Assembly: GCA_002269645.1 (NCBI GenBank) | Contig: NIVC01002163.1 | Span: 133,560-197,559 of the forward strand | Length of the DNA stretch: 64,000 nt | Reading direction: 5' to 3' | Source: Macrostomum lignano | Lineage: Eukaryota | The notes under the pieces: generated by a model | The model's database searches: none | What the model was told of the DNA's origin: nothing | The model's input: the letters and a program-made list of their open reading frames with translations, nothing else | Made by a program: the position numbers and the translations under genes | Shown here: in pieces, positions 1-64,000 of the stretch | Position numbering within the stretch: position 1 is the first letter of the stretch | How the letters are laid out: each line of letters opens with the position of its first letter

Positions 1-354
1 GCCGACTCGCGCCTCATCTACCGCCTGATCGAGTACAACCTGCAGGTTGTCGGCGACGTAGAGGCAATGGTGGTCTCGGTGCTGCAGCCGGACCCGGAAC
101 GGGAGGATTTCCGGCTTCGAATCATCGTTACGGAGGACGACTATCCGGTGTTGGACTCGTTCTCGCACCTGGAGCGCAGCGGAGCCAGCTTCAATCTGGA
201 GGTGCTGGTGCTGCGACGCCTGGACTTCGCCAACACGATGGTGACTCGCCTGGCTGGGCCGGTCGTGCTGTCCAACAACCGCAACGACAGAGGCGCCGAA
301 GCGTTTAACCAGGACCTTACTGTGCAGGTATGGGACGGGGCAGAGTACAGCTAG
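1..354 (+). CDS. Partial coding exon, cadherin-repeat-like extracellular protein (5' truncated by window)
   Basis: Frame 1 is open from base 1 (ADSRLIYRLIEYNLQVVGDVEAM...) to TAG at 352-354, with GC-rich codon-like composition. VTEDDYPVLDSF and LVLRRLDFA loosely resemble cadherin DxNDNxP and LDYE motifs. Possible donor CAG|GTATGG near 327. Confidence 0.4.
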   Translation, partial: ADSRLIYRLIEYNLQVVGDVEAMVVSVLQPDPEREDFRLRIIVTEDDYPVLDSFSHLERSGASFNLEVLVLRRLDFANTMVTRLAGPVVLSNNRNDRGAEAFNQDLTVQVWDGAEYS

Positions 355-2054
355 CTCAGCTGCTATCGAGTGCGTCAGACTCAAGCTAGAAATACCCCGG
401 GGTTGCATTCGATTCGAACACGCAGAGTGGGGTGTACATATGCCTGACAATGCAAAAGTCATAAGCCGCTGTACATCCTGTGTGAGCGAGTGTGTTAAGC
501 GCCCAAAGCCAGACTAATTAACTACAAACTCCGTGCAGGTGTCCAAACTGATGGAGCAGCGGCACAATCGGGGCCTAGCGGAGACGCTGAGGGCGCTGAA
601 GGTCAACTCTGAGTGACGTTGGAGAGCGCTTTTCCTGCCTCTCATTGCAGACCCTTCTTGCACCTGCTCATGCAGCACTCCGTTTGTCCGACAATCCGTT
701 TGCATATTTCATCGCGTATGCCTATTTTTCGGACTTCTCGAACTGTAGGCACTGTGAAATTTATCGGCACAGTTACATTTTTAAACCAATTTTCATGTAG
801 CTTGAGCCCATACTAGCTAAAAACCATTAATCAGGGGAATATGGAGGGAAGATTCCTAAGCAAGGGATTAATTTGCTCACTAACCTAACTGTCAATAGAG
901 GCCCAGAGACCAAAAAATTTAATAAAATTTGCTCAATACACCGGAGGCTCGGTAGTGACCTGCAGTTCAAGAAGTCCGTTTTTTCGTTTTTCAAATTTTG
1001 AAGTCCAACTCCGCCCCAGTTTTTTTTAGTTGCGACGTCAAATTTGAAATAAATGGAGTTGTATTTACAAGTAGAAATTGTTTTTAGCTGAATTTTCACG
1101 TGAAGTTCAGAATACTATTTTTGGACCTTCGAGAACAGGTACCCGAAGCTGGGGCAAAAAAGATTTGCATCTTTCATCAATGAAAAGCAAATCTGTAAAA
1201 GATTTCGAGCTCAGCTGCAGGAAAATAAGATAATGGACCAAAATCGTCTGCATCGAAATTTTTCTATTAATTTGGTCCCAGCTGCCGCTGCGATTTTCGC
1301 AATTATCCGCAGAGAATCTGCACCAACTAAACATTTATCAAAGCCGATAATTGGGGAAAATTTTCCCAACTAGAGGTGTTTTGAGCTGCCGCTACTCAAG
1401 ATAATTGGCTGGTCATGAAGCCATCTGTGCTCAAAGAGAGCAGCAGCAGGTGCTCAGGTGGCTCTCGCCAAATTGCATTTTTGCTTCCTGCAGGTGCGTC
1501 ATCGCGGCAGAGGAATTGAAGCTTCACCTTTGCTCCGAATGCACGAGGCGGATCTGAGGTGGTTCAGCTTTGAAGCGTTTTGTACGGAAGTTCCGGGAGG
1601 ACAGAGAATTTCATTTTTTCCGACGTTGTTCCTGTCTCTTTAGTGCATCTTTATTCAGCGCTTGCTGCACTTCTGCCTGTCACTCTGTAATTGAACAGTT
1701 CCACAGTAAACATTAGCAAGTTGTCTGTCAAGAAAATTTGGTCTGAAAGCAGTTTTCAGAAAGCAAGTTGTTGAGCTGAAAAGTGCACATTGAATGCTGC
1801 TGCAAGACAGTTTAAAACCTGTAGGAATTCTCAACCAAACTTCGCTGCAATGGTCTTTTTGCGGTTTGGTGCGAAAACTTCAATCCAAAAATATTGCTGC
1901 AATTATCGCACAAAGGAAACACTGGCATGCCACGGAGTGGCGTGACGCAAGTAAGATTTTTTGACGTCAGGGTGTCTTCATGGATTTTATGGTTGGGGGG
2001 ACAAAGCCAAGAATTCTACATACATGTGCACTTTTTTGAGAATCGGTGTTGTTA

Positions 2055-2490
2055 ACGCTCATTTTGGCGTCGCAGGCACTCATTGTGGCGCTGTAGACAC
2101 TCATTTTGGCGCCGCAGGCACTCATTTTGGCGCTGCAGGCACTCATTTTGGCGTCGCAGGCACTCATTTTGGCGCCGCAAGCACTCATTTTGGCGCCGCA
2201 AGCACTCATTTTGGCGCCGCAAGCACTCGTTCTGGAGCCGCGGGCACTCATTTTGGCGCCGCAAGCACTCATTTTGGCGCTGCAGGCACTCATTTTGGTG
2301 CCGAAGACTCTAATTTGGCGCCGCAGGAACTCATTTTGGCGCCGCAAGCACTCATTTTGGCGCTGCAGGCACTTATTTTGGCGCCGCAAGCACTCATTTT
2401 GGCGCTGCAGGCACTTATTTTGGCGCCGCAAGCACTCATTTTGGCGCTGCAGGCACTCATTTTGGTGCCGAAGACTCACTTTGGTACCCT
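2055..2490. repeat. 21-bp minisatellite (GCACTCATTTTGGCGCCGCAG), about 20 copies
   Basis: Direct tandem units are visible and explain the heptad-repeat ORFs at 1961-2776 and on the opposite strand. Confidence 0.95.
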
Positions 2491-2620
2491 GAAGCAAAGT
2501 TATTTTTTTCCTCAACGGGTCACAAGATGGGATGGGGGACAAAGCATTGGCATGTCCCCCAAAGCATTTACGGGGGACATGTCCCCCCTCCGGTGGCGCG
2601 TGAAACGGTGCTCCTGCACA

Positions 2621-2730
2621 CACTTCAATCGTGACACACCTTGGCCGGCCAGGCTGCCGGATTTGAATCCAGTTGACTTTTTTCTGTGGGAGTTCATTCG
2701 TGACCGCGTCTTTGCGCAAGGAGACTTTTT
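2621..2730 (+). mobile_element. Tc1/mariner-superfamily transposase remnant (third catalytic-residue region)
   Basis: Translation WPARLPDLNPVDFFLWEFIRDRVF matches the WPARSPDLNPxDFFLW motif of Tc1/mariner transposases. A TA-CAGGGTG terminus-like sequence lies near 2895-2905. Confidence 0.7.
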
Positions 2731-4083
2731 TGGATTTACTTTGGCTGACCGCTGCTATTGTTGCGCTAGCATTTGACTAGATCTGGCGGCACCGCGGGTG
2801 GATGCTGTCCGCAATGCAGCTGCCGAATCCCTACATCCTGCTTTGGGACAAAAGTTTCGAGAAAGAAAACTTGCTGATGTTTACTGAGGAGCTGCTAAAT
2901 TACAGGGTGACAGGCAGAAGTGATAGCTAGCATGCGGTAAGCTAATTTGTGTTGCCCTTTTTTGAATCATCCATTAATTCGAGTGTTTTAGCTCTCAAAT
3001 AATGCCTTTTCAAACCTTTTCTCGACAGTTTCGCGAATGCATCTGGGGCAATGCCGCGGTTACATGCAATATTGCTTTATTTGGCATTCGGATGTCCAGA
3101 CGGTGAGGTTATTGCGAATCTAAGGCAGAAAAACTGAACACTTTCTATCTCCAGTGTACATGAATGATATTTTTGATACACCTCCTGGACAAGGATGCAG
3201 CTTATTTTCTTTAGATTCGGATTTTCCTAAGAGCTAAGAGCCATACAATGTGTAGGATGATAATAAAATCGTGACTTAATGTTTCCGTTAGCATGGAAAG
3301 CTCAGCAGAGGTTAAGTGCACACACGCTGACTTCCCTACAATAATTGCACCCCAACGACTGTGGCTGTGCATCATCACTAAAAATAAACAGCATTGCTCG
3401 AATCATTGACGCCTCAACGACTCAGCTTGGATGGTATGTCCCGTTCCCAATCTCAGATACACATGTACATGCAGTATGCGGGCCTCTGCACTGCATGGGA
3501 CGGATCCCTTTGGTAAGGAGGTCCTTAGTTGCTAGGCAAACGATTTTTCTAACCTTGTCTGCAATACACATACGGCTGAACATATTTAACAAAATTTGTA
3601 ATTTAAAAAATCGACCATAAAGAAGCAAACCGGAATTACGTTTTTAAATGCCTTGAATAAGACCACAGACTATATTTTAGTATATTTCGTGAATATTGTG
3701 CTGATGAAAAAAACAAAAAAGCATCTGCATGGGGGATTTAAAAAATTAGGACCAAAAACACGCAGCCCGGAATGGCGCCAAATGGATTGCTTGACAACAA
3801 AAAGTTCGTAATAAATTTGTCCGCAGTTTTGAAACAGTATGCTTGTAATTAATTTTCCTGGGGGAAAGGCCCATACTTTTTTAACTTTATATTTGTTAAT
3901 TAACTGAATACATTAGTACATTCTTGCAGCTTTCTAATCTGTTTAGTCGTAAATATGTTTGATTTAATCAAAACAATTATCTAGTAGCGCGAGCCGCAAC
4001 AGCAAAGTCAAGACGACAGAAAAAGTTTTGTTTGTCGATTGATACGGCTCAAGATCGAAGTTGTAACAGATTCCGGCTACGAA

Positions 4084-4586
4084 TCAGTAATTGCCCTTGC
4101 CCTTCGAGGCTGAGTGGCCGCGAGAATTGCGATTTCTATTGCGGGCCTGAAGGGAACTCATGTAGTCGGCTAGATAGTTAAAGAGCGGTAGATAGGAGCG
4201 CTTTGTAGCCAGAAGCTTTAGTTCGTCCGGAGAAGAGACGGCAGCTGAAATGTATTAGAAAAAAGTTCATTTAATTTGCAAGTAGAGCAGCGGCAACCGG
4301 CAACAGCAAAGTTTGAATTAAAAAAAATTTAATTAGCTATAATATATTGTACAGCGCGCACTACATTAAATGATATCTATATACACTGCATGAACAGGAA
4401 TTGATGGCAGACACAATTAAATTTACCCAGTCGCGACAGAACTAAGCTACCTTGATGATCAGATGGGCTAATAGCAGAAAAACGGTCACCAAGAGTCCCT
4501 GGAACAGCCATGGACAGAATTGGAAGAGTAGCGAAAGTTGAAAGTAGGAAAATTGCAGCAATGTTGGAAATTTTTTCGCTCCACAT
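4084..4586 (-). CDS. Small secreted peptide precursor, neuropeptide-like, 98 aa, two exons (4586-4451; 4244-4084)
   Basis: ATG at 4586-4584 followed by a hydrophobic signal-like segment (IAAIFLLSTFATLPILSMA). Donor CAAG|GTAGCT at 4450; acceptor CTTTTTCTAATACATTTCAG| at 4245. Phase-1 join gives an open frame: ...SDHQ-A-AVSSPDELKLLATKR-SYLPLFNYLADYMSSLQARNRNRNSRGHSASKGKGNY*. Confidence 0.6.
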
Positions 4587-6390
4587 GTTAGTTGCAAGTT
4601 TAGACGTGCCACAAAAACTATATATATATATAAAGGATTAGTTTTCAAAGCTGACTGAAAACGTTGGCTATCTAGCTAAAATTCGATTGATCGCGCTCGT
4701 CTTTTTATAGTTTTCTTTAACGGTTGTATAGCTAATTTTAATCTTTATAACAAAGTTAACGAAAAAAGTTTTAATTTATTAATTAAAAACCACTATAGAA
4801 CTGCTGTACTATAGCTTTTTATGTTCTTCAGTTTCAACTTCGTTGTGTCACAGTTATTTACTTAATTTAAATTTTATATTCTTTTTAGCACGTTTGAACT
4901 CACGCTTTGGTTGTTCATTTATCGTCAGGCCAAATTCATATAAATTGCATGCAAGCAAGGATAAATCTGCCTCCTATCAAAAGTAATAGCAATTTTTGTG
5001 CTGAAAAAATGAAAATTTCCTATCTCCGTAGTGTATTTTTTCGGGAAAAAGTGCCTTCAAAAATTTTCTAAGAAACGAGGTTTCCCGTCCTTCTACTTAA
5101 GTCGTCCTTGGGATAAATATTAATAACCGGTTCAATTAGGTATACTCTTTAGGCGCAAGCGCAGCACCAGATCCTGTTATTTTTGAAAACGGGACCGCAA
5201 TACTAACTTGCAGAATTGCAGTCCTTTTGATGCCACCAAAATTTTAATAGGGTGCCTGGTGCTATCCTAGGCTAGGGGCCTACCCATTAAGCCACCAAGT
5301 TGCAACTTGCAGGGCTATCTTCTAATATACGAGTATCTTGATCATATAATATAAATCATATAAAGCTAGTAGAGTGTATGCACTATTGGCCTGAGTGGTC
5401 TGGTTTATAACATTGTATTTTATCCTATGCTATATGTTATATATCATGGCTCTTTCTTATTGAGGTTTTCTGTTAGGCCTAGTCTAGGCATTAATAAGAT
5501 CAGAAAGTCATAGCTTATACTCTAGTAGATTCTACCCTATGGCAAGTTCTCAGATCCTAGGTTTATATATTTTACCCTTTAGTAAATATTTTGCCTTCTA
5601 GGCCTAATGTGATTTCCTAGATTTTATTTATACTAGGCCTAGTCTAGGTCACGTGAATAACTATGCCGCATGTTATTCTGCACGTAATTCCGCATGTTAT
5701 TCCATATGTTATTCCGCATGTTTTTCTGTACGTTATTCCGCACATTATTCCGCACATTATTCAGCAAATTATTCTGCACTTTTTTCACATGTTATTAGGC
5801 ATTTTTCCACGATGTTCTGTATAAAATTTACAAGTAATTTTTCCATTTGATACATTTTAAATGTAAAGCAAAAGCCTAATGTACATGAGCTTGTCGTTAT
5901 ATATTTTCCTAAATTATGCAGTACATGTACATGGCATTCTTAAAATTATAATTGACTGCAACAGAGTACTGTAGTTGCAGAGTTGTAAGTTGAGTTACAG
6001 AGTTGCATGCACAGAGCTGGCGTCGCTGAGAGGTAGAGAAAAGAAGATAAAAGTGACTACTTATCAACATATATCAAATTAATGAAAGAATCATATCATA
6101 CATGTACAAGGTCACTATAGGATGCAAAATAAAGTGTTCTTTGATACTGAAAGAAGTTTACACTTTAATAAATATTATAAGCTAACACCAAATAAAAAAC
6201 TAATGTGTAGTAAGTAAACCATATTACTGTATTTAGCTAATTTAGCTTTTTTTACAATTATATTTTATGCAGATTGTCATACTTATTAAAAACTATCTAT
6301 ATCCTCACGTTTTTGATGTGGAAATTATGTATGGAACGCGTAAGTTAGACTAGGGGCCTTTTCATATTACCAATTCCAGAACCAGAATCA

Positions 6391-7249
6391 AGCTTAAGAT
6401 CAACATTTATGGCGAAAACCAATGCATTTCAACCCACTAGGGCCGTCCTCAGGGTATATTTTATCACTGAACGAAACACTCAATATAAATAAGCAAACAA
6501 TTGTACTATCTCAAGTGTCAAATTGAAAACGGGAGGGTAACCAATGTACGAAAAACATAAAAAACTAGGGGTTGGAGTTAAGCGAAATAATGGGAGAGAG
6601 AGAGAGAGAAGGCAAACAGATGTAAAAAAAACAAAATGTACACGCAACAAAAAATAATCAAACTCAAAACACCCTAAGAAGGTAGCCCGCAATACTATGT
6701 AGCAACTGCACATTGAGACTGGGATTTTGAGCTTTGATGTGCAGCGCTTCAAGAATGCTAAGCTTGAATTCAGAGTTAGCACAGTCAATAATTTTAAACA
6801 ATTCAATCTGTTCTCTGTCACAGCAGCCCTTGCATTCCAGAAGGTGGTCCTGGATAGCAGATTTTTTCAGCCAATGCTCCCTAACTCTGGTGTGCAGGTG
6901 TCTTTTGGTTTTTCCCACATAAGAGATATTCTGATCTTCAGAACAACAAAATTTATAGACGACACCTGCAACTAGAGCACGAGGAACATGGGACTTGAGA
7001 TTGCTGACAAGTTTTGTTGCTGAGATTGCAACAAATCTCAATCTCAACAAGTTGCTGAGATTGCTGCTGAGATTGTCAGCAATCTCAAGTCCCGTGTTCC
7101 TCGTGCTCTAGTTGCAGGTGTCGTCTATAAATTTTGTTGTTCTGAAGATCAGAATATCTCTTATGTGGGAAAAAACCAAAAGACACCTGCCATAAATGTT
7201 GATCTTAAGCTTTATTTATTTGCTATTAATTAAGCGAGCAACTCTACCA
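6391..7249 (-). mobile_element. 5'-truncated Penelope-like retroelement fragment (GIY-YIG endonuclease C-terminus plus 3' region) with inverted partial copy
   Basis: ORF 7050-6664: GVVYKFCCSEDQNISYVGKTKRHLHTRVREH...LSILEALHIKAQNPSLNVQ is a typical PLE GIY-YIG domain. Inverted copy at 7073-7190. Flanked by the direct repeat CAGAACCAGAATCA at 6377-6390 and 7250-7263. Confidence 0.85.
6415..6461 (-). ncRNA. Candidate minimal type-I hammerhead ribozyme of the Penelope-like element
   Basis: Minus strand reads AAAATATACC-CTGAGGA-C-GGCCC-TAGT-GGGTT-GAAA-TGCA-TT-GGTTTT: CUGANGA core, stem II, GAAA, palindromic AUGCAU helix III, AUU cleavage triplet and ACC/GGU stem I. It lies ~200 nt downstream of the GIY-YIG stop. 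Confidence 0.65.
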
Positions 7250-7485
7250 CAGAACCAGAATCAGTTCGGAATTACAAGAAAAACAGCAATAACTATTAAA
7301 CTCTGTTAATATTTGACTGCCTATACAACCTCACTTAGCACAATTTTTCACTTTCTTCTTGGCAATTGTCATTTAATAATAAAAACTTTATAGCACGTAT
7401 CTCCCTCTAGTTATGGAGACTAAAAGTTATACTTCACAAATTGGTTCTGGTTCTAGAACCAGAACAAGCAATATGAAAAGGCCCT

Positions 7486-8228
7486 TGGTGGGAAATATGT
7501 TAAAAAAGAAGATGTGCGGACTATTGTGTGGAATAAAAATTGGGAATAGCGTGCGGAATAATATTCGGAATAATGTGCGGAATAATGTGTGGAATAAAAT
7601 GCGGAATAACATGCGGAATAAAATTCGAAATAGCGTGCGGAATAATATTCAGAATAATGTGCGGAATAGCGTGCAGAATAACGTGTGGAAAAACGTGTGG
7701 AATAATGTGTGGAATATTGTGCGGAACAACATGTGGACCATGTGGAATAACTAGCGGAACGTGCGGAATAACATGCATAATAACTTGTGGTGTATGTTAC
7801 ACTCATGTCTAGGTCATTATATAGGGCCTATACTAGTCTAGATATTATACTAGTCTAGATCATTATATATACTAGTCTAGATTTTTTACTAGTCTAGATC
7901 TAAAAAAAATTTGGGCATGCATTGGCTTTGCACTAGGGGTCCCAAATCCTAGACATTTTAATGAGTGTAACTATAACATACACTACACAGTCGATAGTAT
8001 GCATGTTATTCTGCACATTATTCTGCATGTTCCGCTAGTTATTCCAAATGTTCCGCATGTTGTTCCGCACAGTATTCCACACGTTATTCCACAAATTCTT
8101 CTGCACGCGTTATTCTGCACATTATTCCGCACATCCGCACATTATTCCGCATGCTATTCCAAATTTTATTCCGTACTATATTCCGCACATTAGTCTGCAC
8201 ATCTGCTTTTTTAACCTATTTCCTACCA
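7486..8228. repeat. Internal palindrome (arms ~7486-7812 and ~7948-8228) built from the same 12-bp module, nested in the right foldback arm
   Basis: TGGTGGGAAATATGTTAAAAAAGAAGATGTGCGGAC... at 7486 is the reverse complement of ...GTCTGCACATCTGCTTTTTTAACCTATTTCCTACCA ending at 8228. Inner ends GAGTGTAAC/GTTACACTC also mirror. Confidence 0.85.
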
Positions 8229-9574
8229 TTAAGCTAGCACTAGTCTAACTTACGCATCCAATACATGATTTCCACATAAAAAACGTGAAGATATAGATAG
8301 TTTTAATAAGTACGACAATCTGCATAAAATACAATTGTAAAAATAATGCCTCATAGCTAAATGCTTTTAGAGCATAATTAAAGCAGTAATATGGTTTACT
8401 TACTACATATTAGTTTTTTATTTGGTGTTAGGACTTATAATATTTATTAAAGTGTAAACTTCTTTCAGTATCAAAGAACACTTTATTTTGCATCTTGTAG
8501 TGACCTTGTACATGTATGATGTGATTCTTTTATTAATTAATATATGTTGATAAGTAGTCATTCTTCTCTTTCTCTAACCTCTCCATAACCCCGTCTCTGT
8601 GCATACAACTCAACTTACAACTCTGCAACTACAATATTACTCTGTTGCAGTCAATTATAATTTTACAAATGACATATACTTGTAATCCAGGAAAATATAA
8701 CAACAAGCTCATGTACATGTAGGCTTTTGCTTTACATTTAAAATGTATAAAAATGGAAAAATTGCTTGTAAATTTTATATAGAACATTGTGGAAAAAATG
8801 CCTGATAACATGCAAATAACATGCGGAATAACATGCAGAATAATGTGCAAAATAATGTATAGAAAAATGTGCAGAATAACGTATGGAATAACATGCAGAA
8901 TAATGTGTGGAATAACGTGTAGAATAGCATACGGCATAAGTTATTCACCTGACATTTTACAATCCCAGGATCCCAGACTAAAAATTGACCCAATCCTGGG
9001 ATTGAACAAACAAGTTTATAAGAAGCTTTCTATTATCCACAAAACAAATTTCTCAACCAATTTGAGCATCATTTGAGTTTCCAATTTCTTTTTCTAGCAT
9101 ATACTACATTGATAAAATAGTTAAAGGTATTTCATTTATCCTTGATCACTTATTCCTTGTAAAATTGTCACATTCTTTCTATGAATACAATATATTTTGA
9201 TCACAAATCATGCAATGCAATGCAACACAAATACTAGCAGCAGTTATAGAAATTTGCAATAGCACTGTTTCTGTGACATGGAAATTGGCAACTCTGACAG
9301 GTGATAGTAATCCCTATTGCAGCAAGTCTAAAAATGTATAGATGCCCTGCCAGGCATGCAGCCATGCAAGCTAAATTTTATTAAAGATGCACAGCTGCAT
9401 ATTGTATAGAAAAAAAGATTTTTCACATTTTTGCCCCCTGCATGTAAATAAAGAAATTTCAAATCAATTTTTATTGAGAGTTTATATTCACTTAAATTGA
9501 ACATTCCAAGTCTCGCTTTTCAGCTGCTGCTGGGCCTCTTGCTTCCTTTGTCAATTGCTGCCTTTAATTTTGTC

Positions 9575-9740
9575 AAAACCTGCTAGCTGAAGTTTGCTAG
9601 CCAAAACCTACTAGCTGAAGTTTGCTAGCCAAAACCTGGTAGCTGAAGTTTGCTAGCCAAAACATGCTAGCTGAAGTTTGCTAGCCAAAACATGCTAGCT
9701 GAAGTTGGCTAGCCAAAACCTGCTAGCTAAAGTTTATAAC
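9575..9740. repeat. 28-bp tandem repeat (AAAACCTGCTAGCTGAAGTTTGCTAGCC), ~6 copies
   Basis: Direct tandem units visible. Confidence 0.95.
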
Positions 9741-11464
9741 TAAAAAGCACTAGCATCAGTTTAAGTGCTTGGAATTAAAGTTAATTTGTCATTGTGGGTA
9801 CAGAATACTCTCAAGTCTCAATCAGATAGTAGGACAATAGTTTAAATTTCTTACTTAAACTTATTAAACTGTCATGGGCCTGGCTAAATGAATAGTACTC
9901 TAGCCTCTCCACGGGGGTGCAGAGAAAGCTATAAAAAGTTATTCCAAAACTACATTTGCTATAATGTATATTAAGCCCTATCGCCTGACCCTTTGTCTGG
10001 AGGAATGAGCTGGATAAAAGGCACAAACATCAGAAAAAGCAGGCAAACTTCACATGTTAAGAGACTATAGATTCTGTCCTGATTGAGTTACAATTACAAA
10101 GTTGAAACTTTATATTTAGACAAAAGACTGAGTCAATGAAGATGTGTTTTAAGTTTGAAGTCAATTGCTTTATGCAGATCAAACTTATGGCAGCAAAAGT
10201 TAATCAATTTTAAAACCCCTTTTACACACCTGGTCAGATAAGGGAAGGAGAGAGGCAGAGGTTAGAGTGCTTAATTTGTCTCTTTGACAAAAGTCAGACT
10301 AAATTTTAAGCAAAAAATGCTATCCTGGGGTTGATAAAAAAGGCTTGTTTCACACTCATTGCATTTGAGGTCAGCTTTATAACCTCCCTTTCTTTGATCA
10401 ATTGTCTATCAGACTGTTTGTTAAAAGATAAAATTCAATCAACACCACAAATTGTATGCCTGCCACGCATAAGGTCATAAAACTTGTAGGCTTTATTGTG
10501 AATATACATTTTTTTACACTGTACATTGGCCAAGGAAAGGCCTAAATGGTTGAACAATTAAATCATAAAATGGAGTGCCCATTGAAAGCCTTAAAAACAT
10601 GAAACATCGTATTTTAACATTTGAGCCACTTAAAATAAAGTTTCTAATTTAATTGAGTGGGCAATTTGGGAATCCATACTGTATCCATAGGCCATAGCAA
10701 AGAAATTTGTCCACAGACCCATAGAGTTTTCATTTTTATAGTTAGAAAAATATGCAGTTTCCCCATATAAGTTTCAACGCTGACTTGCCAGTATTGTAGG
10801 AGTTTACTTACAACATACATACATATGCACAAATAATATGTCAGTTTTAGTACATTCATATTAAGTGATATTGAGAGATTTGTATCACTGCTAATCAACA
10901 CAACAAAAGGATATTCAATAAAGCAATTAAGCGCAAATCTAATAGTCCTGATATAAGAACACTATGTTTCTCACCAAATTGGACAAGTAAAATTGTCTCT
11001 AGTAAATTACAACTTTGTGAGTTGGCCTAGAAAACTTTGGCTAGCAAACTGCAGCTCTATCTGCTCTAATGCAGCTCTATCTTGTATCTATCATGCGCCT
11101 ACACTGAAGTGGCATGGCACAGATCTTTTTTGTGCATGTATCATCATCATGTGCTACAACTGTGCAGCGCATGCAGGTCTATTTCATACATGTATTATGC
11201 ATTACCACTGCAGTGCGCAAAGCTCCATTTTGTATCACAGACAACACTTGTGATGCCCATACAATCTATAGGTGTGCATGCAAGTGCGCCAATAGATTTT
11301 CAAATTTTCACATGGATGCCATCTGTGCATACCCCTATTCGCTGCAATAGAGATAGTAATAAGTGATAGCTTAATTTAAAAAATTCTAAGCAAACACAAA
11401 TTGGGGTTGTTGCTTATACTATATGGCATTGGCACTATAGCAATCAGTAATGCTCTATTTTTTG

Positions 11465-11718
11465 TAGTTAGCAAAGTAGGCTCTTAGCAGGGCAAAATTG
11501 GAGAATATCATGTCACTTGGCTTGGACCTCACTTTTGTTAGGAGGATGCCTACAGTAGAAAAGGCGCATTCAGCTTCAACACTAATTGCTGGAATGGCCA
11601 TCAATGATTGGTACAGCAGCTGTAGCATCTCCTCTTGTTGCCCTATAGCCTGCAGGAATTCTAGCTCATGTCCAACCCTTGCCTCAATAGAATTTTCCCT
11701 CTTCTTGCTCTTAATCTG
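11465..11718 (-). mobile_element. hAT transposase C-terminal dimerisation-domain remnant
   Basis: Minus-strand translation LLYQSLMAIPAISVEAECAFSTVGILLTKVRSKPSD...LRAYF matches the hAT motif L.IP.TSV..ER.FS..G...TK.RS.L.D. No upstream transposase ORF is retained. Confidence 0.75.
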
Positions 11719-12155
11719 AGTGCCAGCCTGGGTCTATGAAATTTGCTTGTAAGAAGTTTGCTTGCAGAATTTGCATAGCCAGATTGTCTATGCAAATGGG
11801 CCTGGTTTTGAGCAATTGTAACTTTTTATTATATTATATTATAGTTATGCAAGAGTAATAACTAATATCTCATATCTTGGCAAATTTAGATTTTCCTATC
11901 TATCAAAACATATAGCAATTAAAGGGGTCCAAATGCAGATAAATAAAATATATTAATGTAACTTCTATGACATTAATAACTTTTAGAGACAGTCTTTATA
12001 AAATGCAACATAGTTTAGTTTAGCCTAATTTTATCGAAATTGAGGACCAACTATCTTGCACATTAAACAAAATGACCAAGGTAAAATATGTTGGACAATG
12101 TCTGTAAACCTCTTCTATTAACTGTAATTTTTGCAGCCAACTACCAGCAGCTGCA

Positions 12156-14257
12156 ATGGATCGGCAGGCCAAGATTGACAAGCTGAAGGCTCAGGTGGAC
12201 TCGATTCGCATTGGAGGCAAAGGATCCGCCCGCCGCAAGAAGAAGGTTATTCACAAGAACAATGCTACTGACGAGCGCAAGGTCACCACAACTTTAAAGA
12301 AGCTGGCAGTCAGCTCCATACCGGGCATCGAGGAGGTCAACATGTTCAAGGACAGCGGCGAAGTGATCCACTTCAACAATCCGAAAGTGCAGGCCTCGCT
12401 GCAGTCCAACACTTTCGCCATTAGTGGCCAGTCTGAGGTTAAGAATCTGACCGAGCTGCTGCCCAGCATCTGGAATCAGCTGGGCCCAGAGAACTTTGCT
12501 AACTTAAAGAAGCTGGCTACGAAATTTGGTGAGTGAACGATCCCGATCCTGAAGTGAATGACCCCGATCATGAAGGGAATGATCCCGATCCTGAAGTGAA
12601 TGATCCCGATCCTGAAGTGAATGACCCCGATCCTGAAGTGAATGATCCCGATCCTGAAGTGAATGATCCCGATCATGAAGTGAATGATCCCGATCTTGAA
12701 GTGAATGATCCCGATCCTGAAGTGAATGATCCCGATCATGAAGTGAATGATTCCGATTATGAAGTGATTGATCCCGATCATCAAGTGAATGATCCCGATC
12801 ATCAAGTGAATGGTCCCGATTATGAAGTGAACAATCCCGATTCTCAAGTGAATGGTCCCTAGCATAAAGTGAATAATCCCGATTCTGATGTGAATGGTCC
12901 CGATCATGAAGTGAATAATACCGATTCTTAAGTGAATGGTCCCGATAATGAAATGAATAATTCCGATTCTAAAGTGAATGATCCCGATCATGAAGTGAGT
13001 AATCCCGACTCTGAAGTGAATGGTCCCGATTATGAAGTGAACAATCCCGATTCTCAAGTGAATGGTCCCTAGCATAAAGTGAATAATCCCGATTCTGATG
13101 TGAATGGTCCCGATCATAAAGTGAATAATGCCGATTCTTAAGTGAATGGTCCCGATCATGAAGTGAATAATGCCGATTCTAAAGTGAATGGTCCCGATCA
13201 TGAAGTGAGTAATCCCGACTCTGAAGTGAGTAATCCCGACTCTGAAGTGAATGGTCCCGATACTGATGTGAATGGTCCCGAGCATAAAGTGAATAATCCA
13301 GACTCTGAAGTGAATGGTCCCGATACTGAAGTGAATAATCCTCCGATTCTCAGGTGAATGGTCCCGATACTGACGTGGATGATCCCGATACTGAAGGGAA
13401 TGATCCCGATACTGAAGGGAATGATCCCGATACTGAAGTGAATAATCCCCCGATTCTCAAGTGAATGGTCCCGATACTGAAGTGAATGATCCCGATACTG
13501 AAGTGAATGATCCCGATACTGAAGTGAATAATCCCCCGATTCTCAAGTGAATGGTCCCGATACTGAAGTGAATGATCCCGATACTGAAGTGAATGATCCC
13601 GATACTGAAGTGAATAATCCCCCGATTCTCAAGTGAATGGTCCCGATACTGAAGTGAATGATCCCGATACTGAAGTGAATGATCCCGATACTGAAGGGAA
13701 TGATCCCGATACTGAAGGGAATGATCCCGATACTGAAGTGAATGATCCCGATACTGAAGTGAATGATCCCGATTCTCAAGTGAATGGTCCCGATCATGAA
13801 GTGAGTAATCCCGACTCTGAAGTGAGTAATCCCGACTCTGAAGTGAATGGTCCCGATACTGAAGTGAATAATCCTCCGATTCTCAGGTGAATGGTCCCGA
13901 TACTGACGTGGATGATCCCGATACTGAAGGGAATTATCCCGATACTGAAGTGAATAATCCCCCGATTCTCAAGTGAATGGTCCCGATACTGAAGTGAATG
14001 ATCCCGATACTGAAGTGAATGATCCCGATACTGAAGGGAATGATCCCGATACTGAAGTGAATGATCCCGATACTGAAGGGAATGATCCCTTCAAACCCGT
14101 GAATGAAACCCGTGCTTCTGCAGGCTCTGGTGCTCCGAAAGCCGACGGTGAGGCCGGCGACGAATCGGCAGTCGGTGCTGGCCCGGCCGCCGCCGACGAG
14201 GACGATGTACCGGAGTTGGTTGGCAACTTTGACGGATCCTCAGCCAAGGCCGAATAA
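12156..14257 (+). CDS. BTF3: Nascent polypeptide-associated complex subunit beta / transcription factor BTF3, 168 aa (exons 12156-12528, 14124-14257)
   Basis: [14 protein letters not shown] and [34 protein letters not shown] domain. Donor G|GTGAGT at 12529, acceptor TTCTGCAG| at 14123, phase-consistent. Exon 2 supplies the conserved [13 protein letters not shown] tail. Confidence 0.95.
12533..14095. repeat. 21-bp minisatellite (GTGAATGATCCCGATCCTGAA) filling the BTF3 intron, ~70 units with higher-order blocks
   Basis: Tandem units run from the donor to ~30 nt before the acceptor. A 210-bp (10-unit) duplicated block is seen at ~12806 and ~13016. Confidence 0.95.
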
Positions 14258-17200
14258 GCAGCATTGAGTTGGTTTAAGCGCGACTTTTTTATACTACTTA
14301 AAACAGTTGACTTAAAATCGGTGCTCGCTACTGAGTTCACCTGTGTGGAAATGTTGGCCTTTGATTTGAAGCAGTGGTTTTCGATAAATAGCGTTGGACT
14401 TTATTGCCTGGCCGTTGTAATAAAAAATCTGAAAAGTTGGTATTAAAAAACGACTTTTGACATAACTTTACTGCGTTTTCCCTTGTTTCTTTACTTTACT
14501 TCTAGTACTGATAAAATTGTACATGTATAAAGGATTTTTAGAATACTAGAGAGCAAAGTAGTTATAAAGTTTTTGATGACTACATCAGCAGTAATTAAAC
14601 GTTTTTTGTATTGCATTTTAAACATGTATGTATCTTACAAACTTGGGAGGTTCACGCAATTCACGAGCGATTCCCATTGCCTTTAGGCACAGCATTTTTT
14701 GACCCAAAGAATACACATTTTGGCACTTTGCACAGATTAGTAAGGCACTTTGCTTTTGATTATTTATTCGGTTATGTATTACCCATAAAAATATCGAACT
14801 CAATGAGGGGCGCCATAAACCCGCTACTGTCTACTTTATGTAATAGTTTATGTAAGTATATATGCAAGAGAAATAAGAAAACCGACTTCAAAATAAGGTA
14901 AAATTGTACATGCCCAGTGCCGAAATACCTTTTAAATGGCACGGCTCGGCTCATTGGTTTTATAAATCCATTTTATCGTTCTTAGCTGACTGTAACAATA
15001 TGTATAATATAGATGATAAAATAGATTCATTAAACCAATGTGTCGAGCTGTGCCATAAATATTTATGATTTTTAGGTACAGGGCTATAAGAAAAGCAAAA
15101 CAAACCAAGAGGTAAGTCCGCCTCCTACATGTATATCAATTAAAGGTAGTAACAATTTTTGTGTTAAGAAATCAAAACCTATCCGCGTTGTGTACTTTTC
15201 TATGCTAGATCTTCATTTTTGCACTGTGTCAACCCTATGCATTTAAACGAAATGTACTGTGTATTAATGGTTGTTTGTTACTCAATTTAGCGGCTGCTGA
15301 AACTCGGAAAAAGGGATTGTATCTACCATGGTTGAATTGCCGGTTGTATTTGCAATAGAAGCTATGTAAAATACATTACAACTGCTTAATTTATCATACA
15401 TGGGTAGATTATGCCTAATGGAAGAAAAAATACATTCTAATTTGTTTTACATTTTTGCTATTGATTTGCATTGACGAATTCTTATTTGAAAATGTTACAC
15501 TTGCAGCTTAATGTCGATCCAACGACTCTTAAGTTAATTTATTTTGACTTACGAAAATTGCAGAAACAACTGTGTGATTATTACGTGTTATTCTGAAATG
15601 CATTGGAAGCCTGCTATTTATTTAAAGGCATGATATTCAGTTGATATTCATTTCTAATATGCTAATTGCCAACATGTTTTTGCCAAATATATCTGATAGG
15701 CCTTGTAATAGCCAGGATAGAATATTCGCATGGCAATTGTGAAACAAAAATTTGTGCACAAATTATTATGCACGTTTTTATTTTATAACTTTCTTTTAAT
15801 GCCATAGCCCCCCTCCTAGTCTAGATCTATAGTCAAGATCATAGCAAACCCCTACTAGAACAAATGCTATTAAAAAAGTTTGATTGCACCATGCGCTAGA
15901 ACAAATCCTATCAAAAAAGTTTGCTTACACTGTGTGCTAGAAAAAAAGTTTGCTCATGCCGTATAGGCCCTAATGCAACTTTTTGAATAAAAATGCAAAA
16001 AGCAATAATTTTCTATTTTAAAAAATAGGCCTCAAAACTATAATATAAAACTTAATTTGAATCTGTTTTATAAAAGGCAGTTGTTATTTGTCCGGTGACC
16101 AGACAAAAAGTGATATGGTTATTTGTCCAGTTACTGGATAATGGCTATGCTTTCTCATTCATCTAGTTAATATCAGACGAATAGGCTTTTTATTATTTAA
16201 ACAATTATTGAATTAAATTGATAATGCTTTTATAGAAGGCAGTTGTTATTCTTATGGTGAGTTGGTGACCATATAAATAACAAAATGGTTATTTTTATGG
16301 TTAACTCAAAAGACACTATGCAGGCCTATGGTCTTTACTTAATGTAACCTTTTAAATAGCAAAACTTTTTTTTATGGTCACCATAGGTAAGAAGCAAAAT
16401 GGCTATTTTTATGGTCATGTAGAAAAAATTTCTATTAAATTACAAGGTAATAGTTAACAATTACCTAAGGTCACCCATGTTGTGGTAAGCTACCATGACA
16501 AAAACCATTAGAAGTTATCATCATTTTTATTATTTATTATTTTATAATAAAATGTTTTTTTATTTTTTAAATTTAACTATCATAGTATTTGCACAGTGTT
16601 AGCAAGTTTGTCACTTCATTTAGATGGTATTTGTTTTAAGTGTTAAATGTAAAAATAACGGTCTTGCTATTTATACAGTCACCGTAACAGTAACAACTGC
16701 CTTTATAGAAACTACAAGGATGAATATTCTTAGACTTCAAAGACTTCTTACTCCTATCTTGATTATTATGTTGTTATGCTAGTGTACATCTTATATACCA
16801 AATTATGCCAAATTGAATACACTGCTTTCTTATATGTACACTAGTATACAACAAAATATTAATCAGTATACATGAAAAGTTCTAAAAAAATATAGAATAT
16901 TTATCACAAAACAAATAGCAATTTAAACAGTTAGCAATTTAACTCTTTATATACAATTTAAGTCTTTACAACAATGCAATATAATGTAAAAAAATTAAAA
17001 AGCCTTTAATATACAATAAAAAAAATTACATGCTTATTGAAGTTATTTTAGTCTTATTGAAAGTTTTGCTTTTAAGTGCAATAACTTTGTTTTACTAAAA
17101 CAAATGCATTATTCAATATTTTCAAATAAAATCATGCAAGTTTTTTAACAAATCAAAGTTTTGCACTTAAACTTTTTAAAATTGCATAAGTTTGCCAGAA

Positions 17201-19838
17201 ATATATATAAAAATGCACAATTTTGCTAGAAATGTGTTCAAAAATGCATTAAGTTTTGTCAATGCACACAGAATATGTCCAGGATTTAATATAAAAATTC
17301 AATCTTGGTTTGATAGCATCTTGAAAATAGACATTATTTCCAGGGCAAAATTTTTATATAAAATCCTAAATGCATTTTGTGTGATAACAAAAATTTGTGC
17401 AAAAGTTATTCATATGATTCTAATAAACTTGCGCAATCATAAAATTTGTATAGGTTTTATATAACTACAAAAATTGTTATTTCATTAAAAATCTTGCATA
17501 TTATACTTGTTATATTTAAAACAAAGTTTAAGCATTAAAGAAAAAATCATAAAATTTATTTTTAATTTTAGTTAGATAAGGTTCATTTTTAGTATAAATA
17601 TTTATTATTATATTTTATTGTAAAAAACTTAAAAGTTACAAACAAAATTCAAATGTAAAAGACTTGCTCAAAAAGTTTTATGCAATATGTAACTTTCATT
17701 CAAAATTTCCATGCAAATATTCTATCTTGGCATTAGTTTCAATTTAGCAAATATATATTAGGCCTATTATGCTTTTTTATAATTTTTAATTGCATTAAAA
17801 ACATAGGCCTATAAAACTGCTAATATTGATCTTTCTCATTTTTGTTCCTTTTATATATTCTATATATCTTGGTCAAAGCAGGATAATATAGATTGTAGTT
17901 GCTTAACATTAGCACAGAGAAAATTACTCAAGCAATAACCCTATCTCATGCAACCTATACATTGCCTTGCATTTTGTTAACTAATTTGCTTGCTTGCTTG
18001 ACTATAAAATATATTGTCTTGAATAATTTGCAATATAAAGAGAATTTTAAGATTATAAGTCTCATATTCATAATAAGGCCTTTGGAGGCCAGTGTGTTAA
18101 AAAGTCTTTCTGGCATATAAGCAGAAGATAATAAGAAAAAACCTATTATATCTAGTTTCTAAACTATTAGAGTCATATTAGACATACTAGAAATTAAATG
18201 TTTTAATAGTTTGTACATAAAAAAAATCAAAAAATTGTTAGAGATACTACTTAAGCATTTTGAATAAGAAAAATTTTCTATCAAAGAAATGAGATATCTA
18301 TAAAGGCATATACATAGTTTTAAATAGCAAGTATTACAATATACAACATTAGCAAAAAACTTATGTTAGTATTATATAGCAATAAATAAAAGCTTGGGAA
18401 AGAAGACACAAGGAAAATTTTAAGCACTAGGATTAGTACTTATTGTTAGTTTTTGTTTTTTATTAAGCTGGCATGTTATGTGATATATCTTTGAGGCTTT
18501 GTGGAGCTAAGACACACAAAGAAAACAAAAACTATGATTCTATTCTAAGCCACTGACTGCCTGCACTTATATTTGTAGCTAAGTTGAAAGCTAAAGCAAT
18601 GGTGGACTAATGCAAGAGTAAGATAGGAAATAAAAAATAAGCACTGATCAATTTGAAGTCTTAGATGAGCTTGTACATATATTAAAAACATACATTAAAT
18701 CGCTTTTTTGCCACACTCCCCCACCTGGGATGAAGTGATATCACTGGCATAGAGGAAAAGTTGAACAGCATGATATTTGCCTCAAAGCCAATAATTGAAT
18801 TATTTGGTAGTTATGCATTTCTAGGATTTTTATATTCTTGGTTATTGTGCAAAATGGGTTTTAGCTCTTGCTTTGAGATCAGTGATTATTAGATTATGCA
18901 GTTGGTTTTTAAACAAGATTTTTAAATATACAAATACAAAAAACTAGTATAAAAAGGCCTTCCACAAATATATATAGCCCAATTGGAAAAATAATTGTCT
19001 TAGCAATGACATTCTACATATATGTATAAATCAATCAGTATATTTGTTATTTTTATATCTAATATTGAAATATGTTTATAATCTTCAAATTAAGAATTCT
19101 TTAAATTTAAATTACATAAAAGCCTATTAACACTAAAAGAACAACATTAGACTGAATAAAGTAAAGTAAGATATGAAAATACTCTTGTTCCTATTTAATT
19201 TAGCACTTGGATCAAAGTTTTTTTATACATTTGTTCACTTGGTAAGAATGTTCTATCTATTTTATTTAGTCAAATGATTTGTTTTGGTATTAAGCTTCTT
19301 TTTAGGCTGAAATAAAAAAACAGAGCAATTGTACACCAACAATGCCAAGCCTGAAATAAGAGGGTTTAAAAATTTAACACTACTTGCTCAGCAGTGCAGC
19401 TAGAATAAAATGCCCCCACCAATGGAGGGGTGGGCTCCCACCTAACCAAAACAAGACAGAGTGTACACATGCAGCAGGGGGTGCACAGAATAGCATGCTT
19501 GGGCACTAAAGCCATCACATTTTTGCTTGGAAATCTGTAAAAAACATTAATTGAAACATACATCAATTAATGCATAATTGATCAATTCAAGAAGTCTCGA
19601 CATGAGAATCAAGCAATGGTAGAATGAAATGATACCTCAAATTAAAGTACATGGAACTGGAACTTAATAGCATCTAGCTTGAAAAAACTGGGTGTCAAAA
19701 AGTAAATTAGTCAATGACACACTATGCCACAAAAAACCTATGACGCTACACATTAAACCTTATCTTGCCGCAAATGCAACAACCTTATGATGTCTAAAAA
19801 TATGTTTTTTTCAATCTGCTTTCCAGCTAAGCGGCAAC

Positions 19839-20102
19839 ATGTCTGCAGGAGTGACAACTATCAACCCCAAGCCATTCCTTGCCAGTCTGACTGGCAAAGC
19901 TGTTGTTGTCAAATTGAAGTGGGGCATGGAATACAAAGGCTTTTTAGTGTCCGTTGATTCCTACATGAACCTGCAATTAGCTAACGCTGAGGAGTTTATT
20001 GATGGATGCCAGACAGGTCACCTGGGCGAGATGCTAATCCGCTGCAACAATGTCCTGTACATTCGGGCTGCCGACGAGGAAGAGGATATCGAAGCTGATT
20101 AA
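19839..20102 (+). CDS. SNRPF: Small nuclear ribonucleoprotein F (SmF), 87 aa, single coding exon
   Basis: [57 protein letters not shown] is the diagnostic SmF sequence. Confidence 0.96.
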
Positions 20103-20105
20103 GTC

Positions 20106-20315
20106 GTAGCTTGTTATTTATTATTGTTTATCAAATCGGTGTGAATTGTAGCTTGTTATTTATTATTGTTTATCAAATCGGTGTGAATTGTAGCTTGTTA
20201 TTTATTATTGTTTATCAAATCGGTGTGAATTGTAGCTTGTTATTTATTATTGTTTATCAAATCGGTGTGAATTGTAGCTTGTTATTTATTATTGTTTATC
20301 AAATCGGTGTGAATT
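20106..20315. repeat. 42-bp perfect tandem repeat x5 immediately after the SNRPF stop codon
   Basis: GTAGCTTGTTATTTATTATTGTTTATCAAATCGGTGTGAATT is repeated five times starting 3 nt after TAA. Confidence 0.95.
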
Positions 20316-21031
20316 AGGCTATAATATACTGTTTTCAAATTCAAATTTGGTTTTTATTGGCTATTTGTTGCGAAGCTAGCTAATTATAATGCATTTTTGC
20401 GCTTAAAAAACCGGACTTACATAACATAAAACATTTTTCTAAGTGACTTGAAAGAACTAGGCGCGAGTTTGATCAGTGAATTGCCGATTTACTTACTATT
20501 TATGCTTATTGTACCGTTTTGTTCACCTGTTGCTTTGTAATTATCTAAGTAAAACTATCATTCTTTTCTCACTCCAGTTTGCCACTATATTTGACTTCTT
20601 TATTTCAGTTTTCAATAGTTTTTTAGAAGGCTAGCTTGAATTTAGTGAATTGAGTTTGTATTTTGGAAAGTAGGCAGTAGGACAGGGTGGCTTAGCAGTT
20701 AACTCCCGACTCGCCCCAGAGGCCCGTTGAAAACGTTACCTTGACAAGAATCGCTGAAGAGTCAAGTTGCAAACAACTCGTTAAGTTACGCAGATGCGCT
20801 TTAGACGCAGCTCAATGATTCTGCAGCGTCTTTGGAGTCGTTTTAGAGTCGTCTAGAGTCACTTTTTGTCTATTTTACCTGTGTCGCTTGCAACAAATCT
20901 GTGGGCGACTCAAGTACCTCTGGGACGCTTTTTGGCCTAGCGATCGCTTTCATCGGGAAGCAGCCAGGTTTGCAAAATCTTAGAGTAAATTTTGGAGAAG
21001 CTCGATATTATCTCATTGATGCCGTGTGAAG

Positions 21032-21984
21032 ATGCCCACAGATAAAAAGGCGGCGGTTAAGAAGCCTGTCAAGAAGGGAGACTCGGCCACCAAGGCCAAG
21101 CGAGTGCCAGCCGTGCCCGAAACTGCGCTGAAGGGCAAAAAGGCCGCCATCGAAGCGCGGGCCAAGCGGCTTAGACTGAGCGTCCTGCGCCGTCGTAAGG
21201 AGCGCCAGAAGCGCATGGCGGTGTTTAAGAAGGCGGAGAAATACCAGCTGCAGTACGAGAGCATGGCTAAGTCGGAGCTGCAGAAGGCCAGGCAGGCCAA
21301 GAAGCACAGCAATTTCTACGTGCCAGCCGAAGCCAAGGTGGCCTTCGTTGTGCGAATCCGCGGTATTAACGGTCTGCACCCGAAGCCGCGCAAGATATTA
21401 CAGTTATTCCGGATGCGCCAGATCAACAACGGCGTGTTTTTGAAGCTCAACAAAGCTACTGTAAGTAGTATTTTTAGTCTAGATTTTTATTGAAGCGCCA
21501 GATTTGTTATTTGAGACGCTAATATATTTGACTGATTTGATTTATAATTGACCTGTTCTACTATAAGTAGCCTTGTAAATAGAATAGGAAAAATAAATTT
21601 CTATTCTTGACATGCCATTGCCAGATCAACATGCTGCGCATCATCGAGCCCTACATCATGTGGGGCTACCCGGACCTCAAGTCTGTCCGGTCCCTGCTCT
21701 ACAAGCGCGGCTTTGGGCGCGTCAACGGCCAGCGAGTTCCCCTGACTGACAACAAGATCGTTGAGAAGGCGCTCGGCCGCAAGGGTGTGACGTGTATCGA
21801 GGACATGATCCACCAGATTTACACCTGCGGCCCCCGATTCAAGGCCGTCACCAACTTCCTGTGGGCCTTCAAGCTCAAGACGCCGCGCGGCGGTTTCCGC
21901 AAGAAGGCGAACCACTTCGTGGAGGGCGGCGACTTCGGCAACCGGGAGTTCTACATTAACCGCATGCTGCGACGCATGGTCTGA
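21032..21984 (+). CDS. RPL7: 60S ribosomal protein L7 (uL30), 262 aa (exons 21032-21460, 21625-21984)
   Basis: [29 protein letters not shown]|[22 protein letters not shown] motifs. Donor ACT|GTAAGT and acceptor CCAG|ATC, phase 0. Confidence 0.97.
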
Positions 21985-24183
21985 TTGAGATTTAGAATGC
22001 TTCGATCGATCGAACTAAATGCTAGATACTTGCACACCCCCAAATCAGTTTGTGTCGTGAGAGGGCGGGAGACTGAGAGAATCGTGGGTTTAAACCTTTG
22101 TCGGGCGTTATTGCGTTAAGTTTAATATAATTATAGTATTCGTTCTTAGTCCTCTTCCTCTTCGACTTCTTCGCTTAGTGGTTTCCCTGGGAAAAATATC
22201 TATGGAAAAAAGCAACTCTCCCGCCGATCTCGCGACACTTGCGCGTTTTTTTGTAAAGTGCATTATCGCAACAGCGTGGGTTGTCGCCGATTTTGCACCG
22301 CAATCTGTTGTGTTTTTTCATTTCATCGGGTATATTGTGTCTAGCACTGTCTGCACTTGCCCAATGTGATGGAGAAACGAATAACAAATTTGAAAGAAAG
22401 ACTGACTGACTGAATTGTGAACAGCGCATCTGTTTCTTGGCTTGGATAAAAAATACGCGCGTGGATTGTTTCAAAGACTTTGTTATTTTTTTTTAATTCA
22501 GCAAAGATAGAGTGAGCTAATCCAGCTTCCAGAGTCCCACATCAAGGCAACCGCCCTCATCATTTCGTCCAACTAGCATCGAATCGAATTAGAAATTCGA
22601 TATTTGATCGAAGGTTTCCGGTGCCAATACCTGACAGAAAAGAGAAGGAAGGAATGAGGAAGGCAAGGCGATTTAATGCAGTTAGTCTCCAAAGTTTCGT
22701 GTTTCCTATTTTAATCTTCTGTTGGAAGCTTTGAATTCAGATTCTGCAGCAGGGTCGCTTTCTAGCTGGGAGATAATAAAACAGCGTACGTACTTGTCTC
22801 CTTGCCGCTTGTCAGATTGCAATACTCTGGCTGGAAACCAGCAATGCACTCGAGGGCGTGAGCGTTCATTTCATAAGCTCAAAACTGCAAGCCGTCGACT
22901 ACAAAATATCGATAAAAATTCGATATCGTCTCCTTCAAATTAATCAGCAAAACAAGCCTCTAGCTTGTGAAGCAACCCGATCATTGAAGGCTGGCAAATC
23001 AGAAACCAAGGTCTAAGTGTCTAAATTTCAACACGAAGAAAAAGAAGATTCTCTTTACACATTTTCCAATCCTAAATCCCTGAAAGTTAAGCGCCGTCTA
23101 TCATGCTTGACCAGAAGACCTTGACTTGATCTGAAGTCTTTCCCTGGAGCAGGACAAGCAACTCAGTATTCAAAAGTCAACTTCCCACTAGACAATTTAT
23201 TGTGGCTTCAGTCTACAATCATGAATTTGTTAGAAGGAATGAACTGAATGGCCATCGTCATCCATAAATATCCCGCATGTCCACTTCCTAAGTCATTCCT
23301 GGTTGACTGGAAGTGCAAGGAAATGAGATGAAAAATCAAAGCACTACTGCTCAACCAAATTCGATTTACTTCCTGTTCGTTGGCCTTGGCCCATCGCCTC
23401 AGCATCATCCGTGCGCTGCCTTGATTGGCGGCAGGCAGTGTTAGCAAAAGTTCTTACGAATGAAAATTGGCTACCTTTATTGGGATTTCCTTCCTAGCTC
23501 GTAAATGATGTTTAAAGCAGCAATCTTCGATGGAAAATTTCGTCCATCTTAAAGTAGGAAATCCTCTTCATGGACTCGAGTAATTTCCTGGATCTGACTT
23601 GCGTGTAGAAAAAATCTGCATTAACTGTGCATGTGTTCATCATCAACCAATCATTGTCACTCGCTGTCTCGATCATCGTCGTTCACTTTCTCAAGCGTGA
23701 CTCATCACTCCCGTGTATCATCCTTACTCACTGCTTCAAGCATCACCGTTCGAGACCCAATCAAGATCAGTCGCTTTCTCAAGCAGTGTTTTATCACTTT
23801 GGCTGTGTTCATTTGCAAATTCAATGGGAAACACTAGCAAGTACTGTTCATCATTTAACTGTGCTCATATTGACAATCTTAGTATTGCGTCATGCTTGTA
23901 TTTTAAAGATACGATCAACAATAACAATTAATTAATAATGAGGTAATTATCGCATTGTCATTTCCTAGACTATGCAATACGAATTGGCGCTCTATGTGTA
24001 GAAAGCTGAATGTCAGTTCCGAATCAAAGTAAGAAAATTTGATTTTCACTTGTAGTCGCGCATAGCGAAGTAAGTTTTAAAAGCGAGCTGTACAAGAGAC
24101 CGAATTGAGAACTATGCGGTCTCAATATTGCAAAGAAAATTTTTATGCCGTTCCTACGCTGTACTTGTTAGACGAATTGTAAA

Positions 24184-27100
24184 TCAGTTATCTCGATTGG
24201 CTGATGCACCTGGCTGCAGCAGGGGCGTGTTAAATGGATTCTGTCGCTCCCAGACGACCATCGATTCAGAGTTTGTCTCTCCAGCTGTCTGCTGCTGTTG
24301 CTGAAAATCCACTCCCCTGTACTTGATCTCGTCCGACTCGTCGTTAAGTCGACAGTTAAGCTTCAACGTCTCGGATCCGTCTTCGACCTTCACCAGATCG
24401 CTGAAGACCACCTTGTGACTGGGCGACCTTTCGCAGGAGGAGGATTTCAATCGGCGCTGATGTTGCTGGTGCAGCTGGTGAAACATGGCGTGCTGCTGCT
24501 GCAGCTGCTGATGATGCCGCTGCTGATGTCCGGGTTCTGGGGAGACAGCTGTGGCGATTGCATCTGCGGAAGAATGTCGAGCCCTCGACGGTAAATTGCC
24601 GCCGTTAGAATCCGCCTTGAGCTGGTCTACTCTGGAGCCCAACTGGTGCTGCGGCTGGTGCTGGACTGGCCGGTTGGTGCTACCGGCGGGCTCCTGGGAT
24701 TGAAGAGGAGGGTTGAGTTACTGGACTGAATCGAGTCTATACCGACTGCGTACTAAATTAGCTGGTTGCTTGCTTACCGTAGCCTGCAAATTGTTTGACT
24801 TTGGCTCCAATGGTTTTGTTTGAGGCGACTTTTCCTTCTGGTTTTGTTGCGGCTGCTGCTGCTGCTGGCTAGTTTCCTGCAGCATTGCTTCTGTGCAGGT
24901 AGCACTGGAAATTTGGAGCAAATGTGTAGGAAGGTTAGCTCTACTGATAAAATTGAGGGACATCGCTGATTGGCTGCAAGGATTTAGCATGGGTGGGAGT
25001 GTCTGCAAGTGGGACATCGCTGATTGGCTGATAGGATTTAGGATGAGTGGGGTGTCTGCAAGAGGGACATCGCTGATTGGCTGCAAGGATTTAGCATAGG
25101 GTGGAACAGTTCTCAGTGGCCCGAGGGGCGGTGAGAATTTACAGTACATCCTGTCAGTATCAATCCTCACCGCTTAACCGTCTCCATAGCAACCTCCAGG
25201 CAGTTACTGCGCCTTTTCGCGTCCTCCAGCGCCTGGCGCGCCGAGTCCCGCAGCCTGGCATAGCTGTCAATCTGCGCCCGCCGCTGCTCGAGTCTCTCCT
25301 CAACGGCCAGCTCGATCTCCGAGTGCATCAGCGACTCGTGGCTGGCCAGCATGGTCTGTACGATCTTCAGCCTGGCCGAGACGCTCTCGATGAATTCCTT
25401 GGAATCGGTCGGTCCCCTCTCACCAGACAATAGTCCGGCCTCCAAGTTGGCGAGGAGGGCACTGATCTCCTTCTGCTGCTCAGTGAACTCCTTGTAGGCT
25501 TCCGATAGACCATCATCGTCGCTTAGCGACTCGACAAATTTTCCATTAGCGAGATCGTTGATGCGCTTCTGTGGTTGGTAGGGGGTCGCAGAATAGGATC
25601 ACGTGCTAACCAGGCCGTTAGGGTCTCTGTGGCATCGCTGATTGGCTGAGAGCTTTTCCGTGGGGTAAGAAAAATTAAGGGAGAGAGTTGGGCGGCAGTG
25701 CTGATTGGCTGCGCGCATGGGTTAAGGTGGATTGTCGGATTCTGGTTGGCTTTCGCGGGCAAGGCGGCGTAAAAAAAGCTGCTTACCTCGATGTCGACCC
25801 GAAAGGCGGCAAATTCAGCACCTAATCGGGCGGCGCTGTCGCGTGCTTCTCCAACGCCGGCGTCGACAGTCTGGCGACTGCGCGCCACCGCCTGCTGCAG
25901 GGCTCGCAGGCCGCAGATGAGGCCAGCGTTTTGCGGCGGCTGGTACGGCACCGCGGTCTCCGTGCTGGCGGCAGCTGAGGAGGCTAATAATGCAGTGTGG
26001 GTGAATATGGGCTTTAGTTTCTGAATTTCGATGGCATGATTCTTGTTGGCATTGTTCTTACAGAAGCGCGCAACTCCACGCGCAACTATTCTTCTTGCTT
26101 CTATTTAACCTTTTTCGGCACGCAATGCGCGCTCGCACTACTCACGTCGAGTAGTTTTCGCCTCACCGCTCTTGGTAGAAAATGCGCTGTCCAGACTGCT
26201 CTCGCTTGGCGCGTGGCAGCCGCCGCTTTGAACAGCTGGTTGCTGAGGCTGCGCCATTGTCCAGCCGGCTGAAGACACAGGCGACGGGCCCTGTGAGTGC
26301 CGTTGCGGCGGCGGCGGCGGCGGCAGCTGATGTCGGTGCCCCGCCGGCGTTGCCTCGACTCGGGCGGCTGCAGAGAAGAGAATAATAAAGAGAGTTAAAC
26401 ACGGTTTGTAGTGAGCGTCATTCAAGCGCTAAATTATCGATTATTTGCACTGGCTTATTTGCACTGCTAGAGCTATCCATGCTCCAGAGTAGTGAAGGTG
26501 AGCAGCAATCCAGGATTCCGGTTCCTCTGCCGCTGGATCGATTGTCGCTGTTAGCTCCTCTCGCGTTGCTGTCAGCTCGCTCGCTCACTCACTCACGCAT
26601 CACTCAGAGCAAATCTCCGTTCCGAGCGCTGTCTGCTGCGCGCCTTCTTCATTTCCCGGCAAGAGAGGAAGAAGACAGACAAGCAGGCCGCACTGGCTAC
26701 TCAACAAGTCTTGGACACTTCTCCCCCCCCCCTCACAGTTGTTGGCATCTTAGCTTTCTCGTGTGCTGTGACTAATTTAGTGTAAAAATAAATCTTTTTC
26801 CATTCCCCGCTCGGGCCCGAGCAAATCCTGCGACCTCTTATTCTCACCCTGGACGGTCTGGTCTTGCCGGGACGGAGACGGAATTCGCCTCTCTGACGAT
26901 CTGCCCTTGTCGGGACTGAGAGGGAATTCCCCTGTCCATCTGCTCTTGCCGGGACTGAGAGGGAATTCCTTTGTCTATCTGCTCTTGTCGGGACTGAGAG
27001 GGAATTCCCCTGTCTATCTGCTCTTGCCGGGACTAAGAGGGAATTCCCCTGTCTATCTGCTCTTGTCGGGACTAAGAGGGAATTCCCCTGTCTATCTGCT

Positions 27101-30100
27101 CTTGTCGGGACTAAGAGGGAATTCCCCTGTCTATCTGCCCTTATCGGGACTGAGAGGGAATTCCCCTGTCTATCTGCCCTTGTCGGGACTGAGAGGGAAT
27201 TCCCCTGTCTATCTGCCCTTGTCGGGACTGAGAGGGAATTCCCCTGTCTATCTGCCCTTGTCGGGACTGAGAGGGAATTCCCCTGTCTATCTGCCCTTGT
27301 CGGGACTGAGAGGGAATTCCCCTGTCTATCTGCCCTTGTCGGGACTGAGAGGGAATTCCCCTGTCTATCTGCCCTTGTCGGGACTGAGAGGGAATTCCCT
27401 TGTCGGGACTGAGAGGGAATTCCCCTGTCTATCTGGTCTTGTCGGGACTGAGAGGGAATTCCCCTGTCTATCTGCTCTTGTCGGGACTGAGAGGGAATTC
27501 CCCTGTCTATCTGCCCTTGTCGGGACTGAGAGGGAATTCCCCTGTCTATCTGCCCTTGTCGGGACTGAGAGGGAATTCCCCTGTCTATCTGCCCTTGTCG
27601 GGACTGAGAGGGAATTACCCTGTCTATCTGCCCTTGTCGGGACTGAGAGGGAATTACCCTGTCTATCTGCCCTTGTCGGGACTGAGAGGGAATTCCCCTG
27701 TCTATCTGCCCTTGTCGGGACTGAGAGGGAATTCCCCTGTCTATCTGCCCTTGTCGGGACTGAGAGGGAATTCCCCTGTCTATCTGCCCTTGTCGGGACT
27801 GAGAGGGAATTCCCCTGTCTATCTGCCCTTGTCGGGACTGAGAGGGAATTCCCTTGTCGGGACTGAGAGGGAATTCCCCTGTCTATCTGGTCTTGTCGGG
27901 ACTGAGAGGGAATTCCCCCTGTCTATCTGCTCTTGTCGGGACTGAGAGGGAATTCCCCTGTCTATCTGCCCTTGTCGGGACTGAGAGGGAATTCCCCTGT
28001 CTATCTGCCCTTGTCGGGACTGAGAGGGAATTCCCCTGTCTATCTGCCCTTGTCGGGACTGAGAGGGAATTACCCTGTCTATCTGCCCTTGTCGGGACTG
28101 AGAGGGAATTCCCCTGTCTATCTGCCCTTGTCGGGACTGAGAGGGAATTCCCCTGTCTATCTGCCCTTGTCGGGACTGAGAGGGAATTCCCCTGTCTATC
28201 TGCCCTTGTCGGGACTGAGAGGGAATTCCCTTGTCGGGACTGAGAGGGAATTCCCCTGTCTATCTGCTCTTGTCGGGACTGAGAGGGAATTCCCTTGTCT
28301 ATCTGCCCTTGTCGGGACTGAGAGGGAATTCCCCTCCCTGCCTGCTTTGGCAAGCCGAGAAGGCGGTTTTTATTCCAACACAAGATTTTTTTGCCCCCCC
28401 CTCATCGTCTGTCTTGCTTGTGAAACTTTTGCGTCAGCTGCCCTGCGCCGCTGCTAAATCCCCTGCCTCTTCAGAGGCCCCCGGTCAAATCCCATTATTA
28501 GTCAGGCCGCAGGACAGCGGAGGACGCAGTGAGGGGGGGGGGGAATCCCCGCAGTGGCTGCCATCCTGGTGGCTGCTCGGCCTCTGTGTTGTTCGGCAAT
28601 TTTTCCCGTGTCTTCTACGCAGCCACCGCCGCTGCGTATAAGGGATGCCTGAGGCGCCCCAACCGCGCAACGCCGTGGGGATTACAACTGAGGGGATTCG
28701 AAGATTCGCGCCCCATCACCGCTACGAGAGCCGGCGCGTTAGGGATTTTACTATCCCCGAGCCGCGCTGCTCTGTAGGGATTGGGAATTTAATCAGCCAG
28801 ACTGATCATTGCCAGTCCTTTACTCGATTTGGAAACTGCGCCCTGATCCCCTGTCCCAGTCTGAGCACTTCCCCTGTTGGTACCGCGGGGTTCTGTTAGC
28901 TCTTCTGCACTTTGGCATTGTATGAATAGGATCTATTATCCCCTAGATCTACGATCCCCTAGACTTATAACCCTCTAGATCTATAATCCTCTAGATCTAT
29001 GATCCCCTAGATCTATGATCCCCTAGATCTATGATCCCCTAGATCTACGATCCCCTAGATCTGTCATCCCCTAGATCTATGATCCCCTTAGATCTATGAT
29101 CCTCTAGATCTATAATCCTCTAGATCTATGATCCTCTAGATCTATGATCCTCTAGATCTACGATCCCCTAGATCTACGATCCCCTAGATCTATGATTCCC
29201 TAGATCTATGATCCCCTAGACTTATGAACCTCTATATCCATGATCCCCTAGATCTATGACCCCCAGATCTGTGATCCCCTAAATCTATGATCCTCTAGAT
29301 CTATGATCCTCTTGATCTATAATCCCCTAAATCTATGATCCTCTAGATCTATGATCCTCTTGATCTATAATCCCCTAAATCTATGATCCTCTAGATCTAT
29401 GATCCTCTTGATCTATAATCCCCTAAATCTATGATCCTCTAGATCTATAATCCTCTTAATATCTATTAAATCTATAATCCCCAAGATTAAACTTCTAGAT
29501 GTATAATCCCCAAGATCGGATACTAGATCTCTATTCTACTAGATCTAAATAAATCAGCTGATCTCTTACTCATCGCACTGGCTGTCATCATTGCCTGTGG
29601 CTGCGCCGGCGGAGGTGGCGGCGGCGGTGGAGGCGGCGGCGGTGGACAAGTGCAGGTGCACACGGGTGCAGGATGGCGCAACTGGAATCTCGGGTCGGGA
29701 AGCTCAGACATGGCCACGAAACCGGCTGAGTCGTAGCTTCTTGAGCAGTCGAAATCCTGCTGAGGTGGCTCCAAAATTTTCAGCAGGCAGTTGGGTCGAA
29801 TGTCTCTGAAAGCACAGGGTTGTTTATAGACGGTCAGCTCTGGGATCTAATGACAGTCAGCTTTGGGATCTAATGACAGTCAGCTTTGGGATCTAATGAC
29901 AGTCAGCTTTGGGATCTAATGACAGTCAGCTTTGGGATCTAATGACAGTCAGCTCTGGGATCTAATGACAGTCAGCTTTGGGATCTAATGACAGTCAGCT
30001 TTGGGATCTAATGACAGTCAGCTTTGGGATCTAGTGACAGTCAGCTTTGGGATCTAGTGACAGTCAGCTTTGGGATCTAATGACAGTCAGCTCTGGGATC

Positions 30101-33100
30101 TAATGACAGTCAGCTCTGGGATCTAATGACAGTCAGCTTTGGGATCTAGTGACAGTCAGCTTTGGGATCTAATGACAGTCAGCTCTGGGATCTAATGACA
30201 GTCAGCTCTGGGATCTAATGACAGTCAGCTTTGGGATCTAATGACAGTCAGCTTTGGGATCTAATGACAGTCAGCTTTGGGATCTAGTGACAGTCGGCTT
30301 TCGGATCGAACGACAGTAAGCTTTGGGATCGAACGACAGTCAGCTTTGGGATCTGAAGGAGATTAACGGTCAGTTTAGGGATCTGAAGGAGATTAACGGT
30401 CAGTTCAGGGATCTGAAGGAGATTAACGGTCAGTTTAGGGATCTGAAGGAGATTAACGGTCTTTTAAGAGATCTGAAGGAGATTAACGGTCAGTTCAGGG
30501 ATCTGAAGGAGATTAACGGTCAGTTTAGGGATCTGAAGGAGATTAACGGTCAGTTTAGGGATCTGAAGGAGATTAACGGTCAGTTTTAGGATCTGAAGGA
30601 GATTGACAGTCTGTTTAGGCAGGGATCTGGAGGAGATTAACGGTCGGTTTGAGGATCTTTCAGCCTGTCATGTTTCATAATTATGTCTGGCATTCATGTT
30701 TTGCAGCTGACAGACAAGCAATGTGCAGATATGATATGCGCACAGCACCCTCGGGTTATGCACTAAATTATGGATAAAGTTTGCAGACTGACCGAATATC
30801 CTCCAGCTCGTAGAAGACGTCGCGACAAAGCTTGTCCTGAATGTACACCCGCCGCTGGGGGTTCTCGGCGAACCACTGGATTCCCGTGATCCATTGTGGA
30901 AACGCTCTGGCGAACAGGGATTTAACGGAGTCGACTGCCGCCAGCTTGCCCGGCTGCTGGACCCGCCTGACGTTATCGCGAAAGATGAGGAACAGCGGAC
31001 CTGGACGGAGGGAGGAGGGTTCGAACTGGAGTCCCGCCCATCAATCATGCCGATGGCGGATGGCTTGCAGCTGGGGTGGTCGATTTCTCCCTACTTGGGT
31101 GGGAGCCGCGAGGGAGTCTGTGACTGTGAATTTTATATAAAAGCATAACCTACTCGAATGTTGTTCAACTTGTTTGTTGCAAGTAGGGGTGTTCGGGGTT
31201 CGGGGTCGGGTCGGGTTTCGGGTCGGGTTTTGGTACCGGGTTCGGGGTTCGGGGTAGGTGTTCCGGGTCGGGTTCGGGGTTCGGGGTAGGGGTACCGGGT
31301 TCGGGGTTCGGGTCGGGTTTGGCCACCGGGTTTTCGGGGTTTTCGGGGTTTTGAACAATATCATTCTCAAGAGTATTTTCAAGCACTTTTTTACTCCTTA
31401 TGCAAAATCCACAATGCGAAAGATATGCATTGAGTTTCAGGTACAACTTAAGTTATATTTTACATACAATTTGAAACAGAAATAGCAGATAGAACCATGG
31501 ATTCATTTACACTTTCTGGTAAATAACGATTGTCGTTTTTCGACCCATTCAGTATTGCAGTTGATGATTTAAAAAATTACGTTCAGTAATAATTTTACAT
31601 GTGCTACGTGTAACATGGTCTGAACTTCTGGATTGGATGAGGAAGCTAAAAATTTATAAATACACTATTATTCTCCACGCATCAGTCGCCAATAATCAAT
31701 TATCACAATGATTACCTACTCATATCAGCATACAATTTTATGTAAAGACGTCACTTTAGTTTTTACATAGCAATTCTGTTATACCACTACTGACTTACTG
31801 TTAACTGTAATCAAAAGTAAAAATATATATATATTTGTGATTAACTCTCCTGTTTCATTGTTTCATTGTTTTATCTGTGCTATCTCTTTATCGCTCTAGT
31901 TCTATCTCTACTGATATCTACACTACAGGGTATAATCTAATTTTATTGTACTCTATTTTTGCAGCTTAAATAAACTCATAGATGTAATATTACTATGAAA
32001 GCAATTTCGTTGTAAGTATAGGTACGAAATGGTCCTGATTTTAGTTGTGACCTTTCATGTATCTTACTATTAGATCTTGGGTCTTGGTATTCCTTCCATC
32101 TCAATCCCAATCCCATTGCAAGAAGTGTTTCATATTTCTTTTCCTAGTTGTAGAGTAGCTAAGGGAAATAAAACCACAAGGCTAAGTGGTTGAAGCTGTT
32201 AAGGCACATCTCAATATATAAAACTGAATTTAAAACTGAAATTCAAAACTGAAAACTGAAAAATTGAAAACTGAAAACTGAATTTATTAAAATGATTGAC
32301 CAAAATAAGCGTGAAAATGTTCGGGGTTACGTTCGGGGTCGGGTCGGGTTTTGGTACCGGGTTCGGGGTTCGGGGTTGGAAGAAATGTTCGGGACGGGGT
32401 TCGGGGTTCGGGGTAGGGGTACCGGGTTCGGGGTAAACCCCGAACCCCGAAAAAATGGCCGACCCGAACACCCCTAGTTGCAAGGCATTTAGGAAGCACT
32501 TTTCCAGCATTTTTGCCAGACAGAAGTCCAATTTGTGATCTAGAAGTCTGATTCCGTGATCTAGAAGTCTCATTCTATGTTCTAGAAGTCTGATTCCGTG
32601 ATCTAGAAGTCTGATTCCGTGATCTAGAAGTCTGATTCCGTGATCTAGAATTCTCATGATTCCGTGATCTAGAAGTCTCATTCTATGATCTAGAAGTCTG
32701 ATTCCGTGATCTAGAAGTCTCATGATTCCGTGATCTAGAAGTCTCATTCTATGATCTAGAAGTCTGATTCTATGATCTAGAAGTCTCATTCTATGATCTA
32801 GAAGTCTCATTCTATGATCTAGAAGTCTCATTCTATGATCTAGAAGTCTGATTCTATGATCTAGAAGTCTCATTCTATGATCTAGAAGTCTCATTCTATG
32901 ATCTAGAAGTCTCATTCTTTAATCTAGAAGTCTCATTCTATGATCTAGAAGTCTCATTCTATGATCTAGAAGTCTCATTCCATGGTCTAGAAGTCTCATT
33001 CCATGGTCTAGAAGTCTCATTCCATGGTCTAGAAGTCTCATTCTGTCATTAGAAGAACATATAGATCACAAAAAAATTTACGACTGGAGAGACGGTGTAG

Positions 33101-34989
33101 TAAAGAGTCAATAAGCACGCAATATACTTATTAATCAATGGCTGGTCTCAGCGCATTTGGATTTGCCACCAGCCACTGATCCCCCCCTCCCCAACTCACC
33201 GCTGGCAGCCGATTTCGAGCTTTTAATCCGTCGAATAGCGAACAGGCTCAGGCCGCTTTTGCCGCCGGCTTTGCCAGTCGCCGCCTTGTCTGGCAGTTCG
33301 TGCATGTTGCCCAGGCTGCCTGCCATTGGCAGATCGCCGTAGCAGTGCCTGCCGTCTGCCAGGCCCTGTTCAGTGTTTGAGCAATCAGATTTGACAGAAA
33401 TTTTTGCTCTTCTCTGAAGCGAAATTTTTAAACACAATTAAAAGACTGATAAAATAAGCAGGTTTGCTGAAGTTCGCCAGGTTGCTTCCTGACTGACTCT
33501 TCCCCGTCCTGACACTTCCTAGTCCTGACACTTTCCAATCCTGACACTTCCCGTCCTGACACTTCTAGTCCTGACACTTCCCAATTCTGACACTTCCCAA
33601 TCCTGACACTTCCCAGTCTTGACACTTCCTAGTCCTGACACTTGCCAGTCCTGACACTTCCTAGTCCTGACACTTCCCCGTCCTGACACTTCTAGTCCTG
33701 ACACTTCCCAATCCTGACACTTCCCCGTCCTGAACATTCCCCGTCCTGACACTTCTAGTCCTGACACTTTCCAGTCCTGACCCTTCCCAGTCCTGACACT
33801 TCCCCGTCCTGACACTTCCTAGTCCTGACCCTTCCCCGTCCTGACACTTCCTAGTCCTGACACTTCCCCGTCCTGACACTTCCTAGTCCTGACACTTCCC
33901 CGTCCTGACACTTCCCCGTCCTGACACTTCTAGTCCTGACACTTTCCAGTCCTGACACTTCCCAGTCCTGACACTTCCTAATCCTGACACTTCCCAGTCC
34001 TGACACTTCCACGTCCTGACACTTCCTAGTCCTGACACTTCCCCGTCCTGACACTTCCTAGTCCTGACACTTCCCCGTCCTGACTCTTCCCCGTCCTGAC
34101 ACTTCTAGTCCTGACACTTTCCAATCCTGACACTTCCCAATTCTGACACTTCGCAGTCCTGACACTTCCCAATCCTGACACCTCCCAGTCCTGACACTTC
34201 CCAGTCCTGACACTTCCTAGTCCTGACACTTCCTAGTCCTGACACTTCCCCGTCCTGACACTTCCTAGTCCTGACACTTCCCCGTCCTGACACTTCCTAG
34301 TCCTGACACTTCCCCGTCCTGACACTTCCTAGTCCTGACACTTCCCCGTCCTGACACTTCCTAGTCCTGACACTTCCTAGTCCTGACACTTCCTCGTCCT
34401 GACACTTCCTAATAAATCTGACAAATCCAATCCTGACGCTTCCCAATTCTGACACTTCTCAATCCTGACACTTCCCAATCCTGACACTTCCCAGTCCTGA
34501 CACTTCCCAATCCTGACACTTCCCAGTCCTGACACTTCCCAATCCTGACACTTCCCAATCCTGACACTTCCCAGTCCTGACACTTTCTAGTCCTGACACT
34601 TCCTAGTCCTGACACTTTCTGACGTTCTCGCAAAGAAGAAATTCTTCCTGTTGTGAACTATTAAATTTCAATTTTTCCCATTCTTAAGAGTGGTCAAGTC
34701 TCAGTGGCAATTTTTTTCGGCCACCTCCCCAGACTCTCCGCCTCACCCGTCCTCTCTGAGCTGAGTAGCTGCTGAGCAGCGGACTCGCTGGGGTGCTGCC
34801 GGTGCTGCCGCCTGCCGTCAGCCGCTCCCGCCAGCCACCGCCGCCGTTCCCGAAGCTTCCTCCGTAGCCGCAGGCGGCGTCCTCTGAAGTGACGGAGCCG
34901 GACCTTGCTGACCGCGGACCCGCCGGCGCCGCCGCCGTGAGGTTCCGGTGCTGCCCAGTCCGACCGGAAGAAGACGGATCCTGCAGTTC
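24184..34989 (-). CDS. AIP3/Bud6-domain coiled-coil protein, SRCIN1/KIAA1217 (sickle tail)-like; at least 9 exons, ~758 aa recovered, N-terminus unresolved
   Basis: Hand-spliced exons 34989-34747, 33365-33200, 31000-30793, 29805-29570, 26367-26167, 25974(or 25983)-25787, 25568-25171, 24904-24778, 24693-24184 all have GT/AG ends and consistent phases. GPLFLIFRDNVRRV..VDSVKSLFARAFPQ..RVYIQD..DVFYELEDIR|DIRPNCLLKILEP resembles the AIP3 domain of SRCIN1/KIAA1217, and is followed by coiled-coil exons. Confidence 0.75.
26907..28335. repeat. 39-bp minisatellite (TTGTCGGGACTGAGAGGGAATTCCCCTGTCTATCTGCCC), ~37 units, intronic
   Basis: Tandem units, with truncated 25-bp units ending at 27399, 27853 and 28230. 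Confidence 0.95.
28935..29520. repeat. ~16-bp minisatellite (GATCCCCTAGATCTAT), intronic
   Basis: Tandem units rich in AGATCT/CTAG, next to the 29569 donor. Confidence 0.9.
29836..30660. repeat. Compound minisatellite: 23-bp units (GGGATCTAATGACAGTCAGCTTT, ~22x) switching to 30-bp units (GGGATCTGAAGGAGATTAACGGTCAGTTTA, ~10x)
   Basis: Two adjoining arrays fill intron 29806-30792; transition at ~30300-30350. Confidence 0.95.
31184..32476. mobile_element. Non-autonomous hAT-type element (MITE-like), 1293 bp
   Basis: TIRs TAGGGGTGTTCGGG / CCCGAACACCCCTA. Perfect 8-bp TSD GTTGCAAG at 31176-31183 and 32477-32484. Subterminal GGGTTCGGGGTTCGG arrays and an AT-rich non-coding interior. Confidence 0.88.
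32535..33045. repeat. 21-bp minisatellite (TCTAGAAGTCTCATTCTATGA), ~24 units, intronic
   Basis: Tandem units; explain ORF 32211-32915. Confidence 0.95.
33495..34620. repeat. 14-15-bp satellite (TCCTGACACTTCCC[C]G / ..CTAG variants), intronic
   Basis: Tandem TCCTGACAC cores throughout intron 33366-34746. Confidence 0.95.
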
Positions 34990-35538
34990 CTGAGGTTGAT
35001 CAAAAAAGAAGAAAACTGATGGGCGGCTCCAGTCAAAGCCGATGTTATCTCAGTTGCCAGGCAGATTGAGCAGCTGATAAGTTGGCATTTGGACTTGGCC
35101 TGTCGGTCGGCCTGAACTGACAGTGCAGAAACTTTTTTATGCCAGCTTGAGCAAGTCCGTCTGCCATCCACTGTCATGCTTTCCCCGTCATTCAACCCGC
35201 GCTCTTGCTCCATTCTCGTCCTTCGTGACAATGCAAGCCCTTAGCCCTGCTGGCCCTGTTTGAGTGAGTGCAGCGCGTGCGAAGCTGTGAGCTGTTTGCA
35301 CTTGAGAAGCCTCAGCAGGAAGCCTTTGGGTTAAGTCGTTGGCTCCCTCCCTAATTCTCTATGTTTGTCTGGGTGAGCACCATCCATTGTACACTCGATA
35401 TCGGCTGTCCTATGTGATTGCTCAGGTGTGAATTCAGCCTGCTTAACTTGGTTGGATAGTTCTCGATGGCTCATTGAAAGAAATATTCACTTGAGGGATT
35501 TGTTCATGCATGCAATATAGAAATCATAGTATTGTGCC

Positions 35539-35835
35539 GATTCTAAAAATAGAAGCATTCAGTCTTATCTGGTGACTCATTTGGGTTGCACTGATAGCGG
35601 ATTCTAAAAATAGAAGCATTCAGTCTTGTCTGGTGACTCATTTGGGTTGCACTGATAGCGATTCTAAAAATAGAAGCATTCAGTCTTGTCTGGTGACTCA
35701 TTTGGGTTACACTAAAGGGATTCTAAAAATAGAAGCATTTATTGATTACCCCTATTGGTTGCACTGATAGCGTTTCTAAAAATAGAAGCATTTAAGTCTT
35801 GTCTGGTGACTCATTTGGGTTGTACTAAAGGGATT
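35539..35835. repeat. 61-bp tandem repeat, ~5 copies
   Basis: GATTCTAAAAATAGAAGCATTCAGTCTTGTCTGGTGACTCATTTGGGTTGCACTGATAGCG starts at 35539, 35600 and 35661, with degenerate copies after. Confidence 0.9.
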
Positions 35836-36575
35836 CTTAAAGGGATTCTGACTCATACCGAATAAACAAAATATAGCGACTCTAAAATTAGAATAGCTTC
35901 TCGGTATCATGCTTATATCGGCAAATGGCTGTCTGCTTCAAAATCAGTGTGCACTATTCAATCAGCCATTGGCTGCTAAAAAATATGATCCCGATCACTT
36001 GGTAGAAAAATTAAAATGCAGCCTGGCCAGGCTAGCAATATGGAATTCGGCACCGTCTGACAGCTCGATGCGGAATAGAGAAAATGAATGCTTTTAATAT
36101 TTATTTTTGCAGACGGCCAGCGGGCTCAATCGAACCGCTTGGTAGGAGATGCGGCAGGCGTGCCCCAACAGATCTTCTGCTCTTGGAAATCTGCTCTTAG
36201 AGGCGAGCTTGAAACGCTTGAGCAGAGGAGGGAATTCTAGATTGCGAGAAAAAGCGCCAGGCGACAGGCAAGTGGCTCTCGGCCTGTGGCGGAGAGACAG
36301 AAGTGTGGGAAGAATTTATGGAACAGTCCGCCCGGCTTGGGGGCGGAGGGGATCGGGGCAGGGAGCCCTCGTGGAGTGGCCGAAAGCAAGTGGAGGCCGG
36401 CGTGCTCTGAATTCCCGGCACCCCTGCTGTTTTCACACTTCCCTTCCCTCCACCGCCATTTCTGAAATGGAGAGAATTTTTTCTTCTTTCAGCCTCTGTC
36501 TTCTTGAGTAGGGCGGCCGCTTCCCCAGGGGAGGTCCGGGGGCTGCGGCAGAGGAGCTGCTGGCAGAGGAAACTG

Positions 36576-36576
36576 C

Positions 36577-36662
<86 letters not shown>

Positions 36663-36740
36663 CAGGCAGGCAGACAGACAGACAGGCAGGCAGACAGGCA
36701 GACACACAGGCAGGCAGGCAGGCAGACAGGCAGGCAGGGG
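36576..36740. repeat. (GATA)n microsatellite followed by (GACA/GGCA)n
   Basis: Directly visible. Confidence 0.97.
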
Positions 36741-38004
36741 CGGTAAGCAATTAGCCGCAAGCAGCCAGCCATACAAATTGGCCGCAGGCAGGAAGCACTC
36801 TGAAAGCAGTTCAGAGAGGTCAACTTTGTCCAACTCATTAACCGAAATTAGCCCAGCCCCCACGGTAGGAGACAAAGAATGAGGAGTCCTGGCCGTGAGC
36901 TCACGCGGCAATGCCAAAGCCTGCCCCCAGCTCTGAGCAGTCTGGGGCGAAGACAGCGATGAGGAAATGCCTGACTTGCCGCTGCAGAGGTGCAGCGGGG
37001 CCCCCCCTGCGCACCTGCAGCAGCTTCTTCTGCTGCTGTTTCCTCCCTTGCACTGCCTCCGCTGCCAGCCGCAGTTGCACAAGAAGTGCGCAAAAAATTG
37101 GAGGGGAAAAATGCACGACAAGTTGTGGGTGGGGAATGGAGATATTGGGGAAAACTGTCATGGGATTCGTATTTGCTATCGGGGAGGGGGTTGTGTCCCC
37201 GTCTCGCGCTTCCCTCCCTGATCCCGCTCTGCGGCTTCATTTTCAGGCGGCCGTGAGTGCCAAGCAGCGCAGCTGGTCGCTCCTGATAGTCGCTTGTCTG
37301 TCGGATTGTCTGGTTTTTTGAAAGGCATTTTGATCCCCAGAGAGAGAGAGGAGACGGAGAGAAGGGGCAAGGGGGAGAGCTAGGGAAGATTCTCTCCTCA
37401 GGGGGGACTATCTGGAAGTCTTTTTCCCAGCCAAGCCCGACTGAAGTCCCAATTGGTAGGAGAAATATACTTGAGGTACCACGCGGCGCGAGCAAGCGTT
37501 TCTTACAAAAATTTAACCGATTGAGAGCGAGCCAGGTGCGCGAAGCTGCTTTTTCTAAGAAAAATTCCTTGTTCCCCGGTGTGTTTCGGGAAAGTTTCTG
37601 CTCGTTTCTTTCTCGCGCACCTGACATTATGGATAGTTCGAGAGAGTGGAGGAGCCAATGAATTCGGAGACTAAATGTTGCCTGTTGCCATGCAATTAGC
37701 AGCATAATTCGCTGAACCCTAAATCTTATAGTAATTATTTTGGCCCAATAAAGTCCTCATAAAAATTTTTTCGTCCTACTTTAGAGTGATCCCTAGCCCG
37801 AAAGATGCTTATCTGCAGCTTCTTGGTCAACGGAGCTCTCTGACTGCTTTTATTGGCGGCCGCACGTTAAAGCAGAAACTACGGCAGAGAAAAGAGTTGC
37901 AGGAACTGCTGGCGTCTGCAACTTCTATAGAACAATAATTACGAGTGTACTCGTAATTATTGTCAATGCAAAGTTATGTGCAGAAATTTGCTTGCAAGCA
38001 AACA

Positions 38005-38235
38005 CTACAAAGGGAGTGGGGGAGAGTGGGAGAGTGAAGGAAAGTTGTGGAGAGTGGGGAGAGTGGGGAGAATGGAGGAGAGTTGAGGAGAGTGGGGGAG
38101 AGTGGGGGGGGGGGGGGAGTGGGGGAGTGAGGGAGTGGGGGGAGTGGGGGAGAGTGGGGAGAGTGGGGGGAGTGGGGGAGAGTGGGAGAGAGTGGGGGGA
38201 TTGGGGGGGGAGTGGGGGAGAGAGCAGAGAGCAGA
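38005..38235. repeat. Purine-rich low-complexity GAGAGTGGGG repeat
   Basis: Directly visible G/A tract. Confidence 0.85.
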
Positions 38236-38744
38236 GAGTGGTTGCTGGTGGGGGAGACAGGCAGATAACGCAGTGCCCATATCAAAAGACCCCGCTGACA
38301 GCGCGCACAGCAGGACAAAAATGTGCACCCAGCTCGCATCCCGGTCGAGAAGAATGAAAGCGGACTACCCGCTTTGCCGAAAGATCTCAGACGGACTTCT
38401 CAGAACGCAACAGGAGAGTCGGCGGAGATGAGGAAGAATGAGCAGAGCTCAGCGGAACTCGGCAGGCTGGTGCAGCATTGAAGGAAATTGGCTCGCTGGG
38501 ATAATAAAGCTGTCAGGCCTGGTTGGTCAGCGCAAAAAACTCCCAATATTCCCCATCCTTATTCAGCGAGCAAATCCTGATCCCCTGCCCAGTTGCACTT
38601 CCCTTTAGCTGTTGACTTCCCTTGCTGGAGACTCGGGGATGAGTAATGGATTTGGGGACGAAGGAGCAATAGGGTGTGTTGAAGCTCGCGGCGTTGACTG
38701 ATGGCGGCGATTTTTGGTTTCTTTGGAATCCTTGATCCATGCTG

Positions 38745-38981
38745 GATTCAAGGACACTGAGGCAGATTCAAGGACACTGAGGCAGATTCAAGGACACTGA
38801 GGCAGATTCAAGGACAGTCAGTCTGTCAGTCAGTCAGTCTGTCTGTCTGTCAGTCAGTCAGTCAGTCAGTCAGTCAGTCTGTCTGTCTGTCTGTCAGTCA
38901 GTCAGTCAGTCAGTCAGTCAGTCTGTCTGTCAGTCAGTCAGTCAGTCAGTCAGTCAGTCAGTCAGTCAGTCAGTCAGTCAG
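38745..38981. repeat. 20-bp repeat x3.5 (GATTCAAGGACACTGAGGCA) followed by (CAGT/CTGT)n microsatellite
   Basis: Directly visible. Confidence 0.92.
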
Positions 38982-39399
38982 CATGCCGCAGCATCATCTG
39001 TCACGAATGCTTACGTCGGGCCAAGGGGTGAAGCTGTGTCCCTAATCCCTTTCAGTCCCAAATGCCCCTCAGTTCTCCCCAGCAGCATGCGACACCGAGG
39101 CGGCTGCTGCAGGCCAAGAGGTCGCGTCTGGGGTGACGCGCCACGAGAGAGTGATAAACAATTAGCGGCTTTGGCCGCAACTCTTCCCTCGCGCCCCTGA
39201 TGCCCATTTGCCTATTCCTTTTTCTTATCCCACATTTCCCATATTTAGGAGACCATGGTAACAAATTTGGTCACAGTCAAGTGTGGGAAAGTTTAAACCT
39301 TAAGTTTTCAAGGGATAAAACATTAGGGTGTGTAGTCAGTGCAGGACTGTTCGCAGTGCATCAGCAGCTGCGTGCCACTTTTAGGATTTTTTGTTAGGA

Positions 39400-39840
39400 G
39401 GTTCAAAGTGGCGTCTCCAACATACAAAATGTCGTCTCCAGCATTCAAAACAGCGTCTCCAGCATTCAAAACAGCGTCTCCAGCATTCAAAATGGCGTCT
39501 CCAGCATTCAAAATGGCGTCTCCAGCATTCAAAATGACATCTTTAACATTCAAAATGACGTCTTCAATATTCAAAAATGGCACTCCAAACATCAAAATGG
39601 CATCCTCAACAGTTTAAAATTGCATCACTAGCATTTCAAATGGCGTCTTCAATATTTATAATGGAATTTTCAACGTTCCAAAATGGCACTTCTCACATTC
39701 AAAATGGCATCTTCACCATTCCAAAATGGCACTTCTCACTTTCAAAATGGCATCTTCACCATTCCAAAATGGCACTTCTCACATTCAAAATGGCATCTCC
39801 AAAGTAAACAATGACGTCTCCAGCATTCAAAAGTGGCAAT
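39400..39840. repeat. Diverged 21-bp minisatellite (CAGCATTCAAAATGGCGTCTC)
   Basis: Tandem CAAAATGGC cores at 21-bp spacing. Confidence 0.88.
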
Positions 39841-40509
39841 TTTCAAGCTCAAAGCTGCTCAAATCCCGTATACAGGTTATTAAACTCGTCTCATCGCACG
39901 GCAAACGCGGTCTTAATTAAGAATCTCTAAATTTCCAGCTCCCATAGGGATGCCTCTCAGCCTCTCTCTCAGCCTCATCAACTCTTCGCCCAGCCCCTGG
40001 AGGAGTTGATTGAGTAGCCATCCAAGCTCAAGTTTTCAAGCTTAGCAGTGGCGAGCGAACAATGTAAAAAAATTAAGGTAGTTTTTTTTAAAGCCCGCCT
40101 CTCTTAACAGGTCCGCGCCTGGCTGGAGTGATGAGGTATTGATCGCTTCTCAGGCCTGGCCTACTGCCTGCTTTGTAGCCACACATCTACCTGCTAATCA
40201 GAGGTGTAGGACAAGAAACAGCACACCTGAGAGTGAGAGAGAGATGGCAATATCATAGTGTACTGGCTTGTGTATTACTTAGTACGAATATTATATGTGA
40301 AGGTAGGTGGTCAACCTAATTTCATTAAGTCTTATATACTTATTTATATATCAGGGATGCGCGCCAATTTCCTGATCTCTGATGCCCCAAGTTCCTGAAT
40401 GCTCTTAGACATTAATTTATAGACTTAGTAGGCCATTAGAGAGTATTGCAGCACTCTGTGTGCGGGAGTTGCTGCGGTTTGAAAGACTGCGTGAAGTTAA
40501 ATTTTGAGA

Positions 40510-42230
40510 GGGGGGAGGGGAGATGAGAGGCAGAGGGGAAGAGAGGAGACAGGCAGAGATGAGAGAGGCAGAGAGAGGAGATGAGAAAGGCAAAGAGGGG
40601 AGATGAGAGAGTTAGAGAGGGGAAATGAGAGAGGCAGAGTGGAAATATGAGAGATGAGAGAGGGGAGATGAGAGGCAGAGAGGGGATATGAGAGATGAGA
40701 GAGGCAGAGGCAGAGAGGAGATATGAGAGATGAGAGAGGCAGAGGCAGAGAGGGGATATGAGAGATGAGAGAGGCAGAGAGGCAGAGAGGGGGGAGATGA
40801 GAGGCAGAGAGGGGAGATGAGAGAGGCAGAGAGGGGAGATGAGAGAGGCAGAGAGGGGAGATGAGAGGCAGAGAAAAGAGATGAGAGGCAGAGAGGGGAG
40901 ATCTGAGAGGCAGAGAGGGGAGATGAGAGAGGCAGAGAGGGGAGATGAGAGGCAGAGAGGGGAGATGGGAGGCAGAGAGGGGAGATAAGAGAGGCAGAGA
41001 GGGGAGATGAGAGGCAGAGAGGGGAGATGAGAGAGGCAGAGAGGGGAGATGAGAGAGGCAGAGAGGGAAGATGAGAGAGGCAGAGAGGGGAGATGAGAGG
41101 CAGAGAGGGGAGATGGGAGGCAGAGAGGGGAGATAAGAGAGGCAGAGAGGGGAGATGAGAGGCAGAGAGGGGAGATGAGAGAGGCAGAGAGGGGAGATGA
41201 GAGAGGCAGAGAGGGGAGATGAGAGAGGCAGAGAGGGGAGATGAGAGAGGCAGAGAGGGGAGATGGGAGGCAGAGAGGGGAGATAAGAGAGGCAGAGAGG
41301 GGAGATGAGAGGCAGAGAGGGGAGATAAGAGAGGCAGAGAGGGGAGATAAGAGAGGCAGAGAGGGGAGATGAGAGGCAGAGAGGGGAGATGAGAGAGGCA
41401 GAGAGGGGAGATGAGAGAGGCAGAGAGGGGAGATGAGAGAGGCAGAGAGGGGAGATGAGAGGCAGAGAGGGGAGATGGGAGGCAGAGAGGGGAGATAAGA
41501 GAGGCAGAGAGGGGAGATGAGAGGCAGAGAGGGGAGATAAGAGAGGCAGAGAGGGGAGATGAGAGAGGCAGGGAGGGGAGATGAGAGAGGCAGAGAGGGG
41601 AGATGAGAGAGGCAGAGAGGGGAGATGAGAGAGGCAGAGAGGGGAGATGAGAGAGGCAGAGAGGGGAGATGAGAGAGGCAGAGAGGGGAGATGAGAGGCA
41701 GAGAGGGGAGATGGGAGGCAGAGAGGGGAGATAAGAGAGGCAGAGAGGGGAGATGAGAGGCAGAGAGGGGAGATAAGAGAGGCAGAGAGGGGAGATGAGA
41801 GAGGCAGGGAGGGGAGATGAGAGAGGCAGAGAGGGGAGATGAGAGAGGCAGAGAGGGGAGATGAGAGAGGCAGAGAGGGGAGATGAGAGAGGCAGAGAGG
41901 GGAGATGGGAGGCAGAGAGGGGAGATGAGAGGCAGAGAGGGGAGATGAGAGAGGCAGAGAGGGGAGATGAGAGAGGCAGAGAGGGGAGATGAGAGAGGCA
42001 GAGAGGGGAGATGAGAGAGGCAGAGAGGGGAGATGACAGAGGCAGAGAGGGGAGATGAGAGAGGCAGAGAGGGGAGATGGGAGGCAGAGAGGGGAGATGA
42101 GAGGCAGAGAGGGGAGATGAGAGAGGCAGAGAGGGGAGATGAGAGAGGCAGAGAGGGGAGATGAGAGAGGCAGAGAGGGGAGATGACAGAGGCAGAGAGG
42201 GGAGATGAGAGAGGCAGAGAGGGGATATGA
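40510..42230. repeat. Purine-rich 20-22-bp minisatellite (GGCAGAGAGGGGAGATGAGA[GA])
   Basis: Near-pure G/A strand over 1.7 kb; explains the Leu/Ser/Pro ORFs at 40436-42599. Confidence 0.95.
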
Positions 42231-43099
42231 CAACGGGGGAGATTCGGGCAGTTTAAGAGAGCCAATATAGTAAAATTGAACCTGATGCACGGAGCGCGCA
42301 AGCCCGGGGAGAGTGGGGGAAATAGGGGATTGAAGAGATGGGAGATTTCGACTGGAAGAAGCAGGTAGAGCAGAGAGAATAGGGGCAGGACATGGGCCGG
42401 GCGACAAAATTTGGAATTTTTTTCTGCTTTTAGAGAAGCAATGGAAGTGACAGAAGCAAGCAGCTTTTTTGTTCTTCTGAAAGCAGAAAATGGGGCTATG
42501 ACTCTCTGTTTTGGCATCTTCCTGTACTCCGTCTTGCGCCTGCCTGTCTTTCTGTGTCTCTCGATGCGCAGCAACTGATAGCATTGGGGCGGACATCAAT
42601 CAAGCCGGACATCGCAGAGTCGCAGCTATAAACAAAACACATTGCTAAATGGCGCGAAATTAGCGGCACTTTGGCTGCTACCAGCTACCAGTTTTAGGCC
42701 GCTGACTGACTGACAGCGCCATCTGACGTGCGCTGTGGGGCGGGCCTTCTGCCCTGCCCTCAGCATCAGCCAGCCTGATCTCTACTGGTTCCATCAGAGC
42801 CTACAGCAGCAGTCTCTGCTCTCTCTGGCAGAAGCTGAATCCGGCACAAGCTGACCACCGTAGGGCATGTAAGCCTGCGTCTTCTGTCTCTCTAAACCAT
42901 TGCATTGTTGAATTATTAATGCGTTAGGGATCTCCGCATTGCATTCAGATGCTGTATGCGCCTTTCATTGGCGGTCTCTCGGGGGGCATTTTACAGTTGA
43001 GTCAGTTTCGCTTCTGCTTGGATAACGGAGAGCAGCACTCCTGAGTCTGCCTGCCTGCCTAAATGTCTTTGTATCTGTCTTACTGCCTGTCCAACTGCC

Positions 43100-43490
<391 letters not shown>

Positions 43491-44009
43491 CTATCTGAGA
43501 GACTACTGCATCAATTGAAAAAGCTTTTAAAAGCTGAGTAGTGGATTTGAAATGGGGGATTTGAGTCGCACAAGGCTCTGAGAGCCGGTTTTTTACAAGA
43601 GCACAGAGGGATTAATCGCGTATTGAATTAGCAGCCGACAGAGGGCGCCGAAGAAGGCAGACAAGCATTCGATTAAAAATGAAAATTACGAGAATAATAA
43701 AGAGGAATACTGGGCCCAGTTGCGTGACGATCAGCTGCATAGCCGCAATTCTGGGACAAGAGTTTCTATTAAATTTGTTCGCCGCCAGAATTTTTGCCAG
43801 CAGGGAAGCGCAGGCCGGAGGCGCAAGTCGGTCGGTCAGCAAGAGTAAAAACAAAATATGCAAAACGCACTGGGACAGAAATTTTGAAAAAAAAATTTCC
43901 ACCGTTGATTATTTTTTGGGTTAAATAAAGGAATAGTCTGCTTGCTTCCTGTAAAAATTCAAATTTTCCTTGTTTCCCATGAGTCTGGCTTAACGCCAAG
44001 GACCTGCCG

Positions 44010-44526
44010 CATCCCCAGCTTCATCATAGTCTATCCCAGCTTCATGATAATCTATCCTAGCTTCATCACAATCTGTCCTAGCTTCATCATTATGATTAGC
44101 TTCATCAGAATATATCCTAGCTTCATCAGAATCTATCCTAGCTTCATCATAGTCTATCCTAGCTTCATCAGAATCTATCCTAGCTTCATCATAGTCTATC
44201 CTAGCTTCATCATAATCTATCCCAGCTTCATGATAATCTATCCTAGCTTCATCATAATCTGTCCTAGCTTCATCATAATCTATCCTAGCTTCATCATAAT
44301 CTATCCTAGCTTCATCATAGTCTATGCCAACTGCATCATAGTCATCCCAGCTATCATAATCATTATAGTCATTCCAGTCTTATCATGCTCATCTTAACCC
44401 TAACTCCCTCTAAGCCTAACCATACTCATCCCAGTTTCACCAAGCTCACCCCAGCCCCAGCCTCACCATACTCACCCCAGCTTCATCATGCTCACCCCAG
44501 CTTCTCCATACTCATCCCAGCCTCAC
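44010..44526. repeat. 21-bp minisatellite (TCTATCCTAGCTTCATCATAA) grading into CTCACCCCAGC units
   Basis: Tandem units, degenerating towards a minus-strand GTGAGG donor-like site at 44526. Confidence 0.9.
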
Positions 44527-44974
44527 CATATTGAGTCTCCTAGCAGCGGCAGCGAACTCAGCATAGCTACTGCTGCAGCTGCACAGATCGTCCTCGCAGG
44601 TTCCAGCAGCCGGAGCGCCAGCCGTGGAAAGATGGCTGTGCTGCATCCTCCGATCCAGAGTATTTTGACCGATCTCGAGGTGGACTTTAGAAGTGTCTCA
44701 GATCTTCAATCTTTTATTGAACACAAATATCAGGCATAATTTAATTTCCGAAGATCCCTCTCGATCTAATGCGACAATGACTTGGGATTATCCCCCTGCT
44801 CAGGCAGTATAAAATGGGTCGGCGAGAAGGAATTATTGGCTGCCGCTGCCATTGGCTGGGCGCTTGGGCAGCCAATTGGTTCTGCAGTATCAATGCATTA
44901 TGCTGCACCTCCTGTATGCGGCTTTCTGGCGCCCAAGTATGAGGTTAGCCAGCCTAGGTAAGTATTGTGTAGAT

Positions 44975-45540
44975 TGGATTGCGGTTTGGTAGATTGGTGG
45001 AGCGGTTTGGTAGATTGGATGCGCGGTTTGGTAGATTAGTGGAGCGGCTTAGTAGATTGGATGAGCGGTTTGGTAGATTGGTGGAGCGGTTTGGTAGATT
45101 GGATAAGCAATCTGGTAGATTTCAGGAACGGTTTAGTAGATTGGAGTAGCGGTTTGGTAGATTGGATTGGATAAGCAATCGGGCAGATTGGAGGAGCAGT
45201 TCGGTAGATTGGAGAAGCGTTTGGTACATGGCTGGAGCGGTTTGGTAGATTGGATAAGCAATCTGGTAGATTGTAGGAGCAGTTTGGTAGATTGGTAGAG
45301 CGGTTTGGTAGATTTGATAAGCAATCTGGTAGAGTGTAGGATCAGTTTGGTAGATTGGTGGAGCGGTTTGGTAGATTAAAGGAGCAGTTTGGTAGATTTT
45401 TGGAGCGGTTTGGTTGATTGGATAAGCAATCTGGTAGATTGGATGAGCGATTTGGTAGATTGGATGAGCGGTTTGGTAGATTGGTGGAGCGGTTGGCAAA
45501 TTGGGTCAGCGGTTTGGTAGATTGGTGTGGTAGATTGGAT
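44975..45540. repeat. 21-bp minisatellite (GAGCGGTTTGGTAGATTGGTG)
   Basis: Tandem GGTAGATTGG cores at 21-bp spacing. Confidence 0.92.
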
Positions 45541-46029
45541 GTGCCAGTAGGAGCGGCTGTTAGGTGCATCTAGACAGGAAAAAATATGTAGGGCGGCTAA
45601 GCGACAGGAATTCGGCCACGATTTCATAGCCGAAGTTCAGGCACAGTGCGCATGACACTCTGCGGCCTTTCAACCTCGCGCTATCGACAGATCTGCTTCT
45701 GCAGTCAGCCTACTAAGGCGACTTCTGCAGCTCATGCTTTCGAAAGCAGAAGTGCGCAATAAACAGACTGCGCCTCCATACGTTCGATCTCCCCTGTTTA
45801 CATCGCCATCACTCATCGTTTTCCTTGCAAGCGTCTGCTTCTGCCTTCTTCAAAAAAGGAAATTCCACAGTTTACAACTAAAAGCATCCACCGGACTGTC
45901 ACTGGGCAGCAGTGAATATCCAAGACGGTTTGAAATTTTCGATCAATTCCAGCTCCCCAAGCGCGAGTCACCACGTTGGGGATAAACAGCCTTCGTGTCA
46001 GACAAGATTGCTTGGAAATAGAAGCGAGC

Positions 46030-47075
46030 CAGGGATCTTGAGCACTTCTCAGTCTCGACACTTCCCAATCCTGACACTTCCAATCCTGACACTTCCAATC
46101 CTGACAATTCCAATCCTGACACTTCCCAATCCTGACACTTCCCAATCCTGACACTTCCAATCCTGACACTTCCAATCCTGACAATTCCAATCCTGACACT
46201 TCCAATCCTGACACTTCCAATCCTGACACTTCCAATCCTGACAATTCCAATCCTGACAATTCCAATCCTGACATTTCCAATCCTGACCATTCCAATCCTG
46301 ACAATTCCCAATTCTGCCAGTTCCGATCCTGACAATTCCAATCCTGACATTTCCAATCCTGACAATTCCTATTCTGACAATTCCTATTCTGACAGTTCCT
46401 ATTCTGCCAGTTCCAATCCTGACAATTCCAATCCTGACATTTCCAATCCTGACATTTCCAATCCTGACAATTCCTATTCTGACAATTCCAATCCTGACAA
46501 TTCCCAATTCTGCCAGTTCCAATCCTGACACTTCCAATCCTGACACTTCCCAGTTCTGCCAGTTCCAATCCTGACAGTTCCAATCCTGACATTTCCAATC
46601 CTGACAATTCCAATCCTGACAATTCCTATTCTGACAATTCCTATTCTGCCAGTTCCAATCCTGACACTTCCAATCCTGACACTTCCCAGTTCTGCCAGTT
46701 CCAATCCTGACATTTCCAATCCTGACAATTCCAATCCTGACAATTCCAATCCTGACAATTCCTATTCTGACAATTCCTATTCTGCCAGTTCCAATCCTGA
46801 CACTTCCAATCCTGACACTTCCCAGTTCTGCCAGTTCCAATCCTGACATTTCCAATCCTGACAATTCCTATCCTGACATTTCCAATCCTGACAATTCCAA
46901 TCCTGACAATTCCTATTCCGACAATTCCAATCCTGACAATTCCAATCCTGACAATTCCAATCCTGACAATTCCTATTCTGACAATTCCAATCCTGACAAT
47001 TCCAATCCTGACAATTCCAATCCTGACAATTCCTATCCTGACATTTCCAATTCTGACGATTCCGATCCTGACACT
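46030..47075. repeat. 15-bp satellite (TCCTGACA[C/A]TTCCAA), same family as 33495-34620
   Basis: Shared TCCTGACA core and same orientation. Confidence 0.95.
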
Positions 47076-47989
47076 TTCTATCCTGGCCCGAAAGGACGAT
47101 TTATTGAATATCCAGACGTGGACTTGAAACGCAAAGGACAATAAATAAAAAATAAATAAAGTCGATAAAACCAATAGCACAGGTAATTTTGTTATCGAAG
47201 TGCCCGTGTCTGTTAAAGTGCACAAACGATCACTACAATCTCGATCTGGATGGCGGACAGACGGTTAACAGATTGAAAAAGTGATCACCATGAGCAAAGA
47301 AAGGTCTGTCTCAATCAGAACTGTCAGGGACGCAACTGTCAAGTTCTGCATAGGCTATGCGTGTTTATTTGCAATATGAAATATGAAATGACAAAGGGAG
47401 CACACGCACTCACGCATAGGTGAAGCTGGGGATGCTGGGCCACAGATGAGGCGGGATATCTATAGAAAACTGGTGAGTGCCGGGCTTCGGATGGAGCACA
47501 TGCACACAAGATTATAAATACAGTAAAATGAGCAATGCATAGCAGTAATATATTATACTTATTAACAGTAGTATCAGCAGCAGTAGTAAAAAAAGATAAA
47601 AAAGTCAGCCATGTGCCAGTCTTTCACTCCCAGTCCTGTGCAGCTATGAGCATTCTCAGTTGGTGTTATTATTTAAACATTTTGGAAGAATTTCTAAAAA
47701 ATCATAAAAGCCACAACGCAGAGAAATTGTCTTCTGCAGGACAACTAGGCGCTGCAAGCAGACCTAGAATAGACCTACTGTCAAAACTCTTTGAAGTTAG
47801 TTGCTATGCAAATTTAGTAGCTGAGCAGAGCGCTGGTAAAAAGTCGAAACATTTTTTCTGACAAATTTATTCGCAAAAGGCAATATGTAGTACTACAATG
47901 AGTAGGTACACTTTTAGTGAAATTATAATGCCGGTAATTGACCAAACTCAATGGGGGTCAGAGGCCACTTTCTAGGGATTAAGGGCTGA

Positions 47990-50900
47990 CTCTCATGGGG
48001 TCAGAGGGCGACTCTCAGATGGGGTCAGAGGGCGACTCTCAGATGGGGTCAGAGGGCGACTCTCAGATGGGGTCAGAGGGCGACTCTCAGATGGGGTCAG
48101 AGGGCGACTCTCAGATGGGGTCAGAGGGCGACTCTCAGATGGGGTCAGAGGGCGATTCTTATGGGGTCAGAGGGCGACTCTCTTATGGGGTCAGAGGGCG
48201 ATTCTCTTATGGGGTCAGAGGGCGACTCTCAGATGGGGTCAGAGGGAGACTCTCAGATGGGATCAGAGGGCGACTCTCAGATGGGGTCAGAGGGCGACTC
48301 TCAGATGGGGTCAGAGGGCGACTCTCAGATGGGGTCAGAGGGCGACTCTCAGATGGGGTCAGAGGGCGACTCTCAGATGGGGTCAGAGGGCGACTCTCAG
48401 ATGGGGTCAGAGGGCGACTCTCAGATGGGGTCAGAGGGCGATTCTCTTATGGGGTCAGAGGGCGACTCTCAGATGGGATCAGAGGGCGACTCTCAGATGG
48501 GGTCAGAGGGCGACTCTCAGATGGGGTCAGAGGGCGACTCTCAGATGGGGTCAGAGGGCGACTCTCAGATGGGGTCAGAGGGCGACTCTCAGATGGGGTC
48601 AGAGGGCGACTCTCAGATGGGGTCAGAGGGCGACTCTCAGATGGGGTCAGAGGGCGACTCTCAGATGGGGTCAGAGGGCGATTCTCTTATGGGGTCAGAG
48701 GGCGACTCTCAGATGGGATCAGAGGGCGACTCTCAGATGGGGTCAGAGGGCGACTCTCAGATGGGGTCAGAGGGAGACTCTCAGATGGGGTCAGAGGGCG
48801 ACTCTCAGATGGGGTCAGAGGGCGACTCTCAGATGGGGTCAGAGGGCGACTCTCAGATGGGGTCAGAGGGCGACTCTCAGATGGGGTCAGAGGGCGACTC
48901 TCAGATGGGGTCAGAGGGCGACTCTCAGATGGGGTCAGAGGGCGACTCTCAGATGGGGTCAGAGGGCGACTCTCAGATGGGGTCAGAGGGCGACTCTCAG
49001 ATGGGGTCAGAGGGCGATTCTCTTATGGGGTCAGAGGGCGACTCTCAGATGGGGTCAGAGGGCGATTCTCTTATGGGGTCAGAGGGCGACTCTCAGATGG
49101 GGTCAGAGGGAGACTCTCAGATGGGATCAGAGGGCGACTCTCAGATGGGGTCAGAGGGCGACTCTCAGATGGGGTCAGAGGGCGACTCTCAGATGGGGTC
49201 AGAGGGCGACTCTCAGATGGGGTCAGAGGGCGACTCTCAGATGGGGTCAGAGGGAGACTCTCAGATGGGATCAGAGGGCGACTCTCAGATGGGGTCAGAG
49301 GGCGACTCTCAGATGGGGTCAGAGGGCGACTCTCAGATGGGGTCAGAGGGCGACTCTCAGATGGGGTCAGAGGGCGACTCTCAGATGGGGTCAGAGGGCG
49401 ATTCTCTTATGGGGTCAGAGGGCGACTCTCAGATGGGGTCAGAGGGCGACTCTCAGATGGGATCAGAGGGCGACTCTCAGATGGGGTCAGAGGGCGACTC
49501 TCAGATGGGTCAGAGGGCGACTCTCAGATGGGGTCAGAGGGCGATTCTCTTATGGGGTCAGAGGGCGACTCTCAGATGGGGTCAGAGGGAGACTCTCAGA
49601 TGGGGTCAGAGGGAGACTCTCAGATGGGATCAGAGGGCGACTCTCAGATGGGGTCAGAGGGAGACTCTCAGATGGGGTCAGAGGGCGACTCTCAGATGGG
49701 GTCAGAGGGCGATTCTCTTATGGGGTCAGAGGGCGACTCTCAGATGGGGTCAGAGGGAGACTCTCAGATGGGATCAGAGGGCGACTCTCAGATGGGGTCA
49801 GAGGGCGACTCTCAGATGGGTCAGAGGGCGACTCTCAGATGGGGTCAGAGGGCGATTCTCTTATGGGGTCAGAGGGCGACTCTCAGATGGGGTCAGAGGG
49901 AGACTCTCAGATGGGGTCAGAGGGCGACTCTCAGATGGGGTCAGAGGGCGACTCTCAGATGGGGTCAGAGGGCGACTCTCAGATGGGGTCAGAGGGCGAT
50001 TCTCTTATGGGGTCAGAGGGCGACTCTCAGATGGGGTCAGAGGGCGATTCTCTTATGGGGTCAGAGGGCGACTCTCAGATGGGGTCAGAGGGAGACTCTC
50101 AGATGGGATCAGAGGGCGACTCTCAGATGGGGTCAGAGGGCGACTCTCAGATGGGGTCAGAGGGCGACTCTTAGATGGGGTCAGAGGGCGACTCTCAGAT
50201 GGGATCAGAGGGCGACTCTCAGATGGGGTCAGAGGGCGACTCTCAGATGGGGTCAGAGGGCGACTCTCAGATGGGGTCAGAGGGCGACTCTCAGATGGGG
50301 TCAGAGGGCGACTCTCAGATGGGGTCAGAGGGCGACTCTCAGATGGGGTCAGAGGGCGACTCTCAGATGGGGTCAGAGGGCGACTCTCAGATGGGGTCAG
50401 AGGGCGACTCTCAGATGGGGTCAGAGGGCGATTCTCAGATGGGATCAGAGGGCGACTCTCAGATGGGGTCAGAGGGCGACTCTCAGATGGGGTCAGAGGG
50501 CGACTCTCAGATGGGGTCAGAGGGCGACTCTCAGATGGGGTCAGAGGGCGACTCTCAGATGGGGTCAGAGGGAGACTCTCAGATGGGGTCAGAGGGCGAC
50601 TCTCAGATGGGGTCAGAGGGCGACTCTCAGATGGGGTCAGAGGGCGACTCTCAGATGGGGTCAGAGGGCGACTCTCAGATGGGGTCAGAGGGCGACTCTC
50701 AGATGGGGTCAGAGGGCGACTCTCAGATGGGGTCAGAGGGCGACTCTCAGATGGGGTCAGAGGGCGACTCTCAGATGGGGTCAGAGGGCGACTCTCAGAT
50801 GGGGTCAGAGGGCGACTCTCAGATGGGGTCAGAGGGCGACTCTCAGATGGGGTCAGAGGGCGACTCTCAGATGGGGTCAGAGGGCGACTCTCAGATGGGG

Positions 50901-51040
50901 TCAGAGGGCGATTCTCTTATGGGGTCAGAGGGCGACTCTCAGATGGGGTCAGAGGGCGATTCTCTTATGGGGTCAGAGGGCGACTCTCATGGGGTCAGAG
51001 GGAGACTCTCAGATGGGGTCAGAGGGCGACTCTCATATGG
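47990..51040. repeat. 24-bp minisatellite (ATGGGGTCAGAGGGCGACTCTCAG), ~125 units, 3 kb
   Basis: Highly homogeneous tandem array with a few single-base deletions; source of the 398-1024-aa repeat ORFs. Confidence 0.97.
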
Positions 51041-51722
51041 GATCAGATGGCAATATTATAAGAGGATAATGGAAGGCATTACAGAACATGGCTGGATACT
51101 AATTAAACGCCCTACAATGCGTAAAATCTTATCAGACCTATTTAAACAAAACAAAAAATTCACAGGAAAAAAATTGCCTCGAATACTACTCACTTTACTA
51201 GACAGAGTAGCAACAGTAGGGCATGCGCTTGTACAGAGCAAGATAATAAATTTGCTAGGATCAATAAGAAATTGCCGCGATCCTGTACACTGGCCCCCTG
51301 AGATTCTGTTTCAATATAGTTATTATTTTGATAAGAGAAATAGAAAATATCGATTAATTAATACGACATGATTAGACAAGGAAAAACAGTAAAGCGACTG
51401 ATTGTAGAAGGCAGACTTGAACTGTTTAATAAGCGGGATTAGGGGATTAATCTGTCAAGATCACAGACTGTGACATAGTATTAATAGGCATTGCATCCAT
51501 AGTCAAGGAATTACTAGGCGGGGGTGGGAGCTACAAAGAAAAAAAACAACTACAAACTGATGTGTTTAGAAGAAGTTTTTTTATACAGAATGGGGTAGCC
51601 GCGAGAGCAGTGCATTGGAATGGACAGGTGTGTGCTTGTGTCAATCAATTAACAGGTAGACAGGTTAGCTCAACTGCTAATGCTGCTGTTGTGTACAAGA
51701 AATTCTGCAGGCAGCAGGCAGC

Positions 51723-51756
51723 TCAGAATGGATACCTGTGATTCAGCTGCGAAGTC

Positions 51757-51789
<33 letters not shown>

Positions 51790-53381
51790 ATGGGGTAGGC
51801 AGGCTGGTGCTGCTGATATGCGCCATAGCCTGGCTGATAGAAACTGTACGGCATCGGCGACTGCTGCTGCGAATGATGAAGCTGCTGAGGAGGCTGATGC
51901 TGCTGATAAGGCAGCTGCTGGTGCTGCTCCGGCTGCTGGTACGGCGCCGATGCATAATCGGCAAATGGTCGGTAAGGCGGGTCCGGCGGCTTGGACGCTG
52001 TGGGTTAGCAACAGGAATTTTGGACCGGAAATGAGCATCGAAAATCATTCCTAATCAGACTCGGCCTCGTAAAGAAGGATTGGGTTTCTTCTCTTGGGAA
52101 AAAAACTGATTACCGGAGAAACTACCGCTCCGACAGTCAAATATTTTTTTAGCATCTATGCGCCAACTATGCCTACTGAATAGAGTCCCAGCAGTAGTGT
52201 AGTTTGGATATTAATTTAATTTTAATCCAAAAATGGGGAGGTGGTGTTTGGCTCCGCATAAAATATCGATTTTTCACGCGCACCTAGAATTTGCGGCGAA
52301 CTATTTTTAGTACGGCATAATAATATACTTATTATATTATTATGCCGTATATTACTTAATACTGAATTATTATCTGATATAATACTGAATTATCTGATAT
52401 TATTATCCGGCAAACTCAGTCCTGCGAAGCCTCTCTATCCTTTGAAAATTCAAAATAGCAACCCGGACCGATCAATATTTGTCTATTCTCAGCTCTCTTC
52501 TCTCCTTTCTCCCTATCTCTTATCTCTTCATTCTTCATATCATTTCTTATCTCATCTTTCCGTTCTCTCGCCTCTCCTCTCTCCCCACTTCTCTCCCTCT
52601 CTTCCCTCCTCTCCTCTCTCCCCACTTCTCTACTCTCTCCCCTCTTCTCGCTTCGCTTCTCTCCTCTCCTTATCTTATCTCTTCTATTTTTTCATTTTTT
52701 TTCATCTCTAATCTCATCTCCTTTCTCGCCTACTACAGTCTCACATCTTTTCTTCCCTCTTCTCTCACATCTCTGCCTTCTTCACTGTCATCTATTCTCT
52801 CACCTTTTCTCTCTCATCAAGCCAGGAGCAAAATTTTTTATCTCGCCGAAGAGGTAAAAGAATTTCTGACCCCTGCTTTATACAACAAGCATTTCTAGCT
52901 AGCGGGCCTGAGAGAAGACTGGAGTCACAAAAGCGGTAGGTAGATAGAGAGCACGGAGGGGCAGAGAGGAGGGTACAATGCGCACAAAAAGCGCACCAAC
53001 TGTCTCGGGTCCCCAAAGTGACAAAGTTTGCGCAAGAGAATGAAAGGCAGGGAAAGAGAAAGGCCTCAGGAGTGCCTGCGCGCTCGAAACGCAGGCAGGA
53101 GGCATCCCCCCCCCCCACTTTCCCAAGTCACACGAGGGCGGCGAGTCTTCTTTTAAGGTCACAGCAAGAGGCGCAGGCCGGGCTGCAAAATTCATTGTCT
53201 CTTGTCTCAGACTCGACGGAGAGTCCTCCGAGACTAAGAGAACGCTGAAAGAGAAAAGAAGACCTTGGAAAAACTGGTCTTACGGTATATCGATAGACAG
53301 GGGGGATAGGGTAGAGGCGACACCCTCAGGCTCCCCTAAGCTGCTGCTGCTGGTAAGGCTTGGTTTTCCATTCTACCAAGC

Positions 53382-53428
<47 letters not shown>

Positions 53429-56400
53429 CGGCGGCCACGGCACAAAAATGAGTCAACGCACACGGCCGGCAAAAAAACGGGATAGAAGGGGAGGAAGGGG
53501 AACTGATGGGATCGGTGGGAGGCTTGAGGGGCGCAATTTTGAAGTCCGGCCGCGCCAGAAACTGGGGGAACAGAACGGAACGGGACTTCGGTGCTTCCAT
53601 CCTACCCCTCTCCCTATGGCTACAGTGTGTTCAGCAGCTGAGAGGGGGTGGGAAAGTGTACGCGCTAAAGCTGTTCCGTCTCTGCCGGGGGGAGCGGCTC
53701 CGCCTTCCTCCCTTTACCTTAAGCCCCTCGGAGCCTTTTACACTGCGAATTCCAACACCCCGCCCCACCAATGCCCCTGCGTACGCTGCGCGCCGGTCTG
53801 GGGTTTAAAGCCTCAGTCTGTTACAGCGGGGACACGCTCGGCACTCGCGGAGGGTGTGACGGAGGGACAGAGGGGGCGGTGGCGGTGAGGGGCGAGTGCG
53901 CGGCACCCTGAAGCGGCACTCTTGCCTCCTCTCTCTGTCTCTCTCCCTCTCACTCACTCGTAGCACGCTCAGCTCCTCACTAATCTGTGCCAGGCCAGGC
54001 CAGGGTCAGGCACAGGCACCCACTCTCACACCTACACTAAATATCTATGCATGCATATGCACTGACCGAATTAACAATTAATATATATAATATATATAAT
54101 TTTACTGCCACAATTATACTACAATAAAAATCCCATAATAATAAAAGACAGCAATATTTTTGTTTCTCTCGAAAATGAACAAAAAAATTGAATTCGATTC
54201 CTTTTTGGCTTGAACACTGGGGTAGGGGAAGTGGAAGGGACGCCGCTCTGTCCAGGGTATCAGCTACAGACCGTGGACTGGACAGCCAAGAAGGGGGTGA
54301 GAGAAGGGGAAATGAGGACAGCCCAGTCCGAGGGTGGCTTCCCTCCAAAGTCTGCGCAACTGAGAGCGCGTGGGCGGAGTGAGGATGAGGCGGAGGAGAG
54401 GCTGGCTTTTCAAGGTCGGGCAGCGCAGCCGAATAGGGAAAACATCACAGGCTGAGAATAGAACGAGCCAGAGCAAGAGATGCAGTGCAGGGAAGGCTGA
54501 GGCACGTGGGTAAAGGCGGCGTGGCCGGCCAGCCTACATGGTATAGGAGCCATCTGCTTCAAGAGGCAGATTCTGCCACAGCTAGTAAGCATAGCGGTGC
54601 TGGGCGACTCTGCATTGGGGTTCACAGGGGATTCTGCATTGGGGTTCACAGGGGGATTCTGCATTGGGGTTTACAGGGGATTCTGCATTGGGGTTCACAG
54701 GGGGATTCTGCATTGGGGTTTACAGGGCGATTCTGCATTGGGGTTTACAGGGGGATTCTGCATTGGGGTTTACAGGGCGATTCTGCATTGGGGTTCACAG
54801 GGCGATTCTGCATTCGGGTTTACAGGGGGATTCTGCATTGGGGTTTACAGGGCGATTCTGCATTGGGGTTTACAGGGCGATTCTGCATTGGGGTTTACAG
54901 GGCGATTCTGCATTGGGGTTTACAGGGCGATTCTGCATTGGGGTTTACAGGGCGATTCTGCATTGGGGTTTACAGGGCGATTCTGCATTGGGGTTTACAG
55001 GGCGATTCTGCATTCGGGTTTATGCAAACCAATCAGCTCACTCACCATCGCTGCTGAGATGACTTCTCAAGTAGTCGTAGGGGCCAGCAGGCGGGCCTCC
55101 ACTGTAGGGCACATCCCACGGTTGCTGCGCTTGTGGCGGCGGCGGCTGCTGCTGCTGGCCAGCAGAGTAAGGCTGCTGCGGTGTGTCCGGCAGGTACTTG
55201 TTGCCCAGCGCGCTCAGAGAGCGCAGATGATCGCCCATATGCAGCTGGCGATATGGCTGACCAGCCGGCTGCTGGTGAGGCTGCTGAAACAGGCTGCCAG
55301 GGTAAGGCCCTGCGGCAGGATAGTAGGGCGGAAACAGGCCAGGCGGGATAGGACCCAGCGGCCTTGAAGCGGCTGCGGCGGCTGCGGCAGCGGCGGCGGC
55401 GGCAGCTGCAGCGGCGGTGGCGGCTGGCGTGGGCTCCTTGGGCGGCAGGGCGGTGTCGTGGCCGCTCGAATAGCCGGACGAGTCGCTCCAAGCGGACGCG
55501 TCGGCCAACGGCGGCGCCGGCCTGGCGCCAATAAAAGGCGACGGTCGGTCGAAGCTGAAGGACCCGGCAGTAGCGGCAGCGGCGGCGCCGCCCCGCTCCT
55601 TTTCCTGAATGCTCTGAATGTCTTCCAACACCTCGTCGAGGAAGTCTTTGCTGCTGCCGGCTGGGCAGCCGTGGTGGCCGTTGCTGTTGCTGCCGGTGCT
55701 GTGGCCGCTGGGCGCGTTGCCGTTGGGACTCGCCGAGGAGTCGGCGCTGGGCGCGCCGCCGATCGGCAGATTGTCGGGCGAGCGAATGCCAAACCCGCCC
55801 AGGTGCGCCGGCGCCGCCCGCTGACTGCTGTTGCCGGGGAAAACCAAATCGTTGATCGAATAACCCAGCTTCTGCGCCGGCTGATGATGCGGCGCCTGGC
55901 TCATGGGCTGCTGATGAGGATGCTGGACGCGCTCCTCAAGAAAGTCGATAAGATTCGAGTCCTGCTCAAGATTGCTAATGATACCGTCAATCTGGGAGTC
56001 GAGCTTCGGACCAGCCGAGCCGCCGGGACCGCCGCCGCCAGAGGAGCAGTCGGCCTGCGGGAGGAAGGCGCCGACGCTGCCAACGCCGCCTCCAATATTG
56101 CCGTCGCTGTTCTCAAAGTCGCTGAATCCGTACAGACAGTCGGCGTCGTGCTCAGCGGCGGCTCCACCAGCCGACGAAGCGGCTAGCGAAGCGTCAAGCG
56201 GCCGCTGCCGATGCCCACCAGGCTGCTGCTGCGCCTGGCCTCCATTGTTCTCCTCGTCGTCGCCGTCTTCTTCGACGTCTTCATCATCGTCGTCGTCCTC
56301 GGATGATGCGGCAGCCGCCGCTGCTGCCGCAGAGTCTCCAATGGCGGCACCACCAACAGCGTCGTTGGCGGCATTCGGCTGGGCCAGCCGCGGCCGGCGG

Positions 56401-57590
56401 CGTCTCTGCGCCAGATTAGCCAGCTGAGCAGGCAGAGCGGTGTCCGGATGAGCTCGCCTGTGGTGATTGAACAGGCAGATCTTCTGCCGGCACCTGTACT
56501 CGCACAGGCCGCAGCCTAGCGGCTTCTCCCCAGTGTGCTTGTACCTGTGAATCTGCAGGGCCCCGTGAGTCCTGAAGGCCCGCTCGCAGTCCGGCCATAG
56601 ACAGCGGAAACTCTTGGCCCCGCCGTGCACCTCCATGTGCCGCTTCATGTGCGTCTTCTTATAGAATACGGCGCCGCAATTGGCTATCGGACAGTTGTAT
56701 TGGTGCGGCTGCAGCTTGTGAAATTCGTCTTTGTGATTCTTCAAGTATTTGGCCGTGCGAAAGGCCCGCTCGCAGCCGGGCATGTCGCACACGTGCGGCT
56801 TAGTGGGATTGTGCGTGTCCATGTGCTGACGGAGCCGAAGTTTAGTGTTGAACTGCTTGCCGCACTGCTCGCATCGGTGGCTGCTGTCCGAGTGCACAGA
56901 GCGGCAGTGCTCACGCATCTGGCTAGCCGTGTAGAACATCTGGCCGCACTGCTGGCAGCCGAAGCTTCGCTCCCTGCCGGCCGTGTGCTGCGACAGCACG
57001 TGCCGGTCCAGGTTGCCCCGAAACGGGCTGGCAAAGTCGCAGTGGGGACAGTTGAACAGCCTGGCTGATCCTGCCGCGCCGCCGCCTCCTTGGCCCAGCA
57101 GATCGGCGTGTGCACCTCTGGCGTGCGTTCTCAACGAGGACTTGTTAGCGTAGCCGCGGCCGCACTCCCGGCAGATGTACTTTGCCGGCTGCCTGGCAGT
57201 TGGCGAAGTAGCCGATGCAGCGGCTGACAGCGAATGCTGGTGCTGCCAGCCCTGGGTGGGCTGGGGCTGGTACTGATCAACATCGATGGCGTCCGTGTTG
57301 GCCAGAATCGAGTCCAGGCCCTGCATTGGTCGAGCGTCAGCCCCAAACTCGTCTGCTGCATTACCGGCGCCTGGCTCCAGCTGGCTGTCTGCTGCTTTCG
57401 CCTCGTCCACCGCAACAGCGTGCTCGGCATTCGCAACCTCGGCGTCCTCCGGTTGCTGCTCCTGGAAGCTGCCGCAAGCAGCCTCCTGTTGAACCTGTTC
57501 GTTCGAAATAGCAGCAACTTGTTCTTGTTGTTGCTGTTGTTCTTCTGCAACAGCAGTCTGCTGCTGCTGCGCTAGGTCTGCGTCAGACAT
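51723..57590 (-). CDS. C2H2 zinc-finger transcription factor, 8 fingers, ~939 aa (exons 57590-55046 and 51997-51723)
   Basis: Eight CxxC/CxxxxC...HxxxH fingers, including an HTGEKP linker. Donor G|GTGAGT at 55045. Acceptor CCCACAG| at 51998 gives an in-phase Q/P-rich terminal exon (ASKPPDPPYRPF...NHRYPF*). Additional exons in between are not excluded. Confidence 0.85.
54605..55020. repeat. 25-bp minisatellite (GATTCTGCATTGGGGTTTACAGGGC), ~17 units, at the 5' end of the zinc-finger gene intron
   Basis: Tandem units begin ~25 nt from the donor. Confidence 0.95.
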
Positions 57591-59369
57591 GACTCGCCAG
57601 CCTGGCGCTGAAATTATTGATTAGTTTCATCGAAGCTTAATTCTGAGGACTTTTTATACAGAAATTTTCCGGCCCGAACGAGTTTAAAAGCCACAGAAAA
57701 ATTATCATAAAATTGGCCAATCTGCATCCATTCAGGAAATTGCCTTGAAGAATCGGCTTTTAATGATAAAAAGATTATGAAAGAACTTAGCGACATTTTC
57801 CAGAAAAATCCAAAACACTTAATTGATCTTTCCAGGTGGCATTTTGAGCAATTATTGCCTACTAATTTTTGTGCCCAAAATTTCGAAAAAATTTATCAGC
57901 TAATAAAGAAGGTAAATAAAAAATTGTATAATTGCAGGGCAGACAATTGGCTTGTAGGTTTTCCTAAAAATAGTTTTGTGATTTAGTGAAAAACACATGC
58001 TGGTTAACTACATTCTATATACATTGTAAAGCATGTAGTTTTTCGAATACAGTACTTGCATATCATATTTTTAGCTCTTTATATTATTATAAAAATTATT
58101 GATTAGTATTTTCTTTGTATACTAATCTATTTTAAATAATAAGATATAAAAGTACAAAATTGTACCCTCATTTTAGCATGCAAAGTTAAAAATAATATTA
58201 CCAAAACTAATATTGGATTATAAATATAATTTTTAAAAACTAATACTAGTAACCTGTAATCAATTACAAAAAGCATTTTTATTATATTATACTGAGGCAG
58301 AAGGCCTTAATTAGTTCAATAGATGGAATGGCAGCAAAGATTTTGCACTGCTTTGCACACATATTTATATTTATACAAATAGTGTGAGATTGAGGGGCCT
58401 AGGGAGGTGTGAACAGGTGGTGTGGCGTGATAGGCTATACTAACCCACCCCCCAGCTTAGCAAGCCGGCCAGCTTGGTGCGCACCCATCCCACTTCAGCT
58501 AGACAGGTTGGGAGGGGGGAGGGGTTTCAGTGCAGCTGCACTGGTGCTGCCAGTTGCATACAGTCTGGCCACCACAATACTGTAGTCTATTGTAGTTCTA
58601 AGATTTGTTTTATTGCTAAGATTATTTTGACTTGAGTTATAGGCTAAAGTATATTTGGTTTTTATATTTATTTAAATTTTGCTTAGCATTTATACAGTTG
58701 AGAATTAATCTGAGTGCTAATTAGTCATGTTGTTATACCATGTATATATACAAAGGAGTGTTGCAAAAGTTTCTAGACTATGTTTGCTATAGACAGCAGG
58801 ATTGTTTAAATAAGTTAAAATTCGACCTACATTCTCTTTCACACTTGTTTTATTAAAGCATAAAATGTTACAGCAATACCATGTGCCTGCCAAAACCTAT
58901 GAGCATTACAAAACTATACCCAATAAATTTCCAACACAATTTTGAAGTTTGCAGAGTGGTATATGGCTTTTGTGTAGCCTAGATGCATGCATGCAACATT
59001 AAAAAACTGCTTCTATTGAAGCGGTGAAAAAGCAACAAATATTGATTTAATAATTTATTCACTTATTGGCTTTGATTTAAATGCCATTCATAAAGACATA
59101 TTCAGCTTTTTGATGGCTCTTAGTGTATGACATTTTGCTTGTATCAAAAGGTGCAAAATTTGAAATTGTGTAAGAAATTTCTTGGGTACAGTTTTGCAAT
59201 GCTCATATATCCGCAAGCTAATTGTTTTCTGATTCAGTAAAACTGCTAAGACTGAATTTTGTAACTCAACTATCTTTGTCCCTTACCCTTGCTTTCACCT
59301 TTCATTTCATAATCAATAATTTTTGTTTAGCATATACAACCTATTTTCCTAACTTTGCTCATTTATATA

Positions 59370-60727
59370 CTTTAGATGTCCCAAATTTATTTAGATTATT
59401 GCTGCTATTTGAAGAGTGAACTATAGCTACAGCTGTCAGCACACCACATGCTACCATAGATAGTACCGAAGACGCACAAGAGATTTAAGTATCACTGCAC
59501 CTTCTCTTGTGCATCCCTAATAGATTTTTATAGCTCAGTTTTGCCTACTGCAACACCAGTGCAAAAATGAATGGAGCCAAGCAAAGAAAACTTTAGATTT
59601 TATGCATGGACATAGCAGCAGCTTGGAATCAGTACTCAACAGTGCTTTGAAGAGTTGTCTTTTGTGTATGGCAATGGGGTTCCATGCCATGCAACTGTAT
59701 TTAATTATTTCAAGGCAGCCACTGCTGATGCCAAGACCAGTCCCACTAAAGGACCAGGCGACTGCCCGAGTGCCAGCGGTGCTGGGAGACCTTGATCAAC
59801 TTGAACACCAGAGCTGATCAGTGATGCGCATGTTCTGATTGAAGATGATCCAAAAGTGTCAGTATGGACCCTTGCTGACTGGCTGGAGGTTGATAAGTCA
59901 ACAGTGCATCGAATTTTGAGAGAAGACCTGGAGCTGCATTGTATCACATCGGTATGGGTGTCCCATCACCTCACCAAGGCCAACAAACAGGCTAGGGTGG
60001 CATGTGCCAGAAACATCCACAGTGTGTTTCAGAGTGAAGGAATCAAAAACATCATAGACAAGTTGGTCACCCAAGATGAGTCCTAGATCTTCTTTGAAGG
60101 CTTGCCCTGCAAAATAAGCAATAGATGCTGGCTGTCAAAGGGGGAGCCTAGGCCCCAGGTGGTAAGAAGATGCATGACAAACAAGAAGACTTTGCTTGTT
60201 GCAGCCTTCACTCCCAGCAAAAGGTTTTCATTTGAAACAACCAAACCAGGACAGTCAGTGGATGCAAAGTTCATTGTCAACTTTGTTCAGCAAACCAGGA
60301 ATCTCTGGCAATCTTTAAGAAGTCAACCAATTCATCTTGATCAGGTGATCTGGCAGTGGGACAATGCCCAGCCTTACATAGCTGCAGTAACTCAACATTC
60401 ATGGAGAAACAAGGCATCCAACTGCTGCACTAGGCACTGTATGGTCCAGATTTTAATCTTTGTGACCGTTTTTGCTTTCTTGGCTGAAACGAGACTTCGA
60501 GCATCACCAGTTTGGGAACCATGTTGAAGTGCAAGAGGCAACGTTGCAGTGGGCAAGGGGTCTAAAGATTGAGAGCCTGCAGCAGGAGTTGCATCAAATT
60601 TGGGATCACTGCAATGCTGTTATTCAATGCCAAGGAGATTATGTCACTGACTGATGGTTTCTTTTGTTGCTGTAGTTGATATAGTTAAATTTTGTAAGAA
60701 GTCTAAATAAATTTGGGACACTCAAAG
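59370..60727 (+). mobile_element. Full-length decayed mariner (DD34D) transposon, 1358 bp
   Basis: ~27-bp imperfect TIRs CTTTAGATGTCCCAAATTTATTTAGA / TCTAAATAAATTTGGGACACTCAAAG with flanking TA. Transposase motifs HTH (STVHRIL), WVSHHL, TQDES*, WDNA and frameshifted YGPDFNLCD; 34 residues between the 2nd and 3rd Asp after frame repair. Confidence 0.9.
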
Positions 60728-62658
60728 TACAAACAACCTACTTCAAAATACATTTACTTTGCATGACAATGATAGTAGACAATTGAAACTAGTCACAGAT
60801 CATCTGTTTCTCATTGTTTTTCCTTTTTAAGTTTTAATTAAGTGGCATTTCATTTCTTATATTATCGAACAATTTCTAATATATTGCCTTTTTTAATGTT
60901 AACCAAATTTTGCTATTTAGGCCAATTAGGGATATCATGCTTGAAAACCATTTTTAAACTTTATCCATAACCTGTTAAAAACTATTGCATCTTGACTGCA
61001 GTTTTTTTTCCTATAAAGATAAATATCTTATTTTTGATTTGGAAAAAATTGATTTATCTAGTACTGGCTAAATAGTAGCTAAGTATTTGGATAAGGGCAC
61101 TTGGTTCTTGGTATATTACCAAGTGCAAAAGCCATGCAAAAGTTCAATACTTTTATGTTATCTAATTAATGTGGATATTAATTAATATCAACACTGACTA
61201 AAATGTCTTTAAAATTTACTTTTAAACTATTAGTACAATTCGAAAAAGTTTACTTGTCTGCAAAAGTATATTTGTTTGCCTTTTTGAACTACAACTTATG
61301 CAAAAAGTATATTATAATTTAATTTATTTGTAGCATATCTAATAGATTCAATATGTTATAAACAAAATTTATGAAATATGGTTGAATTAATTTATAAACT
61401 ATTATAAATATATCATTTTACCTTCTTTATCCTTCTCTTAGTTGCTCTAGTATGGATCATAGATTTGGTAGTTACTAAGAAAGCTCTAGACAAAAAATGC
61501 TAATATCAGATGACCTATGGCCTGTTTTGCATGATAGGTTTTTGGGTACAAGTGCTATACCCAAAGTTGTACTTAAAATGCTAAAAAGTTATATTGTCCT
61601 AATCACTATCTACCATCTATCAATCTTGCCCTAATCTTAAAGTAGCTCTTAGCTCATTTCCCTAAATTTTAATTTCTTCTTAATCCTCTCTTTCTTACTA
61701 GTCCCAATGGGTCTCATTATCAATCTGAAATCTATATCTTTCTCTTTGACTTATTCCCTTCATACTCATTGTTGACTCTATCCCCCTCTATGAGAAATTT
61801 AAATAGAATCTTACTACCAGTTAGCAACCATTTAATATGGTTTGATAACATTGCAATCTTTACTGAAAAATTGTCTTAATAGTTTAACAAGTGCATAGTA
61901 TATATAATTATAATAATTAAAGAAACATGCTATTTGCTACTAACTTCTCTTTACTTTTAAAACCAATCAATTGTGTGGTCATAATGTTAAGCTATGCTTA
62001 TATTCAGACAAAGATAACAATTTATTAAGAGTATATATATTAAAATACAGAACTGTATCAAAATTAGGCAAATTATTATATAGAAAAGAGGTCAAATTGC
62101 AACCTAAATCAATTCTCTAATTTATTGCATCTAGATTAAATATATAATATTCTATATCGATTTCATATCTGTTGTCTTAATATATATGCCTAACACCTAG
62201 TTAATTCAGCTAGGTGGCAAGATGTCTAGCAAATGTATATTGCAAAAATGCCAACCCAAAAATGGTAGTAATACTAAATAGATGATAAGACATATTCATA
62301 GTTACTCTTGCCATTTATACAAAAGTATGTTAATTTTTGCTTTAGGATATTATAGATAAATCACATATTTGGTCAAAAAGAAGTCATACAACCAGGTAAA
62401 ATGTATGGCATTTATGGGTCTTAAATATATCTTGTTATATCATAGAGTATTTTAAGTCCTATTAACTGGTATTAAATGCACAAAATGCACAAAAATTGCA
62501 CTATAAAATATAGGGCCTAGTGTATACTATATAGAAGCATATGTATACATAAAAAATTGATGCAATCATTCTAATGCCTAATTTTAAAGAAAGAAGGAAA
62601 AATTTTGTCTTTAAGGCCTATCCTTGCAACTTTTTAGAATTTTGAAATGTTCAACAAA

Positions 62659-63393
62659 TGACTATATATATAGTGATGGATTGAAATTTGATTTCAATTT
62701 TGATATTCCGAATTTCGAAACTAAATTTTGAATTGAAATAATTTTGATTTTAATTTCAAATTTCGACACCATTCATTGAAAATCATTTTAAAATTTTGGT
62801 TATATTTTAACAATTTAGACATTGATGATCATGCTACACGAGAAAGAAAATCTATAGGAAGTGAAAAGAAGTGCAGTTCAAAGACTCAGTGGGGAGATGA
62901 GAATCACCTTTCTATAAGAAAGATTGTGCGGGGCACACACTGTTCCAGGCCTTGTGCTGCACCCACCTCAACCTCCACAAGCCCACTGGCTGAACTCATT
63001 GGCGTGGATTTTAATTGGCTAAAGACTTAAAGCCTTAATGATATGGATATAGGCTACTCATATCTAGATCTTTAGCTTAAACAGCAGTGAAGTATAATAC
63101 AACTTCACTATATTTCTATGTACGAGTGTATATATACATAATACACCAGCATTTTCTATTTTGTATTTTTAAAGTAAGTTAAATCTTAAGTATTCTGGTT
63201 TAAACATATCAAAGATACTTTTTATAAACATGTAAGCTCATACATGCAGAGGCAAGGTGTTAACCTTTTGCATGATTTAGCGAAAAAGTAAAAATTTGTT
63301 AAGCTCAAAAATTTCGATTTTGATTTCGATTTTAAGGAAGCGAAAATTTTGATTTGAAAGATAATTTCAATCTATCACTTATATATATAGTCA
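62659..63393. mobile_element. MITE-like element with ~30-bp terminal inverted repeats
   Basis: TGACTATATATATAGTGATGGATTGAAATT (62659-62688) versus AATTTCAATCTATCACTTATATATATAGTCA (63363-63393). TTTTGATTT-type subterminal repeats occur at both ends. Confidence 0.6.
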
Positions 63394-64000
63394 ATGTATA
63401 TCAATAGTCAATAGTCAATATAGTCAATATGTCACAAATATAACTTGTGACAACTAGTTTTGCATTTTAAGTGCTAAATGCTAATATATAACTACAAGTA
63501 TAGGTATACAACCAAAGGAATAAGATTAGGACAATAATTTTTTGTGTCCAAATCAATAAACATGGTTTATTTTGTGTTCTTTACTATTTAACTTATTGAC
63601 ACATTTAAAATTTAACTTCTAGGCAAATTAAGTAAATATTATCTATAAAATAAATGCCTATATAAAACCTCTAATCAGTAGGGTAGGCCTATTATGACCT
63701 AATAGTAAAAATACACAAACAATTTAACAATGGAATGCTACTAAGGGTGCAGGTAATTTCAATGATAAATCATTTCAGTGACAAACATTTTCAATGACAA
63801 ATAGTCATTTTGGTAACAAGTTGCTTCTAAGATGAACACACTTCACTTTTGGTAAAAATAGAAAGTTTGGTATAAAATGAAACCAATTCAATGAGCAGGT
63901 CATTTTATTTAAAAAAAGAGTAACAGTTTATTTTGTTAAGTTATGCATTATATATATTTAAAAATTCTGATAAAAGATTAATAGAGTATATTTTAAAAAA

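What the first reader, a model, noticed from the sequence alone, without database searches (positions are those of the whole stretch)
4084..4586. Hidden two-exon neuropeptide-like precursor missed by the ORF track
Splicing 4586-4451 to 4244-4084 yields a 98-aa protein with an N-terminal hydrophobic signal-like segment, a dibasic KR site, then SYLPLFNYLADYMSSLQAR followed by a basic RNRNRNSRG...KGK tail with further possible processing sites. The Tyr/Leu spacing is loosely NPY/NPF-like but the RPRFG end is absent, so it may be an unclassified peptide. The ORF track shows only a read-through of exon 1. The donor (GTAGCT) is non-optimal.
Basis: partly seen in the sequence, partly recalled or inferred. 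Interest (0 to 1): 0.7.

Follow-up and report, generated by a model that had tools for sequence, protein, structure and literature searches.

The report
Unannotated small secreted-peptide gene, flatworm
The window comes from the flatworm Macrostomum lignano, and the flagged stretch is probably a real but unannotated two-exon gene for a 98-residue secreted pro-peptide with no known relatives; nothing yet shows it is a neuropeptide, and it is not NPY/NPF-like.

Summary
Joining 4586-4451 to 4244-4084 on the minus strand across a 206-nt GT..AG intron gives a 98-aa ORF. It has a hydrophobic N-terminus, one KR site (K60R61) and a cationic C-terminal peptide.

The window is the last 64 kb of Macrostomum lignano contig NIVC01002163.1. 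Two further syntenic copies of the locus exist in the same assembly. Against the ~95% identical copy, all 6 differences within the gene body fall in the intron and none in the 297 coding bases (P≈0.005). One intron change creates a stop codon in the read-through frame. The real neighbouring gene BTF3 shows 4 changes in 504 coding bases.

This supports a constrained, spliced coding gene. I put that at about 0.75. There is no transcript evidence, and there is no homologue in 5.8 billion or 1.84 billion proteins or in the metagenome contigs. The gene's absence from GenBank fits the ORF-based filter used for that annotation.

The neuropeptide function is untested. Each NPY/NPF feature that the sequence alone can show was checked and is absent. 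An antimicrobial or gland-secretion role fits the architecture equally well. The finding is a modest annotation gap, not a surprise.

The parts
4619..4632 (-). (TA)7 run, a possible TATA element, 33-46 nt upstream of the ATG
   Evidence: Read directly from the sequence. It is 4 nt shorter in the paralogous copy L004. Its function is inferred only.
4451..4586 (-). Exon 1: ATG, hydrophobic signal-like segment (residues 6-27), start of the propeptide; ends in phase 1 at AAG|GTAGCT
   Evidence: Zero differences to L004 and L002. AlphaFold2 predicts a helix at residues 3-27.
4427..4450 (-). Optional exon extension if the alternative donor TGG|GTAAAT (GT at 4426-4425) is used; adds GSLVLSRL and gives a 106-aa isoform
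   Evidence: Same phase as the proposed donor. It is also inside the difference-free run 4404-4608, so conservation cannot choose between the two donors.
4245..4450 (-). Intron, 206 nt, 34% G+C, GT..AG, with CTAAT and a T-run before the acceptor
   Evidence: It carries all 6 differences (5 substitutions and 1 indel) found between window and L004 inside the gene body. The C>T change at 4403 makes a TAA in the read-through frame in L004.
4084..4244 (-). Exon 2: rest of the propeptide, K60R61 (4203-4198), 37-aa C-terminal peptide S62-Y98 (4197-4087), TGA stop (4086-4084)
   Evidence: 52% G+C against 34% in the intron. Zero differences to L004 and L002. AlphaFold2 predicts a helix at residues 63-87, pLDDT 75-84.
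3963..3968 (-). ATTAAA, the only poly(A)-signal hexamer in the 480 nt after the stop; implies a 3' UTR of about 120-140 nt
   Evidence: Conserved in L004. Use as a poly(A) signal is inferred.

Best explanation
This is an unannotated, lineage-restricted, two-exon protein-coding gene of Macrostomum lignano, at NIVC01002163.1 positions 137643-138145, minus strand. It encodes a 98-aa pre-pro-peptide, or 106 aa if the alternative donor is used. The proposed steps are all inferred. The hydrophobic N-terminus directs the protein into the secretory pathway and is cut off, most plausibly after Ala27 (S-M-A|V-P). A mildly acidic spacer (V28-T59) follows. It is removed by a PC2-type convertase at the single K60R61 site. 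That releases a 37-aa strongly basic C-terminal peptide (net charge +5, or +6 when R61 is counted, as). Its first 18 residues, SYLPLFNYLADYMSSLQA, form a moderately amphipathic helix. Further cutting at RNSR (residues 84-87) is possible. The peptide then acts outside the cell. Whether it is a neuronal signal, a gland secretion or a defence peptide cannot be decided from sequence. What is shown: the ORF and splice arithmetic, the absence of annotation, the absence of homologues, and the exon-specific conservation between paralogous copies.
For: (1) The ORF and splice geometry are correct. The only two donor-like GTs in exon 1 are both in the phase that the single good acceptor needs.
(2) The exons are richer in G+C (43% and 52%) than the intron (34%) and the 5' flank (27%).
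(3) Three syntenic copies exist in assembly Mlig_3_7. Window versus L004 differs at 55 places in 1674 nt. Inside the 503-nt gene body, all 6 differences lie in the intron and none in the 297 nt of CDS (binomial P=0.0047). An exon-intron-exon template slid along the alignment is difference-free only at the true position, 16 of 1172 placements.
(4) The first difference past exon 1 creates a stop in the read-through frame in L004, as expected for an intron.
(5) The real neighbour BTF3 shows 4 differences in 504 coding nt in the same comparison, so the candidate behaves like a coding exon.
(6) Absence from GenBank has an explanation. That annotation kept only transcripts with a TransDecoder ORF and dropped 'non-coding' ones (PMC5730564). 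The small proteins annotated in the fetched loci (73 and 91 aa) all have Pfam hits.
(7) M. lignano has a PC2 homologue expressed in the nervous system (PMC4490696).
(8) AlphaFold2 predicts helices at 3-27 and 63-87, and the hydrophobic moment is 0.43-0.49 over residues 60-78.
Against: There is no transcript, junction-read or peptide evidence, and none can be obtained here. No homologue was found anywhere. Only one informative sequence comparison exists, at about 3% divergence, so dN/dS is 0/0. Difference-free runs of 160-319 nt also occur in apparently non-coding DNA of the same alignment (10008-10326, 3444-3603), and divergence is patchy, so gene conversion is possible. Zero synonymous changes is itself slightly fewer than expected for a real gene (about 2.4 differences at the BTF3 rate, P about 0.09). 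The donor GTAGCT lacks the usual +4A and +5G. Codon usage is neutral overall, +15 bits for exon 2 and -16 bits for exon 1. The signal-like N-terminus is not rare among random ORFs of this AT-rich DNA (13% by a crude rule). Its uncharged stretch of 27 residues could instead be a membrane anchor.
Confidence: 0.55

Rival explanations
1. The gene is real and it is specifically a neuropeptide or peptide-hormone precursor. It would be made in neurons or neurosecretory cells, cut by PC2 at KR, and the C-terminal peptide would act on a receptor.
For: The signal-like start, small size, KR site and cysteine-free helical peptide fit. Non-amidated bioactive peptides are documented in flatworms, for example YHFFRL and YLTGGIRY (PMC2953531). 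M. lignano has a neural PC2 homologue.
Against: There is only one dibasic site, whereas the flatworm prohormone screen required several. There are no repeated peptide copies and no Gly-basic amidation signal at a plausible peptide end (only G94-K95). No similarity to any known neuropeptide was found. No expression data exist. The same layout fits non-neural secreted peptides.
Confidence: 0.2
2. The gene is real, but the product is a defence or gland-secretion peptide. Possibilities are an antimicrobial-type peptide or a fast-evolving secretion such as a seminal-fluid or adhesive-gland component. It would be built like classic antimicrobial precursors: signal, anionic propiece, KR, cationic amphipathic peptide.
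For: The computed charges fit: propiece net -2 (pI 4.7), C-terminal peptide +6 counting R61 (pI 10.6) with an amphipathic helical head. Orphan status and absence from a related macrostomid transcriptome in the database fit a fast-evolving secreted protein. The comparison with frog-skin antimicrobial precursors is from general knowledge and was not tested.
Against: The hydrophobic moment is only moderate. The basic residues sit in a polar tail rather than along the helix face. There are no expression or activity data.
Confidence: 0.25
3. This is not a gene. A chance 69-codon ATG ORF in AT-rich DNA happens to lie upstream of a chance open frame, and the two difference-free blocks are ordinary patchiness of divergence or non-coding conserved elements.
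For: No transcript evidence, no homologue, and no annotation. Comparable identical runs occur in non-coding DNA. Codon usage is neutral. Signal-like starts are common in random ORFs. The donor is weak.
Against: The two longest identical runs of the local 1.7-kb alignment coincide with the two proposed exons and break inside the proposed intron. The G+C steps coincide with the exon boundaries. Both plausible donors are in the right phase. An ATTAAA lies at a suitable distance.
Confidence: 0.22
4. It is a divergent member of the NPY/NPF family.
For: Only that the C-terminal peptide is 37 residues long, contains several Tyr and Leu, and ends in Tyr.
Against: There is no RxR[FY]-Gly-basic end, and Tyr98 is followed directly by the stop with no amidation donor. 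The intron lies in codon 46, 15 codons before the KR, not in the Arg codon before the terminal aromatic residue as in flatworm and vertebrate npy genes (PMC2953531). No NPY-family protein was retrieved by phmmer.
Confidence: 0.02

Closest known systems
Planarian 'secreted peptide prohormone' (spp) and npp genes (Collins et al. 2010, PMC2953531)
   Same: They are small flatworm-specific precursors with a signal sequence and basic cleavage sites. Many lack homologues outside flatworms, some give non-amidated peptides, and they were often missed by gene prediction.
   Different: Those genes were chosen for multiple dibasic sites and were validated by mass spectrometry and in situ hybridisation. 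This candidate has one KR, no repeats and no validation. No sequence similarity to any protein was found, and six 4-residue fragments of the peptide gave no sequence match in the main text of that paper.
NPY/NPF family
   Same: The peptide length is about 37 aa, it is rich in aromatic residues and Leu, and it ends in Tyr.
   Different: It lacks the RxRF/Y-amide end, the amidation Gly, the conserved intron position and any detectable sequence similarity. It is not a member.
Signal / anionic propiece / KR / cationic peptide precursors of antimicrobial peptides (for example amphibian skin peptides; from general knowledge)
   Same: The order of parts and the charge pattern are the same.
   Different: No homology; the cationic residues are in a disordered tail; no activity data.
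Unannotated small-ORF genes dropped by ORF-length or homology filters
   Same: It is a 98-aa orphan ORF in an annotation restricted to transcripts with a TransDecoder ORF. TransDecoder's default minimum of 100 aa is from my own knowledge.
   Different: Whether a transcript exists in the unfiltered Mlig_RNA_3_7_DV1.v1.genes set could not be checked here.

Membership tests
Protein-coding gene (spliced) | Open frame across canonical GT..AG splice sites in a compatible phase | tested here: met
   136 + 161 nt give 98 codons plus a stop. The junction is AAG|GTAGCT ... TTTCAG|C. The alternative donor TGG|GTAAAT has the same phase.
Protein-coding gene (spliced) | Exons more constrained than the intron and flanks between diverged copies | tested here: met
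   0 of 297 exon positions differ, against 6 of 206 intron positions and 3.3% over the 1.7-kb alignment (P=0.0047). A stop is created in the read-through frame. One comparison only.
Protein-coding gene (spliced) | A spliced, polyadenylated transcript exists | not testable with these tools
   No exact product is in the 15-billion-protein collection. That collection appears to lack M. lignano RNA-seq assemblies, because the RpL7 and BTF3 clusters have no Logan member at about 100% identity.
Protein-coding gene (spliced) | Coding-type codon usage | tested here: inconclusive
   Log-odds +0.7 bits overall (exon 1 -15.6, exon 2 +15.1). It ranks 37th of 98 random ORFs. The training set was only 1288 codons.
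Neuropeptide / peptide-hormone precursor (criteria used for flatworms, PMC2953531) | N-terminal signal sequence | tested here: inconclusive
   It passes a simple n/h/c-region and -3/-1 rule, and AlphaFold2 gives a helix at 3-27. The rule also passes 13% of random ORFs, and SignalP was not available.
Neuropeptide / peptide-hormone precursor (criteria used for flatworms, PMC2953531) | Multiple dibasic cleavage sites | tested here: not met
   There is a single KR (60-61) and one RxxR (84-87).
Neuropeptide / peptide-hormone precursor (criteria used for flatworms, PMC2953531) | Expression in neurons or neurosecretory cells and PC2-dependent mature peptides | not testable with these tools
   This needs in situ hybridisation or single-cell data and peptidomics.
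NPY/NPF family | C-terminal RxR[FY] followed by Gly (amidation) and a basic cleavage site | tested here: not met
   The C-terminus is ...SKGKGNY followed by the stop. There is no RF or RY and no Gly after the last residue.
NPY/NPF family | Intron separating the RXR motif from the final amidated residue (PMC2953531) | tested here: not met
   The only intron is in codon 46, in the propeptide spacer.
NPY/NPF family | Detectable sequence similarity to family members | tested here: not met
   No hit at E<=10 in the word-indexed search, and none at E<=0.001 by phmmer against 1.84 billion representatives.
Antimicrobial-type precursor (signal / anionic propiece / KR / cationic peptide) | Order of parts and charge pattern | tested here: met
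   Propiece net -2, pI 4.7. C-terminal peptide +6 counting R61, pI 10.6.
Antimicrobial-type precursor (signal / anionic propiece / KR / cationic peptide) | Membrane-active amphipathic mature peptide with antimicrobial activity | not testable with these tools
   Only a moderate hydrophobic moment (0.43-0.49) and a predicted helix at 63-87. No assay was possible.

The most novel reading that the evidence does not exclude
A Macrostomum-specific, non-amidated signalling peptide (SYLPLFNYLADYMSSLQA or the 37-aa C-terminal peptide) from a gene that every annotation has missed. That would make it a new flatworm neuropeptide or hormone family with no relatives elsewhere.
Probability: 0.2. Interest if true: 0.45.

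Novelty: new member of a known kind. Interest (0 to 1): 0.3.

Why it matters
If real, this adds one orphan secreted peptide to the gene set of a regeneration and reproduction model flatworm. It also shows that the GenBank annotation, which was filtered on predicted ORFs, can miss short secreted precursors of the kind neuropeptide and seminal-fluid studies look for. It does not change any general picture. Lineage-restricted small secreted peptides are common, and planarian work had already shown that they escape gene prediction.

Tried and rejected
- Homology searches with the 98-aa product found nothing: word-indexed search of 5.8 billion proteins, full phmmer on 1.84 billion representatives, exact look-up of the 98-aa, 106-aa and 69-aa products, an exact 29-mer of exon 2 in metagenome contigs, and a back-translated search of the same collection.
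- Literature searches for the peptide string and for 4-mers of it in the planarian prohormone paper found nothing. McVeigh et al. 2009 is not held.
- Rfam and tRNA scans of the window were empty.
- There is no paralogue inside the window and none near the second BTF3 paralogue group, which lies in a different gene neighbourhood.
- The codon-usage log-odds test was uninformative.
- The bacterial promoter/terminator scan is irrelevant for a eukaryote.
- A 27-nt similarity between the intron and the 3' UTR (ACTTTGCTGTTGC...) is barely above shuffled controls (score 27 against a maximum of 26) and was not pursued.
- My first guess of an insect genome, from poly-Q/poly-A coding and G+C content, was wrong. 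RpL7 is 97% identical to M. lignano.
- Reconstructing BTF3 with one GT-AG intron starting from the ATG failed because the GenBank product starts upstream of the ATG.

Full report
**1. The observation**

On the minus strand, 4586-4451 (136 nt, starting with ATG) and 4244-4084 (161 nt, ending with TGA) add up to 297 nt. The intervening 206 nt begin AAG|GTAGCT and end TTTTTTCTAATACATTTCAG|C. The mechanical ORF list contains only the 69-aa read-through of exon 1, at 4377..4586.

The KR is at residues 60-61. The peptide after it, S62-Y98, has 37 residues. There are no cysteines, one RxxR (RNSR, 84-87) and one Gly-basic pair (G94-K95).

Of the 13 GT dinucleotides inside the exon-1 ORF, only two have a donor-like context: AAG|GTAGCT (exon end 4451) and TGG|GTAAAT (exon end 4427). 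Both are in phase 1, the phase required by the only acceptor with a pyrimidine tract. The second donor would insert GSLVLSRL and give 106 aa.

**2. Where the window comes from**

An RpL7 exon at 21026-21493 is 97% identical to a Macrostomum lignano protein. The contig encoding that protein is 100% identical to window 11029-31745. The coordinates show that the window is the last 64,000 bp of NIVC01002163.1 (assembly Mlig_3_7, GCA_002269645.1). Record position equals window position plus 133,559.

The window is full of minisatellites, as published for this genome (PMC5730564).

**3. Annotation status**

GenBank has no gene call anywhere in window 2138-12137. The nearest calls are BTF3/NAC (12138-14257), an LSM gene and RpL7. 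The 98-aa, 106-aa and 69-aa products are not in the 15-billion-protein collection.

This absence is weak evidence. The GenBank annotation is the 'coregenes' subset, from which transcripts without a TransDecoder ORF and those overlapping repeats were removed (PMC5730564). The small proteins annotated in the fetched loci (73 and 91 aa) all have Pfam domains. An orphan 98-aa ORF would probably have been dropped, since TransDecoder's default minimum is 100 aa (my own knowledge).

The collection also seems to hold no M. lignano RNA-seq assemblies. The RpL7 and BTF3 clusters contain no Logan member at about 100% identity. The only Logan members are from relatives with 85-86% identical BTF3, the closest from runs SRR28338164-6.

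**4. Homologues**

None were found. The searches were:
- the word-indexed search of 5.8 billion proteins, with no hit at E<=10;
- full phmmer against 1.84 billion representatives, with no hit at E<=0.001;
- metagenome contigs by an exact exon-2 29-mer and by back-translated patterns;
- the literature, by peptide string.

The protein is an orphan as far as these resources can see.

**5. Independent test with paralogous copies**

M. lignano DV1 is a hidden polyploid with about 180 Mb of blocks that are at least 95% identical. Through the BTF3 neighbour I retrieved two more syntenic copies. They are L002 (NIVC01003316.1) and L004 (NIVC01000016.1).

L002 is identical over window 3700-4900 and so uninformative here. 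L004 aligns to window 3293-4966 with 46 substitutions and 9 indels, which is 3.3%.

- Inside the 503-nt gene body, all 6 differences are in the 206-nt intron and none in the 297 coding bases (binomial P=0.0047).
- The two longest identical runs of this alignment, 4404-4608 and 4079-4254, each contain one proposed exon.
- A 161/206/136 template slid along the alignment is free of differences in both 'exon' parts only at the true position, 16 of 1172 placements.
- The first difference beyond exon 1 (C>T at 4403) turns CAA into TAA in the read-through frame of L004. The read-through ORF is therefore not protected, as expected of an intron.

As a yardstick, the real BTF3 coding sequence shows 4 differences in 504 nt (3 synonymous, 1 not) in the same comparison.

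There are caveats. This is one comparison at low divergence, so dN/dS is undefined. Divergence is patchy, 1-6% between blocks. Identical runs of 160-319 nt also occur where no gene is evident (10008-10326, 3444-3603). Gene conversion between copies cannot be excluded.

**6. Other intrinsic features**

- G+C steps up in the exons: 43% and 52%, against 34% in the intron and 27% in the 5' flank.
- A (TA)7 run lies 33-46 nt before the ATG.
- The only AATAAA/ATTAAA hexamer in the 480 nt after the stop is ATTAAA at 3968-3963, and it is conserved in L004.
- Codon usage is neutral overall.
- The signal-like N-terminus passes a crude rule, but so do 15 of 114 random ATG ORFs in this AT-rich DNA.
- AlphaFold2 without an alignment gives helices at 3-27, 32-37, 51-60 and 63-87, with mean pLDDT 61 and 75-84 over residues 61-80.

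**7. What it most likely is and does**

Putting the evidence together, I rate a real spliced coding gene at about 0.75. The product has the layout of a secreted pre-pro-peptide. Its parts are:
- a hydrophobic leader, with a likely cut after Ala27 by the -3/-1 rule (inferred);
- a mildly acidic spacer (net -2, pI 4.7);
- a single KR;
- a basic C-terminal peptide (pI 10.6) whose first 18 residues form a moderately amphipathic helix.

M. lignano has a PC2 homologue expressed in the nervous system whose knock-down is lethal in hatchlings (PMC4490696), so the processing machinery exists. All processing steps are inferred.

The sequence does not tell whether the peptide is a neuronal signal, a defence peptide or a gland secretion. 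My conditional split is roughly 0.3 / 0.35 / 0.35, the last share also including a membrane-anchored micro-protein.

**8. Comparison with known families**

For NPY/NPF, each feature that the sequence alone can show fails: the RxRF/Y-Gly end, the conserved intron position (PMC2953531) and sequence similarity. Receptor activation could not be tested.

Of the criteria used for planarian prohormones (signal sequence plus multiple dibasic sites), the second is not met.

In kind, the closest analogues are the lineage-specific planarian spp/npp precursors and, by architecture, antimicrobial-type precursors. Neither is related by sequence.

**9. Verdict**

The gene model is plausible and has some independent support. 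The neuropeptide label is an untested guess, and the NPY/NPF hint is wrong. This is an annotation gap of a familiar kind, worth a look at existing RNA-seq data but not surprising. Interest is 0.3.

Noticed in passing
window 21029-21745 (+), compare L002 18156-19100: The GenBank RpL7 product for this copy (P0001, 183 aa, 'partial') runs out of frame after exon 1. The genome itself encodes an intact second exon in another frame ([18 protein letters not shown]...RRMV*). A 5-nt indel at 21608-21612 relative to L002 sits near the acceptor. This is probably a mis-called splice site rather than a pseudogene.
   Followed up: partly
window 12532-14089 (BTF3/NAC intron): The single intron of BTF3 is almost entirely a 21-nt minisatellite of about 74 copies. 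The gene span differs among the three copies (2120, 3502 and 1713 nt), so the array length varies between paralogues.
   Followed up: partly
window 6664-7050 (-), within 5628-7793: A 128-aa ORF (…YVGKTKRHLHTRVREH…) looks from memory like the GIY-YIG endonuclease end of a Penelope-like retroelement. The surrounding segment is absent from copy L004 and so is a candidate insertion. There was no PDB hit, so the identification is unverified.
   Followed up: partly
window 2215-9689 versus 9574-17224, compared with L002: Copy L002 is 99% identical to the window on the left part (100% over 3700-4900) but only about 95% on the right part. This mosaic suggests recombination or gene conversion between copies, or a chimeric assembly of haplotypes.
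   Followed up: no
window 10008-10326 and 3444-3603: These are difference-free runs of 319 and 160 nt between the window and the roughly 95% identical copy L004, in DNA with no annotated gene and no convincing ORF. They may be conserved non-coding elements or just rate patchiness.
   Followed up: no
window 4300-4312 and 3996-4008 (minus strand): The intron and the 3' UTR share ACTTTGCTGTTGC plus loose similarity, each followed about 40 nt later by ATTAAA. The alignment score is barely above shuffles (27 against a maximum of 26). It is possibly a relic of a small internal duplication.
   Followed up: partly
window 55038-57590 (-): An 850-aa uninterrupted ORF encodes a C2H2 zinc-finger protein with poly-Q and poly-A tracts. 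The exact ORF product is not in the protein collection.
   Followed up: no
window 26863-28335, 40515-42230, 47982-51051 and others: There are very long, high-identity minisatellite arrays with periods of 15-39 nt and up to 128 copies. They generate long artefactual ORFs on both strands.
   Followed up: no
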